Below are positions 1-64,000 of a DNA stretch of 64,000 nucleotides, in pieces. Both the position numbers and the translations under genes were made by a program. This DNA comes from Macrostomum lignano (lineage: Eukaryota): the NCBI GenBank assembly GCA_002269645.1, contig NIVC01000276.1, positions 186,001 to 250,000 on the forward strand, in the 5' to 3' direction. Below the pieces are notes generated by a model. That model was not told the DNA's origin and did no database searches. It saw nothing but the letters and a program-made list of their open reading frames with translations. Each line of letters begins with the position of its first letter. Positions within the stretch are counted from its first letter, which is position 1.

Positions 1-270
1 TCCGGTATCCCATCCGGTATCCCATCCGGTATCCCATCCGGTATCCCATCCGGTATCCCATCCGGTATCCCATCCGGTATCCCATCCGGTATCCCATCCG
101 GTATCCCATCCGGTATCCCATCCGGTATCCCATCCGGTATCCCATCCGGTATCCCATCCGGTATCCCATCCGGTATCCCATCCGGTATCCCATCCGGTAT
201 CCCATCCGGTATCCCATCCGGTATCCCATCCGGTATTTCATCCGGTATCCCATCCGGTATCCCATCCGGT
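1..270. repeat. 12-bp tandem repeat (TCCGGTATCCCA)n running off the left edge
   Basis: Near-perfect 12-bp periodicity from base 1 to ~270. Confidence 0.97.
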
Positions 271-1721
271 ATAATTTTCAATTGCTGGTTGTGTTCTAAT
301 TTTCGCACTCAATTTTTCATTGGCAAGATTTAATTTATATAAATTTAACAAATGTGCAAATAACCTACAACTTTGCCCCGTACATGTATATAATGTTATA
401 ATTTTACTCTTTAATTAGCCACAATGCTGTTAATTAAATTTTATTTTGCTTTCCCATATCGAATGCTAGTTTTTGCATTGAATAAAATAGCTTTTATATT
501 TATTAATTGTACTTTAATAAAAATTTCCGTGCCGTCCTTGAGCCGCTACTCTGCCTACTCATCTGCTCAGCAGCGGGTAAATCCTGTTCAGGGTTCGTCT
601 CCCGTGTTTGGCCACGTCAATTTGTGGCTTGACATGCAATTTTTGCCGATTCGTGCCAGCCCAGAGGGTGTACATGCCTGACGACTGGGAGGAAGTCGGG
701 GCCGCTGTGCATCCTCAGGCTGCTTGCCTTCACGCTGGCTGCGTGTGACTGTTGCCTCAGTTTGCGAGAGTTGCCCGCGGGACAACTGTTGTTGCTGAGC
801 AATGAGTAGCCAAATAATCCAGCTGTAGATCAGCCTGACACCTTCGCATCCTCGCTCACCGTTAATTGCATTGTCCCCCCCCCGACCGAATCCGCCGCTG
901 TTGCTGTGCGTTTTTTTAGATCCACCTGGCGCACAGCCACAGCCCGCACCTGCCCAACCATCACCACTCTAGCAAGAAGGACAAGTCCCTCGCCAATAAC
1001 ATTGTGCGCTGCCGCAGCTGCCTTTTCCGTTTAAATTTTTTATTTATTTTAGTTCTTCGGTTTTTAACACCTGAAACGTGTGCCTATTTATTAGAACTTC
1101 ATTCGTCAGAAAATTACTTCTCACCGTTTGTGTCTTCTTTCTGATTAAGTTTATCTATTATTATAATTCTCACACTCTGACTGCAGATGCTAAAATACCT
1201 GGATACGGGTATAGACTGTATAGCTTACTCCGTTTATATGCTATTAGGCTACTTTTGATTCAGTAGTATTATTTTCTTATTTAAACCGCGGGGAAAGTAA
1301 CGAGGCAAGACAAGGGATGGCGCGAAACGGAACCTCCGCAGGTCGAAAAACAAAGGCAGCCGATGAATTATTTATTTCTTGCGAAAGATTTAATAGCCGA
1401 ATGAGAAAAAAAAGCTAAAAAAATCTGAGCAAACACGAACGCACGGCGAACAAGCGGAGGACCGGACTAAATAGAAATCAAGCTAGCACCCCCGCGACCC
1501 CCCGCCCCCCGCAGCACACGCCACCCCGCACGCACCCGCCCCAGCCAAGCGAGCCCCTCCCCCCGCAGTTTAAACGCCCTTACCACCAACACAGTGGCAA
1601 GGGTAACAAAATTTCTTATAACGCTCTTATTATCTTGCCGCTTCTCTGGGAGGGGTTAAGTCACCATGTACACCGTCTGCCTTGTCAGCAAGTGTACATT
1701 ATTCCGGCACTGATAACTGTA

Positions 1722-2026
1722 TTTCTTTACTGGGTCACGTGATTCATTCTGGCACTCCAGTCTGTGCAGCCACTTTATGAGGGGGTAATGAATTCATTTG
1801 ATAAGTTCTTTACTGGGTCACGTGATTCATTCTGGCACTCCAGTCTGTGCAGCCACTTTATGAGGGGGTAATGAATTCATTTGATAAGTTCTTTACTGGG
1901 TCACGTGATTCATTCTGGCACTCCAGTCTGTGCAGCCACTTTATGAGGGGGTAATGAATTAATTTGATAAGTTCTTTACTGGGTCACGTGATTCATTCTA
2001 GCACTCCAGTCTGTGCAGCCACTTTA
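1722..2026. repeat. 83-bp tandem repeat, ~3.7 copies
   Basis: TGGGTCACGTG recurs at 1731, 1814, 1897 and 1980. Confidence 0.92.
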
Positions 2027-2669
2027 AGAATTTCTTTCTTGCTATTTTTTACTCGCTACTGAATTGAAAGAAATAGAAGAAAATTATTATTGCGAATTTA
2101 ACCTATCCAGTTATTTTAGCATCTGTGTTTTAATAATCTAATTATTTTTGTCAGAAAAACTAATTCTTCAATAACTTAAACTGCGCCACTTTTCGTTCAA
2201 ATGAGTTATTATATAACCATATCTATATTTCTCGTTTCTGTCCGATTTCGTTTATTTCATTTTAGTTTTTTTAACAACAATCGCTTAATAAGTAAAAAAG
2301 GTTTTTATTCGTGGTAGTTTGATTTATTTCTGGTAATTTTATTTTTGGTTTTTCCGCGGTCGTTGAAAATTTTCTTATATTGAAGCCAGCGCTGGCACCG
2401 CTATCTCGCGACCATCTCCAATTGTGTAGGTTATCCGGCGGTATAACGATTTTAGCCTGCTTGTAAGGCTAATTCTTTATATTCAATTTTCCATTCTGCG
2501 TGTTGATCCATGGGTCACTGATTGAAAATCACCGGCCTTATTAGTGTTTTATATAGTGATAGTTTGTCATAATAATTTGGTGTAATGCTGCTTTGGAGTT
2601 GAACTTCAACCAAAAAAGTAATCGAACTTCACTCCAGAGTACACTATAATCATCCCGAGTGTACACTTC

Positions 2670-4252
2670 AGTCACATCGAGTGTACACCCAATTCAACCC
2701 CACCCCAGTGTACACCCAATTCAACCCCAACCCAGTGTACACCCAATTCAACCCCAGCCCAGTGTACACCCAATTCAACCCCACCCCAGTGTACACCCAA
2801 TTCAACCCCAGCCCAGTGTACACCCAATTCAACCCCAGCCCAGTGTACACCCAATTCAACCCCACCCCACTGTACACCCAATTCAACCCCAGCCCAGTGT
2901 ACACCCAATTCAACCCCACCCCAGTGTACACCCAATTCAACCCCAGCCCAGTGTACACCCAATTCAACCCCACCCCAGTGTACACCCAATTCAACCCCAC
3001 CACAGTGTACACCCAATTCAACCCCACCCCAGTGTACACCCAATTCAACCCCACCCCAGTGTACACCCAATTCAACCCCACCCCAGTGTACACCCAATTC
3101 AACCCCACCCCAGTGTACACCCAATTCAACCCCAGCCCAGTGTGCACCCAATTAAACTCCAGCCCAGTGTACATCCAATTCAACCCCACCACAGTGTACA
3201 CCCAATTAAACTCCAGCCGAGTGTACGCCCAATTCAACCCCAGCCAAGTGTACACCCAATTCAACCCCAACCCAGTGTTCACCAAATTCAACCCCACCAC
3301 AGTGTACACCCAATTCAACCCCAGCCCAGTGTACACCCAATTAAACTCCAGCCCAGTGTACATCCAATTCAACCCCAACACAGTGTACACCCAATTCAAC
3401 CCCAACCCAGTGTACACCCAATTCAACCCCACCACAGTGTACACCCAATTCAACCCCACCCCAGTGTACACCCAATTCAACCCCAGCCCAGTGTGCACCC
3501 AATTAAACTCCAGCCCAGTGTACATCCAATTCAACCCCACCACAGTGTACACCCAATTAAACTCCAGCCGAATGTACGCCCAATTCAACCCCAGCCAAGT
3601 GTACACCCAATTCAACCCCAACCCAGTGTTCACCCAATTCAACCCCACCACAGTGTACACCCAATTCAACCCCAGCCCAGTGTACACCCAATTAAACTCC
3701 AGCCGAGTGTACGCCCAATTCAACCCCAGCCAAGTGTACACCCAATTCAACCCCAACCCAGTGTTCACCCAATTCAACCCCACCCCAGTGTACACCCAAT
3801 TCAACCCCAGCCAAGTGTACACCCAATTCAACCCCAACCCAGTGTTCACCCAATTCAACCCCACCACAGTGTACACCCAATTCAACCCCACCACAGTGTA
3901 CACCCAATTAAACTCCAGCCCAGTGTACATCCAATTCAACCCCAACACAGTGTACACCCAATTCAACCCCAACCCAGTGTACACCCAATTCAACCCCAAC
4001 CCAGTGTACACCCAATTCAACCCCACCACAGTGTACACCCAATTCAACCCCAGCCCAGTGTACACCCAATTAAACTCCAGCCCAGTGTACATCCAATTCA
4101 AACCCACCACAGTGTACACCCAATTAAACTCCAGCCGAGTGTACGCCCAATTCAACCCCAACCCAGTGTACACCCAATTCAACCCCAGCCCAGTGTACAC
4201 CCAATTCAACCCCAGCCCAGTGTACACCCAATTCAACCCCACCACAGTGTAC
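2670..4252. repeat. 27-bp minisatellite (GTGTACACCCAATTCAACCCCA[C/G]CCCA)n
   Basis: ~58 copies with variant units; source of the spurious 530-aa ORFs. Confidence 0.97.
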
Positions 4253-4844
4253 ATTCGCTTAATTAGAAATTGGATAGTCGCTTTGCCTTAAATTTTGTTT
4301 GCAATCAATTTTAGAGCCGTTCTTAGACACTTTAAACTAAAGTAACCCTAGAGCCGTGTCTATAGATTGGTTAGCAATGCTAACCGCATCTTTTGTAGCA
4401 AATTAAGTCACTGTTGGTTCCTAGTTTCTAGTCATTCTGTGCTTGTTAAAGATGATATCAAAAACCGCGCTAAATTAACCGATGTGCTAGCCTTAAGCGG
4501 GCTAAATTCGGCCAATTATATAACTTGATCCGCCGCATAAACCCGCTTCTTGTCTAATCTCGTCTCTTAGTCTCTCTTTCATACCGTTGTGCTGAGCTAT
4601 CCAGATCACGAGTAACAGGGGCAGGTTTTCAGATTAACCCAAATTTGAAGGTGCTTAAATTTATTATCACCCGCATACCGGTGAACGCGGCACAGAACGT
4701 TTTTTGTGATTTGGTATTCGGGGAATTTATTCTAGAGTATTGATTTACGTGTAAAACTGATTTTAATCGCTTGCGGGTTATTATTAGTCACTGACATTTA
4801 TGTCTATGGGTTTTGGCGATCTTTCCGCTTTGATTCTCGCTACT

Positions 4845-5470
4845 CAACACCCCACTCCTTACCCACACCCCACCACCCCACTCCTTACCCGACACCTCAC
4901 CACTCCACTCCTTACCCCACACCTCACCACTCCACTCCTTACCCCACACCTCACCACCCCACTCCTTACCCCACACCTCACCAACACACTCCTTACCCCA
5001 CACCTCACCACTCCACTCCTTACCCCACACCCCACCACCCCACTCCTTACCCCACACCTCACCACCCCACTCCTTACACCACACCTGAACACCCCACTCC
5101 TTACCCCACACCTAACCACCCCACTCCTTACCCCACACCTAACCACCCCACTCCTTACCCCACACCTCACCACTCCACTCCTTACCCCACACCTCACCAA
5201 CACACTCCTTACCCCACACCTCACCAACACACTCCTTACCCCACACCTCACCACCCCACTCCTTACCCCACACCTCACCAACACACTCCTTACCCCACTC
5301 CTCACCACCCCACTCCTTACCCCACACCTCACCAACACACTCCTTACCCCACTCCTCACCACCCCACTCCTTACCCCACACCTCACCCACTCTAATGCTC
5401 ACCCACCCCACTCCACTCCTCACCACCCCACTCCTTACCCCGCTCCTCACCACCCCATTTCTCACCACTC
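4845..5470. repeat. 27-bp C-rich minisatellite (CCACCCCACTCCTTACCCCACACCTCA)n
   Basis: Direct periodicity; the minus strand is rich in G runs. Confidence 0.95.
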
Positions 5471-5618
5471 ACTTCTACCACTATTTCGTCTCAATTAATC
5501 TCACTGATTGGCTAGCGGATCAAAGGCGCAACTTTAAGTCACAAAGCGCAACTCGAGTTCGCACGGGTTTCACCAATCGCTCCCGCCCCCTCCCCTGCCC
5601 GTCTTCCCCCTTGTCCAG

Positions 5619-8600
5619 GGCTCTGTGCAGCAGATGTCCGCTCTGAACTTCGCCTTCCACCTGTGCAGCCTGTGGACCATGTACTGCGAGGTCGGCATTG
5701 ACGACGCGTCGCAGACGAACGACGCCAGACAGCGGATTATGGACTTCTGGGGCCGCGTGACGCCCGGCATCCTGCAGCTCCTGTCGCACGCTAAAGGGGT
5801 GAGAAATTTTCAGACGATGGGTCCCGGGATTTTGGTCAGTTTTTTTATCATTAAAGAGATGCTTTATTGAAGTGTGAGCGAAGTCTATTGAGTTTTTGTG
5901 TCTCTTGCTGGCGATTTATAATTTCTCTCATTTAAAAAAAATTTAATGAGCTTCTAACTTCTGTTAGTGAGATCACGGTTTTAAGGTTTTTAAACCAGTC
6001 GGTTCCGCGGCTTGTTCTCAGTACATCCAGTTTGAGTTTGTCTATAACTGGAATTTGCATTGGGATTCGTTGCCCATGGCCTTTGAACACCCTAGGGATT
6101 AGTAGTCCATGGCCTTTGAACACCCTAGGGATTAGTTATCTATGGCCTTTGGGAACCTTAGGAATTAGTAGTCCATGGCCTTTGAACACCCTAAGGATTA
6201 GTTATCCATGGCCTTTGAACACCCTAAGGATTAGTTATCCATGGCCTTTGAAAACCCTAAGGATTAGTTATCCATGGCCTTTGAACACCCTAAGGATTAG
6301 TTATCCATGGCCTTTGAAAACCCTAAGGATTAGTTATCCATGGCCTTTGAAAACCCTCGGGATTAGTAGTCCATGGCCTTTGAAAACCGTAGGGATTAGT
6401 TATCCATGGCCTTTGAACACCCTAAGGATTAGTTATCCATGGCCTTTGAACACCCTAAGGATTAGTTATCTATGGCCTTTGAACACCCTAAGGATTAGTT
6501 ATCTATGGCCTTTGAACACCCTAAGGATTAGTTATCCATGGCCTTTGAACACCCTAAGGATTAGTTATCCATGGTCTTTGAGCACCCTAAGGATTAGTTA
6601 TCCATGGTCTTTGAACACCATATGGATTAGTTATCCATGGCCTTTGAACACCCTAAGGATTAGTTATCCATGGCCTTTGAAAACCCTAGGGATTAGTTAT
6701 CCATGGCCTTTGAACACCCTAAGGATTAGTTATCCATGGCCTTTGAACACCCTAAGGATTAGTAGTCCATGGCCTTTGAACACCCTAAGGATCAGTTATC
6801 CATGGCCTTTGAACACCCTAAGGATTAGTTATCCATGGTCTTTGAACACCATATGGATTAGTTATCAATGGCCTTTGAACACCCTAAGGATCAGTTATCC
6901 ATGGCCTTTGAACACCCTAAGGATTAGTTATCCATGGTCTTTGAACACCCTAAGGATTAGTTATCCATGGCCTTTGAACACCCTAAGGATTAGTTATCTA
7001 TGGCCTTTGAACACCCTAAGGATTAGTTATCCATGGCCTTTGAACACCCTAAGGATTAGTTATCTATGGCCTTTGAACACCCTAAGGATTAGTAGTCCAT
7101 GGTCTTTGAACACCATATGGATTAGTTATCTATGGCCTTTGAACACCCTAAGGATTAGTTATCCATGGCCTTTGAACACCCTAAGGATTAGTTATCTATG
7201 GCCTTTGAACACCCTAAGGATTAGTTATCCATGGCCTTTGAACACCCTAAGGATTAGTAGTCCATGGCCTTTGAAAACCCTAAGGATCAGTTATCCATGG
7301 CCTTTGAACACCCTAAGGATTAGTTATCCATGGTCTTTGAACACCATATGGATTAGTTATCAATGGCCTTTGAACACCCTAAGGATCAGTTATCCAAGGC
7401 CTTTGAACACCCTAAGGATTAGTTATCCATGGTCTTTGAACACCATATGGATTAGTTATCTATGGCCTTTGAACACCCTAAGGATTAGTTATCCATGGCC
7501 TTTGAACACCCTAAGGATTAGTTATCTATGGCCTTTGAACACCCTAAGGATTAGTTATCCATGGCCTTTGAACACCCTAAGGATTAGTAGTCCATGGTCT
7601 TTGAACACCATATGGATTAGTTATCTATGGCCTTTGAACACCCTAAGGATTAGTTATCCATGGCCTTTGAACACCCTAAGGATTAGTTATCTATGGCCTT
7701 TGAACACCCTAAGGATTAGTTATCCATGGCCTTTGAACACCCTAAGGATTAGTAGTCCATGGCCTTTGAAAACCCTAAGGATCAGTTATCCATGGCCTTT
7801 GAATACCCTAAGGATTAGTTATCCATGGTCTTTGAACACCATATGGATTAGTTATCAATGGCCTTTGAACACCCTAAGGATCAGTTATCCATGGCCTTTG
7901 AACACCCTAAGGATTAGTTATCCATGGTCTTTGAACACCATATGGATTAGTTATCTATGGCCTTTGAACACCCTAAGGATTAGTTATCCATGGCCTTTGA
8001 ACACCCTAAGGATTAGTTATCTATGGCCTTTGAACACCCTAAGGATTAGTTATCCATGGCCTTTGAACACCCTAAGGATTAGTTATCTATGGCCTTTGAA
8101 CACCCTAAGGATTAGTTATCCATGGCCTTTGAACACCCTAAGGATTAGTAGTCCATGGCCTTTGAAAACCCTAGGGATTAGTAGTCCATGGCCTTTGAAA
8201 ACCCTAGGGATTAGTTATCCATGGCCTTTGAAAACCCTAAGGATTAGTAGTCCATGGCCTTTGAACACCATAGTGGTTGGTTTATCCCGAAACCTGCTTA
8301 GCCAAAGTCAGAAAATCACGAGGCGCTTGCAATTCAGTTTTTTCTTATTGTCTTCTGTTTCCTTGCATTTTTCTTTGCTAGAAAACGGCAGATTCACGTT
8401 TGTGCAACTTGCAGTAATTTGCGTTTAACTCTCACAGTCACGTGGTTGCTTTTGTCACCGCCCGGTTTTTGCTTTGCGTTCGCCGACTGACCAAGTTGCT
8501 TTATTTTGGTTTTTGGTTTTTATTATTTAACATCAAAGCTACTAAAGAATTCGGTTGCTATTTGCTAAAAATTCAGCACAGCAACTGAATGATTGCGTTT

Positions 8601-11600
8601 GAACTCGCAGCATTTGTAGTTTTTGTTTTATTAGATAAAAGTACGTCATCTAATGAGTTGTTTTGCTCCGTTGAGCTCGCACCGTAACTAATAATCCGTT
8701 TTGCATCACAAATCCGACTGCAGCCAAAGAGCCGCTCGCTCAAGGAGGTTTGTAACCGAAATTAATGATAGCTATTTAGAGTGAACTTTTGCCGCTGTGC
8801 TCAGCTCAAAAGCAGCTGCGCCACAACACCAACTAACCGCAATTCATGAGTTGTTCCTCAGCAACTGTAGAAATTGAGCACATTGTTGATTAGGCACCTC
8901 AGATCTCGGCACTGATCCCTAATCCCACCTCCACTGACTGGCAGGTAGACTGGCCAGCCATTCCTGCACACCTGCTCCGTGCACCTGTGTGTTCACCTTC
9001 AGATCAATCTACAGTAAACTCACATAGTCTACTCTCATAGTCTACTCTCATAGTCTACTCTCACAGTCTACTCTCATAATCTACTCTCATAGTCTTCTCT
9101 CACCCAGTCTACTCTCATAGTCTTCTCTGAGACAGTCTACTCTCATAGTCTACTCTCAAGCACTATACTCTCAAGCAGTCTAATTTCATAGTCTACTCTC
9201 TACTCTCATAGTCTACTCTCGGACAGTCTATTCTCAGACTATCTACTCTTACACCATTCCCTTACCAATAGGAAAGCTTGTCTAGTTTAGTAATTTTCTA
9301 AAGCGTTTACTTTCATTCCAATTTGTTCAGACGATTGCCTGAATTTTTTGCTTTGAGCTAGCATTTTTGTCGGGACTTTATATGCACTTTAGTGCTTTTA
9401 GCTAATTTGAATTTTTGAACTAGCCATTTTAAGGTTGAGTTTAGTTTTAATCTCTAATTGTTTCATCTCATTCAAAGTTTTTTATAGCTTTTCAATGCAA
9501 TTGACCTTCAGCATAAGCAGTTCCTCACTTCCTCTCGACACATAGCTAGCTTGAACCCTGCATAAAGATTTTTTTACTCTGCAGTTTTTGCAACACTGAA
9601 GATTATTTATTTGACACCGCGCCAGCGCTGTGCCCCTCCTGCAGATTTGCTAATTAGCTACTTCAAGTAGTCCCTGCTGCCTATTTTAAATGAGTTTTTT
9701 AAAGACAATCTACTCGTATTGACATCCTTGAGTTTTGTGACACCACCGCCTGCACCGCCTAGAATATATTTTGGTCACACAGCACATAGGCTGCTACTAA
9801 TAGTAGAGAACTGTTAAGGGCAATTACCCCCGTACTTTTTACTGCAAAGTCACAGAGTGAAAAATTGGGCATCACGTCTGGCCTGTGTGATGCTTTGCTG
9901 CTCCTGTTATTTGTATTGGCACTTTTTTCTTCTGAATTTTTATTGGTCAATCAACGCCACGCAACCCCAGCCACTTCTCTACCCCTATTTAGATAGAGGG
10001 TTCAGAGGGGGTTTAGCTGCCGATGTACGTACATTGTCTTTAATGTACATTCTTCCTGCACTGGGGGCAGAGCGTGTCACGTGCCTGCAGCCAACTCAGT
10101 TCATTTGGCTTATCTTTGCCGCTATTCCATCCACCCCTGTCCCTTCTCTACCCCGTAATTCATTAGAGTGGTTCAGTGGATGTACATTGACTTTAATGTA
10201 CATTCTTCCTGCACTGGGGGCAGAGCGTGTCACGTGCCTCCAGCCAACTCAGTTCATTTGGCTTATCTTTGCCGCTATTCCATCCACCCCTGTCCCTTCT
10301 CTACCCCGTAATTCATTAGAGGGTTTCAGTGGATGTACATTGTCAGCTGAATCAATAGTGTACATAATTCCTGTCCTGATAACGAAATGTATAACGTGGC
10401 TCCTTCCGACTGTTTTTTGGCCGCTTATACTTGAAGTAGTCTTAACTTAAGAGGCGACGAATACAAATGAATTATTCAAAACACATTGCTTTTACTGGAC
10501 GACTTTTCTGCAAATCCATAAGTTTTCGGAAGCAGCCATACGAAGCACCTGTATTCAGGGTCCTACTTATAAAAGCATCAGTTTGCAGATCATGTTGCAC
10601 TTTCTCTTATAGAGCAGACAACTAGCTATTTAAAATGCTAGCCGGCAGACGGTTAGCTGGTTCAATTTTTGAATAAGCTATGAAAAACCTTTCATGGTAT
10701 TAGACTACCTGCTTCACCCCAGTTTACCCTCTCACCTGTCCTCACCTGTCCACAGCTGGCCGATATTGTCAACGGTCACTTACTGCACATGATGGAGTCT
10801 TTGAAGGCCTGCAATTCCACCATTTTAACTAAGGTAAGAAAAGAACCGCCACCTACTGTCAGTCACTGAACCAAAAAAAATTCGCCCAGTACAAATTTTC
10901 CCCTAATCTCAAAATTTGCCTTAATTTCAAAGCCAGCCTCTAATGAGTCTAATCTCTCAATCAATCCCGTGATTTTTAGACCATGGTACTCAATCATCCC
11001 GTGATCTCAAAATCATCCCGTGATCTCAAAATCATCCCGTGATCTCAAAATAACCATCCCGTAATCTCAAAATCATCCAATGATCTCAAAATCATCCCAT
11101 GATCTCAAAATCATCCCGTGATCTCAAAATCATCCCGTGATCTCAAAATCATCCCGTGATCTCAAAATAACCATCCCGTAATCTCAAAATCATCCAATGA
11201 TCTCAAAATCATCCCATGATCTCAAAATCATCCCGTGATCTCAAAATCATCCCGTGATCTCAAAATCATCCCGTGATCTCAAAATAACCATCCCGTAATC
11301 TCAAAATCATCCCGTGATCTCAAAATGACCATCCCGTAATCTCAAAACCATCCAATGATCTCAAAATCATCCCATGATCTCAAAATCATCCCATGATCTC
11401 AAAATCATCCCGTAATCTCAAAATCATCCCGTAATCTCAAAATCATCCCATGATCTTAAAATCATCCCGTAATCTCAAAATCATCCCGTGATCTCAAAAT
11501 CATCCCGTGATCTCAAAATCATCCCGTGATCTCAAAATGACCATCCCGTAATCTCAAAACTATCCCATGATCTCAAAATCATCCCGTGATCTCAAAATCA

Positions 11601-13882
11601 TCCCGTGATCTCAAAATCATCCCGTAATCTCAAAATCATCCCATGATCTCAAAATCATCACGTAATCTCAAAATCATCCCATGATCTCAAAATCATCACG
11701 TAATCTCAAAATCATCCCGTAATCTCAAAATCATCCCGTGATCTCAAAATCATCCCGTGATCTCAAAATCATCCCGTGATCTCAAAATCATCCCGTGATC
11801 TCAAAATCATCCCGTAATCTCAAAATCATCCCATGATCTCAAAATCATCACGTAATCTCAAAATCATCCCGTGATCTCAAAATCATCCCGTAATCTCAAA
11901 ATCATCACGTAATCTCAAAATCATCCCATGATCTCAAAATCATCACGTAATCTCAAAATCATCCCGTAATCTCAAAATCATCCCGTGATCTCAAAATCAT
12001 CCCGTGATCTCAAAATCATCCCGTGATCTCAAAATCATCCCGTGATCTCAAAATCATCACGTAATCTCAAAATCATCCCGTAATCTCAAAATCATCCCGT
12101 GATCTCAAAATGACCATCCCGTAATCTCAAAACCATCCAATGATCTCAAAATCATCCCATGATCTCAAAATCATCCCATGATCTCAAAATCATCCCGTAA
12201 TCTCAAAATCATCCCGTAATCTCAAAATCATCCCGTAATCTCATAATCATCCCGTAATCTCACAATCATCCCGTAATCTCAAAATCATCCCATGATCTCA
12301 AAGTCATCCCGTGATCTCAAAATCATCCCATGATCTCAAAATCATCCCGTAATCTCAAAATCATCCCGTAATCTCAAAATCATCCCGTAATCTCAAAATC
12401 ATCCCGTAATCTCAAAATCATCCCGTAATCTCAAAATCATCCCGTAATCTCATAATCATCCCGTAATCTCACAATCATCCCGTAATCTCAAAATCATCCC
12501 ATGATCTCAAAGTCATCCCGTGATCTCAAAATAATCATCCCGTAATCTCAAAATCATCCCGTGATCTCAAAATAATCATCCCGTAGTCTCAAAATCATCC
12601 CGTTATCTCAAAATCATCCCGTTATCTCAAAATCATCCCATGATCTCAAAATCATCCCATGATCTCAAAATCATCCCGTAATCTCAAAATCATCCCGTAA
12701 TCTCAAAATCATCCCGTAATCTCAAAACTATCCCATGATCTCAAAATCATCCCGTGATCTCAAAATCATCCCGTGATCTCAAAATCATCCCGTAATCTCA
12801 AAATCATCCCATGATCTCAAAATCATCACGTAATCTCAAAATCATCCCATGATCTCAAAATCATCACGTAATCTCAAAATCATCCCGTAATCTCAAAATC
12901 ATCCCGTGATCTCAAAATCATCCCGTGATCTCAAAATCATCCCGTGATCTCAAAATCATCCCGTAATCTCAAAATCATCCCATGATCTCAAAATCATCAC
13001 GTAATCTCAAAATCATCCCGTGATCTCAAAATCATCCCGTAATCTCAAAATCATCACGTAATCTCAAAATCATCCCGTAATCTCAAAATCATCCCGTGAT
13101 CTCAAAATCATCCCGTGATCTCAAAATCATCCCGTGATCTCAAAATCATCCCGTGATCTCAAAATCATCCCGTGATCTCAAAATCATCCCATGATCTCAA
13201 AGTCATCCCGTGATCTCAAAATCATCCCATGATCTCAAAATCATCCCGTAATCTCAAAATCATCCCGTAATCTCAAAATCATCCCGTAATCTCAAAATCA
13301 TCCCGTAATCTCAAAATCATCCCGTAATCTCAAAATCATCCCGTAATCTCATAATCATCCCGTAATCTCAAAATCATCCCATGATCTCAAAGTCATCCCG
13401 TGATCTCAAAATAATCATCCCGTAATCTCAAAATCATCCCGTGATCTCAAAATAATCATCCCGTAGTCTCAAAATCATCCCGTTATCTCAAAATCATCCC
13501 GTTATCTCAAAATCATCCCATGATCTCAAAATCGTCCCGTTATCTCAAAATCATCCCATGATCTCAAGGTTGCTAATCCTGACCTCAGTGCATCTGCCCA
13601 GCCCCTCCCAGCTACCTGAGCTTGATCTGGCCCGCCACCCCCCTCACATCCGCTCAGCTGATCGCCCTGTGGATCCCCGTGTTCTACGCGCACACGGGCC
13701 ACCTGAACAACAGCACGCAGATCCGCCTGCAGCAGACGGTCAACTGGGAGCCGCCGGCCCCGCCCACGCAAGACCGATCGCTCACTGACGGCATGCTGCT
13801 CAAATGGCTCAAAGGCTACGTGCTCAAGCTCGGCCTCATTGAGAGCCAGTCGTCTCAGGCTACTCAAATTTACATCACTTAA
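5619..13882 (+). CDS. unc79: UNC-79 homolog (NALCN channelosome subunit), last three coding exons: 5619-5798, 10756-10833, 13658-13882
   Basis: All junctions are GT-AG phase 0. The spliced product ...IMDFWGRVTPGILQLLSHAKG|LADIVNGHLLHMMESLKACNSTILTK|LIALWIPVFYAHTGHLNNSTQIRLQ...LLKWLKGYVLKLGLIESQSSQATQIYIT* matches the UNC79 C-terminus as recalled (VTPxILQL...MEALQECNSTIFVKLIPMWLPM...LRKWLQ...QVEIQSSEAASQFY). Upstream exons were not securely located. Confidence 0.88.
6073..8270. repeat. 33-bp minisatellite (TGGCCTTTGAACACCCTAAGGATTAGTTATCCA)n in an unc-79 intron
   Basis: ~66 copies; explains the 798-aa WPLNTLRISYP ORF. Confidence 0.97.
9024..9250. repeat. Degenerate 13-bp repeat (TAGTCTACTCTCA)n
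   Basis: Direct inspection. Confidence 0.85.
10030..10345. repeat. 153-bp tandem duplication, 2 copies
   Basis: TGTACATTCTTCCTGCACTGGGGGC occurs at 10044 and 10197. Confidence 0.9.
10965..13566. repeat. 19-bp minisatellite (TCATCCCGTGATCTCAAAA)n in an unc-79 intron
   Basis: ~2.6 kb of 19-bp units with occasional 22-bp variants. Confidence 0.97.
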
Positions 13883-14036
13883 TCTACTCGAGTATCTTTT
13901 ATGATGAAGCAATATTTTACCATTGAAATATTGATATTTTACTGAGACTTTGCTGTCCTTTTCCCGCTTTTTTTACTGTTTTTAAATTGAGCTGCTAAAC
14001 AAATTTTTCAGTTCATTTCTGGCGCTTCTAGTCTTG

Positions 14037-14890
14037 TAATCTGGCGCCATTTAGTAGCTCAATCTGGCGCCATTTAGTAACTCAACCTGGCGCCATTTAG
14101 TAGCTCAATCTGGCGCCATTTAGTAACTCAATCTGGCGCCATTTAGTAACTCAATCTGGCTCTATTTAGTAACTTAATCTGGCGCCATTCAATAACTCAA
14201 TCGGGCGCCGTTTAGTAACTCAATCTGGCGCCGTTTAGTAACTCAATCTGGCGCCGTTTAGTAACTCAATCTGGCGCCATTTAGTAACTCAATCTGGCGC
14301 CATTTAGTTAATCAATCTGGCGCTGTTTAGTAACTCAATCTGGCGACATTAAGTTAATCAATCTGGCGCCATTTTGTAACTCAATCTGGCGCCGTTTAGT
14401 AACTCAATCTGGCGACATTTAGTTAATCAATCTGGCGCTATTTGGTAACTCAATCTGGCGCCGTTTAGTAACTCTATGTGTTGCCATTTAGTTACTCAAT
14501 CTGGCGCCATTTAGTAGCTCAATCTGGCGCCATTTAGTAACTCAACTTGGCGCCATTTAGTAGCTCAATCTGGCGCCATTTAGTAACTCAATCTGGCTCT
14601 ATTTAGTAACTTAATCTGGCGCCATTCAATAACTCAATCGGGCGCCGTTTAGTAACTCAATCTGGCGCCGTTTAGTAACTCAATCTGGCGACATTTAGTT
14701 AATCAATCTGGCGCCGTTTAGTAACTCAATCTGGCGCCGTTTAGTAACTCTATGTGTTGCCATTTAGTTGCTCAATCTGGCGCCATTTGGTAACTTAATC
14801 TGACGCCATTTAGTAACTCAATCTGGCGCCATTTAGTAACTCAATCTGGCGCCAATTAGTTACTCAATCTGGCGCCATTTGGTAGCTTAA
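14037..14890. repeat. 23-bp minisatellite (TCTGGCGCCATTTAGTAACTCAA)n
   Basis: Direct periodicity downstream of the unc-79 stop. Confidence 0.95.
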
Positions 14891-15477
14891 AATCTTGCGC
14901 TACGTTACACTCATGTCGTAACTCAGCTTTTTTCGTGTTTAATAGCAATTCAAGAACTGATTTATCAAATATTAAATTTGGTATTTTGGCACATTTTCAC
15001 AGTTACTTCTTTTGCTTTATTAATATTTTTAATTAGATTATAGATTTTGTGTATTTAGAATACGAATAAATTCTAGTCAATGTCTGTTTGACTTGCTTTA
15101 ACCATTGCAATCATAGTATTTTGTTGTTATCTATAGAATTGCGTCATTCACCCCACGAGGCTTGGTTTATGATAATCTTTTATTAATTAGACGTTTAGTA
15201 TTTTGCTGCTTTTGCTCCATTTAAATATCCCGTCGCTTTGTGTAGACTGGATTGCAATTTGCAGTCATAAGTTTTCACCGTACCTCTGAAGCTTGTATCC
15301 ACGATCTATTACACACAGGTGTACTGCTTACGTGTAACTCTCTAGTCCTAAACAACTGTTTTTGCCCTTTTGTGATGGAAGTATATCCATTTTTATGTGA
15401 CATATGCCGCTTTATTTGGCTTGAAGTTATTGGCTTGATCACCCTAAAGCTGCTTTCATTTCTAGGTACAATTGCAG

Positions 15478-16275
15478 TGGGTGAAGGGGTTAAGGATGGG
15501 GTGGGTGTAGAGGTTAGGGATTGGGTGAGGGAGTTAGGGATGAGGTGAGTGGGTTAGGGATGGGGTGGGTGTAGAGGTTCGGGATTGGGTGAGGGAGTTA
15601 GGGATGAGGTGAGGGGGTTAGGGATGGGGTGGGTGTAGAGGTTAGGGATTGGGTGAGGGAGTTAGGGATGAGGTGAGGGGGTTAGGGATGGGGTGGGTGT
15701 AGAGGTTCGGGATTGGGTGAGGGAGTTAGGGATGAGGTGAGGGGGTTAGGGATGGGGTGGGTGTAGAGGTTCGGGATTGGGTGAGGGAGTTAGGGATGAG
15801 GTGAGGGGGTTAGGGATGGGGTGGGTGTAGAGGTTAGGGATTGGGTGAGGGAGTTAGGGATGAGGTGAGGGGGTTAGGGATGGGGTGGGTGTAGAGGTTC
15901 GGGATTGGGTGAGGGAGTTAGGGATGAGGTGAGGGGGTTAGGGATGGGGTGGGTGTAGAGGTTCGGGATTGGGTGATGAGGTTAGGGATGTGGTGAAGGG
16001 GTTCGGGATGGGATGAGGGGTTCGGGATGGGGGAAGAGGTTAGGGATGGGGTGAGGGGGTTAAGGATGGGGTGAGGGAGTTAGGGATGGGGTGAGGAGTG
16101 GGGTGGGGGAAGAGGTTAGGGATTGGATGAGGGGGGTAGGGATGGGGTGAGGGGGGTAGGGATGGGATGAGGGGGTAAGGGATGGGTGAGGAGTGGGGTG
16201 GGTGAAGAGGTTATTGATTGGGTGAGGTGGTTAGGATGGGGTGAGGAGTGTGGTGGGTGAAGAGGTTATTGATTG
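15478..16275. repeat. G-rich 64-bp higher-order repeat built from three ~21-bp subunits, each with a TTAGGG or TTCGGG hexamer
   Basis: TGAGGTGAG recurs every 64 bp (15541, 15605...); the array decays after ~15975. Confidence 0.9.
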
Positions 16276-16438
16276 GCTGAGTAGTGAATTCATAAGAATT
16301 TATAAGAATAAGGTTTGATATGAATTCAAATTTAGATACTCCTAAACAGTTTTCTGCTTATGCTGCATAAATAAATTTGACCTTTTTTGCGACTGTGCAA
16401 TCTACATTCTGAATCTCTTTAACTTAACAACACAAGCC

Positions 16439-20519
<4,081 letters not shown>

Positions 20520-20754
20520 GGCCTCAAGGAGTGAAGAGAGAGAGGAAGGCGGGATCGCTCCACTGACTTTATGACTGTGTTTGAACGCTAAGGTCTAGCG
20601 GGTATCGACCTTTAATTGTTAATTTGGTTCTTCGTTTTTTAAAAGAGGAGTTTTCCCGAGTATTTTTAAGAATTTCTCAAAGATTTTTTAAAACTTTCTT
20701 GAGGATTTACAAAGGAGTTTCTAAGGGTTTCTTAAGAATTTCTATCAAGTATTC

Positions 20755-20910
20755 CCCAAGGATTTTCCAAGGATTTCTCAAGGATTTTCCAAGGATTTCC
20801 CAAGGATTTCCCAAGGAATTTCTAACGGTTTCCTAAGGATTTCCCAAGGATTTCCCAAGGAATTTCTAACGGTTTCCTAAGGATTTCCCAAGGATTTCCC
20901 GAGGGTTTCC
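20755..20910. repeat. Degenerate 11-bp repeat (CCAAGGATTTC)n
   Basis: Direct inspection, in the 3' flank of the SLC3A2-like gene. Confidence 0.8.
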
Positions 20911-21697
20911 TAAAAATTTTTTCGGGACTCGGTTAGTTTGTAAGAGTTTTGTATGAATTTGCAATATATGATGCCATTTCTCTTATAGTCTTAAAAGATT
21001 CGAGAGAGCTAACGAAATGCGAAGGATCAGAGCGATCTGCCAGCCGTCCCCCCTTCTCTAACTTCTTACTAAAGCTAAAGGCACGATTTGCGATGGCGGC
21101 ACTGCAGAAAGAAAGTTATCGATATTTATTATATACTGTTTTGTTAGTAGTATGAGTAGCAAATCAAGCAATTTTTTTCTCATTTTTTTCTGTTTACATT
21201 ATTAAGAGTCAATTCTTTTTTACAACCGACTCAAAGCAATATTTTAATAGTTAATTGCAGCAGAATCTCAGTGCAATACTTTAGTCTCTAGCTAGCAATA
21301 GTGAGTTGTGATTGATCTCATGGGCAGGTTTAACTGCTCAAATTTCCATCTCTATGCTTAAACCAACTGGTGAACATGGCCGCCCCTCGCTGCTGGCAAT
21401 TCCATCTTTGTGATTAAGAAAAAAATAGTACACAGCGTAATTTTGAAAAATTATCCACTCTGTTGATTTTTTCAACGTGGATTCAAATGTACTGGTTTTT
21501 GTGTTCGATCTTTTAAAAACCTTTGTTTAGCTTGCAGTGGCCGTAGGCAGTGAGGCAGGCTTTAAGACTAAAAATTGAATACAATAGAAATCAAAGTGCA
21601 GAGTAACTTAGATGACCTACTGTTATATACGAAATTGCCTACTTTGACGAGTAGCCAGATGAGTAACTGAGACTCTGAGGGGTTGCAGCGGGAGCGC

Positions 21698-21901
21698 GAG
21701 AATTTCCCGCAGGAAGTTTTCCTCTTCGAGGTTTTCCCACGCGAGCTTTTCCTGCAGTGGGGTTTCCCCGCAGGAGGTTTTCCCGCAGGAGGTTTTCCCG
21801 CAAGAGATTTCCGCGCCCAGATTTCCCCGCCCAGATTTACCCGACAGAGGAAAAACCCTGCGGTAAAACCTCGGCGGGAAAACTTCCTGCGGGAAATTCT
21901 C
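21698..21901. mobile_element. MITE-like hairpin element with 25-bp perfect terminal inverted repeats
   Basis: GAGAATTTCCCGCAGGAAGTTTTCC at 21698 and its exact reverse complement ending at 21901; imperfect pairing continues inward. No TSD is evident. Confidence 0.7.
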
Positions 21902-21911
21902 ATAGATCCGC

Positions 21912-21972
21912 TGCGGCCTAGTGGTCAGAGCGTCGAACTCACGACTCAAAGCAATTTGTGTCCTTGAGCAGG
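21912..21972 (+). mobile_element. Internally deleted tRNA-derived SINE fragment (same family as 41562-41880)
   Basis: GCGGCCTAGTGGTCAGAGCGTCGAACTCACGACTC...CAATTTGTGTCCTTGAGCA matches the head and core of the SINE at 41.6 kb. Confidence 0.7.
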
Positions 21973-22078
21973 ATAAGTTGAAGATAAGAAATCCCTGTTG
22001 TACTCATGGTATTCTCAAGTCGCCAGCGCTCCCTCTTCTTCAGCTGCACAGATTCTCTTAGCGCCACACCTGGTTGCC

Positions 22079-25000
22079 ATGACAACAGCAGCAAATTTGG
22101 CGGCCCCTGGTGGCCACGGCATCGTGTCGCTGAGCAGCGGCCGCTACTCGCCCCGCTACAAGGCCATCAGCGGGGCCGCCGCCTTCGACATTGCCTCGGT
22201 CGGCCAGCACAATCCGCATCTTCAACAGCAGTTCGTCGGCGACTGGGGGCCGCAGGGCCTCCTGGCTGTTGCCAACGGCCCGGCCGTGCTCATCCTGGAG
22301 CCGGAAACCGTCCAGGTGGTGCAAACTTTGCTGCCCACGCTGCCGGAGCCTGCGTCAGCTTCGGCGGCTTCAGCAGCAGCCGCGGCCGCAGCCCTGACCT
22401 CGCCGGTGTCCCGCGCGCGCTGGGCGCCGCCACCGCCCGGTCGCTGGTCGGCCCGCCTGGCTGTCGGGCACGTCAACGGCCGTCTGCTGGCCTGGGACGC
22501 TCTGGACGGCCGGGTGTCGGCCGAAATGCAGGCGCCGGCCGGGCTGTCCGGCCGCCACAGTCTGGCCGATGCGGACTGGCCGAGCCCGGAGCTCCTGCTG
22601 GGCCTCCTGCTGCCGGCGTCTTCGGCGGCAGCGGCCGCGGCGGCGGCGTTGGGGGCTTCGTCGGCCAACTCGGCCGGATCATCGGGTTCGGCGACGGCGT
22701 CGGCTGGTTTGGCGGCCGGCGGCGAGCTGGCGCTGTGGAATTCCGACACCGGCGCGCTGCTGTGGCGCCGCTCCGTGGCAACATCGGGCGCCGTCCCAGA
22801 CTCCGTGTTTGGCGGCGGCAGTCTCTGCCTCGACCCGTTCGATCGGAGCCACTGCCTGGTGTTCCTGAGGTCCGACCCGACCTGCGTGCTCTTCTTCAGC
22901 GACTTGACGCCTGACAGGTGCGCTGGGAGATGCGGCTGGTTCGATGGCAGTTTGAGCTGCAGTGTTGGGTTTGGGTTTTGGGTTTGGGTTTGGGTTTGGG
23001 TTTGGGTTTTGGGTTTGGGTTTGGGTTTGGGTTTGGGTTTGGGGTTTGGGTTTGGGTTTGGGTTTGGGTTTGGGTTTGGGTTTGGGTTAGGGTTTGGGTT
23101 TGGGTTTTGGGTTGGGTTTGGGTTTTGGATCGGCAGTCTGTCACATCTTATGAATCCGACAGAGCAGCAAGTGTCAATATCGCTCTATTATAAAACTCGC
23201 ATCCTTCAATTCTTCATCTTTGCTCCGATCTCCGCCCCTGCCAGAGAGCCCTCAGGCGACGCCAAGCGGCTCAATCTGCACGGCCCGACGTCCACCTCGT
23301 CGACGACCGGCTCGGGCGGCATTCCCCGCTCGGTGTCCACCTATTCGGAGCGGGAACGCAGTCAGGCGATGCGGCTGCTGCACATGACCGCCGGCCTGGT
23401 GTCTCCTGGCGGCGGCGGCCAGCAGCAGCAACAGCAGGGGGGTCATCAGGCTCATCCCGGCAAGGATGCTCAGAGCTTTGAGCAGCAGCCCTGCTTGCAG
23501 GTGTGTTTTTTTACTATATGGCGCCCTCAGTATGGCGCCCTCAGTATGGCCCACAGGCGTGTACTGAATACACTGGCGCTTATAGGAAAAATCCGACCTT
23601 CTGGTAGAATCGTTGAATATCTCGACGTTCCGGAGGACTGACGACTTAATTCTTGCTTGAGAAGGTGCGCAACAGCCAATAGGTCCGTGTTCTTGAATTG
23701 CAGCGTGCACCTTAGTATAGCTCTAATGTTAATCAAGTAAAAATATGATGGATAGAGCGGGGCTCGAAGCCGCGACCTCCAGATCTTAAATCTGGCGCTC
23801 TACCAACTGAGCTATCCGCCCTTCATGTTTTTCGTCGCTTTAATACTATTTAACTGTGGAAGGAAAAGTTTCGGAAATTCCGACCTCCTGGTTGGAAATT
23901 CCGAGTTCCTAGTTGGAAATTCCGAGTTCCTAGTTGGAAATTCCGACTTCCTTCTTTTCTACAGTTAAATACTATTAAAATGACGAAAAATAACTGGGCA
24001 GGTAGCGCAGTTGGTAGAGCGCCGGATTTATAATCTGGTGGTCGCGGGTTCGAACCCCGTTCTGTCCATCACAATTTTTACCTTTTACTCAGTGTCCTTC
24101 GTCGTTCGTTTGTTCGCAGCGATGGGATTTTAGCAGTTTAGAGCTCATAAAATTGAAAATGAGGGATTCGAATGCGTGAAGTTTAGGGAATGTCACGGCA
24201 GCTATTCATAGCAATGTCACTTGCTATTTCTGTCAGGTGACCTATCACAGAGCCCGCCGCAATCACGTGATCGCCGTGTACAGTCGGGAGATTGTCCTGA
24301 TCGATCTGCTCATCAACCAGCCGGTGGCGTCCATCGCCTTGGAGCGCAGCGCCGCCGGCTTCCTTCGGGTGCACAGCTGCGCCCACCGGGACCTGCTGGC
24401 CTGCCTGCAGGAGACAGGCGCCGTCAGCCTGCGCCTGCGCCGGCCCGGCTGCGACGAGTTCGACTGCGTGGCTCAGACTGACTCGTTCAAGGTGTGCAGG
24501 GGCGCTGGCGACCGGCTTTTCATGATCCCTTTGCGGTCCCTTCATGATCCCTTTGCGGTCCCTTCATGGTCCCTTTGCGGTCCCTTCATGATCCCTTTGC
24601 GGTCCCTTCATGATCCCTTTGCGGTCCCTTCATGATCCCTTTGCGGTCCCTTCATGATCCCTTTGCGGTCCCTTCATGATCCCTTTGCGGTCCCTTCATG
24701 ATCCCTTTGCGGTCCCTTCATGATCCCTTTGCGGTCCCTTCATGATCCCTTCTTGTCCTTTTATGATCCCTTTGCGGTCCCTTCATGATCCCTTCTTGTC
24801 CTTTTATGATCCCTTTGCGGTCCCTTCATGATCCCTTCTTGTCCTTTTATGATCCCTTCATGATCCCTTCATGATCCCTTTATGATCCCTTCATGAACCC
24901 TTCACGGTCCCTTCTCATCTCGTTACCTCACTCACTCACTCACTCACTCACTCACTTACTCACTCACTCACTCACTCACTCACTTACTCATTCACTCACT

Positions 25001-28000
25001 TACTCACTCACTCGCTCACTCATTCACTCACTCACTCACTCACTCACTCACTCACTCACTCACTCACTCACTCACTCACTCACTCACTCACTCACTCATT
25101 CACTCACTCACTCACTCACTCACTCACTCACTCACTCAATCACTCACTCACTCACTCACTCACTCACTCACTCACTCACTCACTCACTCACTCACTCACT
25201 CACTCACTCACTCACTCACTGAGCAGCTCATCCCCGCCCCTGCCGCAGGTAACCCGGCACTGCGGGCTGGCTGATGTGTGCCTGGACCCGCTGCTCGAGA
25301 CCCGGCTGGCTCTGGCCACCACCGACGGCCGGGTGGCCTTCTGGGAGCTGACGGCCCAGCCCGCCGCCCGCCGTCTGCAGCAGCAGGGCGAGCCGCCCTC
25401 GGAGCCGTCCGGCATCGCCGGAGTCATCAGCGCTGCCGGTGGCACCGCCAAGGAGCCGCCGCCGGCCGTCTTAGCGCCAACTGACGCGACTTACAGGCGC
25501 GCCATCTGGGGCTGCCTGGCGCCGGAGTCGGCGGCTGCGGCTGCAGCAGCGGCGGCGGAATCTGAAGATGTCGCCAAGGAGGCGGTGGAGCCGCGGACCC
25601 AGCCGGCGCAGCTGAAGATGCTGATGACGGGGCTGCACAGCGGGATCTGCCCGGCTCCGTGCGCCGTGTCCATGTGCCCGCCGTTGAAGACCCGGACGGT
25701 GCACACCTACCGGCCTCTGCTAGCCGTAGGCAGCTCGCGCGGCCTCTTGCAGATTGTTGACATTAACTACGGCCGTGTTGTCAAGGAGCTATCGGTGCTG
25801 AATGTGCCGGTTGCTGGCATCCGGTGGTGCGGCCAGGACTCGCTGGTGCTGCACGGCAGCGACCAGCCCAACTCTGCTGGGCAGGTGAGCCTGTCAGCTG
25901 TTGAGCTACTGTTGTAGATATTCCTACCTGTGATGATTGGTGCTGCACCTGTGTGATGATTGCTGCTGCACCTGTGTGATGATTGGTGCTGCACCTGTGT
26001 GATGATTGGTGCTGCACCTGTGTGATGATTGGTGCACCTGTGTGATGATTGGTGCTGCACCTGTGTGATGATTGCTGCTGCACCTGTGTGATGATTGGTG
26101 CACCTGTGTGATGATTGGTGCTGCACCTGTGTGATGATTGGTGCACCTGTGTGATGATTGGTGCTGCACCTGTGTGATGATTGCTGCTGCACCTGTGTGA
26201 TGATTGCTGCACCTGTGTGATGATTGGTGCTGCACCTGTGTGATGATTGGTGCTGCACCTGTGTGATGATTGGTGCTGCACCTGTGTGATGATTGGTGCT
26301 GCACCTGTGTGATGATTGGTGCTGCACCTGTGTGATGATTGATGCTGCACCTGTGTGATGATTGGTGCTGCACCTGTGTGATGATTGCTGCTGCACCTGT
26401 GTGATGATTGGTGCTGCACCTGTGTGATGATTGGTGCTGCACCTGTGTGATGATTGGTGCTGCACCTGTGTGATGATTGGTGCTGCACCTGTGTGATGAT
26501 TGCTGCTGCACCTGTGTGATGATTGCTGCTGCACCTGTGTGATGATTGCTGCTGCACCTGTGCCATTTCGACATTTTTCTCAAAGGAAATCATTTTACTT
26601 TTTTCAAGGCCCGAAACGAAGCCGCTTTCGTGGACCTGGCAACCGGGGCCGTGCACTTCTTCCGCGACGGACGGGACCGCGAGAGTCCACTCGAGTTGTT
26701 GGAGGTCTCCCCGGCAAGGTCTGTATTGGGGACTGGTTCTGTAACAGGTTCTGTAACAGGCTCTGTAACAGGTTCTGTAACAGGCTCTGTAACAGGTTCT
26801 GTAACAGGTTTTGTAACAGGCGGGCTGAACTCTCCTTTCCAGAGAGCATTATAGCTGCTGGCGACACTGGGGGACCTCCCTGGGCGGCGCCAACCCTCCG
26901 TCCATAGCGACGCGTCGGCCGTTCAGGGACTAGCGAAATGGGCGCTCGCGCCTTCCCTCTGTGTCCCCTCCGGGACAGCCCTTTTTTATTTTTTATTAGA
27001 GGCAGGGGGGTTGTGTGCACCCTGGCGCACTTTAAGCGACATAGGCACACAACCGGCGAGAGGCATTACTGCCCATTCCGCCGACTCCCCTGAGCAGGCA
27101 TACAAGCGCGCGGATACGTACGCAGGCACACACTCACACAGGAGTGTACAGCGGCCCTAACTTTATATTATCGTTAGGCATGTACACTTCACTGCGCCTT
27201 GGGGGTTGGCTCTCAAGGCCGTTAATTGCACGAGCAGAGCCAAGCCGAGATTCCAATTCAGCCCCAAATTAATGTGACTGCACTTGGAATCGAGCCTGGG
27301 TCGCTGGCACACCAGAGCAGCTGCGCTACCGCTGGGCTACGGCCCCCCTCCGGGACAGCCCTGCAGCTAAGTCAAGTCAAGTAACAGGCTCTGTAACAGG
27401 TTCTGTAACAGGTTTTGTAACAGGCTCTGTAACAGGCTCTGTAACAGGTTCTGTAACAGGTTTTGTAACAGGCTCTGTAACAGGTTCTGTAACAGGTTTT
27501 GTAACAGGCTCTGTAACAGGTTCTGTAACAGGTTTTGTAACAGGCTCTGTAACAGGTTCTGTAACAGGCTCTGTAACTAGTTATGTAACAGGCTCTGTAA
27601 CAGGTTCTGTAACAGGTTCTGTAACAGGTTCTGTAAATAGTTATGTAACAGGCTCTGTAACAGGTTCTGTAATATGTTCTGTAGCAGATTCTGTAACAGG
27701 TTCTGTAAAAGGTTCTGTAACAGTTTCTGTAATATGCTCTGTAACAGGTTCTGTAATATGTTCTATAGCAGGTTCTGTAGCAGGCTCTGTAAAAGGTTCT
27801 GTAACAGTTTCTGTAATATGCTCTGTAACAGGTTGTGTAACAACATTTTCAGCCAGAATCATGCTTATAAAACTCTTCTCAATGCCACCTACTCAAAAAT
27901 GATCCCCAGGCAATACCTGGCGCTGGGATTTCGCGACAAGCCGGCCGAGATCTGGGATCTGCGCTCCCTCGCCCTCATCGGCGAGCTGCCCGCCCGCTTC

Positions 28001-31000
28001 CCCCGCCCCATCGCCCTGGAATGGGGCGGCTCGGCATCGGCCGCCCAGCGGGCCACCGCCAGAAAGATCGGCGTCCGCTCGCACCTGGCCGCCGACGACC
28101 CGGCCGCTCTCCGGACAGACGCAGCGGCCGCCTTCCCCACCGACTGCGCGTTGCCAGCTGGGCAGTTCGCCAGGGAGAACTTCGTCATGTTCGACCAGGA
28201 AGGCCACATGACCCTGGTCAGCGTTGAGGGCTCCATCATCCGGGAGGTGTCCCGGCTGCCTCCGGACACGGCCCTCAGCCGGGTGTCCGCCGTGGTCTGG
28301 AAGGCGGACATGATGGTCATCGGTGACACGGACGGCGGCCTGGCCCTCTGGGATCTCAAGAGTAAAACATCGCGCAGCGTGGCCACTCAGCGGGGCTGCG
28401 TCAGGCGGCTCAAGTTCGCGCCCGGCTCCGGTGAGTCTGGGGATGTGGAGGGCGGGGGAGAGGGCGGAGGCGGATAAGAAGCAGAGAAGAAGGCGGATAA
28501 GAAGGCGGATAAGAAGCAGAGAAGAAGGCGGAGAAGGCGGAGGAGAGGGCGGAGAAGAAAGCGGAGGAGAGGGCGGAGAAGAAGACGGCTAAGAAGGCGG
28601 ATAAGAAGGCGGAGAAGAGGGCGGAGAAGAGGGCGGAGGAGAGGGCGGAGAAGAGGGCGGAGAAGAGGGCGGAGAAGAGGGCGGAGAAGAGGGCGGAGAA
28701 GAGGGCAGAGCAGAGGGCGGAGGAGAGGGCGGAGAAGAAGGTGGAGGAGAGGGCGGAGAAGAAGGTGGAGGAGAGGGCGGAGGAGAGGGCGGAGGAGAGG
28801 GCGGAGGAGAGGGCAGAGGAGAGGGCGGAGAAGAAGGTGGAGGAGAGGGCGGAGGAGAGGGCAGAGGAGAGGGCGGAGGAGAGGGCGGAGAAGAAGGTGG
28901 AGGAGAGGGCAGAGGAGAGGGCGGAGAAGAAGGTGGAGGAGAGGGCGGAGGAGAGGGTGGAGGAGAGGGCGGAGGAGAGGGCGGAGGAGAGGGCAGAGGA
29001 GAGGGCGGAGAAGAAGGTGGAGGAGAGGGCGGAGGAGAGGGCGGAGGAGAGGGCGGAGGAGAGGGCAGAGGAGAGGGCGGAGAAGAAGGTGGAGGAGAGG
29101 GCGGAGGAGAGGGTGGAGGAGAGGGCGGAGGAGAGGGCAGAGGAGAGGGCGGAGAAGAAGGTGGAGGAGAGGGCGGAGGAGAGGGCGGAGGAGAGGGCGG
29201 AGGAGAGGGCAGAGGAGAGGGCGGAGGAGAGGGCGGAGGAGAGGGCAGAGGAGAGGGCGGAGAAGAAGGTGGAGGAGAGGGCGGAGGAGAGGGTGGAGGA
29301 GAGGGCGGAGGAGAGGGCGGAGGAGAGGGCGGAGAAGAAGGTGGAGGAGAGGGCGGAGGAGAGGGTGGAGGAGAGGGCGGAGGAGAGGGCCGAGGGGAAG
29401 GCGGAAGAGATGGAAGAAGAAAGAGAGAAGAGGTCGGTGGAAGAGAGGGTAGCAGAGCGAACAGCCGCATTGGCAAGGCGGTTGAGTTCAGTAGCAACCA
29501 ACCCTCGCCCGTCGAAGGCAACTACAAATTCCTGGTGCTGTTTCCCAACGGCCTGGAGCTGTGGGACGCCCGCGACACCGCCACGAAGCTGACAGCCATG
29601 GCCAGCGCGCGCTGCCCCCGCCACCTGCCGGACCTGCTGGATGCCGACTGGGCCGCCTCCGACAAGCCGCTGCTGCTCACGGCCGACTGGCTAATCCGCG
29701 TCACCGACATGTCGCTGCGGATCTGCCTGTCCCCCGCGGACCCGGCGGCTTTCCAGCGGCCACCAGCGATTCCCGGATTGTTTTCCGACAAGGCCGTCCG
29801 CCTGGCCAAGCACCGCCTGCTGACGGCCGACGGCGGGGCGGAGGCCGGCGACGCCGAGGATGACGAGGCTCGGGAACTGCTGCGCCGCTTCGATCCGGAC
29901 TGGCTGGCCGAGCTGGCGGCGCCGGGCCTGAGCACTGCAGACCGAAGCCTACTCACCGCCATGCTGTTCTGCGACCCCTTCGAGGTGAGTGTGATCCCCA
30001 TTCTCCCCGTGTGATCCCCATTCTCCTTGTGTGATCCCCATTCTCTCCGTGTGATCCCAATTCTCTCAGTGTGATCCCCATTCTCTCCGTGTGATCCCCA
30101 TTCTCTCCGTGTGATCCCCATTCTCTCCGTGTGATCCCCATTCTCCTTGTGTGATCCTCATTCTCCCCGTGTGATCCCCATTCTCCCCGTGTGATCCCCA
30201 TTCTCTTTGTGTGATCCCCATTCTCCTTGTGTGATCCCCATTCTCCCCGTGTGATCACTGTTCTCCCCGTGTGATCCCTGTTCTCCCCGTGTGATCCCTG
30301 TTCTCCCCGTGTGATCCCTGTTCTCCCCGTGTGATCCCTGTTCTCCTCGTGTGATCCCTATTCTCATTTTTTGATCCCTATTCTCCTTGTGTCATCCTCA
30401 TTCTCCCTGTGTGATCACTGTTCTCCCCCGTGTGATCCCCGTTCTTCTTCGGCTCTAGCCCCTTCACCCCCCCCCCGCCATCGCCAGGTCCGCTTCTGGC
30501 TGCTCTGCCGGCGCTTCCTGCCGCAGTCAGCCGACCCGAGCGCCGAGCTGGAGGCCGGCTGGGACTCGCTCAGCCCGCACCCGGTGTACCGGCGCTGGCA
30601 GGCCCGCCGGCTCGCCTGTCTGCTCGGCCGCAGGCGCCGGCTCAGCCCGCAGCAGACGCAGCGGCTGGTGGAGTGCCTGGTGCTGTTCGGCCAGCTGGAC
30701 AAGGCCGTCCAGCTGCTGCTGGAGACCGAGCCCGCCAGCCCGTCCTACCTGGCCGACCTGCACCTGGCCTGCCTGCTGGCCAACCAGCCGGCGTCGCCCA
30801 ACGCGCAGAGCACCGTGAAGCTCGTGGCCACCAGCCTGATGGCCAACGGGCGCGTGTCCGAGGGCGCCCAGCTTCTGTGCCTCATCGACCGCAAGCTGGA
30901 CGCCTGCCGCTACTTGGAGCAGCACGGCGAGCGCAGCACGGCCCTTTGGCTAGCCAAGTGCAGTCTTCGCGACCCGGCCGAAGCGGCCGAGATTGTCCGA

Positions 31001-31348
31001 AGGCACGCCGGACACCTGGCCGGGACAGACCCGTGCCAGGCGGCTTTGCTGCTCATCGCCCAGGGCGACTGGGCGGCCGCCTGCGACTGCCTTTGCCGCC
31101 GCCTTGGCCTGCCCGGCCTCGCCTGCCGCCTCCTGGCCGCCTGCGCTGAGGCCGGCCGCATTCCGGACAGCTCGGACATGTCCGGCGCCGAGCCGGCCGA
31201 CCGAGCTGCCTGGCGCGAGGCGCACGCGGCCTGGGCGCGCCAGCTGGCGCTGCTAGGCGATGAGGCAGGCGCCAGCAGGTGCGCAGAGCTGGCTGAGCTG
31301 GGCTCTGCTGGAGACGGAAATAAGGAGGAGCAAAAACTGACGGAGTGA
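22079..31348 (+). CDS. WDR11: WD repeat-containing protein 11; exons 22079-22917, 23245-23500, 24237-24491, 25249-25884, 26609-26718, 27910-28430, 29518-29984, 30488-31348 (~1314 aa)
   Basis: DWGPQGLLAV, RLAVGHVNGRLLAWD, RRNHVIAVYSREIVLIDL, RNEAAFVDLATG, RQYLALGFRDKPAEIWD, FAPGSGNYKFLVLFPNGLELWD and LDKAVQLLLETEP match WDR11 motifs in order. All seven GT-AG introns are phase-compatible (2,0,0,0,2,1,0). Confidence 0.93.
22965..23128. repeat. Telomere-like (TTTGGG)n tract in WDR11 intron 1
   Basis: Direct inspection; includes one TTAGGG. Confidence 0.93.
23545..23710 (+). repeat. Interspersed repeat, with an inverted copy at 34195-34357
   Basis: ATACACTGGCGCTTATAGGAAAAATCCGACCTTCTGGTAGAATCGTTGAATATCTCGACG closely matches the reverse complement of 34275-34340. 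Confidence 0.85.
23749..23821 (-). tRNA. tRNA-like gene or pseudogene, 73 nt, anticodon position TAA, short variable loop
   Basis: GGGCGGA TA GCTC AGTTGGTA GAGC G CCAGA TTTAAGA TCTGG AGGTC GCGGC TTCGAGC CCCGC TCTATCC A, followed by a T5 terminator. One mismatch each in the acceptor and T stems. Confidence 0.55.
23996..24068 (+). tRNA. tRNA-like gene, 73 nt, anticodon TAT (Ile-type), intronless
   Basis: GGGCAGG TA GCGC AGTTGGTA GAGC G CCGGA TTTATAA TCTGG TGGTC GCGGG TTCGAAC CCCGT TCTGTCC A. Good acceptor, anticodon and T stems, one D-stem mismatch, A/B boxes and a downstream T5. Confidence 0.65.
24517..24900. repeat. 22-bp minisatellite (CATGATCCCTTTGCGGTCCCTT)n in WDR11 intron 3
   Basis: Direct periodicity. 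Confidence 0.93.
24925..25220. repeat. (CACT)n microsatellite in WDR11 intron 3
   Basis: Direct inspection. Confidence 0.97.
25925..26562. repeat. 23-bp minisatellite (TGCACCTGTGTGATGATTGGTGC)n in WDR11 intron 4
   Basis: Direct periodicity with 20-bp variants. Confidence 0.95.
26735..27845. repeat. 12-bp minisatellite (CTGTAACAGGTT)n in WDR11 intron 5, interrupted at 26821-27380
   Basis: The array stops at 26820 and resumes at 27381. Confidence 0.92.
26982..27344 (-). mobile_element. Full-length tRNA-derived SINE with a 17-bp target-site duplication
   Basis: Minus-strand head GGCCGTAGCCCAGCGG...GGCTCGATTCC (A/B boxes) and an A-rich tail. CCCCTCCGGGACAGCCC occurs at both 26965-26981 and 27345-27361. 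Confidence 0.88.
28440..29450. repeat. Purine-rich 12-bp minisatellite (GGAGGAGAGGGC)n in WDR11 intron 6
   Basis: Direct periodicity; source of the AEER/SPPP ORFs. Confidence 0.95.
29989..30440. repeat. 20-bp minisatellite (GTGTGATCCCCATTCTCTCC)n in WDR11 intron 7
   Basis: Starts within the donor site GTGAGTGTGATCCCC. Confidence 0.95.
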
Positions 31349-31369
31349 CTGCGGCGGACTGATGTTTAA

Positions 31370-32272
31370 CATGAGATCCCATTTATCCCCGTGTGATACT
31401 ATTTATCCCAATGAGATCCCATTTATCCCCGTGTGATGCTATTTATTCCAATGAGATCCCATTTATCCCCGTGTGATGCTATTTATCCTAATGAGATTCC
31501 ATTTATCCCCGTGTGATGCTATTTATCCCAATGAGATCCCATTTATCCCCGTGTGATGCTATTAATCCCAATGAGATCCCATTTATCCTAATGAGATCCC
31601 ATTTATCCCCGTGTGATGCTATTTATCCGAATGAGATCCCATTTATCCCCGTGTGATGCTATTAATCCCAATGAGATCCCATTTATCCTAATGAGATCCC
31701 ATTTATCCCCGTGTGATGCTATTTATCCGAATGAGATCCCATTTATCCCCGTGTGATGCTATTTATCCGAATGAGATCCCATTTATCCCCGTGTGATGCT
31801 ATTTATCCCAATGAGATCCCATTTATCCCCGTGTGATGCTATTAATCCCAATGAGATCCCATTCATCCCCGTGTGATGCTATTTATCCCAATGAGATCCC
31901 ATTTATCCCCGTGTGATGCTATTTATCCCAATGAGATCCCATTTATCCCCGTGTGATGCTATTTATCCGAATGAGATCCCATTTATCCCCATGTGATGCT
32001 ATTTATCCCAATGAGATCCCATTTATCCCCGTGTGACGCTATTAATCCCATTGAGATCCCATTTATCCCAATGAGATCCCATTTATCCTAATGAGATCCC
32101 ATTTATCCCAATGAGATCCCATTTATCCTAATGAGATTCCATTTATCCCAATGAGATCCCATTTATTCCAATGAGATCCCATTTATCCTAATGAGATCCC
32201 ATTTATCCCAATGAGATCCCATTTATTCCAATGAGATCCCATTTATCCCAATGAGATCCCATTTATCCCAAT
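31370..32272. repeat. 40-bp (2x20) then 20-bp minisatellite (AATGAGATCCCATTTATCCC-based) 3' of WDR11
   Basis: Direct periodicity. Confidence 0.94.
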
Positions 32273-32777
32273 AAGGTTGCCGGATTTGCACCGGTGAATT
32301 TGGGCAGTCTATCTAAGCTATCTTATTAAAGAGGCATAATCAAGTCAGAATAATCAGGTTAATCTGCTGTTTAGGTAATTAATCCGTAGCAATTGTGCAC
32401 TCGAGCCAGTCCTGTGCTCCGCTAATCTGCCAACTCTAATTCCATCATCTGTTTCTGTTGCCAAGCTGCATTGCAGAGCCGCAGTTTTCAAAGTTTTCCA
32501 TTCCTGAAATTTAGAGTACCGGTTTTAGAAATGATGCAGACATCTGAAGCATCAGCATAAATAAACACATTCATTTGTACCGCTTTCTTCATTGCTTCTG
32601 GACCGTCTGCTTTGCAGAATTGAAAAAACAAAAAGTTTTTTATTTGCTTTTTTGAGTGAAATTTCTGATTTCAGCGAAATTAAGAAACTTCCATATCTGG
32701 CTGGCGGGTCTTATCTGCTTATTTTTAGACATAAGCAGAGTCACACAGTTTCAGGTCTTTTTATTAAAGCTTTGAAA

Positions 32778-33626
32778 ATGCTGAGATTCGATAAGTGCGG
32801 AATGCCAGCTGGCCACTGTCTGCTTCTGCTGCAGCTGTTGCCGCTGTCACTGATGGCCGTCGCCGAAGTCAGCGTGTGCCAGCCGGGCATGCGATGGGAC
32901 CCGGGCCAGAACAGGTGCGTCCACTGCACTCAGGCTGAGATTGACTTGGGAGAGTGCGGAGACGGCCTGACTACCCAGCGGGCGGCATCATCAACTGAAG
33001 CTGCGTCTACGGTGTCTGTTTCTACTGAGTCCGATTCGAATTTGTCGTCTTCTCCTAATCTTGCGATTGTCCTACCAATTGTGATACCTGTTGTGCTGAT
33101 TTTGGCTGCTTTCGCCATCATTGCCATCGTTTGCTATTGCAAGCGTCGTTCAACGCGATCTAACAGGCGTCAAGAGCTGGAAGATCAAGAACAGCAGGGT
33201 GATAATACTAAACTACTCAAAGCTGACCAGCCTCGACCGTCTGGTAAACTGCCTGCGGTGCCTGCGGAATCTGCGGAATCTGCGGAATCTGCGAAATCTG
33301 CGGAATCTGCGGAATCTGCGGAATCTGCGGAATCTGCGGAATCTGCGGAATCTGCGGAATCTCAGCAAGGAGTCACAAGGTTTTCTCACAAGAGCCAAGA
33401 ATTACCGCACGGCTTCAGGACAGGCGCGGAGGTCGGAAACGCCACAGGCGAGGAGGATGGAAACGCCGCAGAGATCACTGGTGCGCCCGGCTCGGTGACT
33501 GGCAGCGGCTCTCCTGAAGGCCGAGACGGAGAGGCGAGACTGCAGCTTCTTTCGACTGCTCTGGAAAACCGGGACCGACCCGCTTATGCTGATGGTGATG
33601 AAGGCACGGCTGCGACTGGTACCTAA
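32778..33626 (+). CDS. TNFR-like single-CRD type I membrane protein 1 (chimeric, with an AES repeat in the tail), ~282 aa
   Basis: Signal-like LLLLQLLPLSLMAVA; CQPGMRWDPGQNRCVHC; Ser/Thr stalk; TM LAIVLPIVIPVVLILAAFAIIAIVCY followed by KRR; intronless ORF. The start could be ATG 32778 or 32802. Confidence 0.8.
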   Translation: MLRFDKCGMPAGHCLLLLQLLPLSLMAVAEVSVCQPGMRWDPGQNRCVHCTQAEIDLGECGDGLTTQRAASSTEAASTVSVSTESDSNLSSSPNLAIVLPIVIPVVLILAAFAIIAIVCYCKRRSTRSNRRQELEDQEQQGDNTKLLKADQPRPSGKLPAVPAESAESAESAKSAESAESAESAESAESAESAESQQGVTRFSHKSQELPHGFRTGAEVGNATGEEDGNAAEITGAPGSVTGSGSPEGRDGEARLQLLSTALENRDRPAYADGDEGTAATGT

Positions 33627-34962
33627 GAGTCTGTGCCTTAGGCGTCACACCTAACTTCGCTTAAAGTTGACTGTATTATCCAAGCAATAATCTCCCATAT
33701 TTTTTGTTATGCACTTTCAATCCAAAAACCAAATAATTTGTCCTGATCGGTTATTCATGTTATGTTCATTTCAGAGCATTTTTAGTCAGATAAAGCTTGA
33801 TTTTTTTTACAATTCGGTTTGATTTACTGCAGAACCGACAGCAATCTCGGTGATTTCCCTAACCTAATTTGAAATACATGTATAAGACGAACCTGGCAGA
33901 CAGAAGCCTCTGTACTTTCTTTAAACTTAAACTAAACAAGTTCGAATGCATAAGCTATACTCGTACGATTACTCATGGTGGACTGAAAAAAATCGTTGCG
34001 TTGCGAAATTTATTGGGGAGATTTCATAATTTTTAGAACTAAATTCCCAATTTCTCGCCTTCTGAACTTCTGAATTGTAAACTGCTCTGCAATGGTGTGG
34101 GCGCGGCTTTGCAATGCGAGCCATTTTTCCTCCCGTCAAACTACCAAAAGGGGGACCCCCTGACATTTTTTACTGCGCCGGAACGGAGCAACGCAGGCAC
34201 ACGAAATTCAAGAACACGGGCTAACTTTTTGTTGCGCACCTTCTCAAACAGGAATCAAGTCGCCAGTCCTCAGGACCGTCGAGATATTCAACGATTCTGC
34301 CAGAAGGTCGGATTTTCCACATAAGCGCCAGTGTATTCAATGCACCCCTGTGCGCCAATCAGCCCTGCGCCTCAGTGCAGCCTTGCCAAGCCTCCAAATT
34401 TCATTAGCACGTCAACCGCATGTGTCTGCATCAGCTCTGACTTCGTTGGTCTTCTGAGATCTTCAGCGGGTGGTACCAGGTGACTATGGACTCAAACATT
34501 CCGTCATCAAACGAATGATGTACAACATTTTTGTTTGAATCTTTTAAGCTTACTCACGAGTTTTTTTAAATTAAAAAGCTTACAATGTACGTACATTTCG
34601 TACAACAAAAATATCTGGTCTAAATTAAACTAAATTTTTATCTGTCACTCTACTGACAGTAGAAATTTAAGGAAAATAAACAAAGAAAATAATCTATAAA
34701 AAGTGTCCAGTACATGTACTGAATAGCTAATCTAAAAACATTGTTAGGGCAGTACACAACCATTACCGTTGAGATACACCGCTAATTTCTCTCACTGTAC
34801 TCTGCACTGTGCAGTTCTGAGTACACAGCAATGAGCTCTCTTGTGTGCTCAACTGTGTCACAGCGCTCTCAGATTGAAACACTGTCACTGACCGAAGTTG
34901 AGACGGGTAATGGGTAAAAATAGATTATCAGTCAAGCATTTACTGTACATTGTACCTGGAAC

Positions 34963-34969
34963 TGACTCA
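34963..34969. promoter_or_regulatory. AP-1 consensus TGACTCA ~80 bp upstream of receptor gene 2 (duplicate at 39665-39671)
   Basis: Exact consensus match; function not shown. Confidence 0.35.
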
Positions 34970-35048
34970 TTATTATACTGAGCTCCAGTATGACAAAATT
35001 TGAAAGATTCACAGAGCTAACCTTACAAAAAATTTTCAAGACTTCAAC

Positions 35049-35762
35049 ATGAGTATCTTGTCAGCTCTAATCACATTGCTGCTAGCTGCTCAAGCTTACG
35101 GCAACACCTGCTCAAAGGCTGGCGAGTACTTCGACTCGGGCCAGCAGATGTGCCTCCGCTGCCCGCTGCCTTCATCGGAAATCCAAGTCCACCTGCACTA
35201 CTTGAGCACCTGTCGCAACCATCCAGTCTGCTGCGTTGCCAACTCGACAGGCAAGCCGAGAGGCGCCCCTGACGAGTGGCGTCCAGACGCTACAGCGAGC
35301 TCACCAGCTCAGGCAGCTGGTGAATCAACCGTTTGGATCGTCATCGGTGCGCTCGTGCTTGCTGGTCTTCTGACAGTTCAAATCCTGGCTCTCATTCTGG
35401 TGTACGTGAAGTTTGTCAGAGCCAGGCAGGGAGAAAGGCAGGCCGAAAAGGGCTCATCAGCTTCTGTCCCACCTGATGTCAACACCGACGAAGCAGCGTC
35501 GCCTTGTGATGAAGAGCGTAGATCGTTTCTACATACGAGTTGCCATGGCAACCAACACGATGCAGCAGCCGGCCAGTCAGCTGGAACCGACTCTCCAGCT
35601 TCTCAGCAGACAGGAGAGCGCGAATTTGCGTCAGCGAGTCAGCCTGCAAATCACCATGGAAACGAGCAGCGAGCGAACACAGTTATGAATTCGATTGTGT
35701 ATCAGAAAAATGGGTCAGTTCGTAGATCTGCATATCCTGAGAGTACCTATGACTCAGCTTAA
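35049..35762 (+). CDS. TNFR-like single-CRD type I membrane protein 2 (BCMA/TACI-like CRD), 237 aa
   Basis: Signal peptide MSILSALITLLLAAQAYG; CSKAGEYFDSGQQMCLRC...C.....CC; TM VWIVIGALVLAGLLTVQILALILVYV; tail ending SAYPESTYDSA. Confidence 0.85.
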   Translation: MSILSALITLLLAAQAYGNTCSKAGEYFDSGQQMCLRCPLPSSEIQVHLHYLSTCRNHPVCCVANSTGKPRGAPDEWRPDATASSPAQAAGESTVWIVIGALVLAGLLTVQILALILVYVKFVRARQGERQAEKGSSASVPPDVNTDEAASPCDEERRSFLHTSCHGNQHDAAAGQSAGTDSPASQQTGEREFASASQPANHHGNEQRANTVMNSIVYQKNGSVRRSAYPESTYDSA

Positions 35763-35836
35763 ATGCATGCTTTTTTATAGAAGATTTGGCTCTGCGATTG
35801 TTGAAGCTGCACGGTAATCTGTAACCGTTAAACGGT

Positions 35837-36178
35837 ATGCACGTTGGCTATTGCAAGCGTCGTTCAACGCGATCTAACAGGCGTCAAGAGAAGGAAGATC
35901 AAGGACAGCAGGGTGATGATATTCAACTATTCAATGCTAACCAGCCTCGACCGTCTGGTAAACTGCCTGCGGTGCCTGCGGAACATGCGGAATCTGCGGA
36001 ATCTGCGGAATCTGCGGAATCTGCGGAATCTGCGGAACATGCGGAATCTGCGGAATCTGCGGAATCTGCGGAATCTGCGGAATCTGCGGAATCTGCGGAA
36101 CATGCGGAATCTGCGGAATCTGCGGAATCTCAGCAAAGAGTCACGCAGACCAGCCAGCCTACAAATCCATGCGAGTAG
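35837..36178 (+). pseudogene. Tail-only remnant of a gene-1-type receptor (no signal peptide, CRD or TM)
   Basis: From GCTATTGCAAGCGT (35846) it is near-identical to gene 1 from 33133. It has 17 AES/AEH units and a different 3' end ([15 protein letters not shown]). Confidence 0.75.
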
Positions 36179-36264
36179 CTGCCATCGTCACAAGCCTGCC
36201 GTCATCAACTAACAGAATTTTTGATATTCAGCCTAGAGACCTCTTGTCTAACGTCAAATACTCG

Positions 36265-36534
36265 TATATTCAGCAACATCGAAAAGTCGCCATCACAGAA
36301 GATTGAGAGTGAGTGCAGGTAAAATCTCTCAATCTTTGCGAGTGACGCAAATTAGCTACGCCTGGGCAGACTTGAGTTGAGGAATGAAGTGGAGGGGGCG
36401 GTGTGCGAGGGTTAACGCTACGGATCAAAGCTACCCCGATCAGTTTTCTCGTATCTTTGATTTCAGAACAGTCCAAGAGAAATTGCTCACTGGGTGGCGC
36501 ATAGAGTGGCGACTTTTCAATGTTGCTGAGTATA
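36265..36534. mobile_element. MITE with ~28-bp TIRs and TA ends (Tc1/mariner-type)
   Basis: TATATTCAGCAACATCGAAAAGTCGCCA at 36265 pairs with TGGCGACTTTTCAATGTTGCTGAGTATA at 36507-36534 (2 mismatches). Confidence 0.78.
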
Positions 36535-36708
36535 TTTATTTTTAATAAATTAATTTATTGATCGCTAACTTTGACCAAAAATTATATATTTCCTCTAAAA
36601 AAGATTACACCCAACTAAACTCCTTGTTTGCTATCTTATCTCTGACTTGGCCTCAAAAGCTTATAAACCTAGGCGCACTGGGAATTCAGCTGCAAGCTGT
36701 CTGTCGCT

Positions 36709-37886
36709 ATGCTGTCTGAGTCTGCTGTCTGCTCCGGGCGGCCAGGTGAGTCAAGCATTTCGAAATATTTTTTCTTTTAATTTTTTCAAGTAGATAAAAT
36801 TTTATTTCAAGCTATTTGACGTTATTCCCTTTCTTATGTGCACACGTGTGTTGTTTCTAAAATTAAAAGTGACGCAAATATTCATATGTATTGCAACACT
36901 ACGAGCTAATTTATAGAAATTTTCCAATGTAAAAAACGTTTTTTACTAATAATCTAGTCAACATTAACTAAGCTCGAGCAGTGTTCCAAGAAACCCCATC
37001 CCCCCAATATTCACCATCCCCGGTTATTCCCAATCTCCGATAACTCCCTTTTTATTTAATTCCCATGCCCGATATCCCCCGTCCCCGATATCCCCCATAC
37101 CCGATATCCCCCATCCCCGATATCCCCCATCCCCGATATCCCCCATTCCCGATATCCCCCATCCCCGATATCCCATCCCCGATATCCCCCATCCCCGATA
37201 TCCCCCATCCCCGATTTTCCCCATCCCTGATACTCTCCATCCCCGATATTTCCATCCCCTGATATTCCCAATACTTTCATATCCCCCATCCCCGATATCC
37301 CATCCCCGATATCCCCCATCCCCGATATCCCCCATCCCCGAAATCCCATCCCCGATATCCCCCATCCCCGATATCCCCCATCCCCGATATCCCATCCCCG
37401 ATATCCCCCATCCCCGATATCCCCATCCTCAATATTTACCACTCCCTCCCGATATTCCCCATAAAGTTCTCGGGCCGCGCCATTCGCCAATGCAAAATTG
37501 ACTTCAGAATTTCTTTAGCGACCCCCGCCTCTCCCCGCCCCACAGGCCGCTGCTACGACCCCGGCCAGAACCTCTGCGTCCGATGCCCCGACGGAGCGAC
37601 CAGGGCAGAACCGCGGTCCGCCAGTTCGAACCCCAGCGGGACGCCATCTACGCTGTCAACCGGTGAGACTGACAGGACTGACACTCAGTTTGCATTGATG
37701 GTTTTGCTGGTCGCTTCTTGGTCAGCGGTGGTCCTTCTCCTGGGGCTGCTGCTGGTGATGGTCTGGCGCTGCAATCGGCAGCCTCGAGCCGCCACAACTG
37801 CCGCCCCTGAGCCTCAGGAGGTAATCGACAGCTCCTCAGATGCTGGCTATGAGCGTCTCAGCTCTGTTGACAATGCTGAAAATTGA
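36709..37886 (+). CDS. TNFR-like single-CRD membrane protein 4; exons 36709-36745 and 37546-37886 (~125 aa)
   Basis: The phase-1 GT-AG join gives SAVCSGRPG|RCYDPGQNLCVRC, which aligns with gene 1 VSVCQPGMRWDPGQNRCVHC. TM FALMVLLVASWSAVVLLLGLLLVMVW; tail has PQEVID and YERL. The true start is uncertain (in-frame TAG at 36670). Confidence 0.65.
37005..37430. repeat. C-rich ~16-bp minisatellite (ATCCCCGATATCCCCC)n in the receptor gene 4 intron
   Basis: Direct inspection. Confidence 0.92.
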
Positions 37887-38225
37887 TCTTAAAAATTTAC
37901 AAACTCCGACTGTATAAAACTGATTGAATTCAACAATTTTTTGCGTAACAGCCTTGTACAAATATCAGAATAAATACTTGAGTAGTCCTTGACACAATGG
38001 CGCTCCATCTCGCTCAACACACTGTGAGTGGCTCTGCCTATCTCTGTCTGAAAGCCCCTAAGTGACGAATTCTCTATAAATAGAAATAAATGTACGTGCA
38101 ACCATACGGTTTTTCCGAGGAAAAACCTCAAACTGGACGTGGAACTAAATTATATTCTACTTGTTTGAGTAAACCTTTGAAAGAAGATACTAAATTCAAT
38201 ACAATCTCCAGACAACTCAGCAAAC

Positions 38226-38918
38226 ATGAGGTTCTTGTGCAAAATCAATAAAGCTGCTGCCGCCAGCTTTTCAATTCTATTCACACTGCTGCTCGCCGCA
38301 CAAGCTGGCAACCGCACCTGCTCAAAGGCTGGCGAGTACTTCGATCCGGGCCAGCAGATGTGCCTCCGCTGCCCACTGCCTTCATCGGAAATCCTAATCC
38401 ACCTGCACTACCTCAGCACCTGTCGCGACCATCCAGTCTGCTGCGTTGCCAACACAACATCCGGGTCGACAGCTGTTCCCAGCTGGAAGCCGCCGCACAG
38501 CAGCAGCAGCAGCAGCAGCAGTTGCAGCAGCGGCACCACAACTTTGAGCTCACCGCTCCAGGCCCAGGGGATGTCAACCAGTTGGATGGTTTTTGGCGCA
38601 GCCGCTCCTGTCCTGGCCATTGCTTTGATCATGCTCGGTGTCTGGAAGTTTTCTCACAAGAGCCAAGAATTACCGCACGGCTTCAGGACAGGCGCGGAGG
38701 TCGGAAACGCCACAGGCGAGGAGGACGGAAACGCCGCAGAAATCACTGGCGGCGCGCCCGGCTCCGTGACAGGCAGCGGCTTTCCTGAAAACCGAGATGG
38801 AGAGGCGAGCCTGCAGCTGCTCCAGACTGCTCTGGAAGATCGGAACCGACCCGTTTATGCTGATGGTGATGAAGACACGACTGGTACCTACGAGACTGTC
38901 TTTGCTGTCACATCTTAA
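38226..38918 (+). CDS. TNFR-like single-CRD type I membrane protein 5, 230 aa
   Basis: Signal ...SILFTLLLAAQAG; CRD CSKAGEYFDPGQQMCLRC near-identical to genes 2/6; poly-Ser stalk; TM WMVFGAAAPVLAIALIMLGVW; tail shared with gene 1, ending PVYADGDEDTTGTYETVFAVTS. Confidence 0.85.
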   Translation: MRFLCKINKAAAASFSILFTLLLAAQAGNRTCSKAGEYFDPGQQMCLRCPLPSSEILIHLHYLSTCRDHPVCCVANTTSGSTAVPSWKPPHSSSSSSSSCSSGTTTLSSPLQAQGMSTSWMVFGAAAPVLAIALIMLGVWKFSHKSQELPHGFRTGAEVGNATGEEDGNAAEITGGAPGSVTGSGFPENRDGEASLQLLQTALEDRNRPVYADGDEDTTGTYETVFAVTS

Positions 38919-39749
38919 ACTCGCTTAAAGCTGGCTATACTATCCAAGAAATAATCTCCCATATTTTTCTCTGTTGTGCACTGTCAATCAAAAAGCCAAA
39001 TAATTTATTTGTCCTGATCGGTTATTTATGTTATTCATGTTAGGTTCATTTCAGAGCATTTTTCGGAAGCTTGATTTTCTACAATTCAGTTTGACTCACT
39101 GCAGAACCAACAGCAATCTCGGTGGTTTCCCTAACCTAATTTGAAATACATGTATAAGACGAACCAGGCAGACAGAAGCCTCTGTACTTTCCTTGAGCGC
39201 TTTAACGACCTTTTTTGTTTGAATCTTTTGAAGGTAATCACGAGTCTTTAAGATTAAAAAAGCTTACAATGTACGTATCTAGATACATTTTCGTACAACA
39301 AAAACATCTGGTCTAAATTATACTAAACTTTTTCTGTTACTCTACTGACAGTAGAAATTTAAGGAAAATACGCAAAGAAAATAATAAATAATAATCTATA
39401 AGAAATGTCCAATACATGTACTGAATAGCTAATCTAACAACATTGTTAAGGCAGTACACAACCATTACCGTTGAGATACACCGCTAATTTCTCTCACTGT
39501 ACTCTGCACTGTGCAGTTCTGAGTACACAGCAATGAGCTCTCTTGTGTGCTCAACTGTGTCACAGCGCTCTCAGATTGAAACACTGTCACTGACCGAAGT
39601 TGAGACGGGTAATGGGTAAAAATAGATTATCAGTCAAGCATTTACTGTACATTGTACCTGGAACTGACTCATTATTTTACTGAGCTCCAGTATGACAAAA
39701 TTTGAAAGATTCACAAAGCTAACCTTACAAAATTTTTCAAGACTTCAAC

Positions 39750-40454
39750 ATGAGCATCTTGTCAGTTCTAATCACATTGCTGCTAGCTGTTCAAGCTTAC
39801 GGCAACACCTGCTCAAAGGCTGGCGAGTACTTCGACTCGGGCCAGCAGATGTGCCTCCGCTGCCCGCTGCCTTCACCGGAAATCCAAGTCCACATGCACT
39901 ACCTGAGCACCTGTCGCGACCATCCAGTCTGCTGCGTTGCCAACTGGACAGGCAAGCCGAGTGGCGCCCCTGACGAGTGGCGTCCAGACGCTAAAGTGAG
40001 CTCACCAGCTCAGGCAGCCGATGAATCACCCATTTGGATCGTCATCGGAGCGCTCGTACTTGCTGCCATTCTGACAGTTAGCATCCTGGCTCTCATTCTG
40101 CTGTACGCGAAGTTTGTCAGAGCCAGGGAGGGAGAAAGGCAGGCCGAAAAGGGCTCATCAGCTTCTGTCCCACCTGATGTCAACACCGACGAAGCAGCGT
40201 CGCCTTGTGATGAAGAGCGTAGATCGTTTCTACATACGAGTTGCCATAGCAACCAACACGATGCAGCAGCCGGCCAGTCAGCTGGAACCGACTCTCCAGC
40301 TTCTCAGCAGACAGAAGAGCGTGAGGTTGCGTCAGCGGGTCAGCCTGCAAATCACCATGGAAACGAGCAGCGAACGAACACAGTAATCGACTGGGTTGTG
40401 TATCAAAACAATGCGTCAGTTCGTAGTTCTGCATATCCTGAGAGTGACATATGA
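39750..40454 (+). CDS. TNFR-like single-CRD type I membrane protein 6 (recent paralogue of gene 2), 234 aa
   Basis: Collinear with 35049-35762, including >500 bp of upstream flank. Confidence 0.85.
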   Translation: MSILSVLITLLLAVQAYGNTCSKAGEYFDSGQQMCLRCPLPSPEIQVHMHYLSTCRDHPVCCVANWTGKPSGAPDEWRPDAKVSSPAQAADESPIWIVIGALVLAAILTVSILALILLYAKFVRAREGERQAEKGSSASVPPDVNTDEAASPCDEERRSFLHTSCHSNQHDAAAGQSAGTDSPASQQTEEREVASAGQPANHHGNEQRTNTVIDWVVYQNNASVRSSAYPESDI

Positions 40455-40529
40455 CTCAGAATAAATGCATGCTTTTTTCTTTAAAAGATTTTTCTTCTGC
40501 GATTGTTGAAGCTGCATGATAATCTATTC

Positions 40530-41577
40530 ATATGTAGCCTAGAGGGGGTTATAGCCTAGAGGGGGTTGTAGCCTAGAGGGGGTTTTAGCCTAGAGGGGGT
40601 TGTAGCCTAGAGGGGGTTGCAGCCTATAGGGGGTTGCAGCCTAGAGGGGGTTGTAGCCTAGAGGGGGTTGTAGCCTAGAGGGGGTTGTAGCCTAGAGGGG
40701 GTTGTAGCCTAGAGGGGTTGTAGCCTAGAGGGGGTTGCAGCCTAGAGGGGGTTGTAGCCTAGAGGGGGTTGTAGCCTAGAGGGGGTTGTAGCCTAGAGGG
40801 GGTTGTAGCCTAGAGGGGGTTGCAGCCTAGAGGGGGTTGTAGCCTAGAGGGGGTTGCAGCCTAGAGGGGGTTGCAGCCTAGAGGGGGTTGTAGCCTAGAG
40901 GGGGTTGTAGCCTAGAGGGGGTTGCAGCCTAGAGGGGGTTGTAGCCTAGAGGGGGTTGTAGCCTAGAGGGGGTTGTAGCCTAGAGGGGGTTGTAGCCTAG
41001 TGAGGGGGTTGTAGCCTAGTGAGGGGTTGTAGCCTAGTAAGGGGTCGTAGCCTAGAGGGTGTTGTAGCCTAGAGGGGGTTGCAGCCTAGAGGGGGTTGTA
41101 GCCTAGAGGGGGTTGTAGCCTAGAAGGTGTTGTAGCCTAGAGTGGGTTATAGCCTAGAGGGTGTTGTAGCCTAGAGGGTGTTGTAGCCTAGAGGGGGTTA
41201 TAGCCTAGAGGGTGTTGTAGCCTAGAGGGTTTTGTAGCCTAGAGGGGGTTTTAGCCTAGAGGGGGTTGCAGCCTAGAGGGGGTTGTAGCCTAGAGGGGGT
41301 TGTAGCCTAGAGGGGGTTGTAGCCTAGAGGGGGTTGTAGCCTAATGAGGGGGTTGTAGCCTAGAGGGGGTTGTAGCCTAGAGGGGGTTGTAGCCTAGAGG
41401 GGGTTGTAGCCTAGAGGGGGTTGTAGCCTAGAGGGGGTTGTAGCCTAGAGGGGGTTGTAGCCTAATGAGGGGGTTGTAGCCTAGTGAGGGGTTGTAGCCT
41501 AGTGAGGGGGTTGTAGCCTAGTGAGGGGTTGTAGCCTAGTGAGGGGTTGTAGCCTAGTGAGGGGTTGTAGCCTAGTG
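40530..41577. repeat. 17-bp minisatellite (GTAGCCTAGAGGGGGTT)n continuous with a SINE 5' end
   Basis: ~60 units; the last units grade through GTAGCCTAGTGAGGGGTT into GTAGCCTAGTGGTTAGAGCG. Confidence 0.95.
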
Positions 41578-41880
41578 GTTAGAGCGTCACGACTCACGAC
41601 TGATAGGTCTGGAGTTCGATTCTCGACCCACTCGGAACAATTTGTGTCCTTGAGCAAAACGCTTAGTTCTGCATTGCTTCAGTTCACCCAGCTGTAAAAT
41701 GGGTGCCAGCATTAGCTGGGGTAACTGAGGGTGTGTGGCCAACCCCCCCCCCCCAGTCCTTGGACTGAACAGCCGTACGCAGCCTTCAGATGCGCCGCGT
41801 AATAGCTGCGGCTGAGCTGTCGGTTGCACATCTGGCGAATTGGGGCAGGTGTAATCAATTATTATTAATAATAACTATTA
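41562..41880 (+). mobile_element. tRNA-derived SINE with a CORE/V-SINE-like central domain
   Basis: A box TAGCCTAGTGG, B box GAGTTCGATTC, core TGTGTCCTTGAGCAA...CAGTTCACCCAGCTGTAAAATGGG, and an (ATT)-rich tail near 41860. Confidence 0.8.
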
Positions 41881-42229
41881 TGTATCGAATATATAATCTT
41901 CATTCATTCAGTATTATTTGCCACAGAAAATGTTTTTGAAAGTTTTTTTTCTGTTTTGTAAGAGCATTCTGGCAACAGTTTTTGAGAAATCGAAATTACT
42001 TTCTATTGATTTGAGTTCTTATTTTTCGCTTGCTTAATTAAATTGCCGCCGTTGAAACAGTAAAACAGTACAAGAGTATATTTTTGACTGATTTTGCACT
42101 TTTTCGATGAAACCCAAAGCAGCGTGTTATAGATTAATTCATAATGGATTCTGTAAACTCTTCAGAATATATACAGAATGCCAACGGTTCGAGCTGACTT
42201 GGCATTCAGTGTTAGCTTGTTATTGTCTT

Positions 42230-42865
42230 AATGCAACCAGCTCTGCTCATTATTCACTCATCACCATCTCTGCTCATGACTCACCTATCACCAGCTCTGC
42301 TCATGACTCACCCATCACCAGCTCTGCTCATGACTCACCCATCACCAGCTCTGCTCATGGCTCACCTATCACCAGCTCTGCTCATGGCTTACTCATCACC
42401 AGCTCTGCTCATGACTCACTCATCAACAGCTCTGCTCATGACTCACCTATCACCAGCTCTGCTCATGACTCACTCATCACCAGCTCTGCTCATGACCCAC
42501 TCATCACCAGCTCTGCTCATGACCCACCCATCACCAGCTCTGCTCATGACTCACCCATCACCAGCTCTGCTCATGACTCACTCATCACCAGCTCTACTCA
42601 TGACCCACTCATCACCAGCTCTGCTCATGACTCACTCAGCACCAGCTCTGCTCATGACTCACTCATCACCAGCTCTGCTCATGACCCACTCATCACCAGC
42701 TCTGCTCATGACCCACCCATCACCAGCTCTGCTCATGACTCACTCATCACCAGCTCTGCTCATGACCCACTCAGCACCAGCTCTGCTCATGACTCACTCA
42801 GCACCAGCTCTGCTCATGACTCACCTATCACCAGCTCTGCTCATGGCTCACTCATGACTAGTTCT
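42230..42865. repeat. 27-bp minisatellite (ATCACCAGCTCTGCTCATGACTCACCC)n
   Basis: Direct periodicity. Confidence 0.95.
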
Positions 42866-43320
42866 ACTCATTCCACCTTCTAGGACGAAATAGAGACAAG
42901 AGACGTAGCAGACTCAGATAAATGATTTTGATCTCGTATCTATTGTACAAAAGTTTGCAACTCGAAAATTTGAACTGGTATTAAGCGGGAAGATTATGTA
43001 GAGAAAGCATAACTCATAGTTTTGGACCCGAAAAACTTTGAGAGACTGCTTAAGCACACCTTAGAATCCACAGTATTTTGATGTCTTTTTCATTTCGAAC
43101 AGCGCTTTTACATGTAGAAGTGCTCTTTTGGTGACTAGGCATTCATCATCGCCGAAAATACGAGGAGCGTGTGACCTGGCGAAATTTTAACGTCGAATAA
43201 CGTTGCATCATTGTAGTTCGTTCATTCATAATTTTATCTCATATTTCAGTATTCTTGGCTTGTGGGCCTGTCATTGACTAAAATAGTTTCTGCATAGAAG
43301 CAAACGAACAAGTGGTGCTT

Positions 43321-43358
43321 TGAGTCATTAATGAATTAAATTTTTCTTGAATGAGTCA
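43321..43358. promoter_or_regulatory. Two AP-1 consensus sites (TGAGTCA at 43321 and 43352) upstream of receptor gene 7; TATA-like TATAAA near 43430
   Basis: Exact consensus matches ~130-160 bp before ATG 43484. Confidence 0.4.
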
Positions 43359-43483
43359 TGACGCCGAGTTGCTCTGTCTATTAATAGAACGTTAACACGA
43401 GCTCAGTGTGTACGTACACGAAATAGCAATATAAAGTTGTTTGAAATACTTTTGTTTGATATTCCCAGAGTTAACAATAAAGC

Positions 43484-44234
43484 ATGCTGATTTTCAAGTC
43501 ACCATGGGAGACCTGGTCCCTGTTATTGCTAATGGTTGCGGCTTTGAATGATGCAACAAGAACAGCAGACTGCCCGGTAAATCAGCGCTTCGACCCCAGC
43601 ATCAGCATGTGCGTGCAACTTCAGCCTCTACCAAAGTTCGACGCTTTGACCACTGGATGGATGGGTCAGATTTCCACAGACTCGACAATGAACCACGTCG
43701 GTAGTACGTCGCAAAATCCCTCGACAGAGAGACTGACGCCGAGCATCATTGCACTACTGGCGCTTGCTGGTATGGCGGCTTTCGGAATGTTGTTGTACCG
43801 ATTGGTGACTTTGGTTAGACAGAAGCGTCAGGACAAGCTGCTCACCTGGTCAAGAACAGATGTTGAGGCCGGCCGAATTAACAGTGGTGGTTGTGACAGC
43901 GGTAAAATCAGCATTGGCAGTCATGAAGCTTTCGGTAAGAGTTCAAATATTTTATTGTATTGTCTGTAACTAACTACTGAATATACATGTAGTTCATTCT
44001 GTTCATGAGGATCGACAGGTTTGATCTCGTGAGCTTTTGTTCCTAAAGACTTAACTTTAAACTTTCTCAGGTGGTAATCTGGTCCCAGTGATCAACAAGT
44101 GGCCGCTGCCACCTGTCCCTGAGGAAGAGCTCCTTCAGGACGTTCAACATGACGATGGGCCAGATGGTGCAGAGGCATTCAATCTGCTGGTCAGGGACCC
44201 TGTGCGACCGGAGTACGCGGGACTGGGTAGTTGA
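43484..44234 (+). CDS. Receptor-like type I membrane protein 7 with a minimal two-Cys CRD-like motif; exons 43484-43934 and 44071-44234 (~204 aa)
   Basis: Signal WSLLLLMVAALNDA; CPVNQRFDPSISMC; TM IIALLALAGMAAFGMLLYRLVTLV. A phase-1 GTAAG...CTCAG intron leads to a tail with KWPLPPVPEEE and DPVRPEYAGLGS*. Confidence 0.8.
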
Positions 44235-44769
44235 CAGCTGCGGATAGCGTATTATAGTTCAATTTATATAAATGCAGACTTTTTACAATATTTAATGCAA
44301 TATATGAGTAGAAAAAGTTAATATATTTGTTTGTTTTTCCTTCGTTGTATCAATTAAATCAAATAATTCAGCTGATACTGTGAAATATACATATCAGTAC
44401 CATATGTACCCTCATTTAATTGATGCCCGTTAATTGATACGAAGTAATAATAATGAAAAATAATGTTCTGACCGGATGAACGAAGTACTTCTTGAACTTC
44501 AAAGACAGCCGCAATGTAAAATTGAAATATTGTATATCTACAATCTAACATTGAATTTAGAGATAATAAAAACAACGTAATCAAGATACAAGAACGTTAC
44601 AACATATTATTACTGACAGATTAAACGAAAACCGAGATAAGTGGATGAAAGAAAGTGGGTGCACGGTGAAACGCCCAAAAATTTGTGGTGGACAGTATAA
44701 AATAAGAAAAGTCAGAAAATCTTTAAATGCACACCAGTCACTCTGTCATATAGTTGGCTGTTGCGGGTA

Positions 44770-45650
44770 TGTTTAATTTCCTTTATGTACAATGCTTTTA
44801 AAGTTAGTAGCTTTCCACCACTGTATTGACTTGTCAATAATACTACGAGCTAAATTGGTCAATCTGTTAGCGTTGTGTACAGTGGTTGCACACGAGGTGA
44901 TCATGCACAGTGGACACTTTTTGAAATGTTCCTTTGCTCTTGTGTGCAGGTTTCGCTCTGTTTTACCAATGTCAAACTGGCTCTGCTCAGAAAAATTTGT
45001 AAATGACACCAACAACAACAACAACAACAGAGTACGCTGTTAGTTCGCAAAAGCAGCGTCAGATGGCTCGCTTCGAAGCTTGGGCGCGATCAAAGGCCGC
45101 ACCGCCGGCAGAGTCCGGGGCGCCGGCGTCAGCCAGCAGCCAGCAGTCCTCGCCTGTCCCCGCCGGTAGGGTGCCTGCAACGTAAGTAGCAGCACTTCCT
45201 GCACCGGCTCCGGACAGTAGGCCTCGGCGCCTGCCAGCTGGAGTCGCCGACGGTGCAGCAGATCGCTAGGACGGGCCAGGCCGGCGCGATGATAGAGCGC
45301 CGTGTTGGTGACTCGCTCGTTGCCGATCTTGAAGGCGGCGCGCAGCAGGCCAGCGTGCGCCGCGTCAACTTGAGCCTCGAGCGAGTCTGTCAGCGTCCAG
45401 GTCTCGGCGTTGTATAACAGGACGGTCTCGATCACCGCCTGGAACAGCGCCGCCCTCTGGCGGTCCGGCACCAGCATGTGCATTTAGTCGCTTAGTAACA
45501 GTACACTTGAGGTTTTTGAGTAAGATTAATCATTTTCTCATTGCGTTTTTTGGTTTAGAACCAAACTTTTTGTCGATGAAGTTGTTGACCTCAGTTTCAA
45601 CAAACTTTTTAGGGTAATCGTTTTTTGTAAAATATTTTATTAAAAAGGTA
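44770..45650 (-). mobile_element. Degenerate Penelope-like element fragment, interrupted by a LINE at ~45010-45483
   Basis: IGKTERNLHTRAKEH (GIY-YIG endonuclease motif) at ~44970-44925. FTKNDYPKKFVETEVNNFIDK at ~45630-45570 resembles the Penelope RT C-terminal NGYP motif. Confidence 0.65.
45010..45483 (-). mobile_element. 5'-truncated non-LTR retrotransposon (RTE-like) 3' end with a (GTT)n tail
   Basis: LFQAVIETVLLYNAETWTLT...LLRAAFKI...VTNTALY..AGL..PS.LL.RRRLQLAG is the post-RT region typical of RTE-type LINEs; microsatellite tail at 45010-45028. Confidence 0.82.
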
Positions 45651-45993
45651 AGCTCAGTATGAAATAAGGACCAACTGCTACACACACGGCAGGCTCATCT
45701 ATGCAAACCGAATCAATGGGGTCGTACCTCGTAATTTCTAGAAATAGCCTCACGCATTGCTATGGAATATGCCATTGTATTTGAAGCTTTGCTGCTATAT
45801 ATGATGTATATATATAAGTAATAGCTATTATAGCTCGTATTACATAATGGTCCAATATAGCACGCCTTAAACTTGATGGCATTCATTAAACAAGAATGAA
45901 TTGCCACAGATTCTCCATGGACCAGCCGTGGAGAAAACATAAAACGCATCGATCGTTAAAGACGAATTTTAGAACAATCCCTGACTACTCGAC

Positions 45994-46641
45994 ATGGCTG
46001 TAAACATGAAGCGCTTGTTAAACATTTTTGCTAGACTGCTCGCTCTGCTGTGTACGCATCTGTTGGACCTCGTCTTCGCGTATCCGGTGTGTCCCGAGAA
46101 CACCAAGCTCGACCCTCACATTGGCCAGTGCGTCTTGACGCAGCCACCAGCGTTGAGCAGCGTAACCATGACAACGCCAGCGCCTGGTGACCGAGTCACA
46201 TCTCGTGAGTCTTCAACACTGCCAGCACCTTTGGATGAGTCAAGCGCAGTCTCCGTCTTTTTAAGCGGAGAAACCTGGTTGCTGGTGATCGTCGTCTGCT
46301 TGTGCGTAGCATTTCTCACCGGAGTTGCCGCTTTGATTGCTTGGCTTTTGAAGCGATTGAAAAAGATCGAGCTAAAATCCATGCTCAGGCAGTCAACTGG
46401 CAGCTCCACTCGTCTCCGCACGACTTCCCGTAGTGAGCAGACGCCAGAGCAGCAGCCGATGACTGAGGCAGTCGCCACTCCCGTGCAGAGCAGGCCGCTA
46501 CCGACTCCACCGGAGCAGCAATTAGCGTTGCAGGAACATTCCGGATTTGATGCCAGAGAAGAAGACCCGCTGGCAGCTGCGGAGACACCGGTTGCGGCAT
46601 ATGCCGGCGCCTCAACTGTGGACAATGAAGAAATTAACTGA
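45994..46641 (+). CDS. Receptor-like type I membrane protein 8 with a minimal two-Cys CRD-like motif, 215 aa
   Basis: Signal RLLALLCTHLLDLVFA; CPENTKLDPHIGQC; Ser/Thr/Pro stalk; TM WLLVIVVCLCVAFLTGVAALIAWLL then KRLKK; tail with SRPLPTPPEQ and PVAAYAG. Confidence 0.82.
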   Translation: MAVNMKRLLNIFARLLALLCTHLLDLVFAYPVCPENTKLDPHIGQCVLTQPPALSSVTMTTPAPGDRVTSRESSTLPAPLDESSAVSVFLSGETWLLVIVVCLCVAFLTGVAALIAWLLKRLKKIELKSMLRQSTGSSTRLRTTSRSEQTPEQQPMTEAVATPVQSRPLPTPPEQQLALQEHSGFDAREEDPLAAAETPVAAYAGASTVDNEEIN

Positions 46642-47139
46642 TGGCTTTTTTATGTAGTTTATGTTATGCATTATTGGTTTATGTTGTGCTTTATCATACG
46701 AGCGTAATTATTCGGAACTAAATTTGTGAGGCAAAATTCTAGAGTTTTTTGTTTGTTTTATTTTACGACGAGAAATGAACAGTAAAACTAATGAATAAAT
46801 TGTGCAAAGTGAATTCATTCAAAAGGCTGCTTTTTTTATCTATCAGATACTGAAATTCTTTCCGATAAAATGAAATACAGCCAAATTTGCGAGTAACCAA
46901 AGCCTGAGCGGCTTCTGAATCAGAGTTGAAAATTTGAACATGGAACTGACGAAGTACTCATTATAGCAATTACACACCATTACATAGCAAATTTACACAT
47001 ATTGCACACTTGCTAAAAATACATTTCTAAAAATATTGTACATTGTTAGTCGTACAAGTTGGGGCACACCCATAGACTGATAAAGAAAGATAAAATTACG
47101 TACGACCTAAATTGTCTTCCATCACATACAAAGATAATT

Positions 47140-47665
<526 letters not shown>

Positions 47666-47842
47666 ATATATCCTTGATATAAATTATTTTAGGGCGCATT
47701 TGCAGAGTAAGCAACGAGACGTGGCTGCAGCTGCTTATCTCTGTACTGCAGTGGAATTTATTTCGCTCGCTGAGCGAGAGTCCTGCTTAGGCCTAACTAA
47801 GCAGAGCTCATTTAAAAAAGAGAGCAATTCATTGAAATTTTT

Positions 47843-48391
47843 ATGCAGCGCGCGTCGGCAACGAAACTGTCGGTGCTGTGCGCGCTGCTCCTGCTGAACC
47901 TGTGCCTCAGTCCGGCCGGATCGTCCAGCATCCGGGCTTCCCGGCTGTTCAAGAGCAGAGCGTCCGGCTGCCCCCCAGGCAGCTACCTGGCCAGGCCATC
48001 GCTGCTGTCCGTCCTAGCCGAGCCCGAGTGCAGGCCGTGTCCGAGCTCTGAACCGGACAGCGGAAAACCTCCTGGCCGGCTGGACTGGCTCTACAGGCGG
48101 GCCTTCCAGCTGGTGCACCCGGAGTGCGCGGCCGAGGCCAGCAAGAAGAACGCGGAAGGACAGCGGCGCCTCGGCCTGGGCGGGCTCGGCGCTCTGGCGG
48201 CGGGCGTTGCCATGGCCGGAGCTGTACTTTTTGTGGCCTATCAGAAACGACGCCTGACGCGCCGTCGAGAGCGAGACGGCGGCCCGCGGTCTGGACATCC
48301 GCTGGAACCAATCTGTGGTGGAGGACAAGTCCGGGACGCTGGGCCTGACTGGACTGAGTCTGAGATGACAGTTTCTCTAAGCGATTGCTGA
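47843..48391 (+). CDS. TNFR-like type I membrane protein 9 with a classical CRD1-like motif, 182 aa
   Basis: Signal KLSVLCALLLLNLCLSPAGS; CPPGSY...ECRPCP...HPEC; TM LGLGGLGALAAGVAMAGAVLFVAY then QKRR; short tail. Confidence 0.8.
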   Translation: MQRASATKLSVLCALLLLNLCLSPAGSSSIRASRLFKSRASGCPPGSYLARPSLLSVLAEPECRPCPSSEPDSGKPPGRLDWLYRRAFQLVHPECAAEASKKNAEGQRRLGLGGLGALAAGVAMAGAVLFVAYQKRRLTRRRERDGGPRSGHPLEPICGGGQVRDAGPDWTESEMTVSLSDC

Positions 48392-48534
48392 TTAGAATTC
48401 TCCAATGTAATTCAACTGAATTCTGATTCAAATCAAATTTATTATTCCACAATGAAATGGAAATTGATTAACAAAATGCAGGACATGGGTTTCAGTTTAT
48501 CATCAGCAAGCCACTCGGTTGCAAAGATTTGAAC

Positions 48535-49780
48535 GTTTCGATTGGGCTTTATGGGGATTGACAAATCCGGTTGAGAAAGACCGCCCAGAAACAGGAAGAA
48601 CACACCGAGGAGACAGGAAAGGCTAAAATTCTGTGGCTCATGGGGGTTGCTGAGATGCCAAAGGTCTATTGGGAGTTGTTGGTAGGCCAAACATCAAAGG
48701 AAGAATTTGGGTTAAGGCATGGCTTTTATTCCAAAGCTCTTAGGGGATGCAGATATCTTAGGCTGGACAGCTGGCTTTCATGGCTGATGCTTTGTTACTT
48801 TAAAACATCATTTTCCTTAAGAAACTAGCTCTAGCGACTGTACAAGGTCGTAAACAGAACCTGCGTGTACGAGCAGTGTACGGGAGGGTGGGGCAGATCG
48901 CTAGTACAAGCGTTCCATGGCAATCCCATGGGTTTTAAGTTTCTGAACTTGGAACTAAGTCTAAAAATAGAATCACGTTCGTACGAGTACACTGTACAAC
49001 AAAGCAATGCCTTTGGGCTTGTGGAAGAAGCTTTGTACAGATTCTACACCCTTGTTACAGCCACAGCGGTTATAAATCGTTTTTTTCCAAAGGAATTAGC
49101 AAAAATTTGATCGTTACGATTGGGCTTAATGGGGATTGACAAATTCGGTTGGGATAGGCCGCCCAGAAACAGGAAGAACACACTGAGGAGACAGGAAAGG
49201 CTGCGGTTTGCGCTAGGCTTGCACTTGAGCAAACCGGCTTTGTGCCCAAGCACGCTCCTTCTGTGTGTACGTTCTGTTTCGTGTTGGTTAGGTGGGCGCC
49301 CGCCCCTCCGCCGGTGGGGGGTATTTTGTTCCTGTCGCGCTGCTGAGCAGGCAAGGGCACTAAAGCTAAAATTATGTGGCTTACGGGGGTTGCTGAGATG
49401 CCAAGGGTCAATTGGGAGCTGTTGGTTGGCCAAACATCAATGGAAGAGTTAGGGTTAAGCCATGGCTTCAAGAGAGGCTTTGATGCCAGAGCTCACGGGG
49501 GTTCTGATATCTTAGGTCAGATATTTGACTTTCATGGCTAATGCTTTTTTGCTTTAAAAATCATTTTCCTTAAGATACTAACAATGGCAAAGGTCAAAAC
49601 CTACGTGTACGAGTAGTTTTCGAGGGTGAGGCAGATTGCTAGTACGAGCGTACTAGCTTGTATCAAAGTGCAAAAGTTCGTTTTGGAATATCCATGGATT
49701 TTACCTTTCGTCTACTTGGCACTAAACATCAGCTCTAAATATAGAATCACATGGCACACATCAAGCAAGATTTGTACAGT
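48535..49780. repeat. Imperfect tandem duplication of a ~470-bp non-coding unit (48535-49000 vs 49112-49780, the second with a ~160-bp insert)
   Basis: Shared blocks GATTGGGCTT.ATGGGGATTGACAAAT, CCCAGAAACAGGAAGAACACAC.GAGGAGACAGGAAAGGCT and CGTGTACGAG...GCAGAT.GCTAGTAC. Confidence 0.8.
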
Positions 49781-49940
49781 AATGTACAGGATAGCACCAA
49801 TTTAGTAAAAAATATGTACACTACCAAACGTACCTTGTAATACGACTCTCAAAATAGATGTATATAAGACTCCCCACGAGCTCTCAGCTATATACGAGGA
49901 ATTATTAAAAATAATTCAAGCAGCTTGTGAGCCCGACAAA

Positions 49941-51545
49941 ATGATTGCCTGGAAACTTTTCCTACTGGCAATTCTCGCAGCAACAGCGAACGCACTTTTC
50001 AACGACAAAGCTGCGGGCCCGACTAAGGACCAGCGGCTGTTCTATGGAAAAGTTAGCCAAACTAGCAATTTTTTCGAAGAAATTCACGCCAGCGAAAGCT
50101 CCGTCAGCAGTCGCACGAGCTCTTTTAGCAGCGAAACAGCTCCGAAAGGCGGCAGTGGTCACACCAAGAGCTTGATCAGCGACGGTGCAGCTCCGAAAGG
50201 CGGCAGTGGTCACACCAAGAGCTTGATCAGCGACGGTGCAGCTCCGAAAGGCGGCAGTGGTCACACCAAGAGCTCGATCAGCGACGGTGCAGCTCCGAAA
50301 GGCGGCAGTGGTCACACCAAGAGCTCGATCAGCGACGGTGCAGCTCCGAAAGGCGGCAGTGGTCACACCAAGAGCTCGATCAGCGACGGTGCAGCTCCGA
50401 AAGGCGGCAGTGGTCACACCAAGAGCTTGATCAGCAACGGTGCAGCTTTAAAAGGCGGCAGTGGTCACACCAAGAGCTCGATCAGCGACGGTGCAGCTCC
50501 GAAAGGCGGCTGCGGTCACACCAAGAGCTCGATCAGCGACGGTGCATCTCCGAAAGGCGGCAGTGGTCACACCAAGAGCTTGATCAGCGACGGTGCAGCT
50601 CCGAAAGGCGGCAGTGGTCACACCAAGAGCTTGATCAGCGACGGTGCAGCTCCGAAAGGCGGCAGTGGTCACACCAAGAGCTCGATCAGCGACGGTGCAG
50701 CTCCGAAAGGCGGCAGTGGTCACACCAAGAGCTTGATCAGCGACGGTGCAGCTCCGAAAGGCGGCAGTGGTCACACCAAGAGCTTGATCAGCGACGGTGC
50801 AGCTCCGAAAGGCGGCAGTGGTCACACCAAGAGCTTGATCAGCGGCGGTGCAGCTCCGGAAGGCAACAGCAGTGGGAAAAATAACTTCAAGACCGTAAAT
50901 CGAGTCGTTGGTCAATCAAAGCCATTACAAATGGTCGGGGGCGGCAGCGTTCAAACAAAAAACGCTAGCCTTGGTCAAACTTCGACTTCAAGCGTAGTTA
51001 GTAAAAGTGGCCAAACAACCGTAAGCAGCGTGGAAAGAAGTTCTGAAGGTTTTAACAAAAGCGTCGATGGCGTAACTGAACGCATTAAGTATAAAGACGG
51101 TGATAATAACAAAAGCATTACTTTGTCTACAGTTAAAAGAAAAGTAGCAACAACCGAGCCAGCTACTGAGAAAGTAAGAGTAGAAAACGGAACTAGAAGA
51201 GTAGAATTCGGTGGAACAGCTGACCAACAGGCTGGCAGAGGCAGAATTCCTACAGAAGCATCATCGCCAAAGCCAGGCGTCACACCGTCCATCAAAAATG
51301 TTCTGGGGATCATCGCTGTGGCTTTATTGGTATTTACACTTATATTCTGTTGCATTTGGGCGTTTTGCTGTGCAAAGTTGAGCACCTGCTGTCAGTTGAG
51401 GAGCACCTCAATTCGAAGAAGATGCGACCCAACTAGAGAAGCCGGCTGCCTGCGCACCGAGGACAAGCTCTGCTCTGCATGTGCCAGTAAAAGTTTGCTG
51501 GCAAACGGTGACAGCGGGAAAAATCTGCTTAACAATCGTGCTTGA
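49941..51545 (+). CDS. Single-pass membrane protein with 14 x 17-aa Gly/Ser-rich ectodomain repeats and a Cys-rich tail, 534 aa
   Basis: Signal MIAWKLFLLAILAATANA; 51-bp repeats (KGGSGHTKS[L/S]ISDGAAP); TM VLGIIAVALLVFTLIFCCIWAFCC; unique coding sequence on both sides of the repeat. Confidence 0.82.
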   Translation: MIAWKLFLLAILAATANALFNDKAAGPTKDQRLFYGKVSQTSNFFEEIHASESSVSSRTSSFSSETAPKGGSGHTKSLISDGAAPKGGSGHTKSLISDGAAPKGGSGHTKSSISDGAAPKGGSGHTKSSISDGAAPKGGSGHTKSSISDGAAPKGGSGHTKSLISNGAALKGGSGHTKSSISDGAAPKGGCGHTKSSISDGASPKGGSGHTKSLISDGAAPKGGSGHTKSLISDGAAPKGGSGHTKSSISDGAAPKGGSGHTKSLISDGAAPKGGSGHTKSLISDGAAPKGGSGHTKSLISGGAAPEGNSSGKNNFKTVNRVVGQSKPLQMVGGGSVQTKNASLGQTSTSSVVSKSGQTTVSSVERSSEGFNKSVDGVTERIKYKDGDNNKSITLSTVKRKVATTEPATEKVRVENGTRRVEFGGTADQQAGRGRIPTEASSPKPGVTPSIKNVLGIIAVALLVFTLIFCCIWAFCCAKLSTCCQLRSTSIRRRCDPTREAGCLRTEDKLCSACASKSLLANGDSGKNLLNNRA

Positions 51546-52070
51546 CTTGACCTTCTTCATCCGAGGGCCGTCAGAGGCAGCTGAACAGGTACAGGAGTCG
51601 AGAGCTGTAAATAATTTTACTGTCCTGGTTATTCAGGCTGGAATTCTTTTATTTTATTTGACCTTCTTTATACTTGCTTACTTGCTTTCTCCACAAAACT
51701 TTACAGTATTTTAATAAAATACTTCGGTGTGAAACGCACTGCAGTTGACCGCAAACCAGCTTACTAGAAAATCCCAAACATTTTTTTAGTTTTTTTCTAG
51801 CTGATTTTTAACAAATAAAGTTTTCAAAAAGAGATTCGCCTTTCACAGAGTTTCGCGTTGAAATTGGTTGCTAAATATATTTGAAGGACGTTGAAGAAAG
51901 GCAAACAGGAACTGCATAAAATCGGAGAAATTGATTATCAAAAAAGTCAGTAGTTTAGCAGTAGTATCAATAGTGCAGTCAGAAAATGTACGCAGAAATT
52001 CCGAGCCGATGGAGCATGGACGAATTTCAGATTTGTTTAACTGGAGCTGCAGCGACCATTTTGCCTCAGC

Positions 52071-55000
52071 CTACTGCCCAGCACCGGCACGCAGAAAGGC
52101 CCGCAGGCAGTCGGCCATCAGGCAGCTTGACGGCCCGTCAGTCGATCCCCGTCGAGCTGGAGTCAGAGCTCGCCGCAGCAGAGCGGGTCCGTCGGCCAAT
52201 TCGTACGGATGGCGACGCTCGCCCGCCGAGGCGTCGTTGGGTTCAGCGACGGAGGCGCCGACTCCGCGAAAGCGCAGCAGCCCGGGGCTCTGTGACCCAG
52301 AAGGCCGCAGGGCCTCCAGTAGCCGCAGGAACCGCAAGGCTTCCCCGCCGGCAGAGCGCCAGCGCTGATCACGCGGCTCCAGCTGGCGCCCGGTCCAGCT
52401 GACCCCGGGGGTGGCAGTCACCACTCCGCAGACAGTTTGTGGCGCGGAGCGGCAGCCCATGGTGACCAGGAAGCCGCTGCCGCCATCAGCCAGTCGGAGG
52501 CTGACCCCAGCGAGTTCCTCGGCTGGTACAGTCCAGACGGCAGCCACTGGGCAGGAGGCGGTGACAGATTCAACAGCCGCGTCAACAGCGGCGGACAGCT
52601 CCGAAGGCGTCGACCCTTCTGAGATTGAAGGCAGCCGCCACAGGCAGAGCAGGTTGACCAGGTGGAGCCGGTCCCGGCAGACAAGAGCCAGCAGGCCGTG
52701 ACGCAGCGTCAGCTTCATCAGGTTGGCCAGCGGCTTATCGGCGCTGGCGAGAGTGGCGGCAGCCGCGGCTGCGACCTCTGTGGCCGGCCCGGCTGGCAGC
52801 GCCAGGGTGCCGGAGCCGAGAAACGGACGCTGCTGCGTCGACTCGCTTGCTGTTAGCCCGCGTTCCAGTGCCGCGACCAGCCAGGCGAAGCAGGCCTCGG
52901 CCGGGTCAGGTGCAGCCCGGCCGGCCGATTTGTCCGGTTCAACCTCCTCTCCATCGGCAACGAAGCCGCAGTGCAGGTAGCCGGTGCGGCTGCGGTTCAC
53001 GGACGGCCAGGTGGCCAGGGAGCACGCGGCCAGCAGCGTCTCTGGGCCGCGCGGCCGGCGCTGCATCATGTCGGTGGCCAGCTGCGTGAGCAGGTCCAGG
53101 TGCATCCAGGCGTCCGCTTTGGCCAGCATGCTCACCTGCAGGAAGACGGGAGACTTTACTGGATAGGCCAGTTGAGAGATATCCGTCTCCCTTGGTTTAA
53201 AAATGCCAGCACTAATTGCTTTACCTGTCACAGGTGCATCATGCACATCTAAACTATGAGTATAAGCTAAGACATTCAGACTGCTAATTTTCTTAATACC
53301 GGCTTTGTTCTGGGTGAATTTCCGGTGAATTTCATACGGATAGAGAGGACTAAAATGGCACAGGGTCCACTGTCTGCAGCAGCAAATGTTTGTGAGGCGA
53401 GAGGTTGAGCTAGCAGCGAGAAAGCGCCATCACATGGCCGGTTTCAGTCCTCACCCGATCGTCCACCATGCGCGCCGGACGGTCGGTGACGAGCTGAGCC
53501 TCGGCCAGCCGCGCCGAGTCCCTGGCCAGCTGCCAGGCGTGCTCGGCCAGCTGCAGGACGCCGCGAACGAAGCGAGTCGCTCTGGCCGCCTCGCCGCCGC
53601 TCCCGCTGCAGTGGCCGCGCAGCTGAGCGACCAGCATCGCCTGGCCGAGCGCGGCCAGGTCTGGCAGCGCCGACTCGACCGTCTCCACGTCCAACATGCA
53701 GACGCTGAAAGTCTGGCGCGAGACTGTCGAGGCTTTGTTGCCGCTGCCAACCAGACGGAGGCTGCCGACGCTGGCGGCCACCATGGCCAGGACGGCTTCG
53801 TCGCCAGTGTCTGCGGCGGGCAGCTCCAGGTAGGACCAGACCGACGGTGGCGGTCCCGCCGAGCTTGAGGCTTCGGCGCTGAGGAGTTTCAGCTGGCGAC
53901 GCAGCTCTTCGAAGGCGGCCTCCAGCGAGTCGGACAGCCGCTTGGCGCTCTGGCAGTGGCTCTGGCCCGACCGATCCAGCGGCGACGCCGACGGCCGCAG
54001 TAGCAGCAGCGGCAGTGGAGAGGCGCCGCCACCGCCGAATCGGGCGAGCCGGTCGAGCTGTCCGGACAGCCACCGGCGGAGGGTTGCGGCCTGCCTGCGC
54101 GAGTCCGGGTGCAGCTCCACCGCCGGCTGCTGCGTCTGCGGCTGCTTCGACATCGATGAGGGACCAATTGAGTCGATCAGAGGGAAATTGCGCCTCATCA
54201 GCAGCGGCAACTGGGCGCAGTGGCTCACGAAGGCCATCCGCTGGCGGGAGCCGCCGCCGCCGCTGCCAGCCGTCCAGTCAAGCAGCTGCTCGCACTGGCG
54301 AGACCCGGCGACCCGGCCGAACTCGTCCGCTCCCGTCCGCAGTGGACGAAGGCCGCCGCGCGACCGTCCAAGCCGCGTGACCAGAGTGAAGCTGCAGCAG
54401 GCACCGCCGGACTCGTCCTTCTCCACGCCGGAGAAGGCGGAGCCCTGCATCACGGGATGCAGCCAGCGGTCCAGCTCAGCCTCCGCCAGATTGCCAATGT
54501 CCGGTATGACGAACCAGTTCCACAGGTACTCCTGCACCGAGGTTAGAATTCTTGCGGAAGGTTTCAGGAATGAGATGGACTATATTATTGACTGACTGAC
54601 TGACTGACTGACTGACTGACTGACTGACTGACTGACTGACTGAATTTTAAAACAGTGGGATACTTCGTACTCTACAATGGCTACTTAAATACACGTGCAG
54701 AAATTTCAAGTCCTAACCATATACGAAGTAGATAGCAGATTCGAATGTGCAAAATTTATGTAGATAAAACGTACGTCACTGTGCATTCTAACCAAGCTAC
54801 AGCTAAAAATAGAATCAATTTTAGCATTCTGGTGCTTGGAACACCCCCATAAACAGTCGTTTGGCAACACAGTTTAACGCACCTCAGTTTCTGCGCAGAC
54901 GCCCCAGCAGCTGTCGATGGCTCCTGGAGCAGCGGCCGAGTGACGTCACCAGTGGGAGAGTAGAACAGCTGCGCCCGGCTGCCGCAGCAGGCCAGGTGCC

Positions 55001-56120
55001 GGCACTCGATGCCCAGGTGCTCGCACTCGGCGCCCTCCTCGGCCCACACGCCGGCCAGGTGAAATTTCAGGTGTCCTTCAAAGTCGGCGTAGAACTGGCC
55101 GGACCCGGCTGAGCCCTCAGAGGCGTCGGCAGCGGGAGGCGGCACGGAGTCCAGGCGACCTCGAGTCATCGGGCGGTACCAGGTGAGCGGCAGCAGCTGC
55201 AGGCTGGTGACCGCCCGGATGGAGTCCCCCGAGCCCGTGTGGCCCACGTGCTCGCTGCTGCCGGCCAGCAACAGCTTCCACTGGCAGCCGGGCAGCCGCG
55301 GCTCGAATCTGCCCAGGTAGGCGTCGAATTCTGCCGCGTGAGTGGCCCGCACCGGCCGCGGCAGCGACGACTTCGCTAGCAGGTGCAGCCGCCCGGTGGA
55401 CTTGCAGCAGGACAAGGCGCTGGGTGCCGCCGGGTCACTGGAGTATAACGGTCTTTGCTCAGCGACTAGAACCGTCAGCACCCATTCCACCACCCAAACC
55501 ACCACCACTACTCACCCCAGCACCCATTCCACCACTCACCCCAGCACCAATTCCACCACTCACCCCAGCACCCATTCCACCACTCACCCCAGCACCCATT
55601 CCACCACTCACCCCAGCACCAATTCCACCACTCACCCCAGCACCCATTCCACCACTCACCCCAGCACCCATTCCACCACTCACCCCAGCACCCATTCCAC
55701 CACTCACCCCAGCACCCATTCCACCACTCACCCCAGCACCCATTCCACCACTCACCCCAGCACCCATTCCACCACTCACCCCACCACCCACAGCACCACC
55801 CATACCACGGAATGGACAGTCAGCAACGGAACCCACCGATAGTACATATAGTAGTACTCGTCGCACTCGCAGAGAACCAGACGCTTTCTGTCGGTATGAT
55901 AGGCCACCTCCGGCTCCTCCAGCGCCGCGGGCACCACGCCGAGGTCGGCAGCCACGTCGGCAAGCGCAGCTTCGCGGCGCAGCTCGGCGGCGGGCACCAG
56001 CGGCTGGCAGCGATAGTCGGCGAGGCCCTGTGCGCAGCAGAACTCCGGTGCCTTGTAAAACGGCGCGGGACCAGCGTTGCCGTTGCTGTCCGAGTTGGCG
56101 CCTGGCCGGCGAGGCTTCAT
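52071..56120 (-). CDS. Unidentified ~1000-aa protein; probable exons 56120-55837, 55452-54883, 54550-53455, 53135-52071
   Basis: Four GC-rich open blocks joined by phase-compatible GT-AG introns (total 3015 nt). The exon 2 acceptor and the start codon are uncertain. No family was confidently recognised. Confidence 0.7.
54587..54643. repeat. (CTGA)n microsatellite in an intron
   Basis: Direct inspection. Confidence 0.95.
55478..55810. repeat. 24-bp minisatellite (CACCCATTCCACCACTCACCCCAG)n in an intron
   Basis: Direct periodicity. Confidence 0.94.
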
Positions 56121-56964
56121 GACGGCTTGGGCTGACGGACGGGACGAGATTGGCAGACGAAAATTCTTATCGATCAGCAAGCCGCAGAGAGAAAACTCGA
56201 GGGTGCAGTTGACAACTAATTGCCATAGAGTGCAGCGTTTCAGCTAGATCAGCTGATCTCACAGTTCCCGATTTTTACAGATATTTTTTCATTTCAAAAG
56301 ATTCATTAATAAAATTTTATTGAGGTTGATGCCATGGCAAGTTAAGCAAATTTAGCCGCGGTTAGTATTCGACTGAATAAGTTTACGTAACCCAACAACC
56401 TATGGAACGAAGTTCACTTGTCACTTGTCACTATTTATGCTATGCACTCCCTGACCCCTTTACCTGCACTCCCTGACCCTACCTGAACTCCCAGCACTGT
56501 CAATAATAGCTTACAATATCTCATGTCTGCTACACTCATCCCTCCCCTGATGATGCGAACGCGGCAGCTGGACGGAGACAGAGCCTCTGGCTCCCAATAA
56601 AATCTAGCAATCCCTTTGTTAATTCTTCCCAGCCCTGCATGCAGATGCAGAGTTGAAAAAGCCTCTGACACTCTATCAGATTCAGTAGAATAAAAATTCA
56701 GAAATATATGCTCGCTCTTCAACAGATCCTTCAAATCACCTGAAAGGCACCTGCTGCAAATTTCCCAATAAAATGTAAAAAACGAAAGCTGTTGCTGTCG
56801 AGTGTGACAACAAACTGCTCACTTTTATTTGACTAGTCAACCTTCTCAGCAGCAGAGAAGTCTATTTCTGCTATACCAGGTTTTCATGCTGAGACCATTG
56901 CGTCAATATGCGACTGAATGTTTTTTTAACAAAAGCAAAATTTTACTGATGACGTGGACTATAG

Positions 56965-57480
56965 AAAAATACAGCATACTACAGCACACTACAGCACACC
57001 ACAGTCCACTACAGCACACCGCAGCCGCAGCACACCACAGCACACCACAGCACACCACAGCTCACCACAGCTCATCACAGCTCATCACAGCACACCACAG
57101 TCCACTACAGCTCACCACGGCACACCACAGCTCATCACAGCTCACCACAGCTCACCACGGCACACCACAGCACACCACAGTCCATTACAGCACACCACAA
57201 CTCACCACGGCACACCACAGCACACCACAGCTCACCACGGCACACCACAGCACACTGCAGCACACTACAGCACACCACAACTCACCACGGCACACCACAG
57301 CACACTGCAGCACACTACAGCACACCACAACTCACCACGGCACACCACAGCACACTACAGCACACCACAGCACACTACAGCACACCACAGCACACTACAG
57401 CACACCACAGCACACCAAAGCACACCACAGCACACTGCAGCACACCACAGCACACCACAGCACACTGCAGCACACACTAC
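56965..57480. repeat. Degenerate 10-bp repeat (CACACCACAG)n
   Basis: Direct inspection; starts ~20 bp beyond the stop of the PAN/LamG gene. Confidence 0.9.
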
Positions 57481-57502
57481 AGCAGGCCACACCTGAAGTG
57501 AC

Positions 57503-58438
57503 TCAGTTACACAATCGGGCCAGTCCGCCAAGCTGCTCTGCGCTCAGCTTCCACTGAGCGATGCCGAAGCAGACTACGGTCCCGGACAGGCAGCCGTCAT
57601 CTCCGATTGATGAGTAGCCAAGTCGAATCTCCGAGTCAGCGGTCAGCTGGTCGAATCCCGAGCCATTCAGTTCGTAGAAACGGTCATCCAAGAAGACGAA
57701 AGCGCCGGTGACGTTGCTGGCGGCCACGGCCAGGAAGAACGCGGCGGGGTCGGCGTCCGTCTGCATGAACTGCGACGTCGCACTGAACTGCTTGCCCAGT
57801 GGTGCGTAGTTGAACGTCAGGGCTCCGTTGTACTCGTACAAGCTGGTCAATTTTGAACCAAGGTCAGAGTACATCTTCATGTAGACGTTTTTGGCCTTGT
57901 AGGGCCGTCGCACCTTCATGAAGAAGCTCACTGCTCTCTCTCCTTCGCGATCGATGAGCGCCGTGAGACCTCCCGGGATACTAAGCTTCAGGTATGACGT
58001 CATCCTCCCAGCAAAGTGCAGTCCGCTCGAGTCTCTCGTCACGTCGAAGCCCTCGGAGCTGATGCTCGCGCTGCCCGCCGCCTTCTCGAGCGACTCCCTG
58101 AAGTCGAAGAAGGCGAGGAGCTGCAGCAGGACGGGGGCCAGCGTGAGGCTGCTGCACTTGCCGAGTCCTCCCGAGGTCGACCAGAGCGACAGCTGTGAGA
58201 AGTCGGCAGCCAGAGAGCAGACGGAGTCTTTGAAGTGAGCCGCCTTGCACTTCGGCAGCCGCAGCGTGCACACTCGGATGCACTGGAGCTGGCTGGGCAG
58301 CTGCAGGAGCTCCGCTGCTCTCGGAGTGGGAGGGCACAGCTGAGTCCGCACCCACCGCCACCGGCTCGCGCAAGTGGGGTTCAAACCCCCGACCTCCCTC
58401 AAGGATAGAAGCAGCAAGCAAAAGCTCAGATTTATCAT
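57503..58438 (-). CDS. Secreted protein with a PAN/apple-like module and a concanavalin A/LamG (pentraxin-like) domain, 311 aa
   Basis: Signal MINLSFCLLLLSLREVGG; QCIRVCTLRLPKCKAAHFKDSVCSL fits the PAN C-x3-C...C.A..F....C.L pattern; FAGRMTSYLKL...VSFFMK...IRLG....LSGTVVCFGI....LS..QL fits a LamG-like beta-sandwich. Confidence 0.72.
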   Translation of the reverse strand: MINLSFCLLLLSLREVGGLNPTCASRWRWVRTQLCPPTPRAAELLQLPSQLQCIRVCTLRLPKCKAAHFKDSVCSLAADFSQLSLWSTSGGLGKCSSLTLAPVLLQLLAFFDFRESLEKAAGSASISSEGFDVTRDSSGLHFAGRMTSYLKLSIPGGLTALIDREGERAVSFFMKVRRPYKAKNVYMKMYSDLGSKLTSLYEYNGALTFNYAPLGKQFSATSQFMQTDADPAAFFLAVAASNVTGAFVFLDDRFYELNGSGFDQLTADSEIRLGYSSIGDDGCLSGTVVCFGIAQWKLSAEQLGGLARLCN

Positions 58439-58517
58439 GTTTCTTGGTGGAATTTATTGACTGACGAATTAAAAAAACATTGCAGAGACGTCTCACCATG
58501 AAGCAGTGGGTGCAAGC

Positions 58518-58568
58518 TTTATAGGAAAGTTAGATTGACCTGTTATTGGCTGAATTTCGGCAGCCAAT
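58518..58568 (-). promoter_or_regulatory. TATA box (CCTATAAA on the minus strand) and an inverted pair of CCAAT boxes upstream of the PAN/LamG gene
   Basis: TTTATAGG at 58518-58525; ATTGGCTG-8nt-CAGCCAAT at 58545-58568. Confidence 0.4.
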
Positions 58569-59357
58569 CATGGCCAGCTTCAAGGACCGCTGAATGACAG
58601 TAAGAGCACTTGAATTGTCCGAAGACCCACTTAGAGCAAAGGCGAGGTGCCAGTCAGGGAGCTCATGTGGGCCTCCCTGCAGCGTTGCTAGGGAAAAAAA
58701 AGCCTTCCTTCGAAACGGAAGATGAGCCGCTCCAGATTCATGCCAAATTGTGAAATAAGGTGCCCTAAAAATTTAGGTGACTGACAAAACTTGTATAAAA
58801 TCTGTGGTGCCGCATCCCAATATCCCAGGAAAATTCCATTTGGAAAACGCACAAGTTAGTTTTGTTTTATTTCCTGTTTCCAATAGTTAAGATTCTTAAA
58901 AAGCATCTCCATTTTTTACTTTGTCCTAAAAAATTTGCAGCAAAAGTTACTTAAAAATGAATAGAATATGTTACAAGTACGTATATACAAATTTTTTGAA
59001 AGCGTTTAAGTACATAATTGAATATAAGCCAAACTAAAAGCTTCAGGTTATGTAAGTAGTACGGTTGCAGACAAAATAATTTTACGAGCTAAGTGCGCAA
59101 TTTACTCGCAATTGGAAAAGTCATGTCTACGAAATAAGACAAGGGAGTCATGGTTATTCAAGAAAATTTGTCTACTTTTAGTAGTCATACTTCGAGCACT
59201 ATAGGAAATAGTATATAAAATGTATAAAAATTGTTCATATAATTTGACTGGATACTTAAATAGCATGATTAGCAGCTTTAAAAAGCAGCATGGAAGATCA
59301 ACATGTAATTAACAGAGATCAATGGCTACTTTTTCGATAAGTTTGCGGTTGCTGCCT

Positions 59358-61666
59358 TCAGTGTTCCAGCGTCTGCTGCTGCTGCTGCTCTTCCTTCTTG
59401 ATGAGTCGGTCGCCCTCAGTGGCATTCGTTGTCGCCGCCGCCTCCTGCAGAGACTCCACGGTTTCATTGTAGGCTCTCAAGCACCAGGGATTTGAGTCGA
59501 TGAAAGCGCGCAGACGACAGGGATAGTCGGTCATGACGCCCTCGCATCCGGCGCTGGGAATGTCGGTTTGTAATGAGGAGATGAGAGAGTCATTAGGAAT
59601 CGGGAGGATTCCAGTTCGTCGGGTGAAAACTATTTAAAGTTACATAAAGATTACTTCGACCAAGTTGGAACAATCTTTGATCAAGTACGAGTCTCTAGGT
59701 GTGTGTCAGGCGAGTATTGTACGTGCCAGGTGAGGTGTATGAAGAAAGTATCTGTATGAAGATAGTAGAAAAGAATTGAAGTGTACGCAAGTCCGTCAGG
59801 CGATAAGGCCTCACCGGAAGGCCCTGACGAACTGTTCCTCGGTGTTGGCCACCCAGGCAAAGGTGGGGATGCCCCGCAGCCTCAGGTGGCCAATCAGCAT
59901 GGGGGACATGATCAGACAGTCCAAGACCCAAAACAGGCCCCGCAGTAGGCAGCGCAGCGGGCATGGTACTCGGCGCCAGAACTCCTTGGCGCTGGGATCA
60001 AGGAACACTGACGGCATCGGCGGTTCGTAGTGAGTCTCAGAGATCGGCACGAACGGCAGCAGGCCAGTGACGAATAGCAGGAGCAGGAGGCCGATGCGAC
60101 GCAGAGAGAACAGGCGGGGCACCCGGGGCTCCAGGCGGGCCAGCTGGGTGACGATGCGGTGAGACCAGTTGCCCCACACTGTCACGTCGAGACGATTGTG
60201 CTCGCGAAGCATGCGCAGAATTGACTCCATGAGGTCGCGCCTGTAGTGAAGAAAGAACTTCGAGGTAAATTTTAAATAGAAAATGAAAAACCTAGCCTGT
60301 GGTGAAGCCTTCTTTGACTAATTTTCTCTGGAGTTCCAGCGAACATCACAGACATTGTGATCATTGTGGTCACACAGGATCTACAAAAAAATCAAGTTAA
60401 AGCTATGGCTGCATTGGGTTTTAAGTTGACATTACCGACCATTTAAATGCTTTAATCTCATAATTTTATTGATATTATCAACATCACTTCTGAGCCTTTT
60501 CAGTCATTCAGTAAATCATTTAATATTATTCATAGATTCACAATCTTGCCTTGCATTCGGTAGAATCTTACGATTGGAACCGAGTCCAAGGTCTTTTGGA
60601 TTCCTACCTTTAGGAGGCACTACCATCCAGTCTCAAAGGTCTATTAGCACAAGTTTACATACTGCAATCGAGTCCTAAATATCTACTTGCACAGTTGGTG
60701 CCAGACTGCTATCGAGTTCCAAAGCTCATCTAGCACAATTGGTGCCATACCGCTATCGAGTCCCAAAGCTCATCTAGCACAATTGGTGCCATACCGCTAT
60801 CGAGTCCCAAAGCTCATCTAGCACAATTGGTGCCATACCGCTATCGAGTCCCAAAGCTCATCTAGCACAATTGGTGCCATACCGCTATCGAGTCCCAAAG
60901 CTCATCTAGCACAATTGGTGCCATACCGCTATCGAGTCCCAAAGCTCATCTAGCACAATTGGTGCCATACCGCTATCGAGTCCCAAAGCTCATCTAGCAC
61001 AATTGGTGCCATACCGCTATCGAGTCCCAAAGGTCCTTTAGCACAATAAGCAGCTGTCACATGACTACTCCTTAGCCGATGGCGACTTCGGTGAGCTGTC
61101 TGTTAGTTGCCAGTAGAAAAGGCCGAACGAGGTTCAACCCAAGACATACGTGAGTTAGCTTGTCACAAAAATTACCGATCAAATTTGACATCGACGTTCA
61201 TTGGCAGGCCGGGAAACGCCCGCAGGACCTCCTCGAGCTTCGGTATGCGCCTATCAGTGCCGGACGCCATCTCCGCTCCGGGAGAGAACGTGATCCCCAG
61301 TCGTGCGCTGATTGGAGGCAGCTGGTCATAGTCCAGCTCATCGATTCGGCCTTCGCAGCCGCACAACCTGTCCAGCTGCTCATCGTGAGCAACTACTACG
61401 CAGCCGTCTCGAGTCATCTGGCAGTCCAGCTCGAGCATGTGGGTGCCGTGCTGCTCCACCGCCGCACGGAATGCCTCCATGGTGTTCTCGGCCAGCTCGC
61501 CCGCGCCGCCGCGGTGACTGATGTGGGCGGCCGCGAACGTCCTGCGCTTGCGCCGATGCAGAACGCTTGGGTAGCGCAGCAGAAGGCAGGAGATGGTGGC
61601 GTAGCCAAGCAGGCAGCCCCCCACCACTGCCGTCCACAGGTACCAAGCCTGTGCAAATGTTAGCAT
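59358..61666 (-). CDS. GDPD1: Lysophospholipase D, GDPD1/GDE4-like glycerophosphodiester phosphodiesterase; exons 61666-61176, 60240-59815, 59553-59358 (~370 aa)
   Basis: HISHRGGAGELAENTMEAF, MLELDCQMTRDGCVVVAHD, RIPKLEEVLRAFP, VTVWGN, LFVTGLLPFVPISE and GVMTDYP match GDPD1/3. Both introns are phase 2 GT-AG. The first Met may lie in an upstream exon (possible acceptor at 61649). Confidence 0.92.
60640..61050. repeat. 44-bp minisatellite (CTAGCACAATTGGTGCCATACCGCTATCGAGTCCCAAAGCTCAT)n in GDPD1 intron 1
   Basis: ~8-9 head-to-tail copies with no spacers. Confidence 0.95.
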
Positions 61667-63577
61667 ATAATCATTGTCCACATAGCAATTAACTATCAAA
61701 TACACATGAAATTATTCAGTAGTAAAATGTCTAATGTATTTGAAACAAATGAATTAAATTTTTAGCACTTTCTTTAAGTAGAAATATTTATCAAATATTT
61801 TAATATCAATATACAAGTAATATACAAGTCAATATACAAGTAATTGTTTAAAGGATGCTTAAAAAGTAATTAAACAGAAACTTTCTATTGTCTGTAGTGC
61901 TTCTCGATTATTGGTAGGTATTAAGGTATAGTAGACTCAAGTAGAGATGTCTGCACATAATACAAGTTTATAAAAATACAAATTATTTTATAAAATAAAA
62001 TTAAGACTATATATAAATTTATGCAAAATTGGCCTATTAACTAATATCTGATAGTGCATAAAATATGATACAAATAATGCATAAATTTCTTAAATATTAT
62101 ATTTTCCTGAACTTCACTAAAGCTAAAGTTTAGGCTTATAGACATAGTTACAGGAGTGCTTTTTAGGTTTTACTAGTAATTTTACCAATTCAAAAATCCA
62201 CAAAAAAATAATAATATCCTAAATATCCATTCTAAGCTTTAGTTTTAATGCGCTTTAAATAAAACTGCATATGTTTTTATTTTTTATCTTAATTTCTTTC
62301 TAAACTAATGTACAAAGAAAATAAAATAAGATAGCTGATATAGAACTTGATTGCACGACATTGTGATTAAATGTTTTATATTTACTGATTCCTTTACTCT
62401 TCGTTGGACTTAGGTTAGGACTAGCTAGGGACTTTGGCTACCTATGCTAGATGATTTGATACGACACCAGCTTATCAAAAGCACTAAAACCTAATACATA
62501 TAGCTAAAATATTGATAAATGTTAAAGAGATACGAGCGTGACAACGCTATAACTCAAGAATTGACAGTTTTAAGACAGCAAACATTGAGTAAATGGTCGA
62601 TATGAAGCAATTTTTCCTTTTATTACAAAGTTTCTGAAATAAAAAATTTATGGGTTTTTTTCCTATAATTTGCTTTGTTTTATTCTCCCTAGCATGCTCA
62701 ATTCGCGGAACTCGTGAATTTTTCGTAACTTACATGTAAATGGTTTGACAAAGTCATATTATTTTCTAGGCTAAGCTGTTTTATTTCTGCTGCCTATCTG
62801 TGCATGGGTTCTAACTTGTACCTTCATTTGCACTCAAAACTTAGATAGCTTTGGCTAACCCCGGCCCCTAATGACATAATTACGTTTTCATGCTTTTATT
62901 TTTTACGATGAAAATTTCTGAGAATAACTTTACTCATTTATCTGAGTCTCTTTTTCTGTTCAACTTTATAGTAGCTATCAATGACCCAATAGTCTCATCA
63001 TGCAAGTGGCATAGCTAGGATTTTCATCATGAGGGGGTCACAAGCCAGAGCCACAGGTGAGTTACAAAGTAGCTATTACTAAAATTACCGATCCATAGTC
63101 GCAATGTCACCACAACAAACATGTAATCAGGCGCAACGAAATATTTTTGGCGAGGGGCCAAAGTTTAATTTGCCAGTCACTGAACAAAATATTTTAGCGC
63201 CAATTTAGCGTACGTTGTAAGCTATACGTGTATTTTACTTTACATTACGTGGTAACAGTTCTGTAGAACAAGTAGATCGAGAATAGTTAAGATCAAAATT
63301 TGAATATTGGGCCGTCTGGCGGCCCTCGGCCACTCACTGCGTCCTACAAGAGTACAAATTTATTTTTTTGTGTACGCTTTGTGTAGTGTACGCCCCTCTA
63401 CGCCTGTAGGCTTGTATGTGACTATAGCTTGAGTTCTCTCGACCAACGTGCGCTAGCTCTGCCCCCCCCCCCTTAACCATTGCATAACGTGGTAGCCGCA
63501 CGTCGGCAGTGACTATATATTAACTCAAATATATGGTCCACGAGACCACTTTATATTTCGCGCACAAGCGCACTACA

Positions 63578-64000
63578 ATGGCGTCGCAAGTCAGTTTACA
63601 GACCCCCAGCAAATTGGACTTGCGCACGGACCCAAATGCAGCTCATACAAAATGGAAAAAATGGTCAGCCCAGTTTCAACTGTTTGCCGTCGCCTCTGGA
63701 ATAGACGACAAGAAAAGACTACGGCAGCTGCTGTTGTATTCGGCCGGCGAGGACCTGCAGACGATCGCCGCGGGCCTCACCGATGAGGCCGAGGGCAAAG
63801 ATATCGACACGCTCGTGGCCGCCTTGGACAGGCATTTCAACCGCAATCTGAACCTACCGTTCACTCGCTATCAATTCAGGCTCTGCACGCAACGGTCTGG
63901 CGAGCCCACGGACGAGTGGCTTCAGCGTCTCCAAGAAGCCGCCGACTGCTGTGGCTTCGAGGGTCTCAGAGACTCTCTGATTCGAGACCAGCTGATCGCT
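63578..64000 (+). mobile_element. Ty3/Gypsy LTR-retrotransposon gag N-terminus, open to the window edge
   Basis: Uninterrupted ORF MASQVSLQTPSKLDL...WKKWSAQFQLFAVASG...LLLYSAGEDL...LDRHFN...RYQFRLCTQRSGEPTDEWLQRLQEAADCCGFEGLRDSLIRDQLI, typical of Gypsy Gag. Confidence 0.88.

What the first reader, a model, noticed from the sequence alone, without database searches (positions are those of the whole stretch)
33133..38918. Ectodomain and tail modules shuffled between receptor paralogues near domain borders
Seen: (1) gene 5 carries a ~140-bp CRD almost identical to genes 2/6 up to GTTGCCAAC, then an unrelated stalk, TM and tail. (2) Gene 5's tail, starting right after its TM (TTTTCTCACAAGAGCC, 38648), is fused onto gene 1 at ~33380 after the AES repeat, although gene 1 has a different CRD. 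(3) The remnant at 35846 begins exactly at gene 1's TM/cytoplasm border and keeps a different, possibly ancestral, 3' end. The same ligand-binding module is thus wired to two signalling tails, and one tail to two ectodomains, without introns at the junctions. Inference: recombination or gene conversion generates combinatorial receptors, reminiscent of paired immune receptors.
Basis: partly seen in the sequence, partly recalled or inferred. Interest (0 to 1): 0.78.

Follow-up and report, generated by a model that had tools for sequence, protein, structure and literature searches.

The report
Duplication-made chimeric flatworm receptor gene
In a cluster of small membrane-receptor genes of the flatworm Macrostomum lignano, a local tandem duplication plus patches of gene conversion produced one fused gene and one dead gene fragment, which is a real but ordinary way for gene families to evolve.

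Summary
The window is Macrostomum lignano contig NIVC01000276.1, in a tandem cluster of intronless, lineage-specific, single-pass membrane proteins just downstream of WDR11.

The layout is P-M-[T-I-G]A | M'-E-gene4-F-[T-I-G]B. That is a head-to-tail segmental duplication of about 4.7 kb. Its start lies inside gene 1, near the TM/cytoplasm border, and its end lies at the edge of a 17-bp satellite. The first copy then lost about 2.5 kb (E, gene 4 and the 5' part of gene 5) without breaking the reading frame. This fused gene 1's cytoplasmic AES-repeat region to a copy of gene 5's tail. It also left the 5'-truncated remnant at 35842-36178.

Gene 5's resemblance to genes 2/6 is a sharply bounded tract of about 190 bp (dS about 0.1-0.2). 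It sits inside old paralogues whose stalk and TM are still homologous (45% aa) but saturated at synonymous sites, which indicates gene conversion. A second contig has the same layout and a block-wise A/B mosaic, so conversion appears to continue.

No ITIM, ITAM or charged-TM signature supports the analogy with paired immune receptors. Nothing here shows expression. I rate this an ordinary chimeric-gene event of modest interest.

The parts
32778..33626 (+). Gene 1: chimeric ORF of 282 aa. It has a signal peptide, a Cys motif (CQPGMRWDPGQNRCVHC), a stalk, a TM, the cytoplasmic AES repeat, and then a gene-5-type tail.
   Evidence: The ORF is continuous. The gene is not annotated and no identical protein is on record.
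32778..33127 (+). Block P: the unique 5' part of gene 1 (signal peptide, Cys motif, stalk, most of the TM). It has no second copy in the window.
   Evidence: Self-BLAST finds no paralogous match. A full HMMER search found no real homologue anywhere.
33128..33377 (+). Block M: end of the TM, the KRRSTRS... cytoplasmic segment and the (CTGCGGAAT)x11 AES repeat. It is duplicated as M' in the remnant.
   Evidence: 93.6% identity to 35842-36076. The repeat was found by TRF.
33376..33380 (+). Junction J1, the in-frame fusion point. Gene 1 reads GTC ACA|AGG TTT, the remnant GTC ACG CAG ACC, and gene 5 GTC TGG AAG TTT.
   Evidence: Alignments. There is at most 1-3 bp of microhomology.
33378..33924 (+). 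Block T_A: the copy of gene 5's cytoplasmic tail (coding to 33626) plus its 3' flank. The stop TAA sits where gene 5 has TAC (Tyr of GTYETV), so the last 9 residues are lost.
   Evidence: Against T_B, dS = 0.167 and dN = 0.059.
33925..34527 (+). Intergenic segment present in copy A and mostly present in copy B of the second contig, but deleted from copy B of the window.
34528..35833 (+). The rest of copy A: the upstream region and gene 2 (35049-35762, 237 aa) plus about 70 bp of 3' flank, ending in TGTAACC, which matches the first unit of the 17-bp satellite.
   Evidence: 92.5% identity to 39212-40525, with a 100% identical stretch at 34764-34963.
35831..35841 (+). Junction J2, the tandem-duplication junction. 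An 11-nt filler, AACGGTATGCA, lies between the end of copy A and the start of M'.
   Evidence: The filler occurs once in the window.
35842..36178 (+). Remnant: M' (35842-36145, with the AES/AEH repeat x17) plus E (36146-36178, ...[10 protein letters not shown]-stop), the inferred original 3' end of gene 1. It lacks a signal peptide, an ectodomain and most of the TM.
36710..37886 (+). Gene 4: a paralogue with one intron. Exon 1 is about 36710-36747 and exon 2 about 37546-37886; the intron holds a 16-bp satellite. The gene lies inside the stretch that is missing from copy A.
   Evidence: GT...AG boundaries read from the sequence. The motif GRCYDPGQNLCVRC aligns with the family. TRF result.
38226..38918 (+). 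Gene 5 (230 aa): the donor-type gene for the tail. It consists of block F (38226-38645) and block T_B (38646-38918).
   Evidence: The second-contig counterpart P0001 is 89% identical.
38267..38453 (+). Gene-conversion tract covering part of the signal peptide and the CRD, shared with genes 2 and 6.
   Evidence: 165/187 bases identical. dS is 0.11-0.18 inside the tract; in the adjoining stalk/TM, pS is 0.73.
38646..40532 (+). Copy B of the duplicated unit: tail T_B, the intergenic region and gene 6 (39750-40454, 234 aa).
40533..41575 (.). 17-bp satellite (TGTAGCCTAGAGGGGGT, about 61 copies) at the distal breakpoint of the duplication.

Best explanation
The ancestral order was P-M-E (gene 1 with a short tail), gene 4, F-T (gene 5), intergenic I, G (gene 6), then the satellite. 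A head-to-tail duplication copied the ~4.7-kb unit from M to the end of G. Its proximal breakpoint fell inside gene 1, four codons before the TM/cytoplasm border. Its distal breakpoint fell at the edge of a 17-bp satellite. The first copy lacks the ~2.5-kb stretch E-gene 4-F. Either a later non-homologous deletion removed it, or the whole structure arose in one replicative event with two template switches. The result joined M in frame to a copy of gene 5's tail, giving chimeric gene 1. It also gave a new copy of gene 6 (gene 2) and a promoterless, 5'-truncated copy of gene 1's cytoplasmic part, which keeps the original 3' end (the remnant). A separate ~190-bp non-allelic gene conversion had already homogenised the signal-peptide/CRD region of gene 5 with the gene 2/6 lineage; these are old tandem paralogues. 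Further conversion between copies A and B has since made them mosaics. Shown: the block layout, the junction positions, the contrast in synonymous divergence, and the mosaic site patterns. Inferred: the polarity (gene 1 is the derived gene), the order of events, and the repair mechanism.
For: The tail match and the gene 2/6 match form a single colinear unit, 33377-35833 to 38646-40532. The end of copy A abuts the start of M' with only an 11-nt filler, which is the end|start signature of a tandem duplication. Nothing upstream of M (block P) is duplicated. Copy B is followed by the satellite, and copy A keeps that satellite's first 7 bases. M' is contiguous with E-gene 4-F-T_B, exactly the stretch missing from copy A. 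Polarity: gene 5's homology to genes 2/6 runs across its TM/tail border (KFSHKSQ against KFVRARQ), so F-T is native, and gene 1 carries that same first tail codon pair (AGG TTT against AAG TTT). Conversion tract: dS is 0.11-0.18 inside 38267-38453, while pS is 0.73 in the stalk/TM, which still aligns as protein. Second contig NIVC01001652.1 has the same order and the same junctions. Variable sites among A, window-B and second-contig-B fall in four long runs of a single pattern each, as gene conversion predicts.
Against: Divergence between the A and B copies is uneven: the tail is about 85%, the gene 2/6 promoter 100%, and the CDS 88-100%. The age of the duplication therefore cannot be read off, and a single event cannot be separated from two. 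No pre-duplication locus (outgroup species or third subgenome copy) could be retrieved, so polarity rests on internal evidence only. The block 32639-36388, which carries both junctions, is nearly identical in the two contigs (2 mismatches and 2 one-base indels) while its flanks differ by 2-8%. The second contig is therefore not a fully independent witness. The Mlig_3_7 assembly is known to contain chimeric scaffolds and collapsed haplovariants (PMC10733133).
Confidence: 0.74

Rival explanations
1. Assembly artefact. The mosaic arises from chimeric joining or collapse of similar haplovariant or paralogous reads in the Mlig_3_7 PacBio assembly, and the chimeric gene 1 and the remnant do not exist in the animal.
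For: 36% of the Mlig_3_7 assembly length lies in chimeric scaffolds, and collapsed or expanded haplovariants are reported (PMC10733133). The block holding both junctions is almost identical in the two contigs while the flanks differ. The second contig has a 1-bp homopolymer insertion in gene 1 that could be a read error.
Against: The same order and junctions occur in two contigs whose flanks differ on both sides. J1 is in frame and leaves a 282-aa ORF. The copies joined at the junctions are 7-15% diverged, too different to be confused during assembly. A misjoin between repeats would occur inside shared sequence, yet both junctions lie where homology ends.
Confidence: 0.07
2. Reverse polarity. 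P-M-T (gene 1 as it stands) is the ancestral gene. After duplication of M-T-I-G, the stretch E-gene 4-F was inserted between M' and T_B, so gene 5 is the chimera.
For: The block layout alone is symmetrical with respect to insertion versus deletion. In the second contig the gene 5 tail is 97-99% identical to gene 1's tail.
Against: This needs a 2.5-kb insertion that happens to carry a complete paralogue plus a precisely in-frame 5' gene half. Gene 5's homology with genes 2/6 continues across the F|T border. E provides a stop codon, and an AATAAA lies about 370 bp downstream, as expected of a genuine gene end. No other source of E-gene 4-F exists in the window.
Confidence: 0.08
3. Selected combinatorial diversification. 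The cluster is an immune-type receptor family in which recombination and conversion are favoured because they re-pair ligand-binding and signalling modules, as in paired activating and inhibitory receptors.
For: One CRD type is coupled to two tails, and one tail to two ectodomains. Conversion is still active. Paralogues evolve fast: gene 2 versus gene 6 gives dN/dS of 0.86. One source labels gene 2 as TNFR-Cys domain-containing.
Against: No ITIM or ITAM is present, the TM has no charged residue, and the only YxxV is lost in the chimera. Only one fusion event exists, and it came with a dead fragment. There are no expression or ligand data and no homologues outside M. lignano. Pfam and PDB give no TNFR match.
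Confidence: 0.07

Closest known systems
Chimeric and partial genes created by tandem duplications whose breakpoints fall inside genes (surveyed in Drosophila yakuba and D. simulans: PMC4069613, PMC5460883)
   Same: There is a head-to-tail duplicated unit with an end|start junction. A 5'-truncated partial gene copy sits at that junction. A new ORF joins parts of two parental genes. The junctions are non-homologous, with little or no microhomology.
   Different: Here the chimera sits at a second junction, an internal 2.5-kb loss in copy 1, rather than at the duplication junction itself. The genes are intronless at the junctions, so the fusion had to be in frame at the DNA level. Transcription is not shown.
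Interlocus (non-allelic) gene conversion among tandem paralogues, i.e. concerted or mosaic evolution of multigene families
   Same: The high-identity tract is short and sharply bounded. Synonymous divergence is low inside it and the surrounding sequence is saturated. Site patterns between copies are block-wise mosaics.
   Different: Nothing unusual. The tract happens to cover the signal peptide and the Cys-rich motif.
Paired activating/inhibitory immune receptors (KIR, LILR, Ly49, PIR), named from general knowledge
   Same: Similar ectodomains are attached to different cytoplasmic tails in neighbouring genes of a cluster shaped by recombination.
   Different: There is no ITIM or ITAM logic, no charged TM residue, no Ig or lectin fold, and no evidence of immune function.
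Single-CRD TNF receptors (BCMA, TACI, BAFF-R type), named from general knowledge plus a source label
   Same: They are small type-I membrane proteins. The N-terminal motif C-x5-[YW]-[FW]-D-x-G-Q-x2-C-x2-C resembles the A1 hairpin module (BCMA: CSQNEYFDSLLHACIPC, quoted from memory).
   Different: There is no Pfam or PDB sequence match, and the structure model is too poor to test the fold. The canonical platyhelminth TNFR described in PMC7519573 is a different, multi-CRD protein.

Membership tests
Chimeric gene from tandem segmental duplication | Two colinear copies of a multi-kb unit lie head to tail, with the end of copy 1 abutting the start of copy 2. | tested here: met
   33128-35833 and 35842-40532. 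The junction carries an 11-nt filler.
Chimeric gene from tandem segmental duplication | A breakpoint inside a gene leaves a truncated partial copy. | tested here: met
   The remnant at 35842-36178 lacks block P.
Chimeric gene from tandem segmental duplication | One uninterrupted ORF joins segments whose closest relatives are two different parental genes. | tested here: met
   Gene 1 has a 282-aa ORF. M is 93.6% identical to the remnant, and T is 85-97% identical to the gene 5 tails.
Chimeric gene from tandem segmental duplication | The chimera is transcribed and translated. | not testable with these tools
   No RNA data were available, and no identical protein is on record.
Interlocus gene conversion | A sharply bounded tract of high identity lies between paralogues that are otherwise divergent but homologous. 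| tested here: met
   165/187 bases identical inside the tract, 40-50% just after it and 8/40 just before it. The stalk/TM is still homologous, with E = 2e-6.
Interlocus gene conversion | Synonymous divergence is much lower inside the tract than outside it. | tested here: met
   dS is 0.11-0.18 inside; pS is 0.73 (saturated) outside. The outside estimate rests on only 41 codons.
Interlocus gene conversion | Phylogenetic signal switches in blocks along the paralogues when a second haplotype is compared. | tested here: met
   There are four long runs of a single site pattern among A, window-B and second-contig-B.
Paired activating/inhibitory immune receptors | Ectodomains are closely similar while tails differ. 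| tested here: met
   For gene 5 versus genes 2/6, the CRD is 94% identical and the tails are not alignable.
Paired activating/inhibitory immune receptors | One tail carries an ITIM or ITSM. | tested here: not met
   A regex scan of all cluster proteins found no ITIM in genes 1, 2, 5 or 6.
Paired activating/inhibitory immune receptors | The partner has a short tail with a charged TM residue, or carries an ITAM. | tested here: not met
   No ITAM was found. The TM segments read contain no K, R, D or E.
TNF receptor superfamily (single-CRD BCMA/TACI/BAFF-R type) | A match to a TNFR-type Pfam model (TNFR_c6, BCMA-Tall_bind, TACI-CRD2, BaffR-Tall_bind) above the gathering score. | tested here: not met
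   Genes 2 and 5 match no Pfam family even at E <= 10.
TNF receptor superfamily (single-CRD BCMA/TACI/BAFF-R type) | The A1-module motif C-x(4-6)-aromatic-x(5-10)-C-x2-C at the N-terminus of a type-I membrane protein. | tested here: met
   The motif is present in genes 1, 2, 5 and 6. The pattern was written from memory, and the full PS00652-like pattern is not met.
TNF receptor superfamily (single-CRD BCMA/TACI/BAFF-R type) | The TNFR CRD fold. | tested here: inconclusive
   The AlphaFold2 model has mean pLDDT 49.7, with only a weak hairpin at residues 9-20. The PDB sequence search found nothing.

The most novel reading that the evidence does not exclude
The WDR11-adjacent cluster is a flatworm-specific family of BCMA/TACI-like single-hairpin receptors. 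In it, frequent non-allelic conversion and occasional in-frame DNA-level fusions are maintained by selection to re-pair ligand-binding heads with signalling tails. The remnant ORF (a cytosolic copy of gene 1's AES-repeat domain with a junction-created ATG at 35837) acts as a decoy or regulator.
Probability: 0.06. Interest if true: 0.7.

Novelty: new member of a known kind. Interest (0 to 1): 0.3.

Why it matters
This is a clean, base-resolved example of how an intronless receptor gene can acquire a new cytoplasmic tail. A local duplication and an in-frame loss did it, and the discarded original 3' end is still visible next door. It also shows active paralogue-to-paralogue conversion in the neopolyploid M. 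lignano genome, which matters for annotating and assembling that genome. Genes 1 and 5 are unannotated in this contig. It does not reveal a new mechanism or a new kind of receptor system.

Tried and rejected
I tried several routes that gave nothing.
- Pfam on all cluster proteins found nothing above cut-off for the receptors. Only the upstream ORF is recognisable, as WDR11.
- A PDB sequence search with the gene 2 ectodomain found no TNFR.
- AlphaFold2 on a 6-sequence ectodomain alignment gave pLDDT 49.7, so I did not run a fold search.
- Homologue searches with gene 5 and gene 1 returned only M. lignano proteins.
- An exhaustive HMMER search with gene 1's P+M part gave only weak, short hits.
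- Exact-protein look-ups for genes 1 and 5, which could have found transcript-derived contigs, returned nothing.
No pre-duplication locus was therefore obtained.

I rejected three ideas.
- Exon shuffling through introns: the ORFs are continuous across the junctions.
- NAHR between repeats as the cause of J1 or J2: there is no shared sequence at the breakpoints.
- Insertion of a mobile element as the origin of the 608-bp A-only segment: most of it is present in copy B of the second contig, so the window's copy B has a deletion.

Full report
**Identity of the region**

The window is eukaryotic. Locus L003, fetched through a homologue of gene 2, equals window 25049-45817 with no mismatch. The window is therefore Macrostomum lignano contig NIVC01000276.1 of assembly GCA_002269645.1.

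The last exon of WDR11 ends at 31348 (Pfam TPR_WDR11, E = 1e-12). Downstream lies a tandem cluster of small type-I membrane protein genes that are mostly intronless:

| Gene | Coordinates | Note |
|---|---|---|
| gene 1 | 32778-33626 | chimeric |
| gene 2 | 35049-35762 | |
| remnant | 35842-36178 | fragment of gene 1 |
| gene 4 | about 36710-36747 and about 37546-37886 | one intron |
| gene 5 | 38226-38918 | |
| gene 6 | 39750-40454 | |
| further members | 43484, 45994, 47843 (start positions) | |

The members share an N-terminal motif, C-x5-[YW]-[FW]-D-x-G-Q-x2-C-x2-C. One source labels gene 2 'TNFR-Cys domain-containing'. Pfam, a PDB sequence search and a structure model did not confirm that label. 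No homologue outside M. lignano was found.

**Check of the observation**

Self-BLAST and global alignments confirm all three homology statements, with E-values down to 1e-158.

- Gene 5 matches genes 2 and 6 at 131/140 bases up to GTTGCCAAC, and at 165/187 over 38267-38453.
- Gene 5's tail and 3' flank (38648-39191) match 33380-33919 at 85.5%.
- The remnant matches gene 1 from four codons before the KRR that follows the TM, through the AES repeat, to GAGTCAC. It then has its own short end.

One statement is wrong. Gene 5's stalk and TM are not unrelated to those of genes 2/6. The post-CRD parts alone align with E = 2e-6 and 45% identity over 47 residues.

The tail match and the gene 2/gene 6 match (34528-35820 to 39212-40525, 92.5%) are two parts of one colinear duplicated unit, 33377-35833 to 38646-40532. 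An indel interrupts it. I use these names for the blocks:

- P: the unique 5' part of gene 1
- M: end of the TM to the end of the AES repeat
- E: the remnant's own 3' end
- F: the 5' part of gene 5
- T: the tail plus its 3' flank
- I: the intergenic region
- G: gene 2 or gene 6

The locus then reads P-M-[T-I-G]A | M'-E-gene 4-F-[T-I-G]B-satellite. The end of copy A abuts M' with only an 11-nt filler, which occurs once in the window. Copy A retains the first bases of the 17-bp satellite that follows copy B.

This is the signature of a head-to-tail duplication of the unit M...G, about 4.7 kb. Copy 1 lacks the 2.5 kb that corresponds to 36146-38645 (E, gene 4, F). The loss is in frame. Gene 1 reads GTC ACA|AGG TTT, the remnant reads GTC ACG CAG, and gene 5 reads TGG AAG TTT.

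The same structure could also arise in a single replicative event with two template switches. The data do not separate these two mechanisms.

**Polarity**

Gene 5's homology with genes 2/6 continues across its TM/tail border (KFSHKSQ against KFVRARQ). F-T is therefore native, and gene 1 is the derived chimera. The remnant preserves the probable original end of gene 1.

In gene 1 the copied tail stops at TAA where gene 5 has TAC. It thus loses the last nine residues, including the only YxxV motif.

**The gene 5 versus gene 2/6 similarity**

I computed Nei-Gojobori estimates for each segment.

| Comparison | Segment | Result |
|---|---|---|
| gene 5 vs genes 2/6 | CRD | dS = 0.11 |
| gene 5 vs genes 2/6 | signal peptide + CRD | dS = 0.18 |
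| gene 5 vs gene 2 | stalk/TM (41 aligned codons) | pS = 0.73, saturated |
| T_A vs T_B | tail coding part | dS = 0.167, dN = 0.059 |
| gene 2 vs gene 6 | whole CDS | dS = 0.082, dN/dS = 0.86 |
| M vs M' | non-repeat part | 0 synonymous, 10 nonsynonymous differences (not significant) |

Purifying selection on the protein cannot produce the first contrast. A ~190-bp conversion tract inside old paralogues can.

**Second contig**

NIVC01001652.1 (L001/L002) carries the same gene order and the same junctions. Over window 32639-36388, which spans gene 1 through the remnant, the two contigs differ by two mismatches and two single-base indels. One of those indels is a T insertion that frameshifts gene 1. 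The flanks differ by 2-8%.

Copy B differs strongly between the contigs, and in blocks:

- Across the tail and its flank, the second contig's copy B resembles copy A (96-99%).
- Across the gene 2/6 promoter, the window's A and B copies are identical and the second contig's B is distinct.
- Across the 5' half of the G coding sequence, the two B copies agree against A.
- Across the G tail, the second contig's B again resembles A.

Each B copy also has its own intergenic deletion relative to A. This block-wise pattern is what repeated non-allelic conversion produces.

The literature gives two relevant facts about this assembly. It holds three subgenomes with about 2% SNP divergence, and it contains many chimeric scaffolds (PMC10733133). 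An assembly contribution therefore cannot be excluded. However, the junctions lie where homology ends, not inside shared repeats, and they occur in two different flanking contexts.

**Comparison with known systems**

Formation of chimeric and partial genes by tandem duplications with intragenic breakpoints is well documented (for example PMC4069613 and PMC5460883). So is mosaic evolution of tandem paralogues by gene conversion. The locus meets the tested defining features of both.

The paired-immune-receptor analogy meets only the feature 'similar heads, different tails'. It fails the ITIM, ITAM and charged-TM tests. TNFR membership is a lead, not a result.

**Verdict**

It is not supported in claiming a combinatorial, immune-like shuffling system. 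Novelty: a new member of a known kind. Interest: about 0.3.

Noticed in passing
window 32639-36388 versus L002 7591-11340: The 3.75-kb block from just upstream of gene 1 to just past the remnant is almost identical in the two M. lignano contigs (2 mismatches, 2 one-base indels). The flanks on both sides differ by 2-8% or more. This could reflect a recent exchange between subgenome copies, a shared haplotype block, or an assembly or polishing artefact.
   Followed up: partly
L002 about 8113 (equivalent to window about 33160): The second contig has a single extra T (TC-TAAC becomes TCTTAAC). It frameshifts gene 1 after ...KRRSTRS and truncates the ORF to 128 aa. It is either a real null allele or a long-read homopolymer error.
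   Followed up: partly
window 34764-34963 versus 39466-39665: At least 200 bp just upstream of genes 2 and 6 are 100% identical, although the neighbouring tail and flank are only about 85% identical. The corresponding stretch of the second contig's copy B is only 77-89% identical to either. This points to a very recent conversion of the putative promoter/5' UTR within the window haplotype.
   Followed up: partly
window 35837-36178: The junction filler creates an ATG (35837) that opens a 113-aa ORF. The ORF covers the duplicated cytoplasmic AES/AEH-repeat segment and has no signal peptide or TM. It is probably meaningless, but it is an intact ORF in both contigs.
   Followed up: no
window 33262-33362, 35976-36130, 38498-38535: Coding micro- and minisatellites lie inside the receptor genes. 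They are the 9-bp CTGCGGAAT repeat (AES, 11 copies in gene 1 and 17 in the remnant) and a CAG/AGC run that encodes poly-Ser in gene 5's stalk.
   Followed up: no
window 31371-32269, 37062-37428, 40533-41575, 42236-42871, and 2659-8428, 25767-26656, 28410-30367: The window is packed with minisatellite arrays of periods 16, 17, 27, 40 and others. They lie in introns and intergenic DNA. One fills the gene 4 intron and one marks the distal duplication breakpoint.
   Followed up: partly
window 22000-31348 (+) and 16439-20519 (+): The flanking genes are WDR11 (C-terminal TPR domain hit; the gene call in L003 gives 1325 aa) and, upstream of it, ORFs that resemble an SLC3A2/4F2hc-type heavy chain (…FAGLTKDELEQFAKDPFW… plus a TM). 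I identified the second gene by eye only.
   Followed up: partly
window 43484-43969, 45994-46641, 47843-48391, 49941-51545: Further small single-pass membrane protein genes lie downstream. They carry degenerate versions of the N-terminal Cys motif. One larger gene has a 17-aa tandem repeat (GAAPKGGSGHTKSLISD) ahead of a TM. The cluster therefore extends at least 17 kb.
   Followed up: no
window 45040-45483 (-) and 61172-61705 (-): One ORF resembles the C-terminal part of a LINE reverse transcriptase (…VLLYNAETWTL…), and another resembles a glycerophosphodiester phosphodiesterase. I identified both by eye only.
   Followed up: no
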